A DNA stretch of 54,698 nucleotides. Origin: an uncultured delta proteobacterium. GTDB lineage: Bacteria; Desulfobacterota; Binatia; JACPRU01. Below the pieces are notes generated by a model, which did not search any database, was not told the origin of the DNA, and saw nothing but the letters and a program-made list of their open reading frames with translations. How positions within the stretch are numbered: position 1 is the first letter of the stretch; each line of letters opens with the position of its first letter. Of this stretch, positions 1 to 54,698 are shown piece after piece. The stretch lies in the NCBI GenBank assembly GCA_963708955.1, contig CAVPWJ010000058.1, forward strand, positions 1 to 54,698, read 5' to 3'. The position numbers and the translations under genes were made by a program.

Positions 1-6
1 GTCGTG

Positions 7-49
7 GGTCAGTGAAAGTGTCCGGTTAACGGGTCAGTGAAAATGTCCG
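7..49 (+). repeat. IS left-end subterminal repeats (2 x 18 bp, at 7-24 and 32-49)
   Basis: GGTCAGTGAAAGTGTCCG and GGTCAGTGAAAATGTCCG, period 25. Confidence 0.9.
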
Positions 50-70
50 CCTCCTGGAAGAAGAAGGAGG

Positions 71-1351
71 ATGGACAAGATGAGCGAGCGGCAGTGGAAG
101 CGGCTGGACGCGGTTGAGCGGCTTGAGCGTGGAGCGCTGACGTTCGGGGAGCTGGCGCGTTTGATGGGATTGTCGGAGCGCCAGGTGCGGCGCGTGCGGC
201 GGCGGGTAGCGGAGAGTGGTCGAGCTGGGGTGGTACACGGGAATACGGGGCGTGCGCCCGTGCACCGAATCGCCGACGAGGTGCGCAAGCGGATCGTGGA
301 GCTGCGGTCAGGGAAGTACGAGGGCTTCAACGATCAGCACTTCACGGAGAAGTTGGGGGAGTTGGAGAAGATCTCGGTGTCGCGGGTGACGGTGCGGCGG
401 GTGTTGCGAGCGGCGGGCATCGGCTCGACGCGGCGGCGCCGAGCTCGTAAGCACCGGCGGCGACGAGACCGCAAGGCGCAAGCGGGGCTGATGGCGCTGT
501 GGGACGGGAGCCGCCACGACTGGCTCGAGGGGCGCGGGCCGATGCTGTGTCTGATGGCAGCGGTGGATGATGCGACGTCGGATCTGCTGCCGGGTGCGCA
601 CTTCGTCGAGCAGGAGTGCGCGGCGGGGTACCTGCGGGTGCTGAAGGCGATGGCCGAGGAGAAGGGGCTGCCGTGGAGCGTGTACATGGACCGCCACGGG
701 AGCCTGAAGCGCAACGATGAGCACTGGACGCTGGAAGAGGAGCTTCGGGGAGAGCAGGACCCGACGCAGGTGGGCCGGGCGCTGAAGGCGCTGGAGATTG
801 AGGTGATCTACGCCCTCTCACCGCAGGCCAAGGGGAGAGTCGAGCGGCTGTGGGACACGCTGCAGGATCGGCTGGTATCGGAGCTGCGCCTTGCAGGGGC
901 GCGCACGGCCGAGGAAGCCAACGCGGTGCTCGAGCGGTACCGGCCGGACCACAGCCGCCGCTTCGGGGTCAGCGCGGAGAACCCCGAACCTGCCTGGCGC
1001 CGCGTTCGGGGCGCCACGGACCTCGCCCGCGTCTGCAGCTTCCACTACGAGGCGACAGTGCTGAACGACAACACGGTGCAGCTGGGCGGGACGGTCGTGA
1101 TCGACATCCCGCCCGGACCTCGCAAGGGGAGTTACGCCAAGAAGCGCGTCGAGGTGCGTCAGCTCCTCGACGGCAGCTGGCGGGTGTACCTGGGCGACGC
1201 CTTGATCGCGACCGCGGCGACGACCACGACCGGCGAGCTGCGGGCCCTCAGGCGGAGGCGACGGCGCCCGCCGAGCGCGGCCGCGGCGGGGAAAACTCCA
1301 GTCGCCCTACGGGCTCCTTCCGTTTCCCCCGCCGCCGTGATGTCACCGTGA
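71..1351 (+). CDS. IS1202/ISNCY-family DDE transposase
   Basis: N-terminal HTH, then WDGSRHDWLEGR, AAVDDAT, YMDRH and SPQAKGRVERLWDTLQDRL motifs. The ATG at 80 fits the AGGAGG SD (65-70) better than the ATG at 71. Confidence 0.9.
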   Translation: MDKMSERQWKRLDAVERLERGALTFGELARLMGLSERQVRRVRRRVAESGRAGVVHGNTGRAPVHRIADEVRKRIVELRSGKYEGFNDQHFTEKLGELEKISVSRVTVRRVLRAAGIGSTRRRRARKHRRRRDRKAQAGLMALWDGSRHDWLEGRGPMLCLMAAVDDATSDLLPGAHFVEQECAAGYLRVLKAMAEEKGLPWSVYMDRHGSLKRNDEHWTLEEELRGEQDPTQVGRALKALEIEVIYALSPQAKGRVERLWDTLQDRLVSELRLAGARTAEEANAVLERYRPDHSRRFGVSAENPEPAWRRVRGATDLARVCSFHYEATVLNDNTVQLGGTVVIDIPPGPRKGSYAKKRVEVRQLLDGSWRVYLGDALIATAATTTTGELRALRRRRRRPPSAAAAGKTPVALRAPSVSPAAVMSP

Positions 1352-1369
1352 GGTGTAGACGCCTCGATG

Positions 1370-1420
1370 CGGACAGAATCACTGATCCGTTAGCTCGGAC
1401 AGAATCACTGACCGTCGACA
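1370..1420 (-). repeat. IS right-end subterminal repeats and terminus
   Basis: CGGACAGAATCACTGATC (1370-1387) and CGGACAGAATCACTGACC (1396-1413), then GTCGACA; inverted relative to the left end. Confidence 0.9.
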
Positions 1421-1468
1421 TTGACCGTGGAGCGGGGTTGACTCTTCCTTCCCGCGGTTGATACGGCG

Positions 1469-2749
1469 ATGAGCGAAGAACGCTACGCGCAGACTCTCGA
1501 CTGGCTTTACCACCTCGAGGTCAGCCGCGGCTGGGATCTGAAGCTCGAGTCGGTGCGCGAAGCGCTAGCGCACCTCGGGTCGCCCGAGCGTGAGTTTCCC
1601 TCGCTGCACGTGGCCGGCACCAACGGCAAGGGCTCGACCGCGGCGTGCGCACACTCCGTGCTCGCCGCCGGCGGGCGGCGCGTGGGGCTGTTCACCTCTC
1701 CACATCTCCACGATTTTTGCGAGCGCATTCGCATCGGCGACGAGTGGATCCCGCGCTCCACGGTGGTGAGTCTCGCGGCGGAGATCCGCGAGCGTCTCGC
1801 CGGGTCCGGCGTCGAGCTCACGTTCTTCGAGCTCACCACCGTGCTCGCCTTCCTGTGGTTCGCGCGCGGCGGCATCGACGCGGCGGTGGTCGAGGTCGGT
1901 CTCGGCGGCCGGCTCGACGCCACCAACGTGATCGTGCCGCACGCGGCGGTGGTGACCACGATCGGCTTCGATCACGAGCGCTACCTCGGCTCGACGCTGG
2001 CCGCGATCGCCGCGGAGAAGGCAGGCATTTTCAAACCGGGTGTTCCGGCCGTCGTCGGGCGGGTCGATCCGGAGGCCGGGTCGGTGCTCGGCCGGATTGC
2101 CGAGGAGCGCGGCAGCCCGCTGCGCGTGCTCGGCCACGGTTTCCACGGCGTTCCGGCCGCCGAGGGTTTCGACTATCTCGGGCGGCGTACCGTACGCGGG
2201 CTTCGGCCAGGCCTGCGCGGGCGCTTCCAGATCGACAACGCGGCGGTGGCGTTGGCGGCTCTCGAGGACGCCGGCTGGCTCGACGCGATCGGCGACGATG
2301 CGGTGCGCGCGGGCATCGCCGGCGTTCGCTGGCCAGGCCGGCTGGAGATCGTCCGCGAGCGTCCCCGCGTGCTGCTCGACGGCGCGCACAATCCCGCCGG
2401 CGTCGAAGCGCTAGTCGCCGAGCTACCCGCGCTCGCCGAGGGCCGGCTGATCCACCTCGTCTTCGGCGTGCTCGCCGACAAGCGCTGGCCCGAGATGGTG
2501 GAGCGGCTCGGCCCGCTGGTCTCCGACGTCACCGTCGTCCCGGTCGCGGAGCGTCGGTCGGAGGATCCGGCGCGGCTGGTCGAGGCGTTCCGCCGTCTGG
2601 TGCCCGCGCGCGTGGAAGCGAGCGCTGGCGGCGCGGTCGATCGGCTGCTCGCCGGTCCCGCGCTTGCCGACGACGTCGTGTTGATCGCCGGGTCGCTGTT
2701 TCTCGTCGGCGAGGTTCGCGCTCGTCTTCTCGACAAAGATCGCCGATAA
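1469..2749 (+). CDS. folC: Bifunctional folylpolyglutamate/dihydrofolate synthase
   Basis: HVAGTNGKGST P-loop, FTSPHL, ERIRI, TFFE, EVGLGGRLDATNV, WPGRLE, LLDGAHNPAG, GSLFLVGE. Confidence 0.97.
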   Translation: MSEERYAQTLDWLYHLEVSRGWDLKLESVREALAHLGSPEREFPSLHVAGTNGKGSTAACAHSVLAAGGRRVGLFTSPHLHDFCERIRIGDEWIPRSTVVSLAAEIRERLAGSGVELTFFELTTVLAFLWFARGGIDAAVVEVGLGGRLDATNVIVPHAAVVTTIGFDHERYLGSTLAAIAAEKAGIFKPGVPAVVGRVDPEAGSVLGRIAEERGSPLRVLGHGFHGVPAAEGFDYLGRRTVRGLRPGLRGRFQIDNAAVALAALEDAGWLDAIGDDAVRAGIAGVRWPGRLEIVRERPRVLLDGAHNPAGVEALVAELPALAEGRLIHLVFGVLADKRWPEMVERLGPLVSDVTVVPVAERRSEDPARLVEAFRRLVPARVEASAGGAVDRLLAGPALADDVVLIAGSLFLVGEVRARLLDKDRR

Positions 2750-2796
2750 CTTCCCTCGCCACGAGCTTCGTGGTACGAGCCGCCGCGTCGCTGACG

Positions 2797-5700
2797 ATGA
2801 TGAACGCTCGCCGCGCATTGCTCTGGATCAGCTTCGTCGCGCTCGTTGCCGGCTCGGCAGCGGCGCAGGCGCCGCCGCCGGTCGGGGCGCCGTTCGGCGA
2901 TTTGCAGGTCCGCTCGGCACCGCGAGTAACCGAAATCACCCTCGAGTTACCCGCGGCGGTGAACGAGGAGGATCGTACCAAGAAGCGGCCCGGGCTCTCC
3001 TCGGCCGGCGTGCCGACGCGGGAGGCGCCTCCGGGCGCGGTCGCGGCGTTGCCCGAGGGAGAGGCCACGCCGCGACCGGAAGCCGAAGCGAAGGCGGCGC
3101 CCGCCGTGACGCCCAGCGGCGGCGGTGAAGCCCGGACGGTGAGCAAACGCGTGTCTCGCCCCGGCGCGCTCACGGTCAACGAGATCCATCTGTTCTTTCC
3201 CGGCTCGACCATCGAGCGGCCGCGGCTGATCACGGTCGATGACCGCATCATCCAGGAGGCGCGCCTCTTTCCCGACGAGGGCGGCGTGAGCATGACCGTG
3301 GTCGTGCGCCGGCCCGTCTACTACGTGGTCTCGCGTGACGCCTCGGAGCTCCACATCCGCGCCGAGCCCGGCACGCTGCTGCTCGCCGAGTCGACCGGAG
3401 ACCTGCCGCGACCTTCGGCGACTCGCAAAGCGGGCGGGCCACGGCCGCGCCGTTCACGTAGCGGCCAGGACGTCGGCGGCTCGCAAGTGCAGGCCGAGGC
3501 GTTGGTCCCGAAGGTGACGATGCCGTCGATGCGCAAAGGCGAGGGGCTGACGATCGACGCCGAGCATCTCTCCGCCGATCAGCAGACCAACGAGATCGTC
3601 GCCCAGGGGCACGTGACGATCGCGCGGGCGAACTCGCTGCTCACCGCCGACGAGGTGCGGATCCATCGCGACTCGCGGCAGGCCCAGGCGCATGGCAACG
3701 TGCAGTTCACCGACCCGCAGGGGACCGTTCAGGCGGACAGCTTCATCGGCAACATCGAGGACGAGACCGGCGATCTCACCAACGGCAGCATCTACCTCAG
3801 CGCCAACCACCTCTCGATCTCTGGAGAAAAGCTGCAGAAGTCGTTCGGCCAGACCTACCACATCGAGAACGGCGAGTTCACGACCTGCCAATGCGGCGCG
3901 GGGCCGCCGAGTTGGTCGATCGCCGGCGACAAGATCGACATCACCTTGAACGGCTACGGCCTGATCGACAACGCGAAGCTCAAGGTGCTCGAAGTGCCGG
4001 TCTTCTATCTCCCGAAGCTCGCCTTCCCGGCCAAGACCACGCGACAGTCGGGACTGTTGTCTCCGCAGTTCAGCTACTCGAAGAAGCGCGGCTTCGCTTA
4101 CACGCAGCCCTTCTTCCTGGTCCTCAACAAGAGCGCCGACCTGACCATCGCGCCCGACATCGAGACCTCGGCGCGCATCGGCGGCATCGGCGAGTTCCGT
4201 TACGCGCTCGACGAGAAATCCAAGGGCGTTCTCGACGTCGCTTTCTTCGACGAATCGCTGCGCAACAACGCCGAGCGCGACATCGTCGACACGTCGATCG
4301 CCGACCCGAGCATCCCCAAGAATCGCTGGAGCGTCACCGCCAACGTCCAGCAGGAGATGCCGTTCGGCGTGCGCGCGTTCGCCGACGCGCTGGCCGTGTC
4401 GGATGACCTGTACATGCGGGAGATCCGCACCTTCTCCTTCGACCCGCAATACGAGCGCACGCTCACCACCAGCCGGTTCGGCTCGTCGAGCGGCGGGCTC
4501 TACAAATCCTGGGAGCACGCCACGCTGGTCGCCCAGGGCGTCTATTACCAGGACTTCATCCAGGAAGACGATCTCACGCTGCAGCGCCTGCCGCAGATCC
4601 AGTTCTTCGGGGCCGACCGCTTCTTCGACCGGCACCTGAAGCTCGGCGTGAACACCGAGTTCGTCAACTTCGACCGCAAGCAAGGGTTCGATGGCCCGCG
4701 GTTCGATCTGGCGCCAACCGCGACCGTTCCGTTCCGCTGGCAGGAGTACTTCAACGGCAACTTCGGGCTACAGTTCCGCGAGACCGCCTACCATCTGAAC
4801 AACACCGACCTGCTGTTGCCGATCTCGCAGGCCGGCGGCGTGCAGACGCCGACCGACACCCAGGCGCTCGACAAAAACCCGACGCGCGAGATCCTGCAGG
4901 CGAGCGCCGTGATCGGCACGCAGATCTCACGCGTGTTCGACGTCGGCGGCGAGCACGTGCAGAAGCTGAAACACACGATCGAGCCCGAGGTGGACTATCT
5001 CTACGTGCCGGACGTCAACCAGGACGACCTGCCGATCTACGACTTCGTCGACCGCATCAACCGCCGCAACGTCTTCACCTACGGGTTCACCACCCGCCTG
5101 CTCGCCAAGCTCGACAAGCCGCCGCCGATCGAGAGGCGCAAGAAACTGTCGGTCGGAGACATGAATCCGTTCACGGGAGAGGCGGCGTCGCCGTTCGACG
5201 ACGAGAACACGCGCGGGGGGCTCTCCTCGCTCGGCAACCCGCGGCTCTCGGGACTCGAGCCGAGCACCGACGGGTTGACGGCGGAGGAGACGTCGCGGGG
5301 CGCGCTCACACCGACCGAAGCCACGGCACCGGAGAGCCTGACCACCGAGCAACGCGCCGAGCAACGCGCCGAGCGGCGACAGGAGGAGAAGTCGGCGCTG
5401 TCGCACGTCGCCGAGTGGGCGCGCCTGCAGCTCTTCCAGAGCTACGACCTGCGCGACAGCCTGCAGTCGAACAAGGACGATCATTTCTCCGACTTCGACG
5501 CCCACCTGCGCGTGTCGCCGGTCGACTACTTCCGCCTGATCTACGAATCGACCGTGAACGCCAAGGAAACGAGCTTGACGTCGGCGAGCGTCGGCGTCCA
5601 GCTCCGCGACCCGCGCGCTCGCGACGTGGCCGGATTCCTCACCGCGACCCAGCGAGCCTCGGCCGCACTCTCCTATCGGTTCATCTCGCAGAGCGTGCTC

Positions 5701-5940
5701 GAGGAAATCGACGGCAGCATCGTGGTGCCGCTGGCCGACACGCTCTCGGTCTTCTACCAGAGCAGCTACGATGCGCTGCAGAAGACCTTCCTCGCCAAGA
5801 TCGCCGGCCTGCGGCTGTCCTCCCAGTGCCAGTGCTGGGTCGCCGACGTCTTGATCGCCGACCGCGTCAACCCGAACGAGACCGAGGTGCGATTCCAGGT
5901 CACATTGATCGGCCTGGGATCGATCGGCCGCGCCCGCTGA
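2797..5940 (+). CDS. lptD: LPS-assembly outer-membrane protein LptD with long N-terminal extension
   Basis: Signal peptide at MMNARRALLW, OstA-like jellyroll (AQGHVTI..LTADEV), FTTC, WSI, VPVFYLP, RQSGLLSP, HTIEPEVDYLYVP and C-terminal QCW...VTLIGLG. It follows folC. The 1645 start given in the ORF track overlaps folC and is not credible. Confidence 0.9.
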   Translation: MMNARRALLWISFVALVAGSAAAQAPPPVGAPFGDLQVRSAPRVTEITLELPAAVNEEDRTKKRPGLSSAGVPTREAPPGAVAALPEGEATPRPEAEAKAAPAVTPSGGGEARTVSKRVSRPGALTVNEIHLFFPGSTIERPRLITVDDRIIQEARLFPDEGGVSMTVVVRRPVYYVVSRDASELHIRAEPGTLLLAESTGDLPRPSATRKAGGPRPRRSRSGQDVGGSQVQAEALVPKVTMPSMRKGEGLTIDAEHLSADQQTNEIVAQGHVTIARANSLLTADEVRIHRDSRQAQAHGNVQFTDPQGTVQADSFIGNIEDETGDLTNGSIYLSANHLSISGEKLQKSFGQTYHIENGEFTTCQCGAGPPSWSIAGDKIDITLNGYGLIDNAKLKVLEVPVFYLPKLAFPAKTTRQSGLLSPQFSYSKKRGFAYTQPFFLVLNKSADLTIAPDIETSARIGGIGEFRYALDEKSKGVLDVAFFDESLRNNAERDIVDTSIADPSIPKNRWSVTANVQQEMPFGVRAFADALAVSDDLYMREIRTFSFDPQYERTLTTSRFGSSSGGLYKSWEHATLVAQGVYYQDFIQEDDLTLQRLPQIQFFGADRFFDRHLKLGVNTEFVNFDRKQGFDGPRFDLAPTATVPFRWQEYFNGNFGLQFRETAYHLNNTDLLLPISQAGGVQTPTDTQALDKNPTREILQASAVIGTQISRVFDVGGEHVQKLKHTIEPEVDYLYVPDVNQDDLPIYDFVDRINRRNVFTYGFTTRLLAKLDKPPPIERRKKLSVGDMNPFTGEAASPFDDENTRGGLSSLGNPRLSGLEPSTDGLTAEETSRGALTPTEATAPESLTTEQRAEQRAERRQEEKSALSHVAEWARLQLFQSYDLRDSLQSNKDDHFSDFDAHLRVSPVDYFRLIYESTVNAKETSLTSASVGVQLRDPRARDVAGFLTATQRASAALSYRFISQSVLEEIDGSIVVPLADTLSVFYQSSYDALQKTFLAKIAGLRLSSQCQCWVADVLIADRVNPNETEVRFQVTLIGLGSIGRAR

Positions 5941-6668
5941 TGAAGGGGGTCGTTCTCGCCGGCGGACTAGGCACGCGCCTCGATCCGCTGACGCGGGTCA
6001 CCAACAAGCACCTGCTGCCGGTCTACGACCGGCCAATGATCTACTATCCGCTGTGGGCGTTGATCAACGCGGGGATCGAAGAGATCCTCATCGTCACCGG
6101 CGGGAACAACGCGGGGGACTTCTTGCGGCTGCTCGGCAACGGATCGGAGTTCGGGCTGAAGCACCTGAACTACACCTACCAGCAGGGCGAGGGGGGGATC
6201 GCCGCGGCGCTCTCGCTGGCCGAGCACTTCGCCGAGGGCGGCAAGATCTGCGTGGTGCTCGGCGACAACATCATCGAGCGGAACATCCAGCGCGCCGCCG
6301 CCGCCTTCCGCCGACAGCCCCGCGGCGCCAAGATCCTGCTCAAGCGGGTGTCCGATCCGCAGCGCTTCGGCGTTCCCGTGCTGCGCGGAAACCGCGTGGC
6401 GCGCATCGTCGAAAAGCCCCGGCGGCCGGCGAGCCCGTACGCGGTGACCGGCATCTACTTCTACGACTCCGCCGTCTTCGACTGCATCCGCGAGCTCAAG
6501 CCCTCGCGCCGCGGCGAACTGGAGATCACCGACGTCAACAACCACTACATCGCCGACGGGTCCATGACCTATGAGATCTTGCGGGGGTGGTGGACGGACG
6601 CCGGCACGTTCGAGTCACTGGCCAAAGCCAGTCGGCTGGTCGCCCGCGGCGGGGCAAACAAATTGTAG
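5940..6668 (+). CDS. rfbA: Glucose-1-phosphate thymidylyltransferase (short, SpsI-like form)
   Basis: MKGVVLAGGLGTRL.PLT..TNKHLLPVYDRPMIYYPL, VEKP, RGELEITDVN, WTDAGT; TGATG overlap with the lptD stop. Confidence 0.9.
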   Translation: MKGVVLAGGLGTRLDPLTRVTNKHLLPVYDRPMIYYPLWALINAGIEEILIVTGGNNAGDFLRLLGNGSEFGLKHLNYTYQQGEGGIAAALSLAEHFAEGGKICVVLGDNIIERNIQRAAAAFRRQPRGAKILLKRVSDPQRFGVPVLRGNRVARIVEKPRRPASPYAVTGIYFYDSAVFDCIRELKPSRRGELEITDVNNHYIADGSMTYEILRGWWTDAGTFESLAKASRLVARGGANKL

Positions 6669-6686
6669 GCTGGGGCTTCGCGTCGT

Positions 6687-6807
6687 GGGTTGGGACGCGG
6701 ATGCGGATGGAGCTGACGGCCCGACAGGCGGAGCGTCTCAATGCGAGTGTCCTGCGGGCCGCAGATCATCCGCTGTGTGCGGCGGCGGAGCTTGGTTGGG
6801 ACAGTCA
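6687..6807 (+). repeat. Dispersed structured intergenic element, copy 1 (candidate cis-RNA or attC-derived repeat)
   Basis: Shares TTGGG..GGATGCGGATGGAGCT..CGGC, CGGGCCGC.G.TCATCCGCTG, GCGGCGGCG.AG and GACAGTCA with 23113-23226(-). Forms a long hairpin from GCGGATG (6703) to CATCCGC (6773). Confidence 0.7.
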
Positions 6808-6885
6808 GAACCGTGCCGCGACCGATGGGCGCTCGGCGCTGGTGTAGAACCACCCCGGGATTTCTGACATCCTCTGGCCTCCGCG

Positions 6886-7341
6886 ATGATCCGCGACGTC
6901 CACGTCAAGAAGCTCGTCGTTCACAACGACGACCGCGGCACGTTGATGGAGGTGCTGCGCGCCGACGACCCGTTCTTCGCGGACATCGCCCAGACGACCT
7001 ACACGGTCGCCTATCCGGGCGTGATCAAGGCATTCCACTGGCACAAGCGGCAGAAGGACATCTGGTTCTTCGCGACCGGGATGGCGCAGGTGGTGCTCTT
7101 CGACATGCGCGACGATTCGCCGACTCACGGGCAAACGAACGTCCTCTACATGGGGGAGCGAAACCCGCTGGTGGTATCGATCCCGGAGTACGTGGCGCAC
7201 GGCTATCGCGTGCTCGGCAACGCCCCGGCCGGGCTTTTCTACCACACCACCTCGACCTACGATCCGCAGGATCCCGACGAGGAGCGCATCCCGTTCGATT
7301 CCCCGGCGATCGGCTTCGCTTGGGCGACCCGCTTCCGGTGA
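6886..7341 (+). CDS. rfbC: dTDP-4-dehydrorhamnose 3,5-epimerase family protein
   Basis: DDRG, PGVIKAFHWH, DMRDDSPTHG, IP..VAHGY motifs. Confidence 0.88.
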   Translation: MIRDVHVKKLVVHNDDRGTLMEVLRADDPFFADIAQTTYTVAYPGVIKAFHWHKRQKDIWFFATGMAQVVLFDMRDDSPTHGQTNVLYMGERNPLVVSIPEYVAHGYRVLGNAPAGLFYHTTSTYDPQDPDEERIPFDSPAIGFAWATRFR

Positions 7342-7348
7342 GCGCGGG

Positions 7349-8352
7349 ATGAGGCTGCTGGTCACCGGCGGGGCGGGGTTCATCGGCGCGAACTTCGTCC
7401 GCTACATGCTCGAGCGCGATCCGGACGTGCGGATCACCACGCTCGATTGCCTGACCTACGCCGGCAACCTCGCGAACCTCGAGGGGGTACGCGACGACCC
7501 GCGCCACCGCTTCGTGCGCGCCGACGTGACCGACGTCGGCGCCGTCGCCGCCGCGCTACAGGGCGGCAGCGATACGATCGTGCACTTCGCCGCCGAGAGC
7601 CACGTCGATCGCTCGATCGCCGACGCGGTGCCGTTTCTGCGCACCAACGTGCTCGGCACCGGCGTCCTGCTCGACGCCGCGCGCGCTGCCGGGGTGAAAC
7701 GTTTCCTCCACGTTTCCACCGACGAGGTGTACGGCAGCCTGGGGCCGACCGAGCGATCGACGGAGGAAGCGCCGCTGCGCCCGACCAGCCCCTACGCCGC
7801 GAGCAAGGCGGCCGCGGACCTGCTCGCGCTCTCCTATGCGCGCACCTACGGGCTCGACGTCGTGGTCTCACGCTGCACGAACAACTTCGGTCCTCTGCAA
7901 TTTCCCGAGAAGGTGATCCCGCTGTTCATCACCAACGCACTCTGCGATCAGCCGCTGCCGCTCTACGGCGCCGGCGCCAACGTGCGCGACTGGATCTTCG
8001 TCGACGACCATTGCGCGGCGCTCGCCTGCCTGCTGCGACAGGGACGGCCGGGCGAGGTCTACAACATCGGCGCGGACAACGAGTGGACGAACCGGGCGCT
8101 CACCGGCGAGATTTTGAAGCGGCTCGGCAAGCCCGAGAGCTTGATCCATCGGGTCACCGATCGTCCCGCCCACGATCGCCGCTACGCGCTCGATTCTTCG
8201 AAGCTGCGGCGCGATACCGGCTGGCGCCCCGCCTACACGTTCTCGGCGGCGATCGATCGCACGATCGAGTGGTACCGCACCAATGAGCCCTGGTGGCGGG
8301 CGGTCAAGACCGGCGAGTATCGAAGGTTCTATGATCTCTGGTATGGAGGGCG

Positions 8353-8359
<7 letters not shown>
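7349..8359 (+). CDS. rfbB: dTDP-glucose 4,6-dehydratase
   Basis: VTGGAGFIG, LTYAGN, HFAAESHVDRSI, HVSTDEVYG, SPYAASKA, QFPEK.IP, HDRRYALD. Confidence 0.96.
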
Positions 8360-9772
<1,413 letters not shown>

Positions 9773-9791
9773 GCCGGCCGGCCGCGCAGCG

Positions 9792-10772
9792 ATGAGGTTC
9801 TTCGTCACCGGCATCTCCGGCTTCGTCGGCACCCATTTGACCGCGGCTCTGCTCGAGCGCGGCGACACCGTTTTCGGGTTGGCGCGCGAAGCTGGATCGC
9901 TCGGCGCGCTGCACCGCCGTTTCGGGGATCGCTTCCCGGAGTCGGCGGTGGCGCTGTGCGACCTGCGCGACCGCGAGCGCCTGCGCGCGGAGCTCGTCCG
10001 CGCCTCGCCCGACGGCGTTTTCCACCTCGCCGGCGTCGCCTTCGTGCCGAAGAGCTTTGCCGCGCCCAACCTCGCCTACGAGGTGAACTTCCTCGGCACC
10101 ACCGAACTGCTCGGCGCGGTGCTCGCCGTCGCTCCAAGAGCGCGGGTCGTGCTGGTGACCTCCGGAGAGATCTACGGCTGGATCGATCCGGCGCGCGATC
10201 TACCGCTCGTCGAGAGCCAGCCGCTGCGGCCGCTCTCGCCCTACAGCGTCGCCAAGGCGGCGGCGGATCTGGCGGGATTCCAGTTCTTCCACGCGCACGG
10301 CCTCGATGTGGTGCGCGCGCGCCCGTTCAACCACACCGGCCCCGGCCAGTCGGCCGATTTCGTCTGCTCGGACTTCGCCCGTGCGCTGGCCGCCGCCGAG
10401 TGCGGCGCCGGCCCGGCGCGCCTCCGGGTCGGCAACCTCGATGTCGAACGGGACTTCAGCGACGTGCGCGACGTCGTGCGCGGTTATCTCGCCTTGTTCG
10501 AAAAAGGGACGGCGGGCGAGGCGTACAACTTGGGCTCCGGCGTGGCGACGCGCGTGGGGACGATCCTCGAGGAGCTACGCGGCTTCTGCCGCGTGACGGT
10601 AGACGTCGAGCCTGATGCGCGGAAGCTCCGCGCGGGGGAGCTGCCGCGCATCGTCGCTTCGATCGACAAGATCCGCGAGGCGACCGGCTGGCGGCCGGAG
10701 ATGCCGCTGCGCCGGACGCTCGCCGACCTGCTCGACGACTGGCGCGCGCGCCTGCGGGAGCCGGGTCGTTGA
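9792..10772 (+). CDS. rmd: GDP-4-keto-6-deoxy-D-mannose reductase-like extended SDR (GDP-D-rhamnose pathway)
   Basis: VTGISGFVG, YSVAK, RPFNHTGPGQ, VGNLDVERDFSDVRDVVRGY; directly after gmd. Confidence 0.75.
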   Translation: MRFFVTGISGFVGTHLTAALLERGDTVFGLAREAGSLGALHRRFGDRFPESAVALCDLRDRERLRAELVRASPDGVFHLAGVAFVPKSFAAPNLAYEVNFLGTTELLGAVLAVAPRARVVLVTSGEIYGWIDPARDLPLVESQPLRPLSPYSVAKAAADLAGFQFFHAHGLDVVRARPFNHTGPGQSADFVCSDFARALAAAECGAGPARLRVGNLDVERDFSDVRDVVRGYLALFEKGTAGEAYNLGSGVATRVGTILEELRGFCRVTVDVEPDARKLRAGELPRIVASIDKIREATGWRPEMPLRRTLADLLDDWRARLREPGR

Positions 10773-11473
10773 GCGCGAGCGGAAGGCGTCTCGGCTTGTC
10801 GGTGGTGATGCCGGCGTTCAACGAGGAGGGCAACGTCGCGGGAGCGATCCGCGCGGTGGCTACCGCCGTCGAGCCGCTGTTCGACGAGATCGAGATTCTC
10901 GTGGTCGACGACGGCAGCCGCGACGCCACCGCCGAGAAGGTACGCGAGGAGGCGCGCGCCGACCCGCGCGTGCGGCTTCTCCAGCACCCGCGGAACCGCG
11001 GCTACGGGGCGGCGGTCACCACCGGTCTCCGCGCGGCGCGCCTACCGCTCGTCTTCTACACCGACTCCGATCTGCAGTTCGATCCGCGCCAGATCCGCGA
11101 CCTGCTCGCCAAGATCGACGAGTTCCCGATCGTCGTCGGCTACCGGCGTAACCGCCAGGATCCCTGGATCCGCAAGCTGAACGCCTGGGCGTGGAACGCG
11201 CTCCAGCGAGTGCTGTTCGGCCTCGCCGTGCGGGACGTCGATTGCGCGTTCAAGCTGCTGCGGCGCGACGTGCTCGACGGCGTCCCGCTGCTGGCCGAGG
11301 GAGCGTTCTTCTCGACCGAGCTGCTGATCCGTCTGCAGGCCTCCGGCCACCGCATCACGGAGGTGGCGGTCGATCATTTCCCGCGCCGGACCGGCGCGCC
11401 GACCGGCGCTCGCATGCACGTCATCCTCAAGGCGTTTCGCGAGATGTGGCGCTTGCGATGGGAGCTGCGCTGA
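10769..11473 (+). CDS. GT2 glycosyltransferase (polyprenol-phosphate sugar synthase-like)
   Basis: LSVVMPAFNEE, VVDDGSRD, NRGYG, TDSDLQFDP, DVDCAFKL. Confidence 0.92.
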   Translation: MSASGRRLGLSVVMPAFNEEGNVAGAIRAVATAVEPLFDEIEILVVDDGSRDATAEKVREEARADPRVRLLQHPRNRGYGAAVTTGLRAARLPLVFYTDSDLQFDPRQIRDLLAKIDEFPIVVGYRRNRQDPWIRKLNAWAWNALQRVLFGLAVRDVDCAFKLLRRDVLDGVPLLAEGAFFSTELLIRLQASGHRITEVAVDHFPRRTGAPTGARMHVILKAFREMWRLRWELR

Positions 11474-11645
11474 TCGGCCAGGGCAGAATTTTGCAATTTC
11501 ATACGACGATATGAGATCCGAGGCCTCAGTAGGCGATGGCCGCTTGGTTGCGGCTGCGAGGCCGCGCTAGGCGATGGCTGCGCCCGGCGCAAGATGGGCA
11601 TCGCCGTCGAGCGGAGCCGCGCGGCCGCCGGTAGCCGCCTGGGCG

Positions 11646-12416
11646 ATGTTCGCCGACCTGCTGCAACACCGCTCGCTAGTGGTTGCGCTGCTCGCGCGAC
11701 AGTTGAAGATCCGCTACCGCGGCTCGATCCTCGGCTTCGTCTGGACGTTTCTCAATCCGCTCCTGCTGATGGCCGTCTACGCGCTGGTCTTCCGCTTCTA
11801 CATGCGGCTCGCGGTCCCGAACTATGCACTCTTCCTGCTCGCCGGCCTGCTGCCGTGGACGTGGTTTGCGTCGTCGCTCACCGAGGGCACCAACGCAATC
11901 GTCGGCGGCAGCTCGCTCGTCACCAAGTCGCTGTTTCCGAGCGAGATCCTGCCGACCGTGGTGGTGCTGGCGAACATGGTGAACTTTCTGCTCAGCATCC
12001 CGCTATTGGTGCTTGCCGGCTGGTTCTACGGGGTTGAGTTTCACCCGCTTGCCTGGCTCTGCCTCGTGCCGATCGTGGTCCTACAGTGCCTGTTCACGCT
12101 CGGCTTGGTGCTGGCGCTGGCTGCGCTCAACGTGCACTACCGCGACGTGCAGCACGTCGTCACGAACTTCCTGCTGCTGTGGTTCTTCCTCACGCCGATC
12201 GTCTATCCGGAGGCGCAGGTGCCGGCGGGATTGCGGGCGCTCTTGTGGGTGAATCCGGTGGCGCTGTTTACCGAGGTCTACCACGGCGTTTTCGTCGGCA
12301 CGTCCTGGCCGAGCCTCCAGACGGTGGGTATGCTCGGCCTGTACACGCTCGGCTCGCTGCTGGTCGGAGCGAAGATCTTCGATGGCTATCGCGACACGTT
12401 CCCCGAGCTCGTCTGA
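11646..12416 (+). CDS. wzm: ABC-2 polysaccharide export permease (Wzm/TagG/RfbD-ABC type)
   Basis: LKIRYRGSILGFVWTFLNPLL, LLPWTWF, YRDVQH, FFLTPIVYP, NPV; several TM segments. Confidence 0.9.
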   Translation: MFADLLQHRSLVVALLARQLKIRYRGSILGFVWTFLNPLLLMAVYALVFRFYMRLAVPNYALFLLAGLLPWTWFASSLTEGTNAIVGGSSLVTKSLFPSEILPTVVVLANMVNFLLSIPLLVLAGWFYGVEFHPLAWLCLVPIVVLQCLFTLGLVLALAALNVHYRDVQHVVTNFLLLWFFLTPIVYPEAQVPAGLRALLWVNPVALFTEVYHGVFVGTSWPSLQTVGMLGLYTLGSLLVGAKIFDGYRDTFPELV

Positions 12417-12424
12417 GCCGCTAG

Positions 12425-13480
12425 CAGCCTGTCGGACTTTCAGTAGGTCCGGGTAGCGAAAAAGGGGTATGGGACAGCATCACGAAGCGGTTCGAGTGGA
12501 TAGGGATGCGGAGGAGAGGATGAGCGGACGATTTGTGAGCGTGGACCGCGACACGGCGTATCTGATGCCGCCGTCGGTGCAGGAGTGGCTGCCCGAGAAT
12601 CATCTGGGGCGGTTTGTTGTCGAGATCGTGGAGCGGCTGGATCTGGGCGGCATGATCACAGCGTACCGGGGGCGAGGTTCGGACGCCTTTCATCCAGCGA
12701 TGATGGTTGCGCTGCTGTTCTACGGATACGCAACCGGGGTGTTTTCGAGCCGCAAGCTGGAGCGGGCGACGTACGACTCCGTGGCGTTTCGGTATCTGGC
12801 CGCGAACCAGCACCCCGACCACGACTCGATCGCTCACTTTCGCAAGCGATTTCTCAAGGAGTTGAGCGCCCTGTTCGTGCAGATTTTGCAAGTCGCGCAG
12901 GGGACGGGCGTGCTGAGGGTCGGCAAGGTGAGCCTGGACGGGACGAAGGTACACGCCAACGCCTCCAGGCACAGTGCGCTCAGCTGGGAGCATGCTTGCA
13001 AGATCGAAGCGCAGCTGCGGGCCGAGGTGGAGGAGTTGATGCGGTTGGCGGAAGAAGCCGACCGAAGCGATCTTCCCGACGGGATGAGCGTGCCGGAAGA
13101 ATTGGAGCGGCGCGAAGCACGCCTGGCGGCGATTGCACGGGCGAAGGTGGAGATCGAGGCGCGCGCGGCCGAGCGCCATGCGCGGGAGAAGGCTGCCTAC
13201 GAACAGAAGATGGCGGAGCGAGCTGCTCCGGGGTCTGAAGTCCGTGCAGCATGAGTGGACCCTGGTCTGCATCGGGTGGAACATGAAACGGCTCCACCGA
13301 CTGCAAATGGCGGCTTGAACAAGGCATCGCCGCGCCCATGCAGCCACGCCTCGCAACCGCGCCACGGCGCTCCAAGCCCCGGCCTTCAGGACTTGTGCTG
13401 GACTTCATCGCTCTCGGATTCTTCGGTCGCATCGCAGCGAAATAAAAGCGAATGTCGCTCACTTCAAGCCCGACAGGCTG
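12425..13480 (+). mobile_element. IS1182-family element, internally deleted (1056 bp), flanked by CTAG direct repeats
   Basis: IRL CAGCCTGTCGGACTT (12425-12439) vs IRR AAGCCCGACAGGCTG (13466-13480), 14/15 match; CTAG at 12421-12424 and 13481-13484. Confidence 0.9.
12520..13318 (+). pseudogene. IS1182 transposase with central deletion and frameshift
   Basis: N-terminal part (PPSVQEWLPENHL, YGYATGVFSSRKLE, PDHD, LDGTKVHANAS) is joined near 13223 to the C-terminal motif LRGLKSVQHEWTLVCIGWNMKRL in another frame. Confidence 0.88.
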
Positions 13481-13552
13481 CTAGCGACGATTGGTCCTTC
13501 ACAAAATACCCGGTGATCTGGTTGCCGGGCAGCCGCGAGTCGGGGCATGCGA

Positions 13553-14344
13553 CTAGCGGCCCTTCCACACCGGCTTGCGCTTCTCGGCGAATGCCCGCGG
13601 CCCCTCCTGCGCGTCCTCGCTCGCATAGGCCTCGCGATAGATGTTGTGCGCCAGTGCAATGCCTGCCTCGCAGCCGGCGCTCATCGCGGTCAGGATCGAC
13701 TCCTTGCCCGCCATCACCGACAGCGGCGCGTTGTCGCGGATGCGCTCCGCCAGGCGGTTGGCCCGATCTCGCACCGCATCCGGCGTGTCTTCGAGGTAGT
13801 TGATAAAGCCGAGTTGATGGAACTTGGCGATCGGCTGCAACTCGCCGGTCAATACCAGCTCCATCAAGAGCGGCTGCGGCAGCATCCACAGCAGCGGGAT
13901 CGCCCACGGGCTGCCGCGCCCGGCAATGCGCGTTTCCGTGATGCCAACCTGGGTGCCCTTGAGTCCCACGCGCAGGTCGGTGTTCAGGCTCAGCATCATG
14001 CCGCCGGCGATCAGGTGGCCGGTCATGGCCGCGATGATGGGCTTACTGACCTTGCGCATGCGGCTGTGGAACGGATCTTTCATCAGCGTCAGGATGTCCA
14101 CGCCTTGTTCCTGCTTGACGCGGGAGGCCTCGCGCAGGTCGAGCCCGGCGCAGAAGGTGCCGCAGTCAGCCGAGGTCAGGATCGCCACGCGAACGCCACG
14201 GTCGGCGTCGACCTGCTCCCAGAGCTCATACAAGCGGTTGGTCGCCGCCACCGACAGCGCGTTGCGCTGCTCGGGGCGGTTGATCTTCACGGTGGCAATG
14301 CCGTCATTGACCTCGTAGAGCACTACGTTGCTGGTATCACTCAT
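13553..14344 (-). CDS. Enoyl-CoA hydratase/isomerase (crotonase family)
   Basis: INRPEQRNAL, FCAGLDL, KPIIAA..G..IAGG, EDAQEGPRAFAEKRKPVWKGR. Confidence 0.93.
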   Translation of the reverse strand: MSDTSNVVLYEVNDGIATVKINRPEQRNALSVAATNRLYELWEQVDADRGVRVAILTSADCGTFCAGLDLREASRVKQEQGVDILTLMKDPFHSRMRKVSKPIIAAMTGHLIAGGMMLSLNTDLRVGLKGTQVGITETRIAGRGSPWAIPLLWMLPQPLLMELVLTGELQPIAKFHQLGFINYLEDTPDAVRDRANRLAERIRDNAPLSVMAGKESILTAMSAGCEAGIALAHNIYREAYASEDAQEGPRAFAEKRKPVWKGR

Positions 14345-14380
14345 CTCTGATCTCCTGGTAGGAACAGTCTCGCCGCAACC

Positions 14381-16384
14381 TCATTCGGCCGCGCCTTCGG
14401 ATTCGACCACCGCCACGACCAGGCCGCGCTCGACCATCTGCCCGGGCCGTACCGACAGCGAACGCACCACACCGTCGTGCTCGGCGCAGATACGCATCTC
14501 CATCTTCATCGACTCCATCGTCGCCACCACGTCCCCGGCGCGCACTCGCTCGCCGACGGCAACGTGCGTCTTGAGGATCATCCCCATCATCGGCGTGCGC
14601 AACTGGCCGCTGGCCTGCCGGGCCGTGGCGGCATGGCTCAGATACGAGGTCACGCCGATCTCGTGCGCGGCGCCGCTGCCCTGCAGGAACAGGGTGTCAC
14701 CGCGCCGCACGATCGTGACCACGTCCTGTCGATCGCCGACCCGCAGCCGCCAGTCCCCCTGCGCAGCGGCAGTCAGCGACAGCCGAACCCGCTCGGCGCC
14801 GACCTGCACCGTGACTTCGGACTCGGGCGACATGGCCCCGAACCGAACCTCGTGCGCGCTGCCTCCCGAGTGCAGCAGCAACGCCGGAATCGAGGTCAGC
14901 GGGTCGTCGCCCGCATCCATCTGCCAGCCCGTCATGTCGAGGGCAGACCACGCCCCGAAGCGGGCGCCCGTGCGCCGCGCATCGAGCAACCACCAGGCGG
15001 CCGCGGCGGCGAGTCGCTCCAGCGGCGCGCCAGGCGCACCGAGGGCCCGCTCGGCCAGCATCTGGTCGATCAGCCGGGTGTGGAACGTGGCGTTGCGCGT
15101 GTCGGGCAGCTCGATCAGACGCCGCAGAAAGGCGCAGTTGGTCTCGACGCCGAGCACCTGGGTTTCGCCCAGTGCCAGGCTCAGACGGTCCAGCGCCGCA
15201 TCGCGCGTGGGAGCGTGAACGATCAGCTTGGCCAGCATCGAGTCGTAGTACGGCGTAACCACCATGCCCGCGCGCACGCCCGATTCGACCCGCACGCCGG
15301 AGGCCGGGAAACGCACCTCGACGAGCTCGCCGGTGGACGGCAGAAAATTGTGCGCTGCATCCTCGGCACACACCCGCGCCTCGACCGCGTGGCCGCGCAC
15401 GCGCACATCGCCCTGGCGCAAGGGCAGCCCCTCGCCGGCGGCGATGCGCAACATGATCTCGACCACGTCGAGCCCGGTCACCTCCTCGGTCACCGGATGC
15501 TCGACTTGCAGCCGAGGGTTGACTTCGAGAAAGTGATGGCGATCCCCCCGCACGATGAACTCCACCGTGCCGACGCCGCGATACCGCAGCCGCTGCCCCA
15601 GGCGCACCGCATCATCCAGCATCGCCTGGCGCAGCGCGGCGGCCAAGTTGGCCGCCGGCGCCTCTTCGATCACTTTCTGATGGCGCCGTTGCAGCGTACA
15701 TTCGCGCTCGAACAGGTGAACCAGCTCCCCGCGCCCGTCGCCGGCGATTTGCACCTCGATGTGACGCCCACGATCGACGAACGGTTCGACGATCAGCGCG
15801 GAGTCGCCGAAGGCACTCTTGGCTTCGCGCATCGCCGACTCGATCTCGTCACTCAGTCCGTCGAGCTGGCGCACCACCCGCATGCCCTTGCCGCCGCCGC
15901 CGACGGCCGCCTTCAGCACCACGGGCAGCGGCAGGCCGTGCACGATGGCCGCTACTTCGGCCGCATCGCGGCTCGGGACGTCGCTGCCACCCAGCACGGC
16001 CACGCCAGCGGCGCGCGCCTCGCGCTTGGCCGCCGCCTTGTCGCCCAGGCGTTCGATGACTTCGGGCGTCGGACCGATGAAGACCAGCCCGGCCGCCTCG
16101 ACCGCGCGCGCGAACGCGGCGTTCTCGGCCAGGAAGCCGAAGCCGGGATGGATGGCCTGCGCCCCGGTGCGCCGTGCCGCGTCGATCACCGCGTCGATGC
16201 GCAGGTAGCTTTCGGCCGCCGATGCCCCGCCGATCTCGATCGACTCGCCGATCAGCTCGACATGCAGCGCATCGCGATCGGCACTCGAGTGCACGCCGGC
16301 CGCCGCGACGCCGAGACGGCGGCAGGTGCGCGCGATACGGCAAGCGATTTCGCCACGGTTGGCGATCAGGATCTTCTTGAACAT
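14381..16384 (-). CDS. Acyl-CoA carboxylase alpha subunit (biotin carboxylase plus biotin carrier; MCC/geranyl-CoA carboxylase type)
   Basis: KILIANRGEIA, IHPGFGFLAEN, GGGGKGMR, ERECTLQRRHQK, LEVNPRLQVEHPVTE, ESMKME biotinylation motif. Confidence 0.95.
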   Translation of the reverse strand: MFKKILIANRGEIACRIARTCRRLGVAAAGVHSSADRDALHVELIGESIEIGGASAAESYLRIDAVIDAARRTGAQAIHPGFGFLAENAAFARAVEAAGLVFIGPTPEVIERLGDKAAAKREARAAGVAVLGGSDVPSRDAAEVAAIVHGLPLPVVLKAAVGGGGKGMRVVRQLDGLSDEIESAMREAKSAFGDSALIVEPFVDRGRHIEVQIAGDGRGELVHLFERECTLQRRHQKVIEEAPAANLAAALRQAMLDDAVRLGQRLRYRGVGTVEFIVRGDRHHFLEVNPRLQVEHPVTEEVTGLDVVEIMLRIAAGEGLPLRQGDVRVRGHAVEARVCAEDAAHNFLPSTGELVEVRFPASGVRVESGVRAGMVVTPYYDSMLAKLIVHAPTRDAALDRLSLALGETQVLGVETNCAFLRRLIELPDTRNATFHTRLIDQMLAERALGAPGAPLERLAAAAAWWLLDARRTGARFGAWSALDMTGWQMDAGDDPLTSIPALLLHSGGSAHEVRFGAMSPESEVTVQVGAERVRLSLTAAAQGDWRLRVGDRQDVVTIVRRGDTLFLQGSGAAHEIGVTSYLSHAATARQASGQLRTPMMGMILKTHVAVGERVRAGDVVATMESMKMEMRICAEHDGVVRSLSVRPGQMVERGLVVAVVESEGAAE

Positions 16385-16391
16385 GCCGGCC

Positions 16392-17999
16392 TCACATGCG
16401 GAACACGCCGAAGCGCGTGTCGCGCTGTGGCTGCCGACCGGCCAGCTCCAGCAGCAGGGCCATGGTGTCGCGCGTTTCGACGGGGTCGATCACCATGTCG
16501 CACCACAGGTTCGAGGCATAGTTGTAGGGGCTCGCAAAACGCTCGAACTGCTCGCGGATCGGCTGCTTGAAACGCTCCTTCTCCTCCTCGGTCCAGGTCG
16601 TGCCTTCGCGCCGGTGGATCTTCTCGCGCACCATGCCCAGCGTGGTGGCCGCCTGCTCCGGGCCCATCAGCGCGGCGCGGCCGGTGGGCCACATCATCAT
16701 CACGTTCGGCTTGAACGGCCGTCCGCACATGGCCATGTAACCCGCCGCATAGGAGCCGCCGGTGATCAGCGTGTAGCGCGGCACATTGGCCGAGGCCATG
16801 GCCGTCATGAACTTCGCGCCGTGCTTGGCGATGCCCTGCTGCTCGACCGCCTGGCCGACCATGAAGCCCGACACATCGACGATGAACCACAGTGGAATGT
16901 CGCGCTGGCAGCACAGCTCGATGAAGTGCGCGCCCTTGAGCGCACTCTCGGAGAAGATCACGCCATTGTTGGCCAGGATGCCGATCTGGAAGCCCTTGAT
17001 GCGCGCAAAGCCGCAGATCATCGTGTCGCCGTACAGCGGCTTGAACTCCCGCAGGTCGCTGTCGTCGATCAGCCGAAGCAGCACCTCGCGGTTGTCGGTC
17101 GGGTGGCGGTTGTCGGCGCTGACGATGCCGTAGATCTCGCGCGGGTCATGGCGCGGCGGCATCGGGGCCGCCGTGTCCCAGCGCTGCTTCGGCGCGGTGC
17201 CGAGATGGGCCACGATGCCGCGCACGATGGCGATCGCGTGGCCGTCGTTCTCGGCCAACTGGTCGGTGACGCCGCTGATGCGGCTGTGCATCTCGCCGCC
17301 GCCCAGCGTCTCGATGTCGACCTCCTCCTTGGTGGCGGCATACACCAGCTCGGGCCCAGCGAGGAACATCGCGCCCTGGTTGCGCACGATCACCGCCTCG
17401 TCGCACAGCGCCGGCAGGTAGGCGCCGCCGGCGGTCGAAGGCCCATGCACGGTCGCGATCTGGGTGATGCCCTCGGCCGACATGCGGATCTGGTTGTAGA
17501 AGATGGAGCCGAACTGGCCGTCGTCGGGAAAGATATGCGCCTGTTCCGGCAGGTTGGCGCCGCCCGACTGGACCATGGTGATGCACGGCAGCCGGTGCTG
17601 CCAGGCGAACATCTGGGCGCGCACGTGTTTTTTCGCGGTGATGCCGTAGTAGCTGCCGCCCTTCACGGTGGCATCGTGGATCATCAGCATGCACGGCGGG
17701 CCCGCCACCAGACCGACGCCGGTGATGATGCTGCCGCCCGGGGGCACGCCCCTGTAGAGGCCGTCGCCGGCGAGTTGCCCGAACTCGAGGAACGGCGAGC
17801 CGATGTCGAGTACGGCGGCCAGGCGCTCGCGCGGCAGCAGTTGCTTGCGCTGCTGGTGCAGCAAGCGCGCCTTCTCGGGGCCGCCGACCAGCGCGCGCGC
17901 TCGGCGTTCATGCAGTTCGCGAATGCGCGCCTCATAGGCTTCGCGGTTGCGGCGGAACTCCTGCGAGTCCAGCGACACGGTAGACGGCATCACGCTCAT
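16392..17999 (-). CDS. Acyl-CoA carboxylase beta (carboxyltransferase) subunit
   Basis: DATVKGG, SGGANLP, STAGGAY.PA, LANNG, GIAKHGAK, RFGVFRM C-terminus; start MSVMPSTV in an ATGA overlap. Confidence 0.93.
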   Translation of the reverse strand: MSVMPSTVSLDSQEFRRNREAYEARIRELHERRARALVGGPEKARLLHQQRKQLLPRERLAAVLDIGSPFLEFGQLAGDGLYRGVPPGGSIITGVGLVAGPPCMLMIHDATVKGGSYYGITAKKHVRAQMFAWQHRLPCITMVQSGGANLPEQAHIFPDDGQFGSIFYNQIRMSAEGITQIATVHGPSTAGGAYLPALCDEAVIVRNQGAMFLAGPELVYAATKEEVDIETLGGGEMHSRISGVTDQLAENDGHAIAIVRGIVAHLGTAPKQRWDTAAPMPPRHDPREIYGIVSADNRHPTDNREVLLRLIDDSDLREFKPLYGDTMICGFARIKGFQIGILANNGVIFSESALKGAHFIELCCQRDIPLWFIVDVSGFMVGQAVEQQGIAKHGAKFMTAMASANVPRYTLITGGSYAAGYMAMCGRPFKPNVMMMWPTGRAALMGPEQAATTLGMVREKIHRREGTTWTEEEKERFKQPIREQFERFASPYNYASNLWCDMVIDPVETRDTMALLLELAGRQPQRDTRFGVFRM

Positions 18000-18064
18000 C
18001 GACGCGGCTCGCCACGCTGCCGAACCGCCCACACGGCTCGTTCGGCGGGTTCTCGCGCGCTCAT
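17996..18064 (-). pseudogene. 22-codon mini-ORF coupled at both ends; probable fused ends of a deleted gene
   Basis: MSAREPAERAVWAVRQRGEPRR*; ATGA overlaps with the upstream stop (18061-18064) and the downstream start (17996-17999). Confidence 0.5.
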
Positions 18065-18395
18065 GCCGCCGCACGCAGCGCCGCGCAGCGCCGCGGGTGA
18101 TGGTCGGAGCTGCCGAACAGGTGGCACAACAGGGTGAGCCGGCGGAAGTAGTGGCCGATGTCCAGTTCCTCGGTCATGCCCACGCCGCCGTGCAACCGCA
18201 CCGCCTGCTGCGCCGGGCTGCCGGCGCGCCACGGCCTGCGCGCCGAGCACGGCGCTGGCGAGATAGGGCTCGACCATCAGCGCGGCACCCATCGACTCGG
18301 CGACCTGGATCGTCTCCACCATGCCGCCACCGAAGCCGCCATGCGCCTCGGGAAGCGCAGCGCCGAGCCAGCCGAACTCGCCGAAACGCTGGAGG
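18061..18395 (-). pseudogene. Acyl-CoA dehydrogenase remnant (5'-truncated, central deletion, frameshift)
   Basis: N-terminal fragment FGEFGWLGAALPEAHGGFGGG...EPYLAS is joined near 18215 to the C-terminal fragment AQQAVRLHGGVGMTEELDIGHYFRRL in another frame. Confidence 0.85.
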
Positions 18396-18420
18396 ATAGT
18401 CACGATAGAGGATAGTCACG
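18392..18420 (+). repeat. 13-bp direct repeat at the truncation point
   Basis: GAGGATAGTCACG at 18392-18404 and 18408-18420. Confidence 0.85.
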
Positions 18421-18638
18421 GGCGGCCGAGTTGCCCGAAAGCCCCGATCTCCGATCTCCGACGTTGCGGACCCCCTACCCTCCTCCTTCGAGACTCCCGT
18501 TTTTATGGCGCACATAAGGCACCCGTCAAGTTGCTTTTGCCGGCGGGACAGCGGGTTCATCGGGCTGGCGCTAGCCCTTCAGCACGTGACACTTTCATTC
18601 ACTACCCCTCGTCGGTTTGACCGGCGCACGGAGAAACC

Positions 18639-20183
18639 ATGACCCCAGACATCGGACTCGGAAACTGGCTGTATCAACGCGCGCAGCGCACCCCACACCG
18701 AAAGGCGCTCACGTTCGAGGGCGCAACCTGGACCTACGCCGAGATTCAGCAGCGCATCGACCGCCTGGCCGGCGCGCTGCGCACGAACGGCGTCTGTCAC
18801 GGCGATCGAGTCGGCTTTCTCGGCTTGAACCAGCCCGCTTTCTTCGAGACCCTGTTTGCCGCCGCTCGGCTGGGCGCCGTGTTCGTGCCGTTGAACTTCC
18901 GGCTCAGCGGGCCGGAGCTCAGCTACATCATCAACGACGCCGGCGTGCACACGCTGGTGGTCGACGAGCCGCACCGGCCGGTAGTCGACGGCATTCGGGC
19001 GGAGCTTCCGTGCCGCCGGTTCTGGTCGGCCGACCAGTCGGTCGAGGGATGGCCGGCGCTCTCCAGCCTGCTCGCCGCGCACGAGCCGCTCGCGGCGGGA
19101 GAGGCGGTCGCTGAGGACGAGGTCGCCGTCATCATGTACACCAGCGGGACGACCGGGGTTCCCAAGGGGGCGATGCTCACCCACGGCAACCTGTGGTGGA
19201 ACAATACCAACGCGATGCTGACACTCGACATCCTCGAGAGCGACATCTCGCTGGTCGTCGCGCCGCTCTTTCACATCGGTGGGCTCAACATCACCACGCT
19301 CGTGACTTGGCAGAAGGGCGGGCACCTCGTCCTCCACCGGACCTTCGACCCGCGGCGGTTCCTGGAGGACGTAGCGACGTACCGCGTCAGCAGCACGTTC
19401 GCCGTGCCGGCGATGCTGCTGTTCGTCAGCCAGCAGCCAAACTTCGCCTCAGCCGACCTCTCGAGCCTGCGCTTGATCGTGTGCGGCGGAGCCCCGGTAC
19501 CGGAGCCGCTCATGCGCCTCTATGCCGAGCGCGGCACCCCGATCAATCAAGGCTACGGGCTGACGGAGACCGCGCCGTTGTTGACCTTCCTCACGTCGGA
19601 GTGGGCGATCGCCAAGATCGGCTCGGCGGGCCTCACGTCGATTTTCACCGAGGTTCGGATCGTCGACGCCAACGGGCTCAGGGTCACGAAGCCGAGGGAA
19701 AATGGTGAAGTCATCGCCCGGGGGCCGAACGTCATGAAGGGCTACTGGAACAAACCCGAGGCAACAGCCGCCGCAATCGACGCGCGAGGATGGTTTCATA
19801 CCGGTGACGTCGGCTACTTCGACGAGGACGGCTTTCTCTTCATCACCGACCGTCTGAAGGACATGGTGATTTCGGGTGGCGAGAACGTCTATCCCGCCGA
19901 GGTCGAGAGCGTGCTCTACGAACATCCGGCGATCGCCGAAGTCGCGGTGATCGGCCTGCCGGACGGAAAGTGGGGCGAAATGGTGATCGCGGTGGTGGCG
20001 CTCAAACCCGACGCCAAGCTCGATCTCGAGCAGCTGAGGGCCTTCGCGACCGACAGGCTGGCGCGCTACAAGCTGCCGCGCCGCCTGGAGATCGTCACCG
20101 CCCTGCCGCGCAACCCGGCGGGAAAGGTTCTCAAGTTCGAGCTGCGCAGCCGATTCGGCGCGGCAGACCGCCCGATCGGCTGA
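18639..20183 (+). CDS. AMP-dependent acyl-CoA synthetase (FadD13/MenE-like)
   Basis: IMYTSGTTGVPKG, GYGLTET, GWFHTGD, DRLKDMVISGGENVYPAEVE, LPRNPAGKVLK; GGAG SD. Confidence 0.94.
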   Translation: MTPDIGLGNWLYQRAQRTPHRKALTFEGATWTYAEIQQRIDRLAGALRTNGVCHGDRVGFLGLNQPAFFETLFAAARLGAVFVPLNFRLSGPELSYIINDAGVHTLVVDEPHRPVVDGIRAELPCRRFWSADQSVEGWPALSSLLAAHEPLAAGEAVAEDEVAVIMYTSGTTGVPKGAMLTHGNLWWNNTNAMLTLDILESDISLVVAPLFHIGGLNITTLVTWQKGGHLVLHRTFDPRRFLEDVATYRVSSTFAVPAMLLFVSQQPNFASADLSSLRLIVCGGAPVPEPLMRLYAERGTPINQGYGLTETAPLLTFLTSEWAIAKIGSAGLTSIFTEVRIVDANGLRVTKPRENGEVIARGPNVMKGYWNKPEATAAAIDARGWFHTGDVGYFDEDGFLFITDRLKDMVISGGENVYPAEVESVLYEHPAIAEVAVIGLPDGKWGEMVIAVVALKPDAKLDLEQLRAFATDRLARYKLPRRLEIVTALPRNPAGKVLKFELRSRFGAADRPIG

Positions 20184-20255
20184 TCGAGACCGTGAGCGCC
20201 GCCGTCTTCGTTCGAGAGTAGCCGCCCACGATCTCGTCACCTCGACACCGTCGCG

Positions 20256-20415
20256 TTACGGAACCATGAAGGTGTCTTCGATGAGGGTCTGGTTAGCGCG
20301 GGCCTCGATGGCCAGCACCTCGTACGGCTGCACCCCTGAGGCCAGGGACGCGACGAACTCTGGCGGGACCGTGACGCTCGTAGTCGTGGCGGGAACGGTC
20401 ACCTGGAACAAACCG
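20256..20415 (-). pseudogene. C-terminal fragment of an uncharacterised beta-rich (FN3-like) protein
   Basis: LFQVTVPATTTSVTVPPEF...YEVLAIEARANQTLIEDTF reads like a real protein C-terminus; the upstream frame looks non-coding. Confidence 0.45.
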
Positions 20416-20497
20416 ATTCGGTGGTCACGATCCCGTGCCTCGTCCTTCCGCCGCCGATCAACCTGACGCCCCTGGAACGAATCCTCTCGGGCGCGGC

Positions 20498-20530
20498 CTT
20501 GGTGCATCTTGGTGCGAAGTGCTGTATCGT
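20498..20530 (+). promoter_or_regulatory. Candidate RHH operator and leaderless promoter
   Basis: CTTGGTGC direct repeat at 20498 and 20508 (period 10); TATCGT at 20525-20530, 6 nt before the ATG; no SD. Confidence 0.45.
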
Positions 20531-20536
20531 GAAGCC

Positions 20537-20794
20537 ATGTCGAGCCTCGCAAAACCCATCCGTCAGAGCGTCAGCATCCCGCCACGCATCGCCCGCGAAG
20601 TGCAGGCCTTGGCGAAGCGGAAAAAGGCCAGCACCAACCGTGTGATCGTGGATTTGATCGAGTGCGGTCTCGAAGCCCAGGACCAGGAGAAGAGGCGCTT
20701 CTTCGAGCTGGCCGATCGGCTGGCGAGCTCGTCCGACGCCGCCGAGCAGAAACGCCTCAAGGAAGAGTTGGCCCGCATGACCTTCGGTGATTGA
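20537..20794 (+). CDS. Ribbon-helix-helix DNA-binding protein, putative antitoxin (85 aa)
   Basis: RQSVSIP strand followed by two helices (RIAREVQALAK, STNRVIVDLIECGL) and a charged helical tail. Confidence 0.75.
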   Translation: MSSLAKPIRQSVSIPPRIAREVQALAKRKKASTNRVIVDLIECGLEAQDQEKRRFFELADRLASSSDAAEQKRLKEELARMTFGD

Positions 20795-21036
20795 TGCCGA
20801 AGATCCAGTGGGCCCATCTGCCGCCCGCGCTGCGCGATCACCTGTTCGACCGAGTGCGAGAGCGGAAGATCACCGCGGAAGACATCTATCAACTGAAACT
20901 TTGGAGAGAGTCCGAACCGGAAGCGCCAGACGGGCTCTGGTACAAGAACTTCGGGTCCTTCAAGGTCTGTGGCGAGGGGAGGTATCCGAAGACCTTCCTG
21001 CTGCGTGGTCAAGCGGCCAAGGGCCAGAAGCTCTGA
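20794..21036 (+). CDS. Small basic hypothetical protein, putative toxin (80 aa)
   Basis: TGATG coupling to the RHH gene; protein-like composition; HLFDRVRERKITAEDI segment. Confidence 0.7.
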   Translation: MPKIQWAHLPPALRDHLFDRVRERKITAEDIYQLKLWRESEPEAPDGLWYKNFGSFKVCGEGRYPKTFLLRGQAAKGQKL

Positions 21037-21351
21037 GTCTTGTTCTTGTGTTCGGCCGAGCCCGGCCCCTCGCAACGGCAGGCATCGCTCAAAGTAGTAT
21101 TGCCGGTCACGAGAGTTTTCCCGACCCTCCGGGATGGGACCGTGTCTTCGCGTAAACCCGAATTCACAGGCTCTGAGCGACCGGAGAACCGAGCAGGGGC
21201 CGAGGATGGCCTCGACTCTCTGCGGCACGCGGATAGCCCGGATAAACGGGGGCCATGGCGAATCTACTCGGGCGGCGTCATCGTCAGGTCGTCAATTTTG
21301 ATACCGCCTTGGCCGTCGTCTTCGACCGAGATCACCGGCGCCTGGAAAGCC

Positions 21352-21381
21352 GAGGGCCTCCTCCGTCAGGAGGAAGCCCTC
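21352..21381 (-). terminator. Hairpin downstream of tRNA (probable terminator)
   Basis: On the minus strand GAGGGCTTCCTCC-TGAC-GGAGGAGGCCCTC; the U-tract is weak. Confidence 0.55.
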
Positions 21382-21405
21382 AAAAATTCCGGCCTAGTTT
21401 ATTTA

Positions 21406-22283
<878 letters not shown>

Positions 22284-22290
22284 GCCCGGC

Positions 22291-23091
22291 TTACTCCTTC
22301 TCCACGGCGGGGGCTTCCGCGGGTTCGGCGGCGGACGGCTCGCTGGGCGTCTCCGCGGGTGATGCCTCGGCCTGCGATGGAGGCGCTTCCGCCGCCGATT
22401 CCGTCGCCGGCGGCTCCGCCGCATGCGCCGCGCGCTCGAGCGCATCGGCCGATGCGCCGAGCTCCTCGAGCTTCGGCAGCGACGAGAGATCCTTCAGGCC
22501 GAAGGTCTCGAGAAACTCCGGCGTGGTTCCGTAGAGAAGCGGCCGTCCCACCACGTCCTTGCGCCCGAGCACGCGCGCCAGATGGCGATCGAGCAGCGTC
22601 GTCAGCACGGCGTCGACGTCGACACCGCGGATCGCCTCGATCTCGGGGCGGGTCACCGGTTGCCGATAGGCGATCACCGCCAGCGTCTCGAGCGCCGCTC
22701 GCGTCAAGCGCACCGGGCGCTGCGCGAGCAGCGCCTTGACGAACTCGGCGTTTCCCCGCGAGGTGCGCAATTGGTACCCACCGGCCACCTGCTGCAACCG
22801 GAAACCGCGCGCATCCCGCGCGTATTCCTCGGCGAGCTCGTTCAGTGCCCGCACGACGTCGCGCCGCCCGTAGCCCGGAAGAATCTGCACGATGCGCGCG
22901 AGCGACACGGGATCGCCGGCCGCGAACAGCAGGCTCTCGAGGATCGAGCGTAGGCGCAGCAACACGGCAGCCGCAGTCGGCTCGGTACTGTCCATCGCGG
23001 CTTCCGCGCCTGGCGCTTCGGATGCCACGGCCTCGAGCGGCGAGATCTCGTCAGGTGCTTGCCTGAGCGTACTGCCCTCGTCTTCGATCAC
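22291..23091 (-). CDS. scpB: Segregation and condensation protein B
   Basis: LESLLFAAGDPVS, VAGGYQLRT, LTRAALETLAVIAYRQPVTRPEIEAIRGV, GRPLLYGTT.EFL; GTG start with GAGGA SD (start uncertain). Confidence 0.95.
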   Translation of the reverse strand: MIEDEGSTLRQAPDEISPLEAVASEAPGAEAAMDSTEPTAAAVLLRLRSILESLLFAAGDPVSLARIVQILPGYGRRDVVRALNELAEEYARDARGFRLQQVAGGYQLRTSRGNAEFVKALLAQRPVRLTRAALETLAVIAYRQPVTRPEIEAIRGVDVDAVLTTLLDRHLARVLGRKDVVGRPLLYGTTPEFLETFGLKDLSSLPKLEELGASADALERAAHAAEPPATESAAEAPPSQAEASPAETPSEPSAAEPAEAPAVEKE

Positions 23092-23112
23092 GTGCAGAAA
23101 TCCTCTTCGTAA

Positions 23113-23226
23113 TGACTGTCGACCCGAGTCTACGCCGCCGCGACCAGCGGATGAGCGGCGGCCCGAGGTGCCGGCAAAGAGCAGCGCACCCCTGCCGCTA
23201 GCTCCATCCGCATCCACGCCCAATCC
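23113..23226 (-). repeat. Dispersed structured intergenic element, copy 2
   Basis: Same conserved blocks as 6687-6807; hairpin GCGGATG(G)AGC..GCGGC..GGGTGC / GCACCT..GCCGC.GCTCATCCGC. Confidence 0.7.
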
Positions 23227-23233
23227 CCTACCC

Positions 23234-23986
23234 TCACCCCTTGTAGTCGGATTTGAAGGCGAGCGACACCTCGGCGTCTCCGGGCACCGCGAGCGTCAGC
23301 CAAATCGCCCCGAACCGCTCCGCCTGCAGCGCGCGGACCGCGCGCATCCTCATCAGCTCGAGCAACGCCAGGAACGTCGAGATCACCTCGCGCCGCGACA
23401 CCGCCGCGTCGAACAGCCTCGCGAATTCCACGTCCCCCTCCCGCAGCCGCTCGAGAATCAACGGGATGCGGTCGGCGATGGCGATGCGCTCGCTGACGAT
23501 CTCGTGCGCCCTCTCCTCCGGCAACCGCTTGAGAATCTCGCGCAGCGCGTCGATCAGGTCGGCGAGGTCGAGCGGCCGCAGCGGCGGCAGCTCCTTCTTC
23601 TCCTCCTCCGGAGCCTCCGCGGCGCGGCGGAAGACGTCGCGATCGAGGACGTCACGGTCGCCGAGCTGCGCGGCGGCGGCGCGGAAGCGCTGATACTCCT
23701 CGAGCTGCTGAACGAGATCGATCCGGGGGTCCTCCTCTTCGTCCTCTTCGCCTTCGGCCGGCGGCAGCAGCAAGCGCGACTTGACCTGCATGAGCGTCGC
23801 GGCCATCACCAGGTATTCACCGGCGAGATCGAGGTTCAACTGCTCGAAGAGCCGCAGGTAGTCGAGGTACTGATCGGTGATCCGCGCGATCGGGATGTCG
23901 TGGATGTCGACCTCGTCCTTCTTGATGAGGTGCAGCAGCAAATCGAGGGGGCCCTCGAAGATCTCGAGCTGAAAGCGCGGGTTCAC
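23234..23986 (-). CDS. scpA: Segregation and condensation protein A (kleisin)
   Basis: FEGPLDLLLHLI, IPIARITDQYL, EYLVMAATL..KSRLLLP, TFLALLEL. Confidence 0.95.
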   Translation of the reverse strand: MNPRFQLEIFEGPLDLLLHLIKKDEVDIHDIPIARITDQYLDYLRLFEQLNLDLAGEYLVMAATLMQVKSRLLLPPAEGEEDEEEDPRIDLVQQLEEYQRFRAAAAQLGDRDVLDRDVFRRAAEAPEEEKKELPPLRPLDLADLIDALREILKRLPEERAHEIVSERIAIADRIPLILERLREGDVEFARLFDAAVSRREVISTFLALLELMRMRAVRALQAERFGAIWLTLAVPGDAEVSLAFKSDYKG

Positions 23987-24033
23987 GATGATCTCGCCGC
24001 TCGGTGCCGATGCTCCCAGGCGATGCGACTCCC

Positions 24034-25047
24034 TCAGACCAGCCCTACGGCGGCACGCACTTCCTGCATCGTCGCGCTCGCCACGGCGCGCGCGCGGCGG
24101 TTGCCGTCGTCCAGCACCTCGTCGACCAGCGCGGGCTTGGCGTCGATCTCGCGGCGGCGCTCCTGGATCGGCTCCAGATCCTCGAGCACGTGGCGGATCA
24201 TGATCCGCTTGCAGTCGAGGCAGCCGATCGACGCGCTCTTGCAGCCGCGATCCACGTGGGCGAGCTCGTCGGGCGTACAGTAGATCTTGTGGAAGCTCTG
24301 GTAGGCCGGGCAATCCTCGGGGTCGCCGGGGTCGGTGCGGCGCATGCGCCGCGGGTCGGTCATCATGCGCGAGAGCTTCTTCTCCACGTCGGCCGGCGGC
24401 TCGGAGAGGAAGACGGCGTTGTGGTAGCTCTTGCTCATCTTGCGGCCGTCGAGGCCGGAGATCTTCGGCGCCTCGCTGAGCAGCGCCTTGGGCTCGGGAA
24501 AGACCGGCCGATAGAGGTGATTGAACCGCCGCGCAATCTCGCGCGCGACCTCGACGTGGGGCACCTGGTCGGCTCCGACCGGCACCTGGTTCGCCTTGTA
24601 GACGAGGATGTCGGCCGCCTGCAGAACGGGGTAGCCGAGGTGACCGAAGTTGATCTTCGCCATCTCCACGTCGTCGTTGGAAGAGACCAGACCGAGCTCG
24701 CGCGCCTGCTCTTTGACGGCTGGGTTGCGCAGCAGCCACGGCGTCGGCGTGATCATGCCGAAGATCAGGAAGAGCTCCGCGTGCTCGAGAATCGCCGACT
24801 GCCGGAAGATGACCGAGCGCCGCGGATCGAGCCCGACCGCGAGCCAGTCGGCAACCATCTCTCGCGTGCTCTGCGCAATGCCTTCGGTGTGCTCGAATGC
24901 GGTGGTGAGCGCGTGCCAGTCGGCGACGAAGAAGAACGAGCGATAGCTGGCCTGCAGCTTCACCCAGTTCTTGAGCGTGCCGTGCAGGTGTCCGAGATGG
25001 AGCCGCCCGGTCGGCCGAAAGCCGCTCAGCAGAGTGGGCGGGTTCAT
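24034..25047 (-). CDS. trpS: Tryptophanyl-tRNA synthetase
   Basis: SGFRPTGRLHLGH, ADWHALT, YPVLQAADIL, VPVGADQ, KMSKS. Confidence 0.97.
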   Translation of the reverse strand: MNPPTLLSGFRPTGRLHLGHLHGTLKNWVKLQASYRSFFFVADWHALTTAFEHTEGIAQSTREMVADWLAVGLDPRRSVIFRQSAILEHAELFLIFGMITPTPWLLRNPAVKEQARELGLVSSNDDVEMAKINFGHLGYPVLQAADILVYKANQVPVGADQVPHVEVAREIARRFNHLYRPVFPEPKALLSEAPKISGLDGRKMSKSYHNAVFLSEPPADVEKKLSRMMTDPRRMRRTDPGDPEDCPAYQSFHKIYCTPDELAHVDRGCKSASIGCLDCKRIMIRHVLEDLEPIQERRREIDAKPALVDEVLDDGNRRARAVASATMQEVRAAVGLV

Positions 25048-25706
25048 CCGATCAGCACTTCGAGCAGCATTTGGATCGGCCGCCGGACGATCAGCCCCAG
25101 CGAGTGCGACATCAGCAGCACGATGAGGATCAGGAAGCCGAATGGCTCGATCTTCGCGAACTGACGCGCCCACTCCAGCGGCAGCAACCCGGTGAGCACG
25201 CGGCCCCCATCGAGCGGCGGGATCGGGATCAGGTTGAAGACGCCGAGGAACACGTTCATGAGCACGCTGTACTGCGCGATCAGGGCGATCGGGTACAGCA
25301 GGGTCTGGAACACGACTTCGGAACCGGCGCCCGCGCTCTTGCGGATGCCGTGGAAGACCAGCGCGCTCAGCGTGGCGAGCATCAGGTTGGTGAGCGGCCC
25401 GGCGGCGGCCACCAGGATCATGTCCCGCTTGGGATTGCGCAGTTGCGCGAAGTTCACCGGCACGGGCTTCGCCCAACCGAACAGGAGCCCGGAGTTGGAC
25501 AGGATCAGCACCAGCGGGATCACCACGCTGCCGATCGGGTCGACGTGGGCGAGCGGATTCAGCGTCAGCCGCCCCGCGCGTTTGGCGGTGTCGTCACCGC
25601 ACCATCGCGCCACGTAGCCGTGAGCCACCTCGTGGAAAACCACCGCGATCAGGACTGGTAGGATCCACAGCGAGATCTGTTGGATCTGCTCACGCATGTG
25701 CGCCAC
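25044..25706 (-). CDS. Site-2 protease family (M50) membrane metalloprotease
   Basis: HEVAHG, GRLTLNPL.HVDP.G, GWAKPVPVN, AGP, FNLIPIPPLDGGR. Confidence 0.95.
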   Translation of the reverse strand: MAHMREQIQQISLWILPVLIAVVFHEVAHGYVARWCGDDTAKRAGRLTLNPLAHVDPIGSVVIPLVLILSNSGLLFGWAKPVPVNFAQLRNPKRDMILVAAAGPLTNLMLATLSALVFHGIRKSAGAGSEVVFQTLLYPIALIAQYSVLMNVFLGVFNLIPIPPLDGGRVLTGLLPLEWARQFAKIEPFGFLILIVLLMSHSLGLIVRRPIQMLLEVLIG

Positions 25707-25743
25707 TTTCTAACACCCGCCCCGAGGTGCCGCAAATACGGCC

Positions 25744-26670
25744 CTAGCGCCGCTTCGAGCGCGGATGGAACTGCCGGTGCACCTCGCGCAGCTTGGCGCG
25801 GGCGACCTCGGTGTAGATTTGCGTGGTCGAAATGTCGGCGTGGCCGAGCATCGCCTGCACGGCGCGAAGATCGGCGCCGCCTTCGAGCAGGTGCGTGGCG
25901 AAGGAGTGGCGCAGCCGGTGCGGGCTGACCGGCGGCAGCCCGAGGGCAAGCGCGCGGCGGCAAAGCAGCTTCCAGAAGCCCTGGCGCGACATCGCCCGCC
26001 CGCGCGACGTCACGAACACATGCGGGCTCGCGCGGCCGCGGAGAATCGCCGCGCGCGCGCCGTCGAGATACGTTCGCAGCGCGTCTCGGGCCGGAACGCC
26101 GAGCGGCACCGGGCGCTCCTTGTTCCCCTTGCCGATCACCAACAGGTAGCCGGCTTCGAGGTTCAACTGCGCGAGGCGCAGCGAGACCAGCTCCGAGACG
26201 CGCAGGCCGGCGCCGTAGAGCGTTTCGAACATCGCGCGATCGCGGGCGCCGCCGGGACCATCGAACGGCGCGTCGAGAAGCCGCCGCACGTCTTCCCGCG
26301 TCCAGGGGCGCGGCAGCCGGCGGGGCAGGCTCGAGGAGCGCACGCCCGCCGCCGGGCTCCGCGGCAGCGCGCCCGAAGTCTCGAGAAAGCGGAGCCAGCC
26401 GCGCGCCGCCGAGAAGCGGCGCGCCACGCTCGCGGGCGCCAGCGATCGGTCGCGCAGCCAGCCGAGGTAATCGACCAGGTCGTCGGCATCGACCACGCGA
26501 GGATCGCCGCGACCACGCTCGGCGAGGAACGCGGCAAGCGCGGCAAGATCGCGTCCGTAAGCGTCGAGCGTGTTGCGCGACAGGCCGCGGCTGGTGGCGA
26601 GGTACGCCAGGTAAGCGTCGACGCTATGGTCGATCGCGACGGCCGGCGCGCGCGGAGCGGGCGTCGTCAT
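25744..26670 (-). CDS. xerD: Tyrosine recombinase XerD
   Basis: GLSRNTLDAY, LYGAGLRVSEL, GKGNKER, MSRQGFWK, SPHRLRHSFATHLL, LGHADISTTQIYT; ATGA coupling to glnD. Confidence 0.93.
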   Translation of the reverse strand: MTTPAPRAPAVAIDHSVDAYLAYLATSRGLSRNTLDAYGRDLAALAAFLAERGRGDPRVVDADDLVDYLGWLRDRSLAPASVARRFSAARGWLRFLETSGALPRSPAAGVRSSSLPRRLPRPWTREDVRRLLDAPFDGPGGARDRAMFETLYGAGLRVSELVSLRLAQLNLEAGYLLVIGKGNKERPVPLGVPARDALRTYLDGARAAILRGRASPHVFVTSRGRAMSRQGFWKLLCRRALALGLPPVSPHRLRHSFATHLLEGGADLRAVQAMLGHADISTTQIYTEVARAKLREVHRQFHPRSKRR

Positions 26671-29387
26671 CCCCCGGCTGGCGACTCGTCTTCCAGCCTC
26701 CGCCGCACCGCCTCGCAGATCTCCTGCATGCGGCTCCAGTCGGTGATCTTGTGGCCCGCGGCGTCGGTCACGTAGAAGACGTCGTAGACGTGGTGCAGCA
26801 CGGTCGAGATCTTCGCCAGGTGGATGAGGCAGCCCTGGCGATAGAGCGCGTTGGTGATCGCGAACAAGAGGCCGATCTGATCGCGGGTCGAGACCTCGAT
26901 CAGGCTGTAGTACTCGGAGTCCTGTAGGTCGAACGTCACCGAGGTCTCGATGTGCGGCAGCGGCCGGCGGGTGAGCACGGTCGGGCGCTGCGAGCGCCGC
27001 ACCATGGCCTCCACCGACGTCTCGCCGCGCAGCACGCTTCCGAGGCTCTCGCGCACGCGCCGCCAGCGATCCTCGTCGAGCACGCGGTCGGTCGACTCGC
27101 CGTGCGACAGGCGGAAGACGTCGAGCGCCAGGCCGTTGCGGCTGGTGCTGATCTGCGCGCCGAGAATGTTCATGCCGTGAGCGGCGAGCACGCCGGCGAT
27201 CATCGAGAACAGCCCGGGCCGGTCGGCCGCGCACACCGTGAACTCGGTGAACTCGCGGTCCTTGAAATGGCGAATCGAACAAGTGAACTCTTCGCCCGAC
27301 TCGTGGAACTCGCGCAGCAGCTCGAGGTGGTGCGCGAAGCTCTGCTTGGGCGTGGTGAGGAAATAGCTCGCCGGCATGCTCTGCAGTATGAGCTGGAGCG
27401 TCGCGCGCGCGCCGCCGTCTCGCCCGGTGAACTGCTGTCGCAGGCGCTCGCGCACCCGTTCGACGCGCGCCTCCCGCGCCTCCTCGGCGAACTCGCCCCT
27501 CTCGAAGAGCTCGAGCGTCCGCAGGTAGAGCTCGCCGAGCAGGAGGTCGCGCCAGTTGTTCCACACCTTCGGAGCCACGGCGCGCATGTCCGCGAACGTC
27601 ATCACGTAGAGGCGCTTCAGCACGTCCACGCTGCCCACGTGCCGCGCGAAATCGATGATCACCCGGTCGTCGTGCAAGTCGCGATGCTGGGCGACGTGCG
27701 ACATCAGCAGGTGGTGGCGGACAAGCCGCTCGACGTGACTCACGTCGTCGTCGTCGAGCCCGAGCCGCCGGGCGACCTGCTCGGCGAGCCGCGCGCCGCG
27801 GTCGGAATGTCCCTGCCCGTGTCCCTTGCCGACGTCGTGCAGCAACATGGCGAGGTAGAGCACCTCCGGCCGCTCGATCTCGTGCACCACCTGGGTGAGC
27901 AGCGGGCACGACTCGCGGTGCCGCCCGGCACCGAGCTGCTCGAGCTCCATGACGGCGCGCAGCGTGTGCTCGTCCACCGTGTAGATGTGGTAGAAATCGC
28001 GGATCACCATGCAGCGTAGTTGGCCGAACTCCGGGACCAGCGCGCCGAGCGCACCGACGTCGTGCATCGTGCGCAGCGTCTCGTAGGTTCGCGCTCGCCC
28101 GCGCAGGATCTCGAGGAGCGGCTGGGTCACCGCTTTCGAGGCGCACGCTGCTTCGAGGCGCGCCGCAGCCGCAGCCAGCAGCGCCCGCGCCCGGCTGCCG
28201 ATCTCGACGCCGTGGCGCTGCGACTCGAGGAACACGCCGACCACCTCGGCTGGGTCGTCGAGGACGTCGGGATCGTCGATGGTGATCTCACCGCCGACGA
28301 TGCGCACTCCGGCGCGGATTCGCCGGCTGAAGATGCGCCCGAGCCGGCGCGGGCGCTCGATGCAGCGCTCGATCACCAGATCGGCGAAGCGCTTCAGCCG
28401 CGCCGCGTGCAGGTAATAGTCCTGGAGAAAGCGTTCGACGGCCCGCCGCTCGCCGGCGTCGCGGTAGCCGAATGCGGCCGCCACCCGCTCCTGATGCTCG
28501 AAGGTGAGCTGGTCCTGATGGCTGCCGCTCAGGAAATGCAGGGTGTTGCGCACCTTCCACAGGAAGTCGCGCGACTCGAGGACGGCGTCGAGCTCGCTCT
28601 CCGGTACAACGCCCTTCTGCACGATCTCGCGCAGGCGCTTGGCCTTGAACTTGATGCGCGCCATCCACAGCGCGGTGTGCAGATCGCGCAGGCCGCCCTC
28701 GCCTTCCTTGACGTGCGGCTCGAGCAGGTAGACCGAGCCGCCGTACTCGCGATGACGGGTAGCGCTCTCCTCGACCTTCTCCTTGAAGAAGCGGTCCGGA
28801 TTGCGGCGCACGATGTCACTTTCGACCACGCGGTCGAACTCGGCGGCGAGGTCGTCGTCGCCGCAGAGGAAGCGCGCGTCGAGCAGCGCGGTCCTCACCT
28901 TGAGATCGCGCGCGGCGAGCCGCGCGCACTCCGGAACGCTGCGCACGGCGTGGCCGACATGCAGCCCCGTGTCCCACAGGCTGTAGAGGATCGCCTCGGC
29001 GACGCTCTCGACGAACGGCGTCACCTTCCACTGATAGAGGAACAGCAGGTCGACGTCGGAAAACGGGTTCAGCTCGCCGCGCCCGTAGCCACCCTGCGCG
29101 AGCACCGCGCATTTCTGGTTCACGCGCACGTTGCGACGTGCGAAGTCCTCGACCGCCGCCGCGTGGAGAAAGCCGACCACGCGGTCCATGACTGCGGTGA
29201 ACGCCTCGACGACCTCCGCGCCGCTCGCTCCGGCGGCGTTCCAGGCGTCGAGCCGCGCGCGCGCCTGCTGCACGGCGGCGCGGGCGATCGCGCCAATCTC
29301 CTCGCGTCGTCCGTCGACCGCCGGCAGGACGATGTCTTCGGGACGGAATGCGGGCGCGAGCCCTGGGCGAGCGAGGTTCATGGCCAA
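26667..29387 (-). CDS. glnD: [Protein-PII] uridylyltransferase/uridylyl-removing enzyme
   Basis: GGYGRGEL.P.SDVDL, EPHVKEGEGGLRD, YTVDEH, LLHDVGKG, two ACT domains (DRPGLF, DQIGLL). Confidence 0.96.
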   Translation of the reverse strand: MAMNLARPGLAPAFRPEDIVLPAVDGRREEIGAIARAAVQQARARLDAWNAAGASGAEVVEAFTAVMDRVVGFLHAAAVEDFARRNVRVNQKCAVLAQGGYGRGELNPFSDVDLLFLYQWKVTPFVESVAEAILYSLWDTGLHVGHAVRSVPECARLAARDLKVRTALLDARFLCGDDDLAAEFDRVVESDIVRRNPDRFFKEKVEESATRHREYGGSVYLLEPHVKEGEGGLRDLHTALWMARIKFKAKRLREIVQKGVVPESELDAVLESRDFLWKVRNTLHFLSGSHQDQLTFEHQERVAAAFGYRDAGERRAVERFLQDYYLHAARLKRFADLVIERCIERPRRLGRIFSRRIRAGVRIVGGEITIDDPDVLDDPAEVVGVFLESQRHGVEIGSRARALLAAAAARLEAACASKAVTQPLLEILRGRARTYETLRTMHDVGALGALVPEFGQLRCMVIRDFYHIYTVDEHTLRAVMELEQLGAGRHRESCPLLTQVVHEIERPEVLYLAMLLHDVGKGHGQGHSDRGARLAEQVARRLGLDDDDVSHVERLVRHHLLMSHVAQHRDLHDDRVIIDFARHVGSVDVLKRLYVMTFADMRAVAPKVWNNWRDLLLGELYLRTLELFERGEFAEEAREARVERVRERLRQQFTGRDGGARATLQLILQSMPASYFLTTPKQSFAHHLELLREFHESGEEFTCSIRHFKDREFTEFTVCAADRPGLFSMIAGVLAAHGMNILGAQISTSRNGLALDVFRLSHGESTDRVLDEDRWRRVRESLGSVLRGETSVEAMVRRSQRPTVLTRRPLPHIETSVTFDLQDSEYYSLIEVSTRDQIGLLFAITNALYRQGCLIHLAKISTVLHHVYDVFYVTDAAGHKITDWSRMQEICEAVRRRLEDESPAGG

Positions 29388-29439
29388 GCGGACAATCTAC
29401 CGCAAAAGGCTCGGCGAGTCTTCGCGGCCCGTCGCGACC

Positions 29440-30747
29440 TCACAGTGTCTTGGCGAGCCTGACCTGCGACAGGTAGCGGCGAATCCCCTGGAAGATGCCG
29501 TCCGCCAGCGCCTCCTGGTACATGGACGTTCCGAGGCGGCGGCCTTCGACCGGGTTGGTGAGGAACGACACCTCGACCAGCACGCACGGCATATAGGCGC
29601 CGACCAGGACGTAGAACGGCCCCTCCTTGACGCCGAGATCCTCGACGCCCTCGTAGCGGTCCTGCAGCCGCGAGACCACCGCGCCTTGCAGGTGCTCGGC
29701 GAGCTGCTTCGACTCCTCGACCTTGTAGGTCTGCCGCAGGTCACTCAGGATGTAGGAGAGATCGGGGATCGCCGCCTGCAGCTTCGGGTTGCGCGGATCC
29801 CAGCGCAGGTCGTTCTCCATGGCGGCGAGTCGCAGCGTGCCGCGGTTGCCCGTGTTGTTCAGGTAGTAAACCTCGACGCCGCGCAGCGCGGGGTTCGTGC
29901 TCGCGTTGGCGTGGACCGAGAGGAAGAGGTCGGCGCCCTGCGCGTTGGCGAATCCGGTTCGCTCTTCGAGCGAGAGGAAGCGGTCGTCGCTGCGGGTGAG
30001 CGCGACGTCGATCGCCGGCTCGGCGCGCAGCAACGCGACGAGCCGCCGGGAGACCGCGAGCACGAGATCCTTCTCGTCGAGCCCGCCGACGCTGCGCGCT
30101 CCCGGGTCCTTGCCGCCGTGACCGGGATCGATGACCACATGGAAGCGCTTGGCCGCGATCGTCGTCTCGGCCGGCGGCGTGGCGGCAGCCTTCCCCGCCG
30201 CGCGCGGCGGGGAAGGCGCGGCTTCGCGGCGCGGCGCCGACGCGGGCGCTCGAGCCGAGGCGCCGTCCGGCACTCGCACCGTATCGAGCCGCCGGATCGT
30301 CGCCTCTTGCGTCGGCGATGCCGCCCCTCTGCCCTTCAGGTCGATCACCAGCCGGTAGGGATCGGGCAGCGTGAACACGCGCGCGTCGGCTTCGGCGGCG
30401 AGATCGAGCACGATACGCGCCGTATCGACGGCGTATTGCCCCGTGCGGATGCCGCGCACCAGAACGTCCCCCACGGACAGCGGCTCGCGCGCCTCGGGAC
30501 CGATCTTCGCCGAAACGAGATCGACCACCAGGCGGTCGGGCGGGCCGGACCCGCCTTCGGGCACGACCGGCGTCATGCGGAACTCGACCGGCCCCGACAG
30601 GTCGACGACGACGCGGCTGTAGGACGCGGTGCCGATGTAGCGGATGCGCTCGACGAGCGTCTTCTCCGCCGAAGAGCCCCACGCTAAACCGGCGACGAGC
30701 ACGGCCGCGATCGCGGCGATCAGGCGATTCTTCCCGGCGGACTTCAC
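29440..30747 (-). CDS. N-acetylmuramoyl-L-alanine amidase with AMIN domain (AmiC-like)
   Basis: Signal peptide, PDRLVVDL/PYRLVIDL AMIN motifs, VIDPGHGGKDPGA, EKD, LFLSVHANA, LVEVSFLTN; GTGA coupling to the mutS stop. Confidence 0.94.
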   Translation of the reverse strand: MKSAGKNRLIAAIAAVLVAGLAWGSSAEKTLVERIRYIGTASYSRVVVDLSGPVEFRMTPVVPEGGSGPPDRLVVDLVSAKIGPEAREPLSVGDVLVRGIRTGQYAVDTARIVLDLAAEADARVFTLPDPYRLVIDLKGRGAASPTQEATIRRLDTVRVPDGASARAPASAPRREAAPSPPRAAGKAAATPPAETTIAAKRFHVVIDPGHGGKDPGARSVGGLDEKDLVLAVSRRLVALLRAEPAIDVALTRSDDRFLSLEERTGFANAQGADLFLSVHANASTNPALRGVEVYYLNNTGNRGTLRLAAMENDLRWDPRNPKLQAAIPDLSYILSDLRQTYKVEESKQLAEHLQGAVVSRLQDRYEGVEDLGVKEGPFYVLVGAYMPCVLVEVSFLTNPVEGRRLGTSMYQEALADGIFQGIRRYLSQVRLAKTL

Positions 30748-33398
30748 GACCGGCTGGCCTCCCGCTTCGCCCGCTCGACCAGGTCGGCCAGCCGCCCGAT
30801 CGCCTCGATCGGCGTCAGGGTCAGCGGATCGATCTCCCGGAGGGCATCGAGGATCGCCCGCTCCTCCGGCGACGACGCGGCGAACAGCCCGAGCTGCCCC
30901 GAGCGACGGCCGTGCGCGGCGAGCCGGGGCTCGCCGGCCTCGTCGCGCTCTCCGCTCTCGAGGTTCCGCAAGATCTCCTGCGCGCGCGCGATCACGCCGT
31001 CGGGCACGCCAGCGAGCCGGGCCACGTGGATTCCGTAGCTCTGGCTCGCCGGGCCCGGCACGATGCGGCGCAAAAAGACCACGTCGCCCTGCCACTCCTT
31101 CACCGCCACCGAGAAGTTCGCCACGCGCTCGGCGGTCAGGGCGAGATCGGTGAGCTCGTGAAAGTGCGTCGCGAACAGGGTCTTCGGCCGCGCCGGCGAG
31201 GCATGCAGGTGCTCGGCCACCGCCCAGGCGATCGAGATGCCGTCGAACGTGCTGGTGCCGCGGCCGATTTCGTCGAGCACGACCAACGAGCGCAGCGTCA
31301 GGTGCGCGAGGATGTGCGCCGTCTCCTTCATCTCGACCATGAACGTGGAGTCGCCCGCGGCCAGGTCGTCGGCCGCGCCAACGCGCGTGAATATGCGGTC
31401 GACGACGCCGACTCGCGCCCGCGAGGCGGGCACGAAGCCGCCCATCTGCGCCATCAAGACGATCAGCGCGTTTTGCCGGAGGTAGGTCGACTTCCCCGCC
31501 ATGTTCGGGCCGGTAAGGACGATCACCTGAGCGCGCTCGGGATCGAGATCGGTGTCGTTCGGCACGAAGCGCCCAGGCGGCAGCGCGCGCTCGATCACCG
31601 GGTGGCGTCCCTCGTGGATCTCGAGCACCGTGGAGCGATCCAGGCTCGGCCGCACGTAGCGGCCGTCGACCGCCACCTCGGCGAGCGAGCGCAGGGCGTC
31701 GATCTCGGCGAGCGCGCCGGCGGTGGCGACGATCTCCGCGAGGCGCGCGGCCCCCTCGGCCACCAACACCGCGAACAGCTCCGCCTCGAGCGCGCGCAGG
31801 CGCTCCTCGGCGCCGAGCACTTTTGCCTCGTACTCCTTCAGCTCCGGGGTCACGAAGCGCTCGCCGCCGGCGATCGTCTGCTTGCGCTGGTAGTCGGCCG
31901 GCACCAGCCGCAGGTTCGCGTTGGTGACCTCGATGTAGTAGCCGAACACCTTGTTGTAGCGGACCTTCAGCGAGCCGATGGTGGTGCGCGCCCGCTCGCG
32001 CGCCTCGAGCTCGGCGATCCAGCTCTTGCCGTCGCGACGAAGCGCGCGCAGATCGTCGACCTCGGGCGAATAACCGGAGCGGACGAGGTCGCCCTGCTTG
32101 GACGAGAGCGGCGGCACGTCGACCAGCGCGCGGGCGACGAGGTCGCGGAGATCCGCGAGCGGAGAGATCCCGGCGCCGAGCTCGCCGAGCAGCGCCGAGC
32201 TCGCCTCGGCAAGCCGCGTCTGGGCAGCCTCGGCCCGCCCGAGCGCCTGGCGCAGCCGCGCCAGATCCCGCGGCGAGGCCGAGCCGCTACCGATCCGCCC
32301 CGCCAGGCGCTCGAGATCGCCGAGGCCGTCGAGCGACCCGCCGAGATCGTCGCGTAGCGCCGAGCTCTCCACCAGCTCCTCCACGGCGTCGAGCCGCCGG
32401 CCGATGCGCGACGGATCGAGCAGCGGATAGAGCAGCCAGCGGCGCAGCACGCGCGCCCCCATCGGCGTCAGCGCGCGGTCGAGCACCGCGAGCAGCGACC
32501 CGCCGCGCTCGCCGCGCGTGTTCTCGACGAGCTCGAGGTTTCGGCGGCTGGCTTCGTCGACGACCAGAAATTCGGCGATGGCGTACGGCTCCGGCGTGCG
32601 CAGGTGCGCCGTGCCGACGAGCTGCCCGTCAAGCACGCTGAGCAGGGCGCCGAGCGCGCCGGCGGCGAGCGGCCGGCAGCGCCAGAAGTCGATCGCCGCC
32701 GCCCCGCCGCGGGTCTCGAGCCAACCGAACAACCGCTCGGCGGAGAACTCGGCGGCCGGCAGCTCGCTGGTACGCAGCGCCGCGGGCAGGCGTGCCGACG
32801 CGGGCGGCGGTATCGAGCCCGCGGCCATCACCACCTCGCGCGGTCGCAACCGGCCGAGCTCCTCGCACAGCGCTTCGAGCGAGTCGATCTCGGCCGCGCG
32901 CAGCTCTCCGGTCGAAAGATCGACGACCGCCAACGCCGATCGCTCGCCGCACGCCACGACCGCGGTGAGATAGCTCGGCGCTCGCGGGTCGAGGCTCTCC
33001 TCCTCGAGCACTGTGCCAGGCGTGACCACGCGCACCACCTTGCGCTCGACGATACCCTTGGCGGTCGCCGGATCTTCGACCTGCTCGCAGATCGCCACCT
33101 TGAGGCCGTGCTCGAGCAGCTTCTGGACGTAGGGCTGGACCGAGTGATGCGGCACGCCGCAGAGCGGGATGGGAGCTTCGTCTCCCTTGTTGCGCGAGGT
33201 GAGCGTCAGATCGAGCAGCCGGCTGGCGCGCTCGGCGTCTTCGAAGAACATCTCGTAGAAGTCACCGAGCCGGTAGAGGAGGATCGCGTCGGGATAACTC
33301 TCCTTGACGCGCAGATATTGCTGCACCATCGGCGTCAGCTTGACGACCGGCGGCGCCTTGTCGGGAAGCCCGAGCGGCAGTCCTAGCACCTCGCTCAC
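30744..33398 (-). CDS. mutS: DNA mismatch repair protein MutS
   Basis: TPMVQQY, GDFYEMFFEDA, VAICEQ, TGPNMAGKSTYLRQ, STFMVEM, DEIGRGTST, FATHFHEL; GTG at 33398 overlaps the upstream stop (alternative start 33419). Confidence 0.98.
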   Translation of the reverse strand: MSEVLGLPLGLPDKAPPVVKLTPMVQQYLRVKESYPDAILLYRLGDFYEMFFEDAERASRLLDLTLTSRNKGDEAPIPLCGVPHHSVQPYVQKLLEHGLKVAICEQVEDPATAKGIVERKVVRVVTPGTVLEEESLDPRAPSYLTAVVACGERSALAVVDLSTGELRAAEIDSLEALCEELGRLRPREVVMAAGSIPPPASARLPAALRTSELPAAEFSAERLFGWLETRGGAAAIDFWRCRPLAAGALGALLSVLDGQLVGTAHLRTPEPYAIAEFLVVDEASRRNLELVENTRGERGGSLLAVLDRALTPMGARVLRRWLLYPLLDPSRIGRRLDAVEELVESSALRDDLGGSLDGLGDLERLAGRIGSGSASPRDLARLRQALGRAEAAQTRLAEASSALLGELGAGISPLADLRDLVARALVDVPPLSSKQGDLVRSGYSPEVDDLRALRRDGKSWIAELEARERARTTIGSLKVRYNKVFGYYIEVTNANLRLVPADYQRKQTIAGGERFVTPELKEYEAKVLGAEERLRALEAELFAVLVAEGAARLAEIVATAGALAEIDALRSLAEVAVDGRYVRPSLDRSTVLEIHEGRHPVIERALPPGRFVPNDTDLDPERAQVIVLTGPNMAGKSTYLRQNALIVLMAQMGGFVPASRARVGVVDRIFTRVGAADDLAAGDSTFMVEMKETAHILAHLTLRSLVVLDEIGRGTSTFDGISIAWAVAEHLHASPARPKTLFATHFHELTDLALTAERVANFSVAVKEWQGDVVFLRRIVPGPASQSYGIHVARLAGVPDGVIARAQEILRNLESGERDEAGEPRLAAHGRRSGQLGLFAASSPEERAILDALREIDPLTLTPIEAIGRLADLVERAKREASRS

Positions 33399-33904
33399 GC
33401 GCCGACCCGTCTTTTCCACCCCGCCGGCGCGCGACGCCGGGGCCGAGCCGTGCCAGTCGCTGGGCGCAACGATCCGCCGGTGCCGATCGCCAGCCGCCCG
33501 ATGCGGCCGCGCAGCGTCCGGACCAGAGGACCGAGCGCGATCGAGAACACGAACTGGCGCTCGATCACGTCGAGGATGCGGCGTCGATCGGCGGTGACCA
33601 GGAACAGGCGCTCGCCGTCAGTCACCAGCTTCAACTGGCCGAGCGGATCGAGCACCTTGGGGTGTACCTCGCGCAGCGCGGCCAGGCTCTTGCGGATGTT
33701 CCGCGGCTTCAAGCCGCGCTCGATCAGCGTGCGCACCACCGACAACCGCACGAGGTCGAGAAAGAAGTAGCGCCGCCGCGTACCACGCCCCGCGGCCGAA
33801 CGCGCCGAAGGCTTCACCAGACCGATCTCGTCCCAGTACTGGATCTGGCGCGGTGTGACGCCGACGATCCGGCAGGCGCCACGGCTGGGAAACCCATCGT
33901 CCAA
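33395..33904 (-). CDS. MerR-family transcriptional regulator (Rv1830/McdR-like)
   Basis: ACRIVGVTPRQIQYWDEIGLVKPS..AAGRGTRRRY..DL, GL...IRK, L.LVTDG, QFVFSIAL; TTG start with GAGAGGA SD. Confidence 0.85.
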   Translation of the reverse strand: MDDGFPSRGACRIVGVTPRQIQYWDEIGLVKPSARSAAGRGTRRRYFFLDLVRLSVVRTLIERGLKPRNIRKSLAALREVHPKVLDPLGQLKLVTDGERLFLVTADRRRILDVIERQFVFSIALGPLVRTLRGRIGRLAIGTGGSLRPATGTARPRRRAPAGWKRRVGA

Positions 33905-33917
33905 TCCTCTCTCCACG

Positions 33918-33937
33918 AGAAAACACCGATGTTTTCT
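33918..33937. promoter_or_regulatory. Palindromic operator in the leader of the MerR-mutS operon
   Basis: AGAAAACA-CCGA-TGTTTTCT, a perfect 8-4-8 inverted repeat between the -10 and the SD. Confidence 0.7.
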
Positions 33938-33944
33938 GTGTGTC

Positions 33945-33973
33945 AGGATACGAAGGTCGCGCGCCGCGGTCAA
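33945..33973 (-). promoter_or_regulatory. sigma70 promoter for the MerR-mutS operon
   Basis: TTGACC-N17-TATCCT. Confidence 0.7.
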
Positions 33974-34046
33974 CTCCGGCGGGCATCGCGCCCACCCGTG
34001 CCGTCGACCTTTCGTTGCGCCCGGCGAAGATGCTACGAGTCTACCA

Positions 34047-34772
34047 GTGAGCCGCCGCCCGCTGATCGGCATCTCCTCCTACCCACGAACCAACTCCCGG
34101 AGCGCTAGCCGCGAAGTCTATCACCTGCCGACCAACTACGTCGACGCGGTGCGCGCCGCCGGCGGCACCCCGCTGATCCTGCCACCCGGCGAGTCCGATC
34201 CACCGCGCATGCTCGACTCGCTCGACGGGCTGATCCTGTCCGGCGGGGGCGATGTGGCGCCGGAGCGCTACGCCGGCCTCGGCCACGATACGATCTATGG
34301 AGTGTCCGAGGAGCGCGACACTTTCGAGATCGAGCTCGCGCGCGCGGCGCTCGCCCGCGACGATTTTCCGTTTCTGTGCATCTGCCGCGGCATGCAGGTT
34401 CTGAACATCGCGCTCGGCGGAGACCTGCATCCCCACCTGCCCGATCTCTGCAAGAGCAACATCGAGCACCGGCTGCCGGAGAAACTACACACGCACCACC
34501 GCGCCACGGTGGCACCCGGGAGCCGGCTCGCCTCGTTCCTCGGCTCCACCGACGTCAAGGTCTGCTCCTGGCACCACCAGGCGATCCGCATACTGGCGCC
34601 CGGTTTGAAGGCCGTAGCCTGGGCGGATGACGGCATCGTCGAGGCGGTGGAGCACGAGATCCATTCGCTGTGCGTCGCCGTGCAGTGGCACCCGGAAATG
34701 CAGATCGACGACCCTGCGCAGCGACGGTTGTTTCGCTCGTTCGTCGAGCTCGCCGGCAACGGGCGGCGGTGA
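34047..34772 (+). CDS. Gamma-glutamyl-gamma-aminobutyrate hydrolase family (peptidase C26, PuuD-like)
   Basis: RPLIGI, Y..AV..AGG.P, LDGLILSGGGDV.P..Y, ICRGMQ, HHQAI, VQWHPE triad. Confidence 0.9.
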   Translation: MSRRPLIGISSYPRTNSRSASREVYHLPTNYVDAVRAAGGTPLILPPGESDPPRMLDSLDGLILSGGGDVAPERYAGLGHDTIYGVSEERDTFEIELARAALARDDFPFLCICRGMQVLNIALGGDLHPHLPDLCKSNIEHRLPEKLHTHHRATVAPGSRLASFLGSTDVKVCSWHHQAIRILAPGLKAVAWADDGIVEAVEHEIHSLCVAVQWHPEMQIDDPAQRRLFRSFVELAGNGRR

Positions 34773-34931
34773 GCCGATGGCCCCACTTCCCTTGCCGGTT
34801 CGGTCGTGCGGGTCGGCCTGAAAGGCGACACCGAGCGCGCTGGCGCTCGTCTTCGACGACACCGACGGAGCTGCCGGCTTCGATGCCCAGCGTCAAGACG
34901 CGAACGATTCACGAATTTCCTAATGAACCGC

Positions 34932-34964
34932 TTGACATACGTCATTTCATCGAATAACCGTTCG
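34932..34964 (+). promoter_or_regulatory. Candidate promoter of lrp-gltBD with overlapping palindrome
   Basis: TTGACA-N17-TAACCG; CGAATAACCGTTCG at 34951-34964; AT-rich island. Confidence 0.55.
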
Positions 34965-34985
34965 GAGCTTTTGGGGTTTTACCTC

Positions 34986-35546
34986 ATGAAATTAGGTGAA
35001 GACACGGACATTGATCTCGACGACATCGACCTCGGCATCCTCTCGCTCCTGCAGGAGAACTGCCGGACGTCGCTCGCCAAGATCGGCGAGCGGGTCGGGC
35101 TGTCGGCTCCGTCGGTGATCGAGCGGGTGAAGAAGCTCGAGGACGGCGGCGTGATCCGCGGCTACCACGCGACCCTCGACGCGCGCAGCCTCGGTATGGA
35201 CATCACCGCGTTCATCGGCGTCTACGTCAGCCACCCGCAATTGATCGGCAGCTTCGAGAGCGAGATCGAAGCGATCGAGGACGTGCTCGAGTGCCACCAC
35301 GTCACCGGCGGCCACACGCTGCTGCTCAAGGTGAAGACCGCGAATACGTCCTCGCTCGAGGCGCTGATTAGCCGACTGCGCTCGATCAACGGCGTCGAGA
35401 AGACCGAGACGATGGTGGTGCTATCGACGCATACCGAACGATCCCAGCTGAAGCTTCCGAGGGTTTCCGCCCCTCCGCTCGGCGCCGAGACGGCGCCCGC
35501 GGACAAGCGGGCGCGGCGCAACGGACATCGCGTGGCACGGGGTTGA
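34986..35546 (+). CDS. Lrp/AsnC-family transcriptional regulator
   Basis: [55 protein letters not shown]. Confidence 0.95.
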
Positions 35547-35550
35547 CGCC

Positions 35551-38500
35551 ATGGAGAGATTGAAAAAGCAGGGACTCTACGATCCGCGTTTCGAGCACGA
35601 CGCCTGCGGCGTCGGCTTCGTGGTCAACGTGCGCGGCGAGAAGTCGCACGACATCGTCGAGAAGGGCCTCACGGTGCTCGCCAACCTCGAGCACCGCGGC
35701 GCCTGCGGCTGCGATCCGCTGACCGGCGACGGCGCGGGCATCCTGCTGCAGATCCCGCACGCGTTCTTCAAGAAAGAGCTGGCGGCGCAAAAGCACCGTT
35801 TGCCCGAGCCCGGCGAGTACGGCGTGGGCATGGTGTTCCTGCCGCGCGAGACGAACCAGCGCAACGAATGTCAAGAGATCTTCGAGAGCGCGGTGCGCGA
35901 GGCCGGTCTCCGGCTGATCGGCTGGCGGCACGTTCCGGTCGATTCCGCCGAGTGCGGGCCGCAGGCGCGGGCGATCATGCCGGAGATCCGCCAGATCTTC
36001 ATCGGCCGCGACGGCCGGAGCGTGAAGGACCAGGCGACGCTCGAGCGCAAGCTCTACGTCGTGCGCAAGGTGGTCGAGAACCGCGTGACCGACTCCGGGA
36101 TGCCGGAGAACGAGGCCTTCCACGTCGCCAGCCTCTCGTCGCGCACCGTGGTCTACAAGGGCCTGCTGATCTCGTGGCAGATCCCGAAGTTCTACAAGGA
36201 CCTCCGTGACCCGGCCATCGCCTCCGCGCTGGCGCTGGTGCACCAGCGATTCTCCACCAACACGCTGCCGTCCTGGGATCGCGCGCACCCCTACCGCTTC
36301 CTCGCCCACAACGGCGAGATCAACACGCTGCGCGGCAACGAGAGCTGGATGCACGCCCGCGAGAAGAACTTCGCCTCGCCGCTGTTCGGCGAGGACGTCG
36401 AGAAGATCGTGCCGATCATCAATCCACGGGGCTCGGACTCGGCGAAGTTCGACAACGCGCTCGAGCTGCTGATGCTCACCGGCCGCTCGATCGACCACGC
36501 CGTCATGATGATGATCCCCGAGGCGTGGCAGAACCACGAGTCGATGAGCGAGACGAAGCGCGCTTTCTACGAGTACCAGTCCTGCCTAATGGAGCCGTGG
36601 GACGGTCCGGCGTCGATCGCCTTCACCGACGGCGTGCGCATCGGCGCGGTGCTCGACCGCAACGGACTGCGCCCCTCGCGCTACGTGGTCACCAAGGACG
36701 GCCTGGTGGTCATGGCCTCCGAGGTCGGCGTGCTCGACATTCCACCCGAGAACGTCGAGGCCAAGGGGCGGCTCCAGCCCGGGCGCATGTTCCTGGTCGA
36801 CACCAGCCTCGGCCGCATCGTCGGCGACGACGAGATCAAGGAGCGCATGGCGGCGCGCCGGCCCTACCAGCAGTGGCTCGACGAGAACCTGGTGAGGCTA
36901 TCGAGCTTACCGCCGGCGCAGTCGCTGCCCGAGCGCTTCGACAAGGCAACGCTGCTCGAGCAGCAGCAGGCCTTCGGCTACACGATCGAGGACCTCAGGT
37001 TGTTGATGGCGCCGATGGCGATCAACGGCCAGGAGGCGGTCGGCTCGATGGGCACCGACACGCCGCCGGCGGTGCTGTCGGACCGCCCGCAGTTGCTGTT
37101 CGGCTACTTCCAGCAGCTCTTCGCCCAGGTCACCAACCCCTCGATCGACCCGCTCCGTGAGGAGCTGGTGATGTCGGTCTCCACCATGCTCGGCGCCGAG
37201 CAGAACCTGTTCGAGGAGACGCCGCTGCATTGCCGGCAGCTCGAGGTGAAGACGCCGGCGCTCGGCAACGCGGATCTCGAGCGCATCAAAGAGCTCGATC
37301 AAGAGGGTCTGCGGACCATCACGCTGTCGACGCTCTTCCACTGCGAGGGCGGCGAGGCGGCGCTCGAGAAGGCCGTCGAGGACCTCTGCCAAAACGCTTC
37401 CGACGCGGTCACCGCCGGAGCGACGATTCTGGTGCTCTCCGATCGCGGCGTCGACAAGGAGCACGCGCCGATCCCGTCGCTGCTCGCCGTGGCGGCCGTC
37501 CACCACCACCTGATCCGCAAGGGCACGCGCACGCGCTGCGGCCTGGTCGTCGAGAGCGGCGAGCCGCGCGAGATCCACCACTTCGCGCTGCTCGTCGGCT
37601 ACGGAGCGGGCGCGTTCAACCCGTATCTCGCCTACGAGACCGTGATCGACATGGTCGAGGAGGGAGTAATCAAGGGGGTCGGTGCCGAGGAGGCTGTCGA
37701 GCACTACCGCAAGGCGATCGGCAAGGGCCTGCTCAAGGTGATGTCCAAGATGGGCATCTCGACGCTGCAGAGCTACCACGGCGCGCAGATCTTCGAGGCC
37801 GTCGGGCTCTCCCGCGAGTTGATCGACAAGTACTTCACATGGACGGCGTCGCAGATCGAGGGCATCGGCCTCGACACCATCGCCGCCGAGGTGAAGGCCC
37901 GTCACGACTACGCCTACGAGGTCTCGCCGTCGCTCGACGGCGAGCTCGATGCCGGCGGGCAGTACCAGTGGCGCCGGCGCGGCGAATACCACGCCTACAA
38001 CCCGGAGACGATCGCCAAGCTGCAGCACGCGGCGCGCTCCGGCAAGTACGCGCTGTTCAAGCAGTACTCCGCGGAGGTCAACGATCACAGCGAGAAGCTC
38101 CGTACGCTGCGCGGGCTGCTGAAGCTCAAGCCGGGAATTCCCATTCCGCTCGAGAAGGTCGAGCCCGCCTCCGAGATCGTCAAGCGCTTCAAGACCGGCG
38201 CGATGTCGCTCGGCTCGATCAGCCGCGAGGCGCACGAAACGCTGGCCATCGCCATGAACCGCATCGGCGGCAAGTCGAACACCGGCGAAGGCGGCGAGGA
38301 CCCGGCGCGCTTCACTCCCGACGAGAACGGCGACCTGCGGCGCAGCGCGATCAAGCAGGTGGCGTCGGGTCGGTTCGGCGTGACCTCGCACTACTTGGTC
38401 AACGCCGACGAGCTGCAGATCAAGATCGCCCAGGGCGCGAAGCCCGGCGAGGGCGGTCAGCTGCCCGGTCACAAGGTCGACGAGTACATCGCCAAGATCC

Positions 38501-40080
38501 GCTACTCGACGCCCGGCGTCGGCCTGATCTCGCCGCCGCCGCACCACGACATCTACTCGATCGAGGACATCGCGCAGCTGATCTACGACCTGAAGAACGC
38601 CAACGACCGCGCACGGGTGAGCGTCAAGCTGGTCTCCGAGATCGGCGTCGGCACGGTGGCGGCCGGCGTCTGCAAGGCCAAGGCCGACGTGGTACTGATC
38701 AGCGGATACGAAGGCGGCACCGGCGCCTCGCCGCTCACCTCGATCAAGCACGCCGGCACGCCGTGGGAGCTCGGCCTCGCCGAGACCCAGCAGGTGCTGG
38801 TGATGAACAACCTGCGCGGTCGCATCCGCGTCGAGACCGACGGCCAGTTGAAGACGGGGCGCGATGTGGCAATCGCGGCGCTGCTCGGCGCCGAGGAGTT
38901 CGGCTTCGCCACCGCCGCGCTGGTGGCCTCGGGCTGCATCCTGATGCGCGTCTGCCACCTGAACACCTGCCCGGTCGGCATCGCTACCCAGGACCCGGTA
39001 CTGCGCCGGCGCTTCGAGGGCCGGCCCGAGCACGTGATCAACTTCATGACGTTCGTCGCCGAGGAGCTGCGCGAGATCATGGCCGAGCTCGGCTTCCACA
39101 CCGTCGACGAGATGGTCGGCCGAGTGGACATGCTCGAGCCGAGGGATGCGATCGAGCATTGGAAAGCCAAGGGCATCGATCTCACGCCGATCCTGCACAA
39201 GCCCGACGTGTCGAGCGACACGCCGATCCACTGCGTGGAAGCGCAGGACCACGGCCTCGACAAGGCGCTCGACAACCAATTGATCGATCTCGCTCGTCCC
39301 GCGCTCGAGCGGCGCGAGACGGTGAAGATCAGTCTGCCGATCCGCAACGTCAACCGCACGGTCTGCACGATGCTTTCGGCGGAGATCTCGCGGCGCTACG
39401 GCGCCGATGGCCTCCCGCCCGAGACCATCCAGATCGCCCTACGCGGCTCGGCGGGGCAGAGCTTCGGGGCGTTCCTCGCCCCGGGCATCTCGGTGCGCCT
39501 CGAGGGCGACGCCAACGACTACTTCGCCAAGGGCATGTCGGCGGGGCGGATCGTCGTCGTGCCGCCGCGCGAAGCCACGTTCGTCCCCGAGGAGAACTCG
39601 ATCGTCGGCAACGTCTCGCTGTACGGAGCAACCGGCGGCGAAGTCTTCCTGCGGGGCCTGGCGGGAGAGCGCTTCGCCGTGCGCAACAGCGGCGCGGTGG
39701 CGGTCGTCGAGGGGGTCGGCGACCACGGATGCGAATACATGACCAAGGGACTGGTGGTCGTGCTTGGCAAGACCGGACGCAATTTCGCCGCCGGAATGAG
39801 CGGCGGCCTCGCCTACGTGCTCGACGCCGACGGCGACTTCGAGCGCCGCTGCAACAAGGGCATGGTGGGCCTCGACCCGCTCGACGACGGCGACGTGAGG
39901 ACGGTCCACGACCTGGTGCGCCGGCACTACGACCTGACCGAGAGCAAGCTCGCCTGGCGCATGCTGTCGGGCTGGAAGGAGATCACCAAGAAATTCGTAC
40001 GGGTCGTGCCGGTCGAGTACCGCAAGGTGCTCGCCGCCCAGCACCTCGACAGCGACGCGGCGAAGCTGGCCTCGATCTAG
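35551..40080 (+). CDS. gltB: Glutamate synthase large subunit
   Basis: [74 protein letters not shown]. Confidence 0.99.
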
Positions 40081-40083
40081 ACA

Positions 40084-40219
40084 GGGAGAATTCACCACAG
40101 GACCACCGCGCGGCCACGCGGGCTCGGCTTCGCCGAGCCCGCAACGAGAAAAGGAATGAGAGGGGGAGAAAGAAGTCTTTGGCCGCGTGCGAGCGAAGGT
40201 CGCCCGCGGTAAGTCCCTC
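40084..40219. repeat. REP/MITE-like nested inverted repeat between gltB and gltD
   Basis: Perfect hairpin GCGGGCTCGGC-TTC-GCCGAGCCCGC (40118-40142) nested within GCGCGGCCA...TGGCCGCGT and weaker outer arms. Confidence 0.55.
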
Positions 40220-40234
40220 TCCTCGGAAGAAGCC

Positions 40235-41680
40235 ATGGGCAAGATCACGGGTTTTCTGGAGACCCCTCGCGAGCTGCCGCCGCGGCGGCCGGTCGAGGAA
40301 CGGCTGAAGGACTGGCAGGAGCTCGAGGGCAAGCTCCCGGAAGGCAAGCTTCGCGCGCAAGGCGCGCGCTGCATGGATTGCGGCATCCCCTTCTGTCACA
40401 AGGGCTGTCCCCTCGGAAACATCATCCCCGATTGGAACGACCTCGTGTACCGCGGCCGCTGGAAGGAAGCGATCCAGCGCCTGCACTCCACCAACAACTT
40501 CCCGGAGTTTACCGGCCGCGTCTGCCCGGCGCCGTGCGAAGAAGCCTGCGTCCTCAACATCAACAACGACCCGGTGACGATCAAGCAGATCGAGAAGCAG
40601 ATCGTCGACCACGCCTGGCACGAGGGGTGGGTGGCGCCGATTCCCCCGCCACGCCGCACCGGCAAGACGGTCGCCGTGGTCGGCTCCGGCCCCTCCGGCC
40701 TCGCCTGCGCGCAGCAGCTCGCTCGCGCCGGCCATGCGGTGACGGTATTCGAGCGCGACGACCGCATCGGCGGCCTGCTGCGGTACGGTATTCCCGACTT
40801 CAAGCTGGAGAAGCACCTGATCGACCGGCGCATGGAGCAAATGCGCGCCGAGGGCGTGACGTTCGTGACCAACGCGAACGTCGGCGTCGATCTGCCGACC
40901 GCGAAGCTGCGCCGCGAGTTCGACGCTTTGTGCCTGGCCGGCGGCTCCACGCAGGCGCGCGACCTGCCGATCCCGGGCCGCGAGCTCGATGGTATTCACT
41001 TCGCGATGGAGTTCCTGCCGCAGCAAAACAAGGTCGTCGCCGAAGACGCCGTGGCCGGCCAGATCACCGCGCGCGGCAAGCGCGTGATCATCCTCGGCGG
41101 CGGCGACACCGGGTCCGACTGTCTCGGCACGTCGAACCGCCAGGGAGCAATCTCGGTCCACCAGTTCGAGCTGCTGCCGCGCCCGCCCGACAAGCGCACC
41201 GAAGACATGCCCTGGCCCCATTGGCCGATGATCTTCCGCACCTCGAGCTCGCACGAGGAGGGCGTCGTCCGCGACTTCTCGATCAACACCAAGCGCTTCT
41301 CGGGCGAGCACGGCCGGGTGCAAAAGCTCCACGGCGTCCGTCTGGAGTGGCAACGCGGCGACGACGGCCGCATGCGCATGGTCGAGATCCCCGGTAGCGA
41401 GTTCGAGATGGACTGCGATCTCGTGCTACTGGCGCTCGGCTTCGTTGGACCGGAGCGCCGAGGCCCGATCGACGACCTCGGATTGAAGCTCGACGGGCGA
41501 GGCAACGTGCACGTCGACCGCAACTACATGACGAGCGAGCCGGGAGTCTTCGCCTGCGGCGATCTGCGCCGTGGCCAGTCACTGGTGGTTTGGGCGATCT
41601 GGGAAGGCCGCGAGGCCGCCCGAGGCGTCGACGCGCTCCTCATGGGCGAGACGCATATCCCCTCGAGCCCGATGCTCTGA
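40235..41680 (+). CDS. gltD: Glutamate synthase small subunit
   Basis: [65 protein letters not shown]. Confidence 0.98.
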
Positions 41681-41838
41681 GGCGCGGGGAACCGGCCGCA
41701 ACGATCGTTTACGGCCATATTCCTCGGCTCCTTTGTCTTCCCCCGCCCTCGGTCGGCGGCCAGTTCCTCGCGGACGGTCTCGACACGGGGACGGCCGTTC
41801 CCGTATCGTTCGTGTCCGCTACCCTCCGTTGTCGCTCA

Positions 41839-41867
41839 TTGACCCTGCGGCGCTTCTCTCTTAGGCT
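41839..41867 (+). promoter_or_regulatory. Candidate sigma70 promoter of the HIT gene
   Basis: TTGACC-N17-TAGGCT; AGGAGG SD downstream. Confidence 0.6.
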
Positions 41868-41902
41868 CGTCAGTCTGATTCGACCGGACCAGGAGGAAGG
41901 GA

Positions 41903-42274
41903 ATGAGTAGCTCGGGGAATTGCCCGTTCTGCGATCTGGGCCTTCGCGCGGTCAGCGAGAACGAGCTCGCCACGGCGGTACGCGACAAGGAGCCCGCATC
42001 GCGCGGGCATACGCTGGTGGTCCCGAAGCGGCATTGTCAGAGCTTCTTCGATCTCAGTCCCGCCGAGGTCGAAGCCTGCTACCGCTTGCTCCGCAAGGAA
42101 CGGGAGGCGCTGCTCCGCGAGCTGCGGCCGGACGGCTTCAACGTCGGCGTCAACGACGGCGCCGCCGCCGGGCAGTCGATCGAGCATACCCATTGGCACT
42201 TGATCCCTCGCTACAGCGGCGACCATCCGGATCCGCGCGGCGGCGTGCGTCACGTGATCCCCACGCGACGCTGA
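41903..42274 (+). CDS. HIT-family nucleotide hydrolase
   Basis: CPFC, GHTLVVPKRH, GFNVGVN.G.AAGQ, HTHWHLIPR histidine triad. Confidence 0.95.
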   Translation: MSSSGNCPFCDLGLRAVSENELATAVRDKEPASRGHTLVVPKRHCQSFFDLSPAEVEACYRLLRKEREALLRELRPDGFNVGVNDGAAAGQSIEHTHWHLIPRYSGDHPDPRGGVRHVIPTRR

Positions 42275-42293
42275 CCCTCGAGGCGCGCGGGTA

Positions 42294-42977
42294 CTAAGCG
42301 GCTCGCAGCACCTCGGCGAGGAAGCGGCGTGCGTGCTCGTGGATCACGGGCAGATCTCGCTGCGCGCTCTCGAGTAGAGCCGCCGGCGACAGGCCGCCGC
42401 GCTTCAGGTCGTCCGGGAATGCGTGCGCCATCGCGGCGATCGAGTGCAGCGTCGCCTCGAGGTGAAAGAGCAAGCCGTACGCGCGGCCAACGCGGAACGC
42501 CTGCACGGGATAGGTGGTCGAGCGCGCGAGCGGAATCGCGTCGGGGACGTCGCGGAAGATCTCGCCGTGCCATTGCAGCACGGAGAGCCGAGGTGGCAGG
42601 ACCGACGAGACAGGGTCGGCTCGACCTTCTTCGGTCAGCTCGACGGTGTGAAAGCCGATCTCGAACGCTCTCCCCGGCTCTACCCGGCCGCCCGCTGCCT
42701 TGGCGATGAGCTGCGAGCCCAGACAGACGCCAACCAGCCGGCGGCCCGAGTAGATGCGCCGCTCGAGGAGCTCGATCTCTTCGGCGATCCACGGTAGCGG
42801 ATCGTTGACGCTCATCGACCCGCCCATGGAGATCAACAGGTCGGCATCCTGCGCGCCCGCGGGAACGCCGACCTTCGGCACCAGCACGGTCTCCACCGAG
42901 GCGCCGTACTCGAGCAGCGTCTCGGCCCAGACGCCGGGTCCCTCGATCGACTCGTGCTGTAGAACGACGACGCGCAG
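42294..42977 (-). CDS. Type 1 glutamine amidotransferase-like protein; probable CTG start
   Basis: (M)RVVVLQHESIEGPG, MGG.MSVND, GVCLGSQL, WHGE, FHLE; TAAGGAG SD 6 nt before CTG at 42977. Confidence 0.85.
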   Translation of the reverse strand: MRVVVLQHESIEGPGVWAETLLEYGASVETVLVPKVGVPAGAQDADLLISMGGSMSVNDPLPWIAEEIELLERRIYSGRRLVGVCLGSQLIAKAAGGRVEPGRAFEIGFHTVELTEEGRADPVSSVLPPRLSVLQWHGEIFRDVPDAIPLARSTTYPVQAFRVGRAYGLLFHLEATLHSIAAMAHAFPDDLKRGGLSPAALLESAQRDLPVIHEHARRFLAEVLRAA

Positions 42978-43001
42978 TCCGATCTCCTTAGCCGCCGCCC
43001 A

Positions 43002-43625
43002 TCAATAGATGCCGGCGATCAGCCGCCAGGTTCGGCTCATGTACGTGCGATACCGTCGATCGAAGCGCTCGGTCATCATGCGCTCCTCGCGGGCGATACG
43101 CAGCAGCACCACGGGGAGCCACAGGCACACGGTGGCCGCGAGCGCCAGCGGGCTCGACAGCGACACCGCCGTGCCGCACGCGACGAGCATCAGCGCGGCA
43201 TAGTTCGGGTGGCGGATCCAGCGGTACGGACCGGCGTCGACCAGCGCTTGATCGTCGCGCACGCCGAGGCGGACTACGAAGCTCGCGCCGAGCGCGCGCA
43301 TCGCGAGGGCGCGCAGCACGAGCCCGGCGGCGATGATCGGCAAGCCGGCGGCGCGCGCGATCCAGTCGCCGCGGCCGCCGCCGGCCGCGCGGCCGGCGTC
43401 AAACGCCGCGGCGATGAGGATCGCCAGGAACGCCAAAGAGGTCGCCAGATCGGTCGGGTCGTTGCGCCCAGCGGCCGGCTCGCGAAACGCGCGGCGGGCG
43501 AGATCGGCAAAGGTGATTCCGGCGACCGCCGCCAGCAGGCCCACCTCGAGGTCGATGCCGCCCGCAAGGACAATCGCCGCCGCCGCGCCCGCGGCCGCCA
43601 ATCCCGACAGCAGCGCGACTCTCAC
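43002..43625 (-). CDS. Isoprenylcysteine carboxyl methyltransferase (ICMT/Ste14) family membrane protein
   Basis: TM helices, LV..GPYRWIRHPNY, RIAREE..M...F...Y..Y; GTGA coupling to aceE. Confidence 0.88.
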   Translation of the reverse strand: MRVALLSGLAAAGAAAAIVLAGGIDLEVGLLAAVAGITFADLARRAFREPAAGRNDPTDLATSLAFLAILIAAAFDAGRAAGGGRGDWIARAAGLPIIAAGLVLRALAMRALGASFVVRLGVRDDQALVDAGPYRWIRHPNYAALMLVACGTAVSLSSPLALAATVCLWLPVVLLRIAREERMMTERFDRRYRTYMSRTWRLIAGIY

Positions 43626-46312
43626 GGACGTTCCCGCGGCACTCCGGCCACCCGTTCGGGATTCGGCGCCTCGGAGTCGATGCCGAAATCGCGAATGGCG
43701 GCTGCCGCCCGGCTCGCGTCGATGCAGCCGGAGCGGGACAGCTCGGAGAGCGCCGCGACGGCGATCGATTCCGCGTCCACCTCGAAGAAGCGCCGCAGCG
43801 GTCGGCGGTCGTCGCTGCGTCCGAAGCCGTCCGTACCGAGCGCCACGAAAGTCGACGGAACGAACCGCGCGACCTGATCGGGAAGGATCTTCAGGTAATC
43901 ACTGGCCGCGACGATCGGCCAGGGTTCGCCGGCGAGCAACCGACTCACGTACGGCATGCGCGGCTTCTCTTCGGGATGAAGGCGGTTCCACCGCTCGGCG
44001 TCGAGCGCGTCGCGACGAAGCTCGCTGTAGCTGGTGACGCTCCACACGTCGGCGGCCACCTCGCGCTCGGCGAGCAGATGCTTGGCGCGGCGCGCTTCGC
44101 GCAGGATCGCGCCGCTGCCGAACAGATGCACGCGCGGCCATGCGGCCGGCCCCTCCGCCGGGTCGAGGCGATACATGCCGCGCAGGATACCGTCCGCGAC
44201 GCCCTCGGGCATCGCCGGCATCGTGTACATCTCGTTCTGCACGGTCAGGTAGTAGACCACGTCTTCCTGCTCCACCCACATGCGGCGGATGCCCTCGCGC
44301 ACGATGGCGGCGATCTCGTAGGCGTAGGCGGGATCGTAGGCCCGCACGGTGGGCACGACGCTCGCCAGCACGTGACTGTGGCCGTCTTGGTGCTGCAAGC
44401 CTTCCCCAGAGAGCGTGGTCCGCCCCGCCGTAGCGCCGATGAGAAAGCCGCGCCCCCGCGCGTCGGCGTTCTGCCAGATGAGATCGCCGACCCGCTGGAA
44501 CCCGAACATCGAGTAGAACGTGTAGAATGGAATCGTCACCACGCCGTGCGTGGCATAGGCCGTAGCCGCCGCGGTGAACGAGGCCATGGCGCCGGCTTCC
44601 GTGATGCCTTCCTCGAGCAACTGGCCGTCCTGCGCCTCGCGATAGTAGGCGACCACGTCGGAATCGACGGGCTCGTAGCGCTGCCCGACCGACGAATAGA
44701 TGCCGTGCTTGCGGAACAGGGCGTCCATTCCGAAGGTCCGCGCCTCGTCCGGAACGATCGGCACGATCGCCTTGCCGATGCCCGGAGAGCTCATCAAGTG
44801 GCGCAGCAAGCGCACGAACACCATGGTGGTGGCGACCTCGCGGTCGCCGCTGCTCTTCAGGAACTCGGCGAACAGATCCTCGGCTAGCGGCTCGATCGGT
44901 TCGGCCCGCACGATACGCTTGGGAACGAACCCGCCGAGCGCGCGACGGCGCTCGAGCAGGTACTGCATCTCCTCGCTGTCCTCCGCGGGCCTGTAGAAGG
45001 GCGTCTCGAGCAGTTCCCGATCGCCGATCGGAATACCGAAGCGGTCGCGGAAGCTGCGCAGTTCCTTCTCCGAGAGCTTCTTCTGCTGGTGCGTGACGTT
45101 TCGTCCCTCGCCGACCTCCCCGAGTCCCCAGCCCTTGACCGTCTTGGCGAGAACGACGGTCGGCGAGCCGCGGTGCTCCACCGCCGCCTTGTACGCGGCA
45201 TAGACCTTCTCGGGATCGTGGCCCCCACGGCGCATCTTGTGCAGCTTGGCGTCCGTCAATCCCTCGACCATCGCCAGCAGCTGTGGATGCGTGCCGAAGA
45301 AGTGCTCGCGAATGTATGCGCCCGACTCGACGGTGTACTTCTGATAGTCGCCGTCGACCGCATCGTTCATCCGGTGCATCAACAGTCTTTCGTCGTCGCG
45401 CGCCAAGAGCGAATCCCAGTCGTCGCCCCAGATCACTTTGATCACGTTCCAGCCGGCGCCGCGGAACACCGCTTCGAGCTCTTGTATGATCTTTCCGTTG
45501 CCGCGCACCGGGCCGTCGAGCCGCTGCAGATTGCAATTGACGACGAAGATCAGGTTGTCGAGCTGCTCGCGCGCCGCCAGCGTGATCGCTCCAAGGCTCT
45601 CCGGCTCGTCCATTTCGCCGTCGCCGAGGAACGCCCAGACGCGACTGTCGGAGGTGTCGCAGAGCCCGCGAGCCCGCAGATAGCGGTTGAAGCGCGCTTG
45701 ATAGATCGCCGAGATCGGCGACAATCCCATCGACACGGTCGGGAACTGCCAGAAGTCGGGCATCAGCCACGGGTGCGGATAAGACGAGAGGCCGCCGCCC
45801 GGAGACAGCTCGCGCCGGAACGCGTGCAATTCCGCCTCGCTGATCCGGCCTTCGAGATACGCCCGCGCGTAAATGCCCGGAGAGGCGTGCCCCTGGAAGA
45901 AGATCTGGTCTCCCGAAGCGCCGCCGTCGCGACCGCGAAAGAAGTGCTGAAAGCCCACCTCGAACAGCGTCGCGCACGAGGCGTAGGTCGAGATGTGCCC
46001 GCCAATGCCCGCGGTCTGTTTGTTGGCTTTGACCACCATGGCCATGGCGTTCCAGCGGATCAGGCTCTTGATGCGGCGCTCGATCTCTCGGTCCCCCGGA
46101 TAGGGCGGCTGGGCTTCGAGCGAAATCGTGTTTAGGTACGGGGTGTTGAGCGGCCCGGCGAACGCGAGCCCGAGGCCTTGCCCGTGCTCGACGAGGCGCG
46201 ACAGCAGGCGGCCCGCGGCGGCCACTCCACGCTCTCGAGCCATGCCTTCGAGAGACTCGATCCACGCGTCCGTATCCATGTCCGCTTCAGTACGCCGGTG
46301 AGTCGATTCCAT
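43622..46312 (-). CDS. aceE: Pyruvate dehydrogenase E1, homodimeric type
   Basis: RWNAMAMV, GGHISTYAS, QGHASPG.YAR, SSYPHPWLMPDFWQFPTVSMGL, GDGEMDEPES TPP motif, YSMFGFQR, LGTDGFGRSD; start uncertain (46312 or 46279). Confidence 0.96.
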   Translation of the reverse strand: MESTHRRTEADMDTDAWIESLEGMARERGVAAAGRLLSRLVEHGQGLGLAFAGPLNTPYLNTISLEAQPPYPGDREIERRIKSLIRWNAMAMVVKANKQTAGIGGHISTYASCATLFEVGFQHFFRGRDGGASGDQIFFQGHASPGIYARAYLEGRISEAELHAFRRELSPGGGLSSYPHPWLMPDFWQFPTVSMGLSPISAIYQARFNRYLRARGLCDTSDSRVWAFLGDGEMDEPESLGAITLAAREQLDNLIFVVNCNLQRLDGPVRGNGKIIQELEAVFRGAGWNVIKVIWGDDWDSLLARDDERLLMHRMNDAVDGDYQKYTVESGAYIREHFFGTHPQLLAMVEGLTDAKLHKMRRGGHDPEKVYAAYKAAVEHRGSPTVVLAKTVKGWGLGEVGEGRNVTHQQKKLSEKELRSFRDRFGIPIGDRELLETPFYRPAEDSEEMQYLLERRRALGGFVPKRIVRAEPIEPLAEDLFAEFLKSSGDREVATTMVFVRLLRHLMSSPGIGKAIVPIVPDEARTFGMDALFRKHGIYSSVGQRYEPVDSDVVAYYREAQDGQLLEEGITEAGAMASFTAAATAYATHGVVTIPFYTFYSMFGFQRVGDLIWQNADARGRGFLIGATAGRTTLSGEGLQHQDGHSHVLASVVPTVRAYDPAYAYEIAAIVREGIRRMWVEQEDVVYYLTVQNEMYTMPAMPEGVADGILRGMYRLDPAEGPAAWPRVHLFGSGAILREARRAKHLLAEREVAADVWSVTSYSELRRDALDAERWNRLHPEEKPRMPYVSRLLAGEPWPIVAASDYLKILPDQVARFVPSTFVALGTDGFGRSDDRRPLRRFFEVDAESIAVAALSELSRSGCIDASRAAAAIRDFGIDSEAPNPERVAGVPRERP

Positions 46313-46413
46313 GGGGAGATGATGATCGTAGCGTCGAGAATTGTCTAGAAGCCACCGCGAAACGGCTACGGCGGGGACAACCAATGTGTCAGTCGGGGGT
46401 TGTCAGGAGACCG

Positions 46414-46431
46414 TCCATATGCGCATATGGA
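46414..46431. promoter_or_regulatory. Perfect 18-bp palindrome in the divergent promoter region
   Basis: TCCATATGCGCATATGGA. Confidence 0.6.
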
Positions 46432-46444
46432 GACTCGCCATACA

Positions 46445-46474
46445 TTGACTGCGCATTGATTTAACTGCCATAAT
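46445..46474 (+). promoter_or_regulatory. Candidate sigma70 promoter
   Basis: TTGACT-N18-CATAAT; AGGAGG SD at 46513-46518. Confidence 0.55.
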
Positions 46475-46527
46475 CGAGGCAGCTCAATCGGAAACTGGAA
46501 GCGGTGGAACATAGGAGGACATGATCA

Positions 46528-46941
46528 ATGCCGAAACGGCGAAAACAACGAAAAGCAATGACGAGCGCGCTCACCATCGTCCGAGCGGCACGAGCGGCGG
46601 CGAAGAACGCGCTCGACTCGCTGCGCGAAGAGATCCGCAACACGGCGACGAAGCTCGAGAAGCTCATCACCGAGGAGCGCAGCTTCAAGTCCGATCTGTT
46701 CGGCGCTGGACCGACGGAGCAGCGCGGACGAGGCGCGCCGGCCGGCAAAGGCGGGCGGCCGCGAGCCACGCGGAAAGGACCGCCGCAAGCCGAGAAGTTC
46801 TTCAAGAAGCTCGGTGACGCGTTCACGCTCGACGAAGTGCGCAAGGTCGCCGGTCGCCAGACGGGCATCAGCCTGGCGCAGTGGAGCCGCGCGAAGCGGA
46901 TCCGCAAGGTCGGCAAGGGATACCAGAAGGTCGCGGCCTAG
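46528..46941 (+). CDS. Small basic protein: coiled coil, RGR/GRP linker and winged-helix-like domain (candidate nucleoid-associated protein)
   Basis: Strong SD, host-like codon use, own promoter and terminator; sequence pattern only. Confidence 0.75.
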   Translation: MPKRRKQRKAMTSALTIVRAARAAAKNALDSLREEIRNTATKLEKLITEERSFKSDLFGAGPTEQRGRGAPAGKGGRPRATRKGPPQAEKFFKKLGDAFTLDEVRKVAGRQTGISLAQWSRAKRIRKVGKGYQKVAA

Positions 46942-46951
46942 AGCCTCGAGG

Positions 46952-47007
46952 GCGAAAAGGGTCGGGAGTCTCTTGCCATCCGGCAACGGACTCCCGGCCC
47001 CTTTCGC
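46952..47007. terminator. Long hairpin between convergent genes (probably bidirectional terminator)
   Basis: GCGAAAAGGGTCGGGAGTC ... GACTCCCGGCCCCTTTCGC with inner TTGCC/GGCAA stem. Confidence 0.75.
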
Positions 47008-47789
47008 TACGCCGCAGACCGACGAGCCATACAAGCCGCGGCCAGAAACGCCGCCGCGGCGAAGCAGGCGGTCACCGCGAGCGCCGGCACGAGCGCGGGC
47101 AACGCGCTCACTGCCAGCGTATTCTGCGAATAGAGAGCGCGGCGCAATGCCGCCATTCCGTAGGTCAGCGGGTTCAGTCGCATCACCCATCCAAGCGCTC
47201 GCGGCACGCCGGACACCGGGAACACCGCTCCTGACAAGAACCAGATCGGCATCAGCAGCAGGTTCATGATGGCGTGGAACCCCTGCGTGGATTCCATCTT
47301 CCAGGCGATCGCCAGGCCCAGGCTGGTGAGCGCAAACGCGAGGAGAAACATCACCCCTACCGAGCCGAGGACCGACGCGACACCGAGCGAGATCCCCGCG
47401 AGCGGCGCTAGCGCGAGGAAGATCGTTCCCTGCACGAGCGCGAGCGTGGTGCCGCCGAGCGCCTGGCCGAAGACAATCTGAGCGCGCGACACCGGAGCCA
47501 CCAGCACGCCCTGCAGGAACCCCTCGCGGCGGTCCTCGACCACGGAGATCGTCGCGAAGATCGCCGTGAACAGCAGCACCATGACCATCACGCCCGGATA
47601 GAAGTACTCGACGTAGTTGGTGCCGCCCGCCCCGGCGGCGGGTCGGAACGAGGCGTTCATTCCCCCGCCGAGCAACATCCAGAAAACCAGCGGCTGGGCG
47701 AGCGAGCCGAACAAGCGGCTGCGCTGGCGGACGAAGCGGATGACTTCACGCCACCACAGCGTGGCGACCGGACGCCAATAGGCGATCAT
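47007..47789 (-). CDS. ABC-2 type exporter permease (DrrB/NodJ-like)
   Basis: RE..RF.RQRSR, YFYPG, EDRREGFLQGVLVAPVSR, FLSGAVFP, NPLTYG. Confidence 0.92.
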   Translation of the reverse strand: MIAYWRPVATLWWREVIRFVRQRSRLFGSLAQPLVFWMLLGGGMNASFRPAAGAGGTNYVEYFYPGVMVMVLLFTAIFATISVVEDRREGFLQGVLVAPVSRAQIVFGQALGGTTLALVQGTIFLALAPLAGISLGVASVLGSVGVMFLLAFALTSLGLAIAWKMESTQGFHAIMNLLLMPIWFLSGAVFPVSGVPRALGWVMRLNPLTYGMAALRRALYSQNTLAVSALPALVPALAVTACFAAAAFLAAACMARRSAA

Positions 47790-48727
47790 GTCGGCCGCTC
47801 TCCGTTCGCTTCCCAGAAGCGGCGTCCGGTGACGTGCACGAAGACGTCCTCCAGCGTCGGGCGGCCGAACGTCACCGACCGTACCTCGCCGGGAAACGCC
47901 TCGACGACGTCGCGCACCAACTCGTGGCCGCGCGCGCGCTCCAAGCGCAGCGATCCGTCGACGATCTGCGCGCTCAGGCCGAAGCGGCCCTGGATCTTCT
48001 CGCGCAGCGCCTCCGGCGCCTCGGCATCGACCACGACCACGTCGCCGCCGACGCTGCGCTTGAGCTCGTCGGGAGTGCCGACCGCTACCAGCGAGCCTTC
48101 GTGCAGCACGGCGACCCGGTCGGCGCGCTCCGCCTCTTCCATGTAGTGCGTGGTGAGCACGACCGTGGTCCCGTCGCGCTCGCGCAGCGTGCGCAGGTGC
48201 TGGCCGAAGTCGCGCCGTGCCGCGGGATCGAGACCAGTGCTTGGCTCGTCGAGCAGCAGCAGCTCGGGGGAGTGCAGCAGCCCCCGAGCGAGCTCGGTGC
48301 GGCGCGCGAGCCCGCCGGAGAGCGTCTCGACGCGATCGCCCGCGCGGTCGGCGAGCGCGAGCCGGTCGAGCACCACCCGCACCCGTTCGCGGAGCGCCGC
48401 GCCGCCGAGGCCGTACAGATGACCGTGATGGACGAGGTTCTCCGCGACCGTCAGCTTGGGATCGAGACCCGGGTTCTGGAAAACCACGCCGAGCCGCGGG
48501 CGCACGCGGGCGGCGTCGCTCGCGAGGTCGGCGCCGAGCACGCGCACCGTTCCGTGGTCGGCGCGCATCAGCGTGGCAAGGATCTTGAACAGCGTGGTCT
48601 TGCCGCCACCATTCGGTCCGAGCAGGGCGAAGATCTCGCCGCGCTCGATCGTCAGGCTGACGCCGCGCAGCACTTCACGCTCGCCATAGCAGTGCCGCAG
48701 CTCGGAGATTTCAATGGCCGGGGGCAT
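47786..48727 (-). CDS. ABC exporter ATP-binding protein (DrrA-like)
   Basis: GPNGGGKTT, LSGG, LLLLDEPSTGLDP, TTHYMEEAE, PTLEDVF. Confidence 0.95.
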   Translation of the reverse strand: MPPAIEISELRHCYGEREVLRGVSLTIERGEIFALLGPNGGGKTTLFKILATLMRADHGTVRVLGADLASDAARVRPRLGVVFQNPGLDPKLTVAENLVHHGHLYGLGGAALRERVRVVLDRLALADRAGDRVETLSGGLARRTELARGLLHSPELLLLDEPSTGLDPAARRDFGQHLRTLRERDGTTVVLTTHYMEEAERADRVAVLHEGSLVAVGTPDELKRSVGGDVVVVDAEAPEALREKIQGRFGLSAQIVDGSLRLERARGHELVRDVVEAFPGEVRSVTFGRPTLEDVFVHVTGRRFWEANGERPT

Positions 48728-48746
48728 CGTCAATCTCGTTTGACTG

Positions 48747-50144
48747 TCATGATCGAAGCGGGGGCGCAAGATCGCCCGCGGCCTGCCATGCGCCGGCTTC
48801 GTCCAGCAGTCGCCGGGCTGCGGCGCTGCCGATACGCACCGCATAATTCGTGCCGCGGTCCTCCGGATAGACCTGCGACAGCGTCGCGACGTACAAGCCC
48901 GGCCACGGGCCATCGAGCGGCAGCAAGCGGCGGTGGTAGTCGACGGTGACGATCGGCTGGGCAAAGTCGTCGCGAAATTGCATCTGCTTCTCGACCCAGC
49001 TCTCGTCGAATTCCGGCTGCACGCGCACCAGGCCCGGCCGATAGCGCGCGAACAATGCCGCCGCCTCCAAGCGGTACGTCGGGTCGTCCGGAGCGACGTA
49101 GTGAGAGAGGTAGAGGACGCGGCGGCCGCCGTAGCGCTCGGGGGGAATGAAGTTCGTGTGCTCGATCAGTCCTCCGAACGGGATCTGCGGATCGCTGATG
49201 TTCATCCAGTAGATCGGCGAGAACTGGCGACGCAGCAGCAGCATCGTGCAGAGGATGGCGTGATGCTCGATCGCCTCGCAGCGCCGCCGGTACGCCTCGG
49301 GAAGATCCTGGGCCAGGCGCGCGAGCAGCGGCGGCGCCACCGTCGAGATCACCGCCGAGAAGCGCTCGCGCCGGCGCGAGGTCTCGACCTCGAAGCGATC
49401 CGTCCCGGCGGCGCCGAGATGACGGATCCGCCGCACCGGCTCGGCCGTGTGCATCGTTCCGCCGCGCGCGCGGATCGCTTCGGCCAGGCGGCGGGCCACC
49501 ACGCCGAACCCGCCGTCGAGATAGCCGAGGCTCTCCCGGTTGCCGCCGCGGGTGCGTGACGTTCCGCGCAGGCGCATCTTCGACCAGATCCAGGCCATCG
49601 TGATCGCTTCGGCATTGTGCGCGAACTTCGCCCGCAACAGCGGGCCCCACACGGCCTCGTAGACCTCGCGGCCCGCGTAGCGTCGCAGCCATTCGGCCGC
49701 GCTCACGCCCTCGAACGGCTCGCGCCGTGGATAGCGCTGCAGGAACAGCGTGACGAGGCCGAAGCGCAGCTTGGCGCGCAGGCTGAACGGACGAAAGCGC
49801 AACAGGTCGATCGGCGAAGTGAATCGATGGACCCGCCCCTGGCAGAACATGCCCATCACCGGCGAGATCCAGCGCAGGCGGTCGGCGATGCCGAGCTCGC
49901 CGAGCAGCTCGAGGACGTCGCGGTCGGAGGTGAACCAATGATGGTAGTACTTCTCGATCTCGCTATCGCCGAGCGGGAACGTCATCGCCAGACCCCCAAG
50001 CTGGCCGCTGCGCTCGAACAGCGAGACGCGCGCGCCGCCGAGCGCGAGACGATACGCGGCGGCGAGGCCCGCGAAGCCGGCTCCGACGACGGCGACGCGC
50101 GGTGCCGACACGCTCGCGGCGGACCAGCGATCATTCGACTTCAT
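48747..50144 (-). CDS. FAD-dependent oxidoreductase (protoporphyrinogen/amine oxidase-like; function unknown)
   Basis: VAVVGAGFAGL.AAY.L, GGLA, IEKYYHHWF, LGYLDGGF, IEHTNF, QVYPEDRGTNYAV. Confidence 0.88.
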   Translation of the reverse strand: MKSNDRWSAASVSAPRVAVVGAGFAGLAAAYRLALGGARVSLFERSGQLGGLAMTFPLGDSEIEKYYHHWFTSDRDVLELLGELGIADRLRWISPVMGMFCQGRVHRFTSPIDLLRFRPFSLRAKLRFGLVTLFLQRYPRREPFEGVSAAEWLRRYAGREVYEAVWGPLLRAKFAHNAEAITMAWIWSKMRLRGTSRTRGGNRESLGYLDGGFGVVARRLAEAIRARGGTMHTAEPVRRIRHLGAAGTDRFEVETSRRRERFSAVISTVAPPLLARLAQDLPEAYRRRCEAIEHHAILCTMLLLRRQFSPIYWMNISDPQIPFGGLIEHTNFIPPERYGGRRVLYLSHYVAPDDPTYRLEAAALFARYRPGLVRVQPEFDESWVEKQMQFRDDFAQPIVTVDYHRRLLPLDGPWPGLYVATLSQVYPEDRGTNYAVRIGSAAARRLLDEAGAWQAAGDLAPPLRS

Positions 50145-50267
50145 GAGGGGCCCTCATTCCGAGCGTGCCGGCCGTGACGGTCGCTTTGCAGTTAGCAGCC
50201 GCGCGCCGCGAGCGCGAGCCGCCGCATTGCAAATTCGCCGAGCGGACTCTAGAAGCTCGGGCTCTCG

Positions 50268-52394
50268 ATGACGGCGCATTTCATCGCCTGGTGGGCCGCC
50301 CTCGTGGCGCTCGGCCTCGGCTTTCTCCCCGTCGCCGAGCGTATCTTTCCGGCGAGCTTCCCCGATCGCGGGCGCCCGCTCTCCCGGCCGCTCGCGCTCG
50401 TCGCTTTCACCTACGTTTCGTGGTTGTGGACCAGCGCCGGCCTGCCGCACCGGCTCTCGCTCGCCGCCGCCGGCGTCGTGTTTGCGGCGGCGGCGGCGGT
50501 TGCCTGGCGGCGGCCGCCGCTCGACTGGCGCTCGGCGTGGCTGCGCGACGAGGCGGTGTTTCTCGGCGCGCTCGTGCTCTTCGCCGCGGTGCGCGCGCTG
50601 CAGCCCGACATCTTCGGCGCCGAGAAGTACATGGACTTCGCGTTTTTCAACACGCTCCGGCGCGCCGAGCACTTTCCGCCACAGGATCCATGGATGAGCG
50701 GCGAGGCGATTAACTACTACTACTTCGGTTATCTGTTGTTCGCCAACCTCGCGCGACTGACGCGCGTTCCGCCCGAGGTGGCGTACAACCTTTCGCTCGC
50801 TACCGTCGGCGCGATGCTGGTCGCCGGGGCCGTCTCGATCGGCCGGCGTCTCTCGGGCCGCGAGTGGGGCGGCGCCCTCGCGGCGGCGGCGGTCGCACTG
50901 ATCGGCAATCTCGACGCCGCGCGCCAGCTTCTGTTCGAGCACCGCGCACCCGCGGCCGTCGACTACTGGAGCCCGACACGCGTGGTCCCCCACACCATCA
51001 ACGAGTTTCCGTTCTTCAGCCTACTGCACGGCGATCTGCATCCGCACGTGACCGCGCTGGTGATCGACGTCACGCTCATCGGGGTGGCGCTCGCCGTCGC
51101 GGCGGGGGTGGCCGACCGCCCGGGCACGGCGCGGCGCAGCGACGTCGCCGGCTTCTCGGCGCTCGCCCTGCTGCTCGGCTCGCTGGCGCTCACCAATCCC
51201 TGGGATGTCCCCGTGGCGCTCACGCTCCTCGGCGTGCTGTTTCTCCACGCGCTGTGGCGCGACGATCGGCCGATCCGCGCGCTGATCGGCGCCGGACTGT
51301 TGGTGGCCGGCGCCGCCGTCGCCATGAGCGTGCTCTCGTTGCCGTTCACGATGCGCTTCCGCGCCCAATTTCACGGCGTCGGCCGGGTTCACGAGCGAAC
51401 GGCGATCGTGCCCTTCCTGACGGTCTTCGCCGTACCGCTCCTGCCGGCGGTCCTGCTCGTCGCTCGACGCTCGGCCGACGAGCTCCGCGACGATCCGCCG
51501 CTACGCGATCTCTGGCTCGCGTGCGTGACGTTCGCCGCGGTGGTCGTCTACCTCGCCACGCAGAACTTGGTGCTGGTCCTCGCCGGGGCCGTGGCGGTTG
51601 CCGGCTTGCTCGGTCTGGTCGGTCCCGCCCGCGCGGAGGTGGAGACCCCGGCCGTGGCACTCGCCGTCGTGGCGGCGATGGCCATCGCCGCCGGCGAGAT
51701 CGTCTTCCTGCGCGATCCCTACGGCACCGAGCTTCACCGCATGAATACGATCTTCAAGCTCTACTTCCAGGCCTGGCTACTGCTCGGTCTGGCGTTCCCC
51801 GCCGCGATCCTGGTCACGCTACAGCGCCTGGGTCGGCTCGGGCGGACGATCGTCGGAGGCGCCGTGCTGATCGGCCTGACGGCATCGTTCGCCTATCCGG
51901 CGTGCATCGTCTACCAGCGCTGGCGAAACCTCGCCGACGGTCCGTCCCTCGATGGCCTCGCTTACCTCGACCGCGATCACCCCGCCGACGCGGCGGCGAT
52001 CCGCTGGCTCGCGCGCGAAGTCCCGGGCCTGCCGGTCGTCCTCGAAGCCACCGGCGAGCCCTACTCGTATTTCGCGAGGGTGTCGGCGAACACCGGCCTG
52101 CCGACGCTGCTCGGCTGGGGAAACCACGAGCGCGTCTGGCGCGGGCCCGACGCGCGCATCGCGCAACGGATCCGCGACGTCGACCGCCTGTACACGGAGA
52201 GCGATCTCGCCGTCGTGCGCTCGTTGCTCGCCCGCTACCGCGTTCGTTACGTGTTCGTCGGCGAGCTCGAGCGCCGACGCTACTCGGCGGCGTCGCTCGA
52301 CAAGTTCGCCGCCCACCCGGAGTGCTTCGCGTTGGTCTACCGTTCCGGGACGACCGAGGTGTTCGCGGTGCGCGAGCCGACGGACCACGAATGA
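50268..52394 (+). CDS. DUF2298 / Chloroflexi-archaeal YYY membrane protein (predicted GT-C glycosyltransferase)
   Basis: GAEKYMDFAF, PP.DPWMSG..INYYYFG, TINEFPFFS.L.GDLHPH, RMNTIFKLY.Q.W, SLDGLAYL, AIRWL; many TM segments. Confidence 0.88.
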   Translation: MTAHFIAWWAALVALGLGFLPVAERIFPASFPDRGRPLSRPLALVAFTYVSWLWTSAGLPHRLSLAAAGVVFAAAAAVAWRRPPLDWRSAWLRDEAVFLGALVLFAAVRALQPDIFGAEKYMDFAFFNTLRRAEHFPPQDPWMSGEAINYYYFGYLLFANLARLTRVPPEVAYNLSLATVGAMLVAGAVSIGRRLSGREWGGALAAAAVALIGNLDAARQLLFEHRAPAAVDYWSPTRVVPHTINEFPFFSLLHGDLHPHVTALVIDVTLIGVALAVAAGVADRPGTARRSDVAGFSALALLLGSLALTNPWDVPVALTLLGVLFLHALWRDDRPIRALIGAGLLVAGAAVAMSVLSLPFTMRFRAQFHGVGRVHERTAIVPFLTVFAVPLLPAVLLVARRSADELRDDPPLRDLWLACVTFAAVVVYLATQNLVLVLAGAVAVAGLLGLVGPARAEVETPAVALAVVAAMAIAAGEIVFLRDPYGTELHRMNTIFKLYFQAWLLLGLAFPAAILVTLQRLGRLGRTIVGGAVLIGLTASFAYPACIVYQRWRNLADGPSLDGLAYLDRDHPADAAAIRWLAREVPGLPVVLEATGEPYSYFARVSANTGLPTLLGWGNHERVWRGPDARIAQRIRDVDRLYTESDLAVVRSLLARYRVRYVFVGELERRRYSAASLDKFAAHPECFALVYRSGTTEVFAVREPTDHE

Positions 52395-54697
52395 GGCGCC
52401 GCGACCACCGTCTGCTCGGAGTCGACCAGGACGATGCCGAACGGCACGGCGGCGAGGTCGCGAGGGTTGAGGAAGCTGCCGAGCGGCGCCTGCGGCGGCG
52501 CAGCTCGCTCGTGCGGCACCCGATCCACCCAGCTCTTCGCCGACTCGAGCAGGCCGGGCGTTGCGTAGATCGTCACCTCGCCCGCCTCGAACACCGGCTG
52601 GGTGAGCGGCCAGGAGGCGAACTTGGCGAGCCCCGCCGCCGGATAGGTGCGCCGCTCGAGCGCTCCGACGAACACCAGGTCGACCTGATACTTCCTCATC
52701 AAGCGCTCGGCGAGCGCGAGGTCGGTCGTCGAGAACAGCGCGCGCACGTCGTCGCGCCGCTGGTGGATCTCGCTCCACGAATGCGCCTGCTGGAAGAGAT
52801 GGTATTCCCAGCCGAGCACCGTCGGCAGGCCCGTGTTCATCGCGACGCGCGCGAACTCGCCGTACGCGTCCCCCTGCGCCTCGAGCACGACCGGCACGCC
52901 GGCGACCTCACGCGACAGCCAGCGAAACGCGGCCAGCTCGGCCGGCCGGCGGTGGCGGAGGTATTCCATGCCGTCGAGCGTCGGCACGTCGCTCGCGACG
53001 AACGGCGAGCGGATCAAGCCGAGCGCGCCGCTCACCGCCGTGAACGCGCCCCCGGCCGCGACGATGGCGACGGCAACGATCCAGGCGAGGCGGGCTCGCC
53101 TGGCGAGTCCGAGAGCACGGGGCAGAATCGCGCCGGCGGCGCAGCCGAGCAACAGCCAGATCTCCAGGTAGTACTTGAACACCGTGTTCATGCGGTCCCA
53201 CACGAACACGACCTCGGTGCCGAGCCCGATCGCGCCGGCCAGGCCGAGGAGCAACCCGACGACGCGGATCTCGAACGTCTCGTCGAACCACCACGCGGCC
53301 GCGCCGCCGAGCGCCAGCGCGACGAACAGCCCCGCGCTCGGCGACCGCACCAGCGCCGCCGCGGCGGCAGCGGCCGCGGCCGCGAGCCAGAGCGGCCAGA
53401 GCCGCCGCCCCTTGCGCCATACCGTTAGGCGAGCGACCAGCAGCGGAACCAGCACGACCAGGAACGCCCCGAAGATGGTCGCCACGTCGCCCATCGGCGC
53501 CTGAGACGTCTCCCACCCGAGCCCGCGGCCGACCGGACGGCGGTAGCTCGCCCAGAACGGCCAGAAGAGCAGGCGCGAGGCGGCGAGCGCGAGCAGCCAC
53601 CAGCCGAGCACGGCGGCGAGCGAGCCCCAGCGGCGCCGCCCCGCCGCCTGGCGCCAGGCGGTGACCGCGAAGACGAGTTGCAGACTGACGACGGTCGGAA
53701 CGCTCCACGTGCTCGCCGTCGACACGGCGCCGATCAGCAGCGCGACCAGCGCGGCCACGAGCGGCCGCCCGACGCGGCCTTCCCGTCCGTCCGGCGCCCA
53801 CAGCAGCCCGACGTAGAGCAACGCCACCTCGAGCGGCGCGGCCAGCACGTGCGCGTGGAGATCCGCGAACAGCAAGTGCCACACCGGGAACTCGTTGATC
53901 GTGCCCTGCACCACCCGGGAGGTCGCCCAGAAGTAGTCGAAGTTGAACGGGCGGTACGGTGCCGCGGCGACCAGTCGCGGGCCGGCGAGGTTGCCGAGCA
54001 GGGTGACGGCAACGGCGGCGAACGAGCCGGCGAGTCGCGAGCCGCCGAGCCGGCGGCCGAACAGGAACGAGGCGACGGCGAGCAAGCCGCCGACCGTGCC
54101 GATCGCCAGGTTGAAGGCGAAGGCCGGCGCCACGCCGGCGAGCCGCGCGAAGAACGCGACCAACGCGTGACCGAAATAGAAGTAGTTGAGCGTCCCGCCG
54201 GCGAACCACGGGTCGGCGGGCGGCATCGTGCGCGAGCGCCAGAGCGCGTTCAGGAACGCGAAGTCCATCGGCTTCTCGCCCCAGAAGATCGCCGGATTGA
54301 ACGCCCGCGCGAGCAGGAAGGCCGCGAACACCAGCCAGAACAGCGCCTCCACGGCGACGATCTCCCGGCGGTGGCTGCGCCAGAACTCGATCAGGGCTTC
54401 GCGCCGCCGCCAGCCGGCGAGCGCGCCGGCGGCGACCACCGCGATCGCAATGCGGCGCACGGTGGCCGGCGAGTTGACGGCGATGCCGAGGGAGCACGCG
54501 AGCCAGGCGAGATAGCCGGGAACGATCCACGCGAGCAGCTTGGCGAGGCCGAAGCCGCGGTCGGCGGTCGCGGCCATCGGCCCGAACAGCAGCGCGAAGA
54601 CCGCGAGCGCCACGAGCTCGAACGCGACGATCCAGCGGGCGAGCGCGCCGAGCGACGTCTGCTGCTCCGCGCCCACCGCCACGCGCGCCGGCCCGGC
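52337..54697 (-). CDS. Second DUF2298/YYY membrane protein, 5'-partial (frame open to the window edge)
   Basis: WGEKPMDFAF, PPADPWFAGG.LNYFYFG, TINEFP..LFADLHAH, RMNTVFKYY, TLDGMEYL, TGLPTVLGW. Confidence 0.88.
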   Translation of the reverse strand, partial: AGPARVAVGAEQQTSLGALARWIVAFELVALAVFALLFGPMAATADRGFGLAKLLAWIVPGYLAWLACSLGIAVNSPATVRRIAIAVVAAGALAGWRRREALIEFWRSHRREIVAVEALFWLVFAAFLLARAFNPAIFWGEKPMDFAFLNALWRSRTMPPADPWFAGGTLNYFYFGHALVAFFARLAGVAPAFAFNLAIGTVGGLLAVASFLFGRRLGGSRLAGSFAAVAVTLLGNLAGPRLVAAAPYRPFNFDYFWATSRVVQGTINEFPVWHLLFADLHAHVLAAPLEVALLYVGLLWAPDGREGRVGRPLVAALVALLIGAVSTASTWSVPTVVSLQLVFAVTAWRQAAGRRRWGSLAAVLGWWLLALAASRLLFWPFWASYRRPVGRGLGWETSQAPMGDVATIFGAFLVVLVPLLVARLTVWRKGRRLWPLWLAAAAAAAAAALVRSPSAGLFVALALGGAAAWWFDETFEIRVVGLLLGLAGAIGLGTEVVFVWDRMNTVFKYYLEIWLLLGCAAGAILPRALGLARRARLAWIVAVAIVAAGGAFTAVSGALGLIRSPFVASDVPTLDGMEYLRHRRPAELAAFRWLSREVAGVPVVLEAQGDAYGEFARVAMNTGLPTVLGWEYHLFQQAHSWSEIHQRRDDVRALFSTTDLALAERLMRKYQVDLVFVGALERRTYPAAGLAKFASWPLTQPVFEAGEVTIYATPGLLESAKSWVDRVPHERAAPPQAPLGSFLNPRDLAAVPFGIVLVDSEQTVVAAPHSWSVGSRTANTSVVPER

Positions 54698-54698
54698 G

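Follow-up and report, generated by a model that had tools for sequence, protein, structure and literature searches.

The spacers between the rfbA-like and rfbC-like genes and between scpA and scpB in the window (the whole stretch of 54,698 nt that was analysed) hold members of a dispersed family of hairpin repeats, not an isolated pair. The family shows insertion polymorphism and structural constraint on its stem, and its copies are matched by a covariance model of integron attC sites. We regard it as probably a lineage-restricted, non-autonomous, REP/BIME-like mosaic repeat of intergenic regions that was derived from attC. In plain terms, and on balance, an integron recombination-site hairpin appears to have escaped and multiplied as an intergenic repeat behind the stop codons of housekeeping genes.

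The window belongs to a MAG (designated G000) of 2.98 Mb in 253 contigs, with 66% GC. This MAG is 80% complete with 3.5% contamination, and the copy counts given for it are therefore lower bounds. The comparison set of 41 genomes consisted of G000 and 40 relatives, including G001 of the same genus and family f1 with seven other genomes.

Two covariance models were used. R1 was built from 13 copies found by nhmmer, all of them dispersed. R2, a home-made model, was trained only on 22 array attC sites, which had been picked beforehand with R1 or by the arm pattern. Flanking genes were identified by Pfam scans of the neighbouring ORFs; rough gene calls from codon usage served only for the stop-codon background.

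Two related elements in operon spacers

The sequence-only reading had noted that positions 6687–6807 (plus strand) and 23113–23226 (minus strand) share a series of blocks in the same order. Pairwise alignment bore this out with 76% column identity, the order being TTGGG, GGATGCGGATGGAGCT, CGGC, CGGGCCGC, TCATCCGCTG, GCGGCGGCG.AG and GACAGTCA. With copy 1 as the query in a blastn search of the whole 2.98 Mb of G000, copy 2 was found at 75.4% over 126 nt (E 1.8e-6). The two copies lie 16.4 kb apart on opposite strands, in the rfb and scp operons. Both had been described as in sense within their operons, and the Pfam results for the flanking ORFs agreed with this (plus strand for the rfbA-like/rfbC-like spacer, minus strand for the scpA/scpB spacer).

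Upstream of copy 1 is an rfbA-like nucleotidyl transferase gene (NTP_transferase, PF00483, 2.7e-54; 5415–6668, plus strand), which ends with a TAG stop codon at 6666–6668. The true start of this gene lies downstream of the listed ORF start, because the Pfam domain begins at residue 177. The stop codon is followed by a G-rich 5' module (6669–6702, plus), which ends in GGAT and is similar to the sequence 5' of one non-orthologous G001 copy. The hairpin (6703–6773, plus; -42.5 kcal/mol) scored 77.2 bits with R1 and 26.7 bits with R2. It is composed of a left arm at 6703–6713, a variable middle at 6714–6763 and a right arm at 6764–6773. The left arm, GCGGATG-G-AGC, has one bulged G and a second extra base, an A after TG, and the right arm differs from the family consensus by one mismatch.

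The tail module of copy 1 (6774–6816, plus) begins with GGCGGCG and contains GACAGTCA; a tail HMM matched it at 6778–6816. The rest of the spacer (6817–6846, plus) has no counterpart in the rfbA/rfbC spacer of G007, and its membership in the element is uncertain. From about 6847 on, the region before the rfbC-like gene is common to G007 and is native. The rfbC-like gene itself, encoding a dTDP-sugar epimerase (dTDP_sugar_isom), spans 6886–7341 on the plus strand.

Copy 2 follows scpA (ORF as listed, 23234–24739, minus strand; TGA stop codon at 23236–23234). Its 5' module (23212–23233, minus) has an in-frame TAG two codons past the scpA stop. The hairpin (23147–23211, minus; -41.3 kcal/mol) scored 66.3 bits with R1 and 18.6 bits with R2 (E 0.05 genome-wide). 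On the minus strand the left arm runs from 23211 to 23201, the variable middle from 23200 to 23157 and the right arm from 23156 to 23147. The tail module (23101–23146, minus; tail HMM match 23143–23096) ends in CGAAGAGG, 10 nt before the start of scpB (22291–23091, minus; GTG at 23091–23089). The relatives start scpB elsewhere, and in G000 a GAGG stands 10 nt ahead of the new GTG. Judged from these letters, the end of the tail would serve as the Shine-Dalgarno region of scpB.

Each copy had been said to fold into a long hairpin with one unpaired G, the middles differing in sequence and yet pairing. The cores did fold in this way, with the energies given above, and the middle of each copy reached a z-score of -2.8, only 1 of 200 shuffles being as good. 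The whole pieces (121 and 114 nt), on the other hand, folded no better than shuffles (z -1.31 for copy 1 and -0.92 for copy 2), and the minimum-energy fold of the 121-mer of copy 1 was another structure without the long hairpin.

Scans of both copies for sigma-70-like promoters and for sites resembling intrinsic terminators returned none in either spacer. The Rfam search proposed with the sequence-only reading gave no RNA family match: at gathering thresholds only a tRNA was reported, and at E ≤ 1 nothing fell on either copy.

A dispersed family with a modular build

Iterated nhmmer searches recovered 13 copies in G000. With R1 there were 24 matches at E ≤ 1, and for 14 of these E was below 1e-5. 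Short-loop copies missed by R1 also exist, for example in the rpsM/rpsK spacer. G000 holds at least 20 copies, the window pair included, and the copies outside the window also occupy spacers of housekeeping genes.

The anatomy of the family was derived from 30 loci in G000 and G001. The upstream stop codon is followed by a G-rich 5' module of about 10–35 nt, then by one or two hairpins of 30–80 nt each with the arms GCGGATG-G-AGC and GCTCATCCGC, and then by a tail. Two types of hairpin were distinguished. In the A-type the arms GCGGATG-G-AGC and GCTCATCCGC are extended by TGAC-GGGC / GCCC-GCRG. The B-type, which often follows the A-type after 5–7 nt, has the same arms extended by CGCCGG / CCGGCG. 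The tail, about 45 nt long, reads GGCGGCG ... CTTCGG ... GTCATTG, often with a CGAAGAG end, and occurs only after the last hairpin. The order in doublets was always A, then B, then tail.

The variable middle is 9–58 nt long and could not be aligned between copies, and the apical sequence is not conserved. Sizes range from mini hairpins of 30 nt through singles to doublets, and several copies are truncated. In one copy (C83) the 5' module is fused directly to the tail without a hairpin. Slippage between the GGCGGCG direct repeats that border the hairpin would be expected to yield such a copy.

Tails of non-orthologous copies were alike (scores of 34–43 against a shuffle maximum of 28), and a tail profile search found them solely beside hairpins. 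Among the upstream flanks of non-orthologous copies, only two pairs exceeded the shuffle maximum.

Merging of orthologous sites left 22 that could be classified and two more that could not. The neighbouring genes were co-directional at 19 of the 22, convergent at three and divergent at none. Seventeen of the 22 copies were in sense and five in antisense (lysA/dapF, aminotransferase/tyrA, rny/ymdB, DUF362/secA and guaB/guaA). The orientation is thus biased and not random (two-sided binomial p 0.017). The stop codon before sense copies was TAG at 11 of 18 sites, compared with about 23% of the rough genome-wide gene calls (p 6e-4).

Filled and empty sites in related genomes

R1 matched 10 of the 41 genomes at E ≤ 0.001, including five of the seven other f1 genomes. 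There were 14 R1 matches in G001 and nine in G007. One locus was sampled in each of four f1 genomes (G002, G003, G004 and G007), and all four were tailed, core-less copies in spacers. Of the three matches sampled outside f1, two (in G031 and G023) were ordinary attC sites with AAC...GTT. The third, in G026, was without cores and looked like a chance match.

Orthologous spacers differed in the presence of the element. The scpA/scpB site is filled in G000 only, where the spacer is about 145 nt long, compared with 5 nt in G007 and G003 and about 35 nt in G001. At DUF1015/thyX the element is present in G000 and missing from G001. On the other hand, guaB/guaA and DUF362/secA are empty in G000 and filled in G001 with a doublet and tail. 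At DUF362/secA the empty allele consists of an overlapping stop and start, GTGA, with a single TGA, and the filled allele reads TGA-[176 nt]-TGA. This 3-nt TGA was the only clean target duplication; the junctions at the thyX, gua and scp sites were ambiguous in this respect.

Six filled sites are shared between G000 and G001, besides rpsM/rpsK and Omp85, where both genomes also carry the element. At the gatB and TonB-receptor sites G001 retains only the left half of the hairpin. The shared, the filled or empty and the half-lost sites together suggested that the family is old, has been gained at different sites in each lineage and is decaying.

Constraint on the stem

Covariation was assessed in 38 copies over 16 stem pairs, in an alignment that leans towards the structure because it was fitted to R1. 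Paired cells made up 93%, compared with 85.3% in shuffles of the same set of 38 sequences and 16 pairs. Changes on both sides were seen in 12 of the 16 pairs, a number reached by none of 500 shuffles, and slid controls gave at most five. The covariation that had been proposed as a check on the element is thus present in the stem.

One bulged G was found in all 13 seed copies, with a second extra base, an A, in A-type hairpins. The variable middle taken alone had z below -2 in eight of 35 hairpins, both window copies among them (mean z -0.66). The transcribed hairpins of sense copies had energies of -20 to -48 kcal/mol and were without a U tract. In a comparison of strands, 19 G.T cells were counted on the given strand and 12 A.C or C.A cells. 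This excess was not significant (p 0.28) and does not favour folding of the RNA over that of the DNA.

Resemblance to integron recombination sites

The stem had been likened to the L''/L' boxes of attC sites, with the remark that the AAC and GTT cores were missing. Neither window copy has either core. The absence held for the family when the consensus cores flanking the stem, R'' RYYYAAC and R' GTTRRRY, were looked for in 35 dispersed hairpins: AAC within 5 nt upstream was found in none, GTT within 8 nt downstream in two, and both in none. The attC control set of 34 sites had AAC in 28, GTT in 27 and both in 23. Since these cores are where the integrase cuts, the repeat is very probably not a working attC.

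Integrons are nevertheless part of this lineage. IntI scored above the curated cut-off in G000 (470.5 bits, contig C248), G001 and G009, and AAC...GTT hairpins adjoin the intI gene of G000. The genuine attC arrays of G000 are on contigs C248, C86, C3 and C21, away from the dispersed copies. Next to intI, R1 matched 13 array sites in G009 and two in G003, with 25–41 bits, and it also matched AAC...GTT sites in an array of an Acidobacteriota genome.

In the reverse test, the R2 search of G000 ranked dispersed copies first, with 52.3 bits on C118, 45.8 on C8, 45.1 for the rps spacer, 42.8 on C159, then 41.8 bits and below. The window copies had 26.7 and 18.6 bits, and the genuine G000 arrays were recovered in the same search with 14.8–47.7 bits. 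This reciprocal match is partly circular, because the training sites of R2 came from R1 or from the arm pattern. As to the attC-model check that had been called for, the copies were matched by this home-made, attC-trained model, and the defining cores were missing.

The same arms occur beyond the family. In an arm-pattern scan of public genomes most of the matches listed were chance or coding. Among the matches listed, however, the same arms with RYYYAAC ... GTTRRRY flanks were seen in MAGs of Acidobacteriota, Chloroflexota, Bacteroidales, Nitrospirae and Binatia, and one record (L132) was a true family member. A scan for AAC...GTT hairpins placed one cross-phylum site (L173) in an array of similar hairpins spaced 0.6–2.4 kb apart. 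R1 gave only one or two matches in each of five genomes of other phyla.

The family shares several features with attC sites: an inverted repeat that is imperfect and has arms of the L''/L' type, one or two bases in excess on the 5' arm (as in the array sites), a middle variable in length and sequence, a place immediately behind a gene's stop codon and mostly in that gene's orientation, and the matches of covariance models both ways, partly circular as they are. It differs from them in the missing R''/R' cores (0/35), in lying outside arrays among housekeeping genes without a cassette ORF, in head-to-tail doublets only 5–7 nt apart, and in its own 5' module and tail.

Neither class of attC sites outside integrons fits the copies. 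CALIN are defined as at least two attC sites within 4 kb without an integrase (PMC4889954), and the window copies, 16.4 kb apart and on opposite strands, do not form such an array. According to a preprint (10.1101/2022.09.11.507474), single attC sites (SALIN) were found in 2469 of 21,105 genomes, and most of these SALIN genomes (1847/2469) have a single one, compared with at least 20 copies of the present family in G000.

Resemblance to other small intergenic repeats

REP elements protect mRNA and separate cistrons. The family resembles the REP/BIME elements of Escherichia coli in its many short, GC-rich, imperfect palindromes, in being limited to transcribed spacers with co-directional or convergent neighbours, in forming mosaics with other conserved motifs (5' module, A and B hairpins, tail), and in a presence that differs between relatives. 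It differs from them in that no GTAG stands beside the palindrome, no RAYT is associated with it, its hairpins are longer (30–80 nt), and its stem has the sequence found in attC sites.

MITEs such as Correia, ERIC and RUP offer a second comparison. Like them, the family is small (about 100–190 nt), non-coding and insertion-polymorphic, with one 3-nt target duplication, and a copy may provide the following gene with expression signals, as the tail may do for scpB. On the other hand, no parent insertion sequence is known for it, and its conserved inverted repeat is internal and not terminal; inspection of copies and flanks by eye found no convincing terminal inverted repeats.

Spacers of the mycobacterial MIRU type lie between operon genes, close to stop and start codons and with a sense bias. 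The present family likewise sits between operon genes, near their stop and start codons and with a sense bias, but its lengths, compared with those of MIRU, vary freely.

Weighing the alternatives

A chance likeness of two GC-rich spacers was the simplest alternative. The genome is 66% GC and the whole elements have weak z-scores (-1.31 and -0.92), as such a likeness would have it. It was refuted by the many copies found in G000 with both nhmmer and R1 and by their recurrence in relatives; E-values were 1e-6 to 1e-18 for many copies and the block order was the same, and the probability left to chance is next to nil. A new cis-acting RNA had been offered in the sequence-only reading as one of two natures of the element. 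Such a dedicated RNA, an operon processing or stability site recurring through selection in each operon, would agree with the 17 of 22 sites in sense and with all 22 lying in transcribed spacers, with the covarying stem, and with the six orthologous sites kept in G000 and G001 and the rpsM/rpsK site filled in both. The copies are moreover neither terminators nor sigma-70 promoters, so that read-through RNA would carry the hairpin. As the primary nature of the element, however, this was not supported, in view of the five antisense sites, sizes from 30-nt mini hairpins to doublets, the unconserved apical sequence, and sites filled and empty among close relatives with several truncated copies. 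The sense strand also had no significant G.T excess (19 against 12, p 0.28), and Rfam gave no match even at E ≤ 1. We consider a dedicated RNA unlikely; for the 17 sense copies, a side effect at the RNA level is plausible.

Two mobile alternatives concern the machinery of spread. If the copies were working or recent attC sites, they would be ORF-less cassettes or SALIN spread by IntI through attC x attG recombination and still recombinogenic. Insertion at GWT sites driven by the integrase is reported across genomes, along with the SALIN of 2469 of 21,105 genomes, in the same preprint (10.1101/2022.09.11.507474), and G000 itself encodes IntI and several attC arrays; the R2 scores of the copies are as high as those of genuine attC sites, and the arm that carries the extra bases is the one that carries them in array sites. 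This reading was made quite improbable by the cores (AAC and GTT together in 0 of 35 hairpins, compared with 23 of 34 attC controls), by doublets 5–7 nt apart with no cassette ORF, and by the TGA duplication at secA, which is unlike the outcome of site-specific recombination. From the known crossover point, a cassette inserted by the integrase should also end at the hairpin, but a conserved tail follows it on the 3' side. A REP/REPIN family mobilised by a RAYT would likewise be palindromic, extragenic, transcribed and doublet-forming, and a Y1_Tnp gene was indeed present in all four f1 genomes searched, at six loci. The sole Y1_Tnp gene of G000, however, is IS200-like and truncated and lies in an AT-rich patch, and no family hairpin was found within 1.5 kb of the six loci in these four incomplete genomes (best R1 score 10.2 bits). 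A TAG or GTAG often stands upstream of sense copies, which would suit a RAYT, but these TAGs serve as stop codons for the genes next to the copies, 8–34 nt away, and are missing from antisense copies. GTAG within 10 nt before the arm was found in none of the 35 hairpins, compared with REPtrons, in which it lies directly before the palindrome or 2 bases off (those described in PMC8266576). Mobilisation by a RAYT is thus highly unlikely.

Proposed history and possible consequences

The reading we prefer is the attC-derived, REP/BIME-like repeat, which corresponds to the second nature offered in the sequence-only reading, a dispersed repeat family derived from attC. This nature was supported by many copies, filled and empty orthologous sites and model matches both ways; that attC came first is judged from distribution. 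We infer descent from attC to the repeat because attC sites with these arms are found across phyla and the core-less, tailed form was seen only in f1. The hairpin module would then be homologous to the L''-stem-L' part of attC sites in this lineage and in several other phyla, and the element would have lost, or would never have had, the R''/R' cores. It would have spread within one bacterial family into transcribed spacers, mostly just after the upstream stop codon and in sense. Insertion may have proceeded through a staggered cut or microhomology that duplicates a few target bases, as suggested by the one clean 3-nt TGA duplication. At present the family would be in decay, as when a hairpin is lost between the GGCGGCG direct repeats on either side of it.

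By analogy with the REP elements of E. coli, the transcribed hairpin of the 17 sense copies might form a stable stem-loop and keep apart cistrons that were once coupled, and it may protect the upstream mRNA. The tail may sometimes supply a new ribosome-binding region, as at scpB.

The interest of the family is moderate: it touches the origin of integron cassettes, and it is kin to known REP/BIME-like repeats and attC relatives. The origin of gene cassettes is called unknown (PMC8618304 and PMC4889954), and cassette formation is among the outstanding questions listed in PMC8618304. Literature searches on attC with REP, attC outside integrons, attC-like intergenic repeats and single attC sites returned no description of such a family; published SALIN lists lay outside their scope. 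In this lineage, a single genome combines an IntI gene and real arrays with attC-like hairpins that follow ordinary genes at 20 or more sites. This makes it a natural system for asking whether such hairpins can be or become recombination sites, whether integrases bind them, and how they affect operon expression.

A bolder form, which we would not expect to hold, is that units of a gene plus an attC-like hairpin are raw material for new cassettes, or that attC sites descend from such REP-like repeats. Should the family prove to be no more than a REP-like repeat in decay, it would be an ordinary feature of unusual ancestry.

In genome annotation, family copies will be called falsely as single attC sites. 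Short-read assemblies also break at them, and contigs from public DNA runs were seen to terminate inside copy 1. Among contigs from four DNA runs over 6000–23600, no joint that skipped either element was found. Copy 2 was bridged by one public contig with 1 difference, the run of which may be the source sample.

Family arms in attC sites of several phyla

The exact 11- and 10-nt arms of the family were also present, among the matches listed in an arm scan of public genomes, in attC sites (integron recombination sites) of other MAGs (loci L058, L063, L065, L071–L074, L078, L081, L084, L090, L103, L111, L125, L133 and L134). The titles of these MAGs name Acidobacteriota, Chloroflexota (Anaerolineae and Dehalococcoidia), Bacteroidales, Roizmanbacteria, Nitrospirae and Binatia. 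A single attC subtype is thus common to several phyla. On the R'' side of L111, L125, L065 and L090, TAAC was replaced by TATC or CATC. On the R' side, GATA was found in L111 and GTCG in L125, and GTTA was retained in L065 and L090.

The window's own genome (G000) encoded a full-length integron integrase (contig C248, 4111–5055, minus strand; TIGR02249, 470.5 bits). AAC...GTT attC sites lay downstream of this gene, apparently on the same strand (C248:817–3362). At least three more attC arrays, of 4, 3 and 2 sites, were present on other contigs of this genome (C86:31676–34154, C3:4386–5930 and C21:10820–11478).

Stop codons and insertion junctions

In G000 and the same-genus genome G001, the stop codon preceding the sense copies was TAG in 11 of 18 cases, compared with about 23% genome-wide (p ~6e-4). 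Examples are at window 6666–6668 and in L002, L004, L008, L040 and L044. The scpA gene and rpsM of G000 ended in TGA, followed by TAG or GTAG within two codons.

Four genes adjoining copies started with ATGATC or GTGATC, namely rfbC and scpB (window 6886 and 23091) and secA and guaA (G001, L041 and L043). At the scp and secA sites, the junctions of the insertion were bordered by TGA on either side. These starts and the TGA-bounded junctions could reflect a target preference or coincidence.

Variation at individual copies

One copy in G000 (C83:7177–7300, minus strand) had no hairpin, its 5' module being fused directly to the tail. This arrangement resembles a deletion caused by slippage between the GGCGGCG repeats on either side of the hairpin.

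The rfbA/rfbC spacer of G007, a genome of the same taxonomic family, carried a distinct insert, roughly 117 nt long (L022:2222–2338), in the place of copy 1 (window 6687–6807, plus strand). A 13-nt inverted repeat with no relation to the hairpin family bounded this insert, and the spacer has thus been colonised twice.

In record 1 of a public DNA run (X1), the contig over window 6357–6713 stopped within the copy 1 hairpin, indicating that the family repeats break short-read assemblies.

Other recombinase, transposase and tRNA genes

A tyrosine recombinase gene lay just upstream of the scpA/scpB operon (window 25792–26592, minus strand), an arrangement also seen in G001, G003 (same family) and G007. 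It matched the integrase model below cut-off (69.7 and 44.5 bits), and it is likely of the XerC/D type.

A truncated IS200-like Y1 transposase gene (C227:2328–2567; L052:1310–1804, minus strand) was found in an AT-rich patch, in contrast to the 66% GC of G000. The sole Rfam match at gathering level in the window was a tRNA gene (21406–21479, minus strand).

Follow-up and report, generated by a model that had tools for sequence, protein, structure and literature searches.

RHH repressors such as CopG, Arc, MetJ, and the omega protein of pSM19035 share a strand–helix–helix fold and read tandem or inverted short repeats whose half-sites lie one helical turn apart. In type II toxin–antitoxin (TA) modules of the RelE/ParE kind, such as archaeal RelBE (3bpq/1wmi), M. 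tuberculosis ParDE2 (8c26), and SO_1444–SO_1445 (7etr), an RHH antitoxin is encoded first, its C-terminal tail wraps around the toxin, and repeats in the promoter serve autoregulation. According to a 2026 preprint on the BECR fold, which reports five new families and 31 subfamilies, RelE-like topology includes a short N-terminal strand and a pre-helix, and RelE-like RNases carry a C-terminal extension with conserved Tyr/Arg active-site residues (bioRxiv 10.64898/2026.08.28.747851). The common configuration of BECR RNases, as given in Iyer 2017 (PMC5512222), is a His in the N-terminal helix combined with a Ser/Thr in strand 4; the PBECR domains described there, from polyvalent proteins of phages and plasmids, have the same arrangement. 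DUF4258/Ntox49 (PF14076) comprises BECR-fold toxins of both TA and polymorphic-toxin systems, for which Gerdes 2025 (PMC11980606) gives the gene order antitoxin followed by toxin and an unknown activity, and Zhang 2012 (PMC3482391) the signature 'H, [KR]'.

The two small genes analyzed here lie in a 54,698-nt stretch of DNA from an uncultured delta proteobacterium, the whole of which is referred to as the window. We interpret them as a chromosomal type II TA cassette of ~680 bp, in which an RHH repressor is combined with a minimal BECR-fold endoribonuclease toxin. To this reading we assign a probability of roughly 0.55, toxicity, DNA binding, and RNase chemistry being properties that we infer. 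The original prediction had proposed a new type II system. What fits better is a novel sequence family inside the known BECR/RelE–ParE kind, and on sequence and structure models the pair is such a family, a predicted type II TA with a BECR-fold toxin; newness is judged here against Pfam, NCBIfam, PADLOC, and PHROGs.

Gene layout and putative operator

The features of the locus, read directly from the sequence and its translation, are as follows.

20500–20506, forward strand: predicted operator half-site 1, TGGTGCA, at −37 from the ATG, within the first CTTGGTGC
20510–20516, forward strand: predicted operator half-site 2, TGGTGCG, at −27 from the ATG
20520–20526, forward strand: predicted operator half-site 3, at −17 from the ATG, with the degenerate sequence TGCTGTA and overlapping the −10 box
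20525–20530, forward strand: −10-like hexamer TATCGT, ending 6 nt ahead of the start codon
20537–20794, forward strand: gene 1, predicted RHH antitoxin of 85 residues (ATG at 20537, TGA at 20792–20794), with a strand–helix–helix DNA-binding part at residues ~8–47 and a helical toxin-binding tail at residues 52–85
20794–21036, forward strand: gene 2, predicted BECR-fold toxin of 80 residues (ATG at 20794, TGA at 21034–21036), with His16, Arg20, and Arg24 in helix 1, Lys51 and an FGSFK motif in strands 1–2, and Thr67 in the last core strand

The two genes meet in the sequence TGATG with a one-base overlap, as had been noted, and toxin translation would be coupled to antitoxin translation through this overlap. 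The pair is single-copy in its source genome and forms a small insert of lower GC content (0.60–0.62 versus 0.68 for the window); the 3' end of a tRNA-Met lies 370 bp away. Its surroundings do not support the description as an accessory island: the neighbors are housekeeping or metabolic genes, namely those for an AMP-binding acyl-CoA synthetase, carboxylase subunits, an RluB-like pseudouridine synthase, ScpB, and ScpA. A generic scan returned a single terminator-like hairpin (21020–21034), no more than shuffled sequences yield.

Upstream of gene 1, a direct repeat of CTTGGTGC with a 10-bp period had been reported. Both copies are present (20498–20505 and 20508–20515), but the repeat has three copies rather than two. 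When up to two mismatches are allowed, the window contains a single occurrence of the corresponding 18-nt pattern, CTTGGTGCNNCTTGGTGC, against a chance expectation of 0.02 and a match in 2 of 100 shuffles. A total of 77 upstream regions were scanned for TGGTGCA-like sites, defined by at most one mismatch. Such a site starts at −37 in 45 of the 77 regions (at −38 to −36 in 54), at −27 in 44 (at −28 to −26 in 52), and at −17 in 55; a reverse-oriented site occupies −27 in 11 regions. At least two sites fall within −60 to −7 in 65 of the 77, whereas a control stretch has zero sites in 70 of the 77. The third half-site in relatives reads TGGTGTA and is followed by TAAT-like letters, which generates a TG-extended −10 box. 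The half-sites are mostly direct repeats, with an inverted-plus-direct arrangement in a Bryobacterales-type subgroup.

The TATCGT hexamer in the window lies where it had been described, and its position is a family property: in 58 of the 77 upstream regions, 6 nt separate the end of the best −10 hexamer from the start codon, and at least four of six positions are identical to TATAAT in 71. A Shine–Dalgarno core between −16 and −4 occurs in only one of the 77 regions, and gene 1 of the window has none; a generic two-hexamer scan reported no promoter at this locus. Because the extended −10 box ends 6 nt ahead of the start codon, the mRNA of the pair is probably leaderless or near-leaderless. The proposal that the short repeats are an autoregulatory element is thus extended to a conserved, putative three-site operator overlapping the −10 box. 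RHH dimers of the gene 1 protein would bind the three half-sites, spaced one helical turn apart at −37, −27, and −17, and because these sites span the stretch between −35 and the TG-extended −10 box, their occupation would silence the leaderless transcript of the pair. To judge from the upstream sequences, the antitoxin probably represses its own promoter in this way.

In comparison with the known RHH repressors, the TGGTGCA half-site, the fixed −37/−27/−17 register, and the predicted leaderless start are, as far as seen, specific to the present family. The putative operator is unusually legible: its three half-sites keep a fixed register ahead of a predicted leaderless start, and one subgroup uses the identical half-site in inverted form. 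For that reason it offers a convenient system for studying operator recognition by RHH proteins.

Predicted fold and catalytic pattern of the gene 2 protein

Gene 2 had been described as encoding a basic protein, resembling a BECR-fold RNase, in which a helix is followed by short strands ending in PKTFL. The composition (15 K+R versus 10 D+E) and the predicted secondary structure (two helices and three strands, with PKTFL within the last strand) agree with this description. The AF2 model (pLDDT 95.3, pTM 0.82) adopts a BECR-type fold with a short N-terminal strand and a pre-helix; its top structural matches are RelE/ParE toxins, with colicin E5, colicin D, and RegB further down the list. Foldseek searches with the model gave no match at E ≤ 0.001 in the PDB, where weak matches were HigB2, PfiT, and ParE, or in BFVD, where weak matches included a RegB-type endonuclease, a phage DUF4258 protein, and a protein named 'colicin D'. 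Judged by its model, the gene 2 product is a predicted toxin of BECR-type fold, and at 80 residues it is among the smallest of these toxins.

Across 41 sequences of the gene 2 family, Arg20 and Arg24 are invariant, and His16, Lys51, and Thr67 are each at least 90% conserved. Thr67 is located within strand 64–70 of the model. The conserved His16 and Thr67 correspond to the colicin-like BECR pattern, their spatial closeness being assumed from the topology, and the protein would act on tRNA or mRNA as a minimal, metal-independent endoribonuclease. The apparent combination of a RelE-like scaffold with a colicin-type catalytic pattern bears on the kinship of the BECR RNase lineages. However, the colicin-type active-site assignment could be wrong, because the best structural neighbors of the model are RelE/ParE toxins rather than colicin-like proteins.

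These neighbors raise the question of whether the toxin is instead a ribosome-dependent mRNA interferase of the RelE type, in which A-site mRNA would be cut by the basic sheet residues Lys51, Lys57, and Lys66 without a His/Thr dyad. The RelE-like topology of the model and the basic character of the protein are consistent with such an activity, as is the agreement with relBE in gene order and in the RHH nature of the antitoxin. Several features make it unlikely nonetheless. The protein is shorter than the matched RelE/ParE chains (80 versus 84–121 residues) and lacks the C-terminal catalytic Tyr/Arg extension, ending 10 residues past the last core strand with no conserved aromatic residue in that segment. 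Its conservation peaks instead in the first helix, at the His16, Arg20, and Arg24 of the colicin-like site. In addition, neither its sequence nor its profile resembles PF05016, which includes E. coli RelE (P 0.23).

ParE toxins are likewise among the structural matches, and a ParE-like protein would poison DNA gyrase without nucleolytic activity. We regard this as highly improbable: a near-invariant His, two invariant Arg residues, and a conserved Thr at BECR catalytic positions would be unexpected in a gyrase poison. Alignment of the family to 25 ParE_toxin sequences with hhalign gave a probability of 0.3% (P 0.23), and the PF05016 model matches five other genes in the source genome, but not gene 2. 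The phage homologue described below also adjoins RNA-end-processing and protein-modifying domains.

The original prediction did not recognize the pair as a named TA family, in agreement with the absence of any model for gene 2 in Pfam, NCBIfam, PADLOC, or PHROGs. Searches of the gene 2 protein returned no Pfam match at E ≤ 10, including any PBECR model, nothing in NCBIfam and PADLOC, and a best E value of 0.2 in PHROGs. An acetyl-CoA synthetase, the sole sequence-profile match in the PDB (E 1.7), was at chance level and was rejected. In thousands of genomes from soil and groundwater, current pipelines therefore label members of the family 'hypothetical' or mistake them for transposase or ParB, since none of these four collections has a model for them.

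The remaining comparison is with DUF4258, to which the H-x3-R-x3-R-x-I-x3-D helix of gene 2 had been likened. The two families share a small size, a last-strand Thr, and this N-terminal helix, which profile–profile alignment places in register; the similarity is weak, however, with an hhalign probability of 20–21% (P 0.0011–0.0012) over 36–42 columns that cover the helices alone, from a gene 2 alignment that is shallow (Neff 2.3). In the DUF4258 alignment, no columns other than the first-helix His and the last-strand Thr are invariant or nearly so, and the antitoxin-first gene order is common to both. Forced global alignment left the sheets unaligned, and the sheet motifs differ, with FGSFK-x-CGEG and PKTFLL in the gene 2 family as opposed to RP-x-HVV and ITVY in DUF4258; gene 2 family proteins are also ~20 residues shorter. 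The PF14076 model does not match the window protein at E ≤ 10, matches 3 of 41 family members (best E 0.098), and in the source genome finds a gene on another contig, not gene 2. DUF4258 is the nearest named ESM-Atlas cluster to gene 2, at a weak score of 0.83, and a profile search found no solved DUF4258 structure. Unlike the PBECR domains, with which it shares the His and Thr positions, the gene 2 domain is free-standing and paired with an antitoxin.

RHH-like putative antitoxin and modeled complex

The assignment of gene 1 to the RHH class is supported by both profile and model. The antitoxin profile matches the CopG-family antitoxin SO_1444 in the PDB (6iya, E 0.0043 over residues 11–52), and the gene 1 model (pLDDT 91.7) superposes on the RHH domains of CopA_SO, CopG, ParG, PutA-RHH, and CdbA with deviations of 1.3–1.9 Å over 41–45 residues, at probabilities of 0.92–0.99, yet with every E value above 0.3. 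The predicted secondary structure has an extended N-terminus followed by helices, and Arg9 and Ser11 of the strand are invariant in 30 sequences. No RHH model of Pfam matches the window protein itself; among 30 gene 1 relatives, RHH_1 matches nine (best E 0.0065) and RHH_5 matches five, all below the curated threshold. Across Pfam, NCBIfam, PADLOC, and PHROGs, matches to gene 1 were limited to such sub-threshold RHH types and the unnamed family phrog_8682 (E 1.9e-5). By profile and model, then, the gene 1 product is RHH-like, with a predicted strand–helix–helix fold. The charged helical tail ascribed to it is also evident, residues 45–85 containing eight K+R and ten D+E in predicted helices.

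Complex modeling of the pair, proposed earlier as a check, gave an ipSAE of 0.83, compared to 0.01 for the best of three controls. Three runs yielded values of 0.83, 0.85, and 0.83 with at least 97% of contacts shared between them, and the partner pLDDT was 91. Of 157 solved complexes, 116 attain the pass mark applied, as do 2 of 215 mismatched pairs. Since the solved structures include RelBE- and ParDE-like complexes, the pass may partly reflect likeness to them. In the model, the C-terminal helical tail of gene 1 (residues 52–85) clamps the two-helix hairpin of gene 2, which would neutralize the toxin, while His16 and Arg20 lie outside the confident contacts. The antitoxin is thus predicted to bind the toxin directly.

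Distribution, probable mobility, and phage homologue

A check of gene neighborhoods showed the pair to be conserved while its flanks vary. In all 80 related loci, which span six phyla, a gene 1 homologue lies directly upstream of the gene 2 homologue, although all of these loci come from metagenome-assembled genomes, in which mis-binning inflates the apparent cross-phylum spread. Antitoxin stop and toxin start overlap by 1 nt in 53 of the 80 loci and abut in 21, the spacing being 0 nt or less in 74. The 153 flanks fall into 118 unrelated groups, 95 of them singletons. As a whole, the family is large and comprises 2,390 clusters at 90% identity.

The boundaries of the cassette are suggested by copies in other metagenomes.

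20413–21094, forward strand: near-identical cassette (promoter, both genes, and a 58-nt tail), found in another genomic context in other metagenomes

This evidence consists of contigs, not reads. A 696-nt contig from run X2 aligns to the interval with six mismatched letters and a single 6-nt gap, and its sequence departs from the window ahead of 20413. A contig from run X10, of another study, has the same 20 unlike letters before that position, and a second X2 contig is unlike the window for 255 letters past 21094. The pair is present in none of 40 relatives of the source genome, and the phylum labels on the tree need 10 changes as compared to a minimum of 5. As judged from these sequences, the cassette appears to move horizontally between soil and groundwater bacteria. 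The cassette ends lack terminal inverted repeats, and positions 1–21520 contain no att-like copy of the tRNA-Met end. A tRNA is present inside the locus in 6 of the 80 loci (about chance level), a tblastn search gave no match among the PLSDB plasmids, and the IMG/VR viral contigs yielded only three loci.

The conservation of gene 2 is unusual for a toxin, with a median identity across phyla of 80%, higher than that of gene 1 in all 80 loci. It would be in keeping with a pair that is no TA system at all, gene 2 encoding a harmless partner of the RHH regulator, such as a co-repressor or RNA-binding factor, that is kept beside it purely for regulation. Some BECR domains are inactive and do no more than bind RNA, Mu MuF-C being one (Iyer 2017, PMC5512222), and the toxicity of gene 2 is itself deduced from sequence and models. 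Nevertheless, we consider such a role very unlikely. The catalytic-type residues are kept rather than degraded, the two-gene cassette shifts among unrelated contexts unaccompanied by any further conserved gene that it could control, and the gene overlap, self-operator, and partner-clamping tail represent the standard type II layout; moreover, a disrupted copy is known.

A homologue of gene 2 (38% identity, BLASTP E 1e-12) occurs as the N-terminal domain of a 1362-residue polyvalent protein, gp321 of the jumbo phage Tunturi_5, which is encoded among virion genes and also contains ART-PolyVal, 2H-phosphoesterase-like, GNAT, and SprT-like domains. Such a homologue was found in only one of 50,697 phage records. 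The homologue provides a testable link between TA toxins and injected phage effectors. A speculative and rather improbable extension is that the family represents the free-living TA form of an RNase domain injected by Acidobacteria jumbo phages within polyvalent virion proteins. The cassette would then be part of that conflict and more than an addiction module, either through abortive infection by the host toxin once the labile antitoxin runs out or through the antitoxin serving as an immunity protein against the phage homologue, and the toxin would be a structural intermediate with a RelE-like scaffold, a colicin-D-like His/Thr site, and an RNA target of its own.

Fused or longer forms account for 38 matches. 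Most of the 16 examined are antitoxin–toxin read-throughs, frameshifts, or chimeras, and no polymorphic-toxin fusion was seen among them. In the disrupted copy, the toxin is truncated and continues into a protein of the AbrB type.

A TGATG-coupled gene pair and its upstream repeats

Two small genes on the plus strand of the window form a real, widespread and horizontally mobile cassette that shows the complete architecture of a type II toxin–antitoxin (TA) system, in which we infer DNA binding by the gene 1 product and toxicity of the gene 2 product. By sequence the toxin makes up a new family within the BECR fold. The novelty lies in the family; the kind, a type II TA with a BECR-fold toxin, is ordinary. 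Gene boundaries were read from the sequence and translated.

Features of the cassette and its surroundings
20500–20506: half-site 1, exact TGGTGCA
20510–20516: half-site 2, one mismatch to TGGTGCA
20520–20526: half-site 3, two mismatches to TGGTGCA
20537–20794, plus strand: gene 1, putative antitoxin, 85 aa (ATG at 20537, TGA at 20792–20794)
20794–21036, plus strand: gene 2, putative toxin, 80 aa (ATG at 20794, stop at 21034–21036)
21406–21479, minus strand: tRNA-Met gene

The two genes share one base at their TGATG junction, as originally noted, and the protein properties noted were recovered as well: gene 2 encodes a basic protein (15 K+R versus 10 D+E), and the tail of the gene 1 product is of mixed charge. 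The pair had also been assigned to an accessory island, a description that its neighbours do not bear out. These encode an AMP-binding acyl-CoA synthetase, carboxyltransferase and biotin carboxylase subunits, an enoyl-CoA hydratase, an RluB-like pseudouridine synthase, ScpB and ScpA. GC content dips locally over the pair (0.59–0.625 across about 20400–21500, versus 0.68 in the window). Two further ORFs lacking a Pfam family, which may be non-coding, lie opposite the promoter region (98 aa, 20256–20552, minus strand) and within the 370 bp that separate gene 2 from the tRNA gene (125 aa; spacer 21037–21405). Separately, two adjacent copies of a 16-nt repeat, 88% alike, occupy 18386–18417 in a lower-GC gap directly upstream of the acyl-CoA synthetase gene and may be a binding site of some regulator.

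Upstream of gene 1, the expected direct repeat was found as CTTGGTGC at 20498–20505 and 20508–20515, and the −10-like TATCGT at 20525–20530, with the ATG six bases downstream. The double repeat matches only once in the 54.7-kb window even at two mismatches (chance expectation, 0.02). Upstream regions of 76 related loci and the window were aligned on the start codon, after four loci with less than 300 nt upstream had been dropped. Heptamers with at most one mismatch to TGGTGCA start at −37 in 45, at −27 in 44, and at −17 in 55 of these 77 regions; 65 hold at least two such sites within −60 to −7, whereas a control stretch 200 nt farther upstream has none in 70 of 77. In relatives the third site is TGGTGTA with TAAT-like letters after it, and together these make up a TG-extended −10 box. 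In 58/77 regions the best −10 hexamer stops exactly 6 nt short of the start codon, and a Shine-Dalgarno core occurs in one, from which a leaderless or nearly leaderless mRNA is predicted. The −27 site is reversed in 11 regions, a more distant, Bryobacterales-type subgroup, and the same half-site is thus reused in a different arrangement. The ribbon of the ribbon-helix-helix (RHH) antitoxin would read this conserved half-site, which fits the invariance of Arg9 and Ser11 in its N-terminal strand.

Folds of the two proteins and their predicted complex

No curated model matched gene 1 at threshold, the window protein receiving only YlcI/YnfO (E 0.037). Among 30 relatives, RHH_1 matches nine (best E 0.0065), RHH_5 five, and DUF6364 eleven. 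The RHH pattern noted in the original prediction was upheld by a profile of these relatives, which matched a PDB entry, the DNA-binding domain of SO_1444 (an antitoxin of the CopG family), over residues 11–52 (6iya, E 0.0043; 7etr_A, E 0.012). The AF2 model of the gene 1 product (pLDDT 91.7) has an extended N-terminus followed by helices at 16–28, 33–64, and 68–83. Its Foldseek list consists mostly of RHH proteins (CdbA, Arc, CopA_SO, AmrZ, CopG, ParG, PutA-RHH, MazE6, and TacA), which superimpose over 41–45 residues at 1.3–1.9 Å rmsd with probabilities of 0.9–0.99, every E value being at least 0.3.

Gene 2 has no family match in Pfam, NCBIfam, or PADLOC, and at best E 0.2 in PHROGs. Its AF2 model, built with a 41-sequence alignment (pLDDT 95.3, pTM 0.82), comprises a short strand at residue 3, helices 11–23 and 28–39, and the anticipated short β-strands after them (48–52, 56–61, 64–70, and 78–79). 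Foldseek returned no significant match. In an exhaustive VIA search, toxin chains of TA entries filled 19 of the first 20 rows.

The proposed association of the two proteins was modeled with antitoxin tail residues 44–85 and the toxin, each with its own alignment. The complex scored 0.83 (runs 0.83, 0.85, and 0.83) versus 0.01 for the best of three controls; the score mark is attained by 116/157 solved complexes and 2/215 mismatched pairs. The runs share at least 97% of contacts, with a partner pLDDT of 91, and place antitoxin residues 52–85 on the helical hairpin of the toxin (residues 6–38). RelBE- and ParDE-like complexes are already solved, and the pass may therefore owe something to likeness with those structures, which would not be independent evidence.

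Placement of the toxin among BECR-fold proteins

According to Iyer et al. (2017; PMC5512222), a common BECR active site combines a His of the N-terminal helix with a Ser/Thr of strand 4, as in colicin D and phage PBECR domains. A 2026 preprint (10.64898/2026.08.28.747851) puts DUF4258/Ntox49 (PF14076) in the colicin-like branch, with its active site on the pre-helix and last strand, and the RelE-like active site on strands 2–3 and a C-terminal extension. DUF4258 appears in Gerdes (2025; PMC11980606) as a TA toxin family with antitoxin–toxin gene order and unknown target. In an alignment of 23 genes found with PF14076 across 61 genomes, a helix His and a last-strand Thr were the only invariant or near-invariant columns.

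The toxin family has two invariant residues, Arg20 and Arg24; conservation reaches at least 90% at His16, Asp30, Trp37, Trp49, Lys51, Phe53, Gly54, Phe56, Gly60, Gly62, Thr67, Phe68, and Leu69. For the DUF4258-like helix of the original prediction, hhalign brings His16, Ile26, and Asp30 into register with DUF4258 at a probability of 20–21% (P 0.0011–0.0012, 36–42 columns). Against 25 ParE_toxin (PF05016) sequences the probability was 0.3% (P 0.23). In the ESM-Atlas the nearest named cluster is DUF4258, at a weak score of 0.83, and all 30 nearest clusters are unnamed. When PF14076 and PF05016 were run on the source genome, each matched other genes and neither matched gene 2. We conclude that the scaffold appears closest to RelE/ParE, whereas the conserved residues resemble the colicin-D/DUF4258 type, and that the family is a member of neither PF05016 nor PF14076. 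The toxin is most likely an RNase, a chemistry and target that we infer.

The matches elsewhere in the source genome (G000), at least five to ParE_toxin and one true DUF4258 gene on contigs C3, C79, C104, and C224, indicate several further BECR-fold TA modules there.

Distribution, mobility, and a phage homologue

At 90% identity, the relatives of gene 2 form 2,390 clusters. Identity to gene 2 is 79–100% among the 120 listed; no precomputed Pfam domain is recorded for any of these, and nearly all that are named are "hypothetical protein." Gene 1 has 961 relatives, annotated by several sources as CopG/Arc/MetJ regulators or as predicted DNA-binding proteins. When 1.84 billion representatives were scanned exhaustively with HMMER, 919 matched at E ≤ 0.001, many of them fragments or read-throughs. 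In four 164-aa proteins from several independent clusters (P0393, P0394, P0244, and P0395) the toxin is followed by some 80 further C-terminal residues, a domain without a Pfam match; these are either genuine fusions or the result of reading through into a downstream gene that recurs. In two others (P0414 and P0417) the toxin breaks off after about residue 47 and continues as an AbrB/SpoVT-type (PF04014) antitoxin-like protein, as if another TA module had disrupted the cassette or recombined with it.

Species-representative genomes encode a relative in 98 stretches. The best 80, all from metagenome bins, are by record title 53 Acidobacteriota-type, 11 Nitrospirota, five Rokubacteria, five Planctomycetota, five Pseudomonadota, and one Verrucomicrobiia. 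Gene neighborhoods showed the pair to be conserved and mobile: a gene 1 homologue lies directly upstream in 80/80 of these loci (one cut by a contig end; one toxin is frameshifted), and 153 flanks fall into 118 unrelated groups, 95 of them singletons. The antitoxin stop and toxin start codons overlap by one base in 53 loci and abut in 21. The toxin is the more conserved partner in all 80 (median identity 80% versus 59.5%).

A tree of 77 concatenated pairs, with the incomplete loci L029, L058, L073, and L080 left out, requires 10 changes of phylum label, against a minimum of five and a shuffle average of 23.9, which indicates partial clustering by lineage together with some transfer or mis-binning. 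One identical pair was placed in bins of two phyla: loci L075 and L076, from a Bryobacterales and a Nitrospiraceae bin, have identical pair proteins and 90-nt upstream sequence, either a very recent transfer or a mis-binned contig.

The source genome carries a single copy of the pair. No match was found in 40 related genomes, one sharing its genus, six its family, and 33 its class, with completeness of 90% or more in 33; no plasmid record matched either. Comparison of 20300–21200 with public-run contigs revealed a near-identical copy over 20413–21094 (six differing letters and one 6-nt gap), whose left flank is unlike the window and the same in two studies and whose right flank departs after 21094 in one run. 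These data are read as a cassette of about 680 bp that occurs in two or more contexts. Collinearity of the same-genus genome (G001) with the window sets in only at 21405, precisely the tRNA-Met 3′ end, and extends rightwards to 37892 (82–87% identity); for 1500–21400 G001 has only paralogue-level matches (66–71%), a side that is uninformative because G001 is only 74% complete. In three same-family genomes the match starts from about the same point.

Among 50,697 phage records, tblastn gave a single match, to residues 10–93 of gp321 (38% identity; E 2e-6 for the database, 1e-12 pairwise) of the 308.7-kb Tunturiibacter phage Tunturi_5, whose host is an Acidobacterium. The gene for the 1,362-aa gp321 (PP885688.1, L143:302-4390) has head-tail connector genes on one side and minor tail genes on the other. 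The protein is annotated "MutT/NUDIX hydrolase," and no NUDIX match was found at E ≤ 0.01. Beyond the toxin homologue, which forms its N-terminal part, it contains ART-PolyVal (E 6e-48, up to three stretches), 2′-5′ RNA ligase/2H (a weak Acb1-like match), GNAT, and SprT-like domains; judged from these, gp321 is a polyvalent protein as described by Iyer et al. (2017; PMC5512222). It keeps His16, Arg20, Arg24, Trp37, Trp49, Lys51, and the FGSFK motif, with Ser in place of Thr67. In IMG/VR the toxin occurs on three contigs, one of which also encodes the antitoxin; a large ORF beside that pair was taken, by eye only, for a portal protein.

Follow-up and report, generated by a model that had tools for sequence, protein, structure and literature searches.

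The window, the whole 54,698-nt stretch of DNA analysed here, carries on its minus strand a gene run headed by a MerR-type regulator, with a promoter and a perfect palindrome in front of it. All genes from merR through the rluB-type gene are co-directional. The features are these:

33968..33973, minus strand: -35 box TTGACC (consensus scan; TTGAC invariant in an alignment of 12 promoters)
33945..33950, minus strand: -10 box TATCCT, separated from the -35 box by a 17-nt spacer (consensus scan and alignment)
33918..33937, minus strand: putative operator palindrome AGAAAACA-TCGG-TGTTTTCT, a perfect AGAAAACA-N4-TGTTTTCT between promoter and merR
33905..33914, minus strand: Shine-Dalgarno-like GGAGAGAGGA before a TTG start (read from the sequence)
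33395..33904, minus strand: merR-type regulator gene, 169 aa, CvkR/McdR type (open reading frame, Pfam, homology, model)
30744..33398, minus strand: mutS, 884 aa, GTG start overlapping the merR TGA (MutS domains I-V, Pfam)
29440..30747, minus strand: AMIN plus Amidase_3 N-acetylmuramoyl-L-alanine amidase gene, 435 aa, GTG overlapping the mutS TGA (Pfam)
26667..29387, minus strand: glnD (PII uridylyltransferase), longest open reading frame, about 50 nt after the amidase gene (Pfam)
21441..26700, minus strand: xerD-type recombinase, peptidase M50, trpS, scpA, scpB and an rluB-type gene (Pfam; bounds approximate, from longest open reading frames)
34047..34772, plus strand: divergently oriented gene for a peptidase C26 / class-I glutamine amidotransferase, some 110 nt away from the operator (Pfam)

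The first three genes are joined by stop/start overlaps, merR TGA to mutS GTG at 33398..33395 and mutS TGA to amidase GTG at 30747..30744. An earlier note on this DNA had described both of these GTGA couplings, together with the succession of TTGACC-17-TATCCT promoter, perfect palindrome and regulator, and all of these are present on the minus strand; Pfam domains likewise agree with its co-directional glnD, xerD, S2P, trpS, scpAB and rluB.

The linkage of merR to mutS, whose conservation that note had proposed as a check, proved durable. Of 15 orthologous loci, 14 have mutS directly downstream of merR; the fifteenth ends at a contig edge. The junction takes the form of an (A/G)TGA overlap in 8 of the 14 loci and of a 2-6 nt gap in another 5, four families being represented. 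The order merR-mutS-amidase-glnD is kept in 10 of 10 relatives fetched, with xerD following glnD in nine of them (within the 8 kb fetched). The C26 gene is a neighbour in 8 loci, the window included, all of family f1, and in none of the loci of families f77, f85 and f87; restricted to one family, it probably lies outside the conserved unit.

A scan with the sigma-70 consensus found the TTGACC-17 nt-TATCCT site (33973..33945, minus strand) as the sole promoter-like site on either strand of 29000..35000 (1 found against 0.2 expected); as the scan covers that consensus alone, promoters of other types, or an internal mutS promoter inside merR, could escape it. Of nine sequencing runs found in a search for reads, none was listed as RNA, and every DNA run contained less than 0.35 of the sampled words. 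The merR start is most likely the TTG at 33904, behind GGAGAGAGGA. The resulting M-D-D-G-F-P-S matches the M-D-A-F-D-S read at ortholog starts. GGAGG-type sequences occur at the equivalent place in the G151 and f77 loci. An alternative start is the GTG at 33916; the ATG at 33897, immediately after the palindrome, is out of frame with merR.

The palindrome begins 7 nt past the -10 box and spans about +1 to +20. The window holds no other match even with three mismatches allowed, where 0.02 would be expected, and 2 of 100 shuffles gave one. The same element, AAACA-N4-TGTTT, stands just past the -10 box at every one of the 15 orthologous loci (class level, four families). In the 12 aligned promoters, which come from three families, AAACA and TGTTT form the only conserved block besides the -35 and -10 boxes. 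The invariant columns are TTGAC of the -35 box, one T of the -10 box, and the two half-sites; another -10 position is almost invariant, and the palindrome's 4-nt spacer is variable.

A genome scan for perfect AAAACA-N4-TGTTTT, another check suggested beforehand, gave one site per genome, at the merR promoter, in five of five relatives. The window's own genome, which is only about 80% complete, has a single perfect GAAAACA-N4-TGTTTTC, again the merR promoter site. The shorter AACA-N4-TGTT is unenriched in that genome (6 sites, against 0-20 for spacers of 0-8), and one-mismatch sites are about as frequent as those of a reversed-pattern control in four of five relatives' genomes, the exception being G158 with 14 against 4. 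No wider regulon is visible in these counts. Among distant HicB-fused relatives, ACA-N4-TGT occurs near the promoter in just 4 of 7.

Two further sites in the searched genomes were considered and rejected. On contig C120 of the window's genome, AAACA-N4-TGTTT lies right past a TTGACA upstream of rpsL; rpsL looked attractive as a second target because ResR/McdR, according to PMC10336103, regulates the rplN ribosomal operon. The site is present in none of three relatives with an rpsL match (two more gave no such match), and it was set aside as chance. A one-mismatch site on contig C140 falls about 300 nt inside a 411-aa open reading frame and was discarded as an operator.

The regulator itself is laid out as a winged helix-turn-helix (HTH) domain at about residues 1-80, a beta-strand domain at about 92-120, a C-terminal helix at 124-141 and a basic tail. 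It scores above the cut-offs of the Pfam MerR_1 model PF13411 (52.7 bits against 21.6, E 4.8e-14) and of PF00376 (34.3 bits against 28.2). Pfam returns no domain for its C-terminal half, even at E <= 1, and no NCBIfam model exceeds its cut-off for either this protein or the McdR of Mycobacterium gastri. The best solved relative, both by sequence and by Foldseek, is CvkR (Alr3614, PDB 7XN2). The single protein matches 7xn2 at E 3.8e-6, and a 138-sequence family profile does so at E 1e-21 over chain residues 5-153; the next profile match, GlnR, is covered in the HTH alone. Foldseek ranks 7xn2 first for both predicted models of the regulator, with TM-scores of 0.41-0.63, the lower values (0.41/0.46) belonging to the better model. 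In that model (pLDDT 82.6), strands at 92-95, 100-103, 109-112 and 117-120 precede the helix at 124-141, and there is no coiled-coil dimerisation helix. VIA-align to 7xn2 superposes only 84 residues, at Z 10.2, a tie with ordinary MerR HTH domains at Z of about 9. The models thus lend modest structural support to a CvkR-like C-terminal domain. A homodimer prediction from two copies of residues 1-142 scored 0.01 against a mark of 0.42 and counts neither way. At E <= 1e-10 the CvkR/McdR branch numbers 2870 cluster representatives; the actinobacterial motif YRQLDYWA occurs in 22 of the 148 top representatives examined.

The earlier note had named mycobacterial McdR (ResR, Rv1830) as the model for this regulator, citing a protein motif and an ACA-N4-TGT binding site. 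Both agree with PMC9040748, in which the mutagenesis primers of Table S1 spell SACQIAGITYRQLDYWARTSLVVPSIRSAAGSGSQ and the DNA site AATnACAnnnnTGTnATT, with an ACA-N4-TGT core, lies around the transcription start; altering its spacer length abolishes regulation. A search with the primers matched M. gastri, M. persicum, M. innocens and M. ostraviense and no M. tuberculosis record, so the M. gastri ortholog was used for comparison. That this gene is mcdR is also backed by the OdhI/GarA and FtsR genes next to it and by residue numbers that agree with the published mutants. The regulator shows 35% identity to it over 136 aa (E 4e-25, regulator residues 4-138), in an alignment that covers HTH and C-terminal domain. 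The two are reciprocal best hits, at E 2.9e-20 and 7.8e-20, each search yielding a single real match in the genome. They share the RQxxYW recognition region, and McdR residues I73, T77, Q80 and V90 correspond to I, T, Q and V in the regulator, as read from the pairwise alignment. Homology to CvkR and McdR thus runs the full length, through both HTH and C-terminal domain.

To this extent the likeness to McdR stood; the expected grouping with Rv1830 in a tree did not. A quick maximum-likelihood tree of 156 rows places McdR in a 57-row side and the regulator's clade in a 99-row side, across a split with 95% SH-aLRT support, and the regulator's side also holds many other sequences, HicB-fused forms included. 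Lying in another clade than actinobacterial McdR, the regulator is a family member rather than an McdR sister or ortholog. It lacks the N-terminal extension of about 60 residues that PMC10336103 describes as critical for DNA recognition by McdR; its HTH starts near residue 9, against residue 62 or so in M. gastri McdR. The mycobacterial gene has OdhI/GarA and FtsR genes upstream, whereas the regulator gene has mutS and the amidase gene downstream and peptidase C26 upstream. Two marks of the McdR group, the garA-ftsR-(Rv1829-like)-mcdR neighbourhood and a long disordered N-terminal extension, are therefore missing from the regulator. The idea of an McdR-like circuit held in part as well: operator and merR-mutS linkage are conserved here, but M. 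gastri provides no parallel for either. The region upstream of its mcdR has no ACA-N4-TGT site, unlike the regulator's own promoter, which carries the only strong site found for it, and autoregulation is accordingly not family-wide. The M. gastri genome also gave no MutS match, so the content of the circuit differs.

CvkR represses type V-K CRISPR-associated transposons in cyanobacteria; as reported in PMC9938897, it acts as a repressor at the palindrome AnnACATnATGTnnT, which overlaps the transcription start and -10 box, and is 33% identical to McdR. Its architecture of winged HTH, beta-strand dimerisation domain and C-terminal helix, as given there, is matched by the regulator's predicted model. 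McdR likewise uses for repression a site around the transcription start, with the same core and A/T-rich flanks as ours. An ACA-N3/4-TGT site overlapping the predicted transcription start or -10 box is thus present at the merR promoter too. The differences from CvkR are that its site has a 3-nt centre (ACATnATGT) and the merR operator a 4-nt centre, that its mRNA is leaderless whereas that of merR would carry a Shine-Dalgarno sequence in a leader of roughly 34 nt, and that it targets mobile-element genes where the putative targets here are housekeeping repair and cell-wall genes.

Other MerR-type systems are less similar. Small repressors of the TnrA/GlnR type share the winged HTH (PDB 4r4e and 7tea match at E 1e-5 to 1e-4; the NCBIfam TnrA model gives E 1.8e-5, below its cut-off) and also repress at palindromes, but the match is restricted to the HTH and reaches no curated cut-off; according to PMC9938897, they dimerise through an extra N-terminal helix. 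The classic activators MerR, CueR and SoxR have the Pfam MerR_1 HTH in common with the regulator, but dimerise through a coiled-coil helix, of which none is predicted here.

On this evidence we consider it probable that the regulator works as a CvkR/McdR-type autorepressor at the transcription start of a merR-mutS-amidase operon whose co-transcription and extent we infer. Since the promoter of its gene carries a conserved site, the regulator probably limits expression of the operon that it heads. It would bind as a dimer to the AGAAAACA-N4-TGTTTTCT palindrome and, sitting immediately past the -10 box, would block initiation or early elongation. Such a block is suggested by the promoter itself: its 17-nt spacer is optimal and the operator directly follows the -10 box, a repressor layout that the earlier note had recognised correctly. 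Because merR, mutS and the AMIN amidase gene are joined by overlapping stop and start codons, negative feedback would set the levels of regulator, MutS and septal amidase together. A signal, if there is one, sensed by the regulator's C-terminal part could lift or strengthen repression.

The regulator might instead meaningfully repress only its own synthesis, with an internal or read-through promoter supplying most of the MutS and amidase and the linkage reflecting gene order. A sigma-70 scan would miss other promoter types in front of mutS, and related families of the same class keep mutS without merR, behind a different upstream gene, so mutS can be expressed without the regulator. Against this stand the adjacency of the two genes in all but one of the 15 loci and a junction that, in 13 of 14 loci from four families, leaves no intergenic space, and we regard the explanation as unlikely. 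An activator or dual regulator, distorting DNA in the classic MerR manner with the palindrome mediating induction, would be in keeping with the majority of characterised MerR proteins, which are activators (as PMC9040748 also states), and with the observation in the same paper that McdR overexpression raises imuAB/dnaE2 expression. For the classic mechanism the operator must lie between the -35 and -10 boxes, in a spacer of 19-20 nt. The spacer of the merR promoter and of the 12 aligned promoters measures 17 nt, and their operator follows the -10 box; the closest characterised relatives, McdR and CvkR, repress at the transcription start. We hold activation to be quite improbable here.

Least credible of all is that the palindrome forms a hairpin in the 5' leader RNA and influences its stability or translation, rather than serving as a protein-binding DNA site. 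A start about 7 nt past the -10 box would place the palindrome in the transcript, and the fold of the 46-nt leader is somewhat more stable than that of shuffled sequences (-13.5 kcal/mol, z -2.1). In the minimum-energy fold, though, the right half-site base-pairs with the Shine-Dalgarno region and the palindrome hairpin goes unused. Across the 12 promoters the half-sites are kept as sequence, with no compensatory stem changes, and the motif matches DNA sites of homologous regulators.

To our knowledge, hardly any transcription factor dedicated to mutS has been described. Among the literature matches listed, none reports a MerR-mutS operon and none joins Binatia with mismatch repair. If the autorepressor circuit works as proposed, it would be a simple, testable example of mismatch repair under feedback control and linked to an enzyme of cell separation. 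A further reading, which we think doubtful, is a signal-responsive gate on mismatch repair, in which a dedicated sensor of the CvkR/McdR type controls how much MutS is present, and thereby the mutation rate, along with the septal amidase. Were it true, replication fidelity would be coupled to cell separation across a whole uncultured lineage, and the ACA-N4-TGT code with repression at the start would be an ancient, phylum-spanning trait of a MerR branch that also takes in thousands of HicB-fused proteins. The regulator is probably an addition to the known CvkR/McdR regulator type, with a new target. With it, and with a DNA half-site that is nearly identical, the branch reaches past the mobile elements of cyanobacteria and past actinobacteria, which would help to predict operators for its many uncharacterised members.

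The promoter, palindrome, MerR reading frame, GTGA couplings and co-directional genes described in the earlier note were all confirmed. The features around the regulator, a MerR-type protein designated P0001, are these:

From 34047, plus strand: peptidase C26 gene, divergent, upstream of the regulator
33973..33945, minus strand: sigma-70-like promoter, TTGACC-17 nt-TATCCT, from a consensus scan
33937..33918, minus strand: perfect 8-N4-8 palindrome, AGAAAACA-TCGG-TGTTTTCT, beginning 7 nt past the -10 box
33395..33904, minus strand: P0001 gene
Minus strand: mutS, 884 aa, with all five MutS domains; its GTG overlaps the merR TGA
Minus strand: AMIN plus Amidase_3 protein, 435 aa; its GTG overlaps the mutS TGA
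Minus strand: glnD and genes for an XerD-type recombinase and an M50 protease, then trpS, scpA, scpB and an RluB-type gene, co-directional, after the amidase

The promoter match is the only one on either strand between 29000 and 35000 (1 found, 0.2 expected from shuffles), and the palindrome has a single match in the 54.7-kb window with up to three mismatches permitted (0.02 expected). The MerR frame does not include the ATG at 33897; its candidate starts are GTG 33916 and TTG 33904. TTG 33904 was taken as the probable start because GGAGAGAGGA directly precedes it and the product it yields, MDDGFPS..., resembles the ortholog starts MDAFDS...; the protein is then 169 aa long. The leader RNA predicted for 33895-33940 (minus strand) folds at -13.5 kcal/mol (z -2.1), with the Shine-Dalgarno region base-paired to the palindrome's right half, a pairing that could provide an extra translational layer. 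Nitrogen-related genes flank the operon on both sides: a peptidase C26/glutamine amidotransferase, an AsnC/Lrp-type regulator and the glutamate synthase large subunit at 34047-40080 (plus strand), and glnD at 26667-29387 (minus strand).

The genome assembly that contains the window comprises 2.98 Mb in 253 contigs, with about 80% completeness and 66% G+C. Close homologs of P0001 (65-96% identity) are from metagenome-assembled genomes (MAGs) with source names such as Candidatus Binatia and Deltaproteobacteria bacterium. When 61 related genomes, which are not independent of one another, were searched with the protein, 15 of them, including the window's own, had a regulator ortholog (E <= 1e-10). 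Excluding that genome, orthologs occur in 7 of 7 members of its own family, f1, in 5 of 5 of f77, and in the single members of f85 and f87; none reached this threshold in the 46 genomes of thirteen further families within the class. All 15 orthologous loci carry AAACA-N4-TGTTT a few nucleotides past a -35/-10 pair. Aligning 12 promoters from three families leaves TTGAC, one T of the -10 box, AAACA and TGTTT as invariant columns; a second -10 position is near-invariant, and the 4-nt centre varies freely. Judged from conservation, this is the footprint that a protein reading two half-sites by sequence would be expected to leave.

The earlier note had paired the regulator with this palindrome as its operator, and in genome scans for the perfect AAAACA-N4-TGTTTT each of five relatives (4.0-5.8 Mb) had exactly one copy, the one in front of merR. 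The window's own genome likewise has one perfect GAAAACA-N4-TGTTTTC, that of the regulator promoter. A one-mismatch site, GAACACA-TCAC-TGTTTTC, on contig C140 (9077-9094; locus L044, 2578-2595) falls within a 411-aa ORF, some 300 nt in, and is probably due to chance. On contig C120, near 2609 (locus L045, near 2210), AAACA-CTAC-TGTTT directly follows a TTGACA box and stands 45 nt before rpsL, a placement that recalls the reported control of a ribosomal operon by McdR; as a second target it was rejected, being present in none of three relatives checked. Among distant relatives fused to HicB (about 40% identity), four of seven have ACA-N4-TGT at the same place. In one closed genome (G194, family f87; locus L043) the regulator gene looks broken, its HTH part lying in another frame and ending in a stop; similarity to the window protein begins at residue 38, and the promoter, palindrome and downstream mutS are retained.

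The merR-mutS linkage seen in the window proved to be conserved as well: of the 15 orthologous loci, 14 have MutS directly downstream and the fifteenth stops at a contig edge. In the other 26 loci searched, no MutS lies within 1.5 kb. Stop and start codons overlap as (A/G)TGA in 8 of the 14 (f1, including the window, and f85); in the five f77 loci they are 2-6 nt apart, and in f87 the junction is short but indistinct. Gene order merR-mutS-amidase-glnD holds in all ten relatives fetched further downstream, and xerD is next after glnD in nine of them within the 8 kb taken. In five genomes from regulator-free families, mutS is preceded by a different, unrelated gene, so the regulator is a lineage-specific addition before mutS. 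In four regulator-free loci (L079-L082, from f2, f3, f5 and f82), mutS stands directly behind a conserved ORF, about 460-500 aa long and unclosed at the locus edge, whose C-terminal end reads ...NKGRA.YT.PD.LG.Y.LVDY...KKK.

Pfam finds in P0001 the MerR HTH alone (residues 9-76), and no NCBIfam model scores at or above its cut-off. The closest solved structure by sequence is 7xn2, that of Alr3614/CvkR (E 3.8e-6). A 138-member family profile matches the 7xn2 chain at E 1e-21 over residues 5-153, covering the HTH, dimerisation domain and C-terminal helix; its second match, GlnR (2e-13), covers the HTH only. AlphaFold models reached pLDDT 66 with a shallow alignment (22 sequences) and 82.6 with a deeper one (138 sequences). 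In place of the long coiled coil of classic MerR proteins, the deeper model has four short strands at 92-120, followed by a helix at 124-141. Foldseek ranks 7xn2 top for both models (E 8.3e-5, TM 0.57/0.63; E 4.4e-4, TM 0.41/0.46). Because VIA-align gives 7xn2 a Z of 10.2 over just 84 residues, a tie with the Z of about 9 for ordinary MerR HTH domains, the CvkR-type architecture proposed for P0001 is judged mainly on sequence, with moderate structural support. The layout predicted for P0001 is exactly that described for CvkR, with a winged HTH (1-80), a beta-strand dimerisation domain (81-132) and helix alpha7, an arrangement treated there as a discrete MerR subfamily (PMC9938897). Residues from about 142 to 169 form a low-complexity basic tail, and a (K/R)(K/R)xxxA ending recurs in most f1 and f77 loci; it may be under constraint from the mutS start and ribosome-binding region that overlaps it.

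The Rv1830 (McdR) motif given in the earlier note is genuine: mutagenesis primers in Table S1 of the McdR paper encode, in frame, SACQIAGITYRQLDYWARTSLVVPSIRSAAGSGSQ, and the clinical variants I73S, I76V, T77P, Q80R, A85V and V90A appear in that table too (PMC9040748). Four Mycobacterium loci were located with the gene-specific portion of the forward primer published there. The 223-aa M. gastri product has the same SACQIAGITYRQLDYWARTSLVVPSIRSAAGSGSQ stretch with residue numbers agreeing with the paper, and its gene has OdhI/GarA and FtsR upstream; it is treated as the McdR ortholog on these grounds and stands in for the M. tuberculosis protein in all McdR comparisons. P0001 aligns with it over 136 residues, spanning HTH and C-terminal domain, at 35% identity (E 4e-25), and the two are mutual best matches and the sole real matches in each genome. 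The expected grouping with Rv1830 failed in a quick maximum-likelihood tree (156 rows, no bootstraps; representatives below 135 aa or above 270 aa and one apparent chimera excluded): M. gastri McdR falls in an actinobacterial clade across a 95%-supported split from P0001, which with its family-level orthologs forms a 99%-supported clade nearest to f77/f85 forms and HicB-fused sequences. P0001 is thus counted within the McdR/CvkR branch, but as neither sister nor strict ortholog of McdR. The branch is already known in print, since the likeness of CvkR to McdR (33% identity, similar predicted structure) is reported in PMC9938897.

The family is large; searched against 1.84 billion cluster representatives, a 22-sequence profile collects 10281 at E <= 1e-3, of which 2870 reach E <= 1e-10. 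The actinobacterial YRQLDYWA motif occurs in 22 of 148 top representatives, one of them under the name of the actinomycete Natronoglycomyces albus. A large proportion of the branch (loci L004-L010; proteins P0095-P0214) has a C-terminal HicB-like antitoxin/UPF0150 fusion, from sources that include Nitrospirota, Thermodesulfobacteriota and Actinobacteria MAGs. Downstream genes of these fused relatives vary (FtsK in one; methyltransferase and alcohol dehydrogenase in others), and a third, unfused type (L011, L012) has a ParA/MinD-like ATPase downstream. A MutS_V search found no match in the M. gastri genome; of 14 control genomes 11 match, Corynebacterium not among them. Actinobacteria are known to lack MutS, and both absences agree with this. 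The repair content of the circuit thus cannot stem from a McdR-like ancestral state.

The McdR site is published as AATnACAnnnnTGTnATT (whiB2 example, AATCACATCAGTGTCATT), lying around the transcription start and repressing, with the effect lost when spacer length is changed (PMC9040748); the CvkR site is AnnACATnATGTnnT, overlapping the TSS/-10 (PMC9938897). The window site has in common with these an ACA...TGT core, A/T-rich flanks, a position at the transcription start and the 4-nt centre of the McdR site.

We consider it likely that a regulator dimer would occupy the palindrome, which would span about +1 to +20 of an optimally spaced promoter, and would hinder RNA polymerase there, so that a transcript shared with the MutS and AMIN amidase genes would be under negative feedback. 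Less probably, merR alone is autoregulated and mutS is expressed mainly from elsewhere. That the regulator acts as an activator or in a dual mode is improbable, as the 17-nt spacer and an operator downstream of the -10 box speak against it. Least probable is that the palindrome functions as an RNA hairpin: in the minimum-energy fold of the leader the palindrome hairpin does not form, its right half instead pairing with the Shine-Dalgarno sequence, and the stem is kept as sequence, without compensatory change.

The interpretation in the earlier note is partly supported: the kinship with McdR, the predicted self-operator and the link to mutS stand. Strict McdR orthology does not hold, and for control reaching on to glnD, xerD, scpAB and rluB the sole argument is co-direction. 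Sequence comparison assigns the regulator to the CvkR/McdR repressors, a known type within the MerR family; it has a well-conserved predicted self-operator, and its conserved link to mutS and a septal amidase is new.
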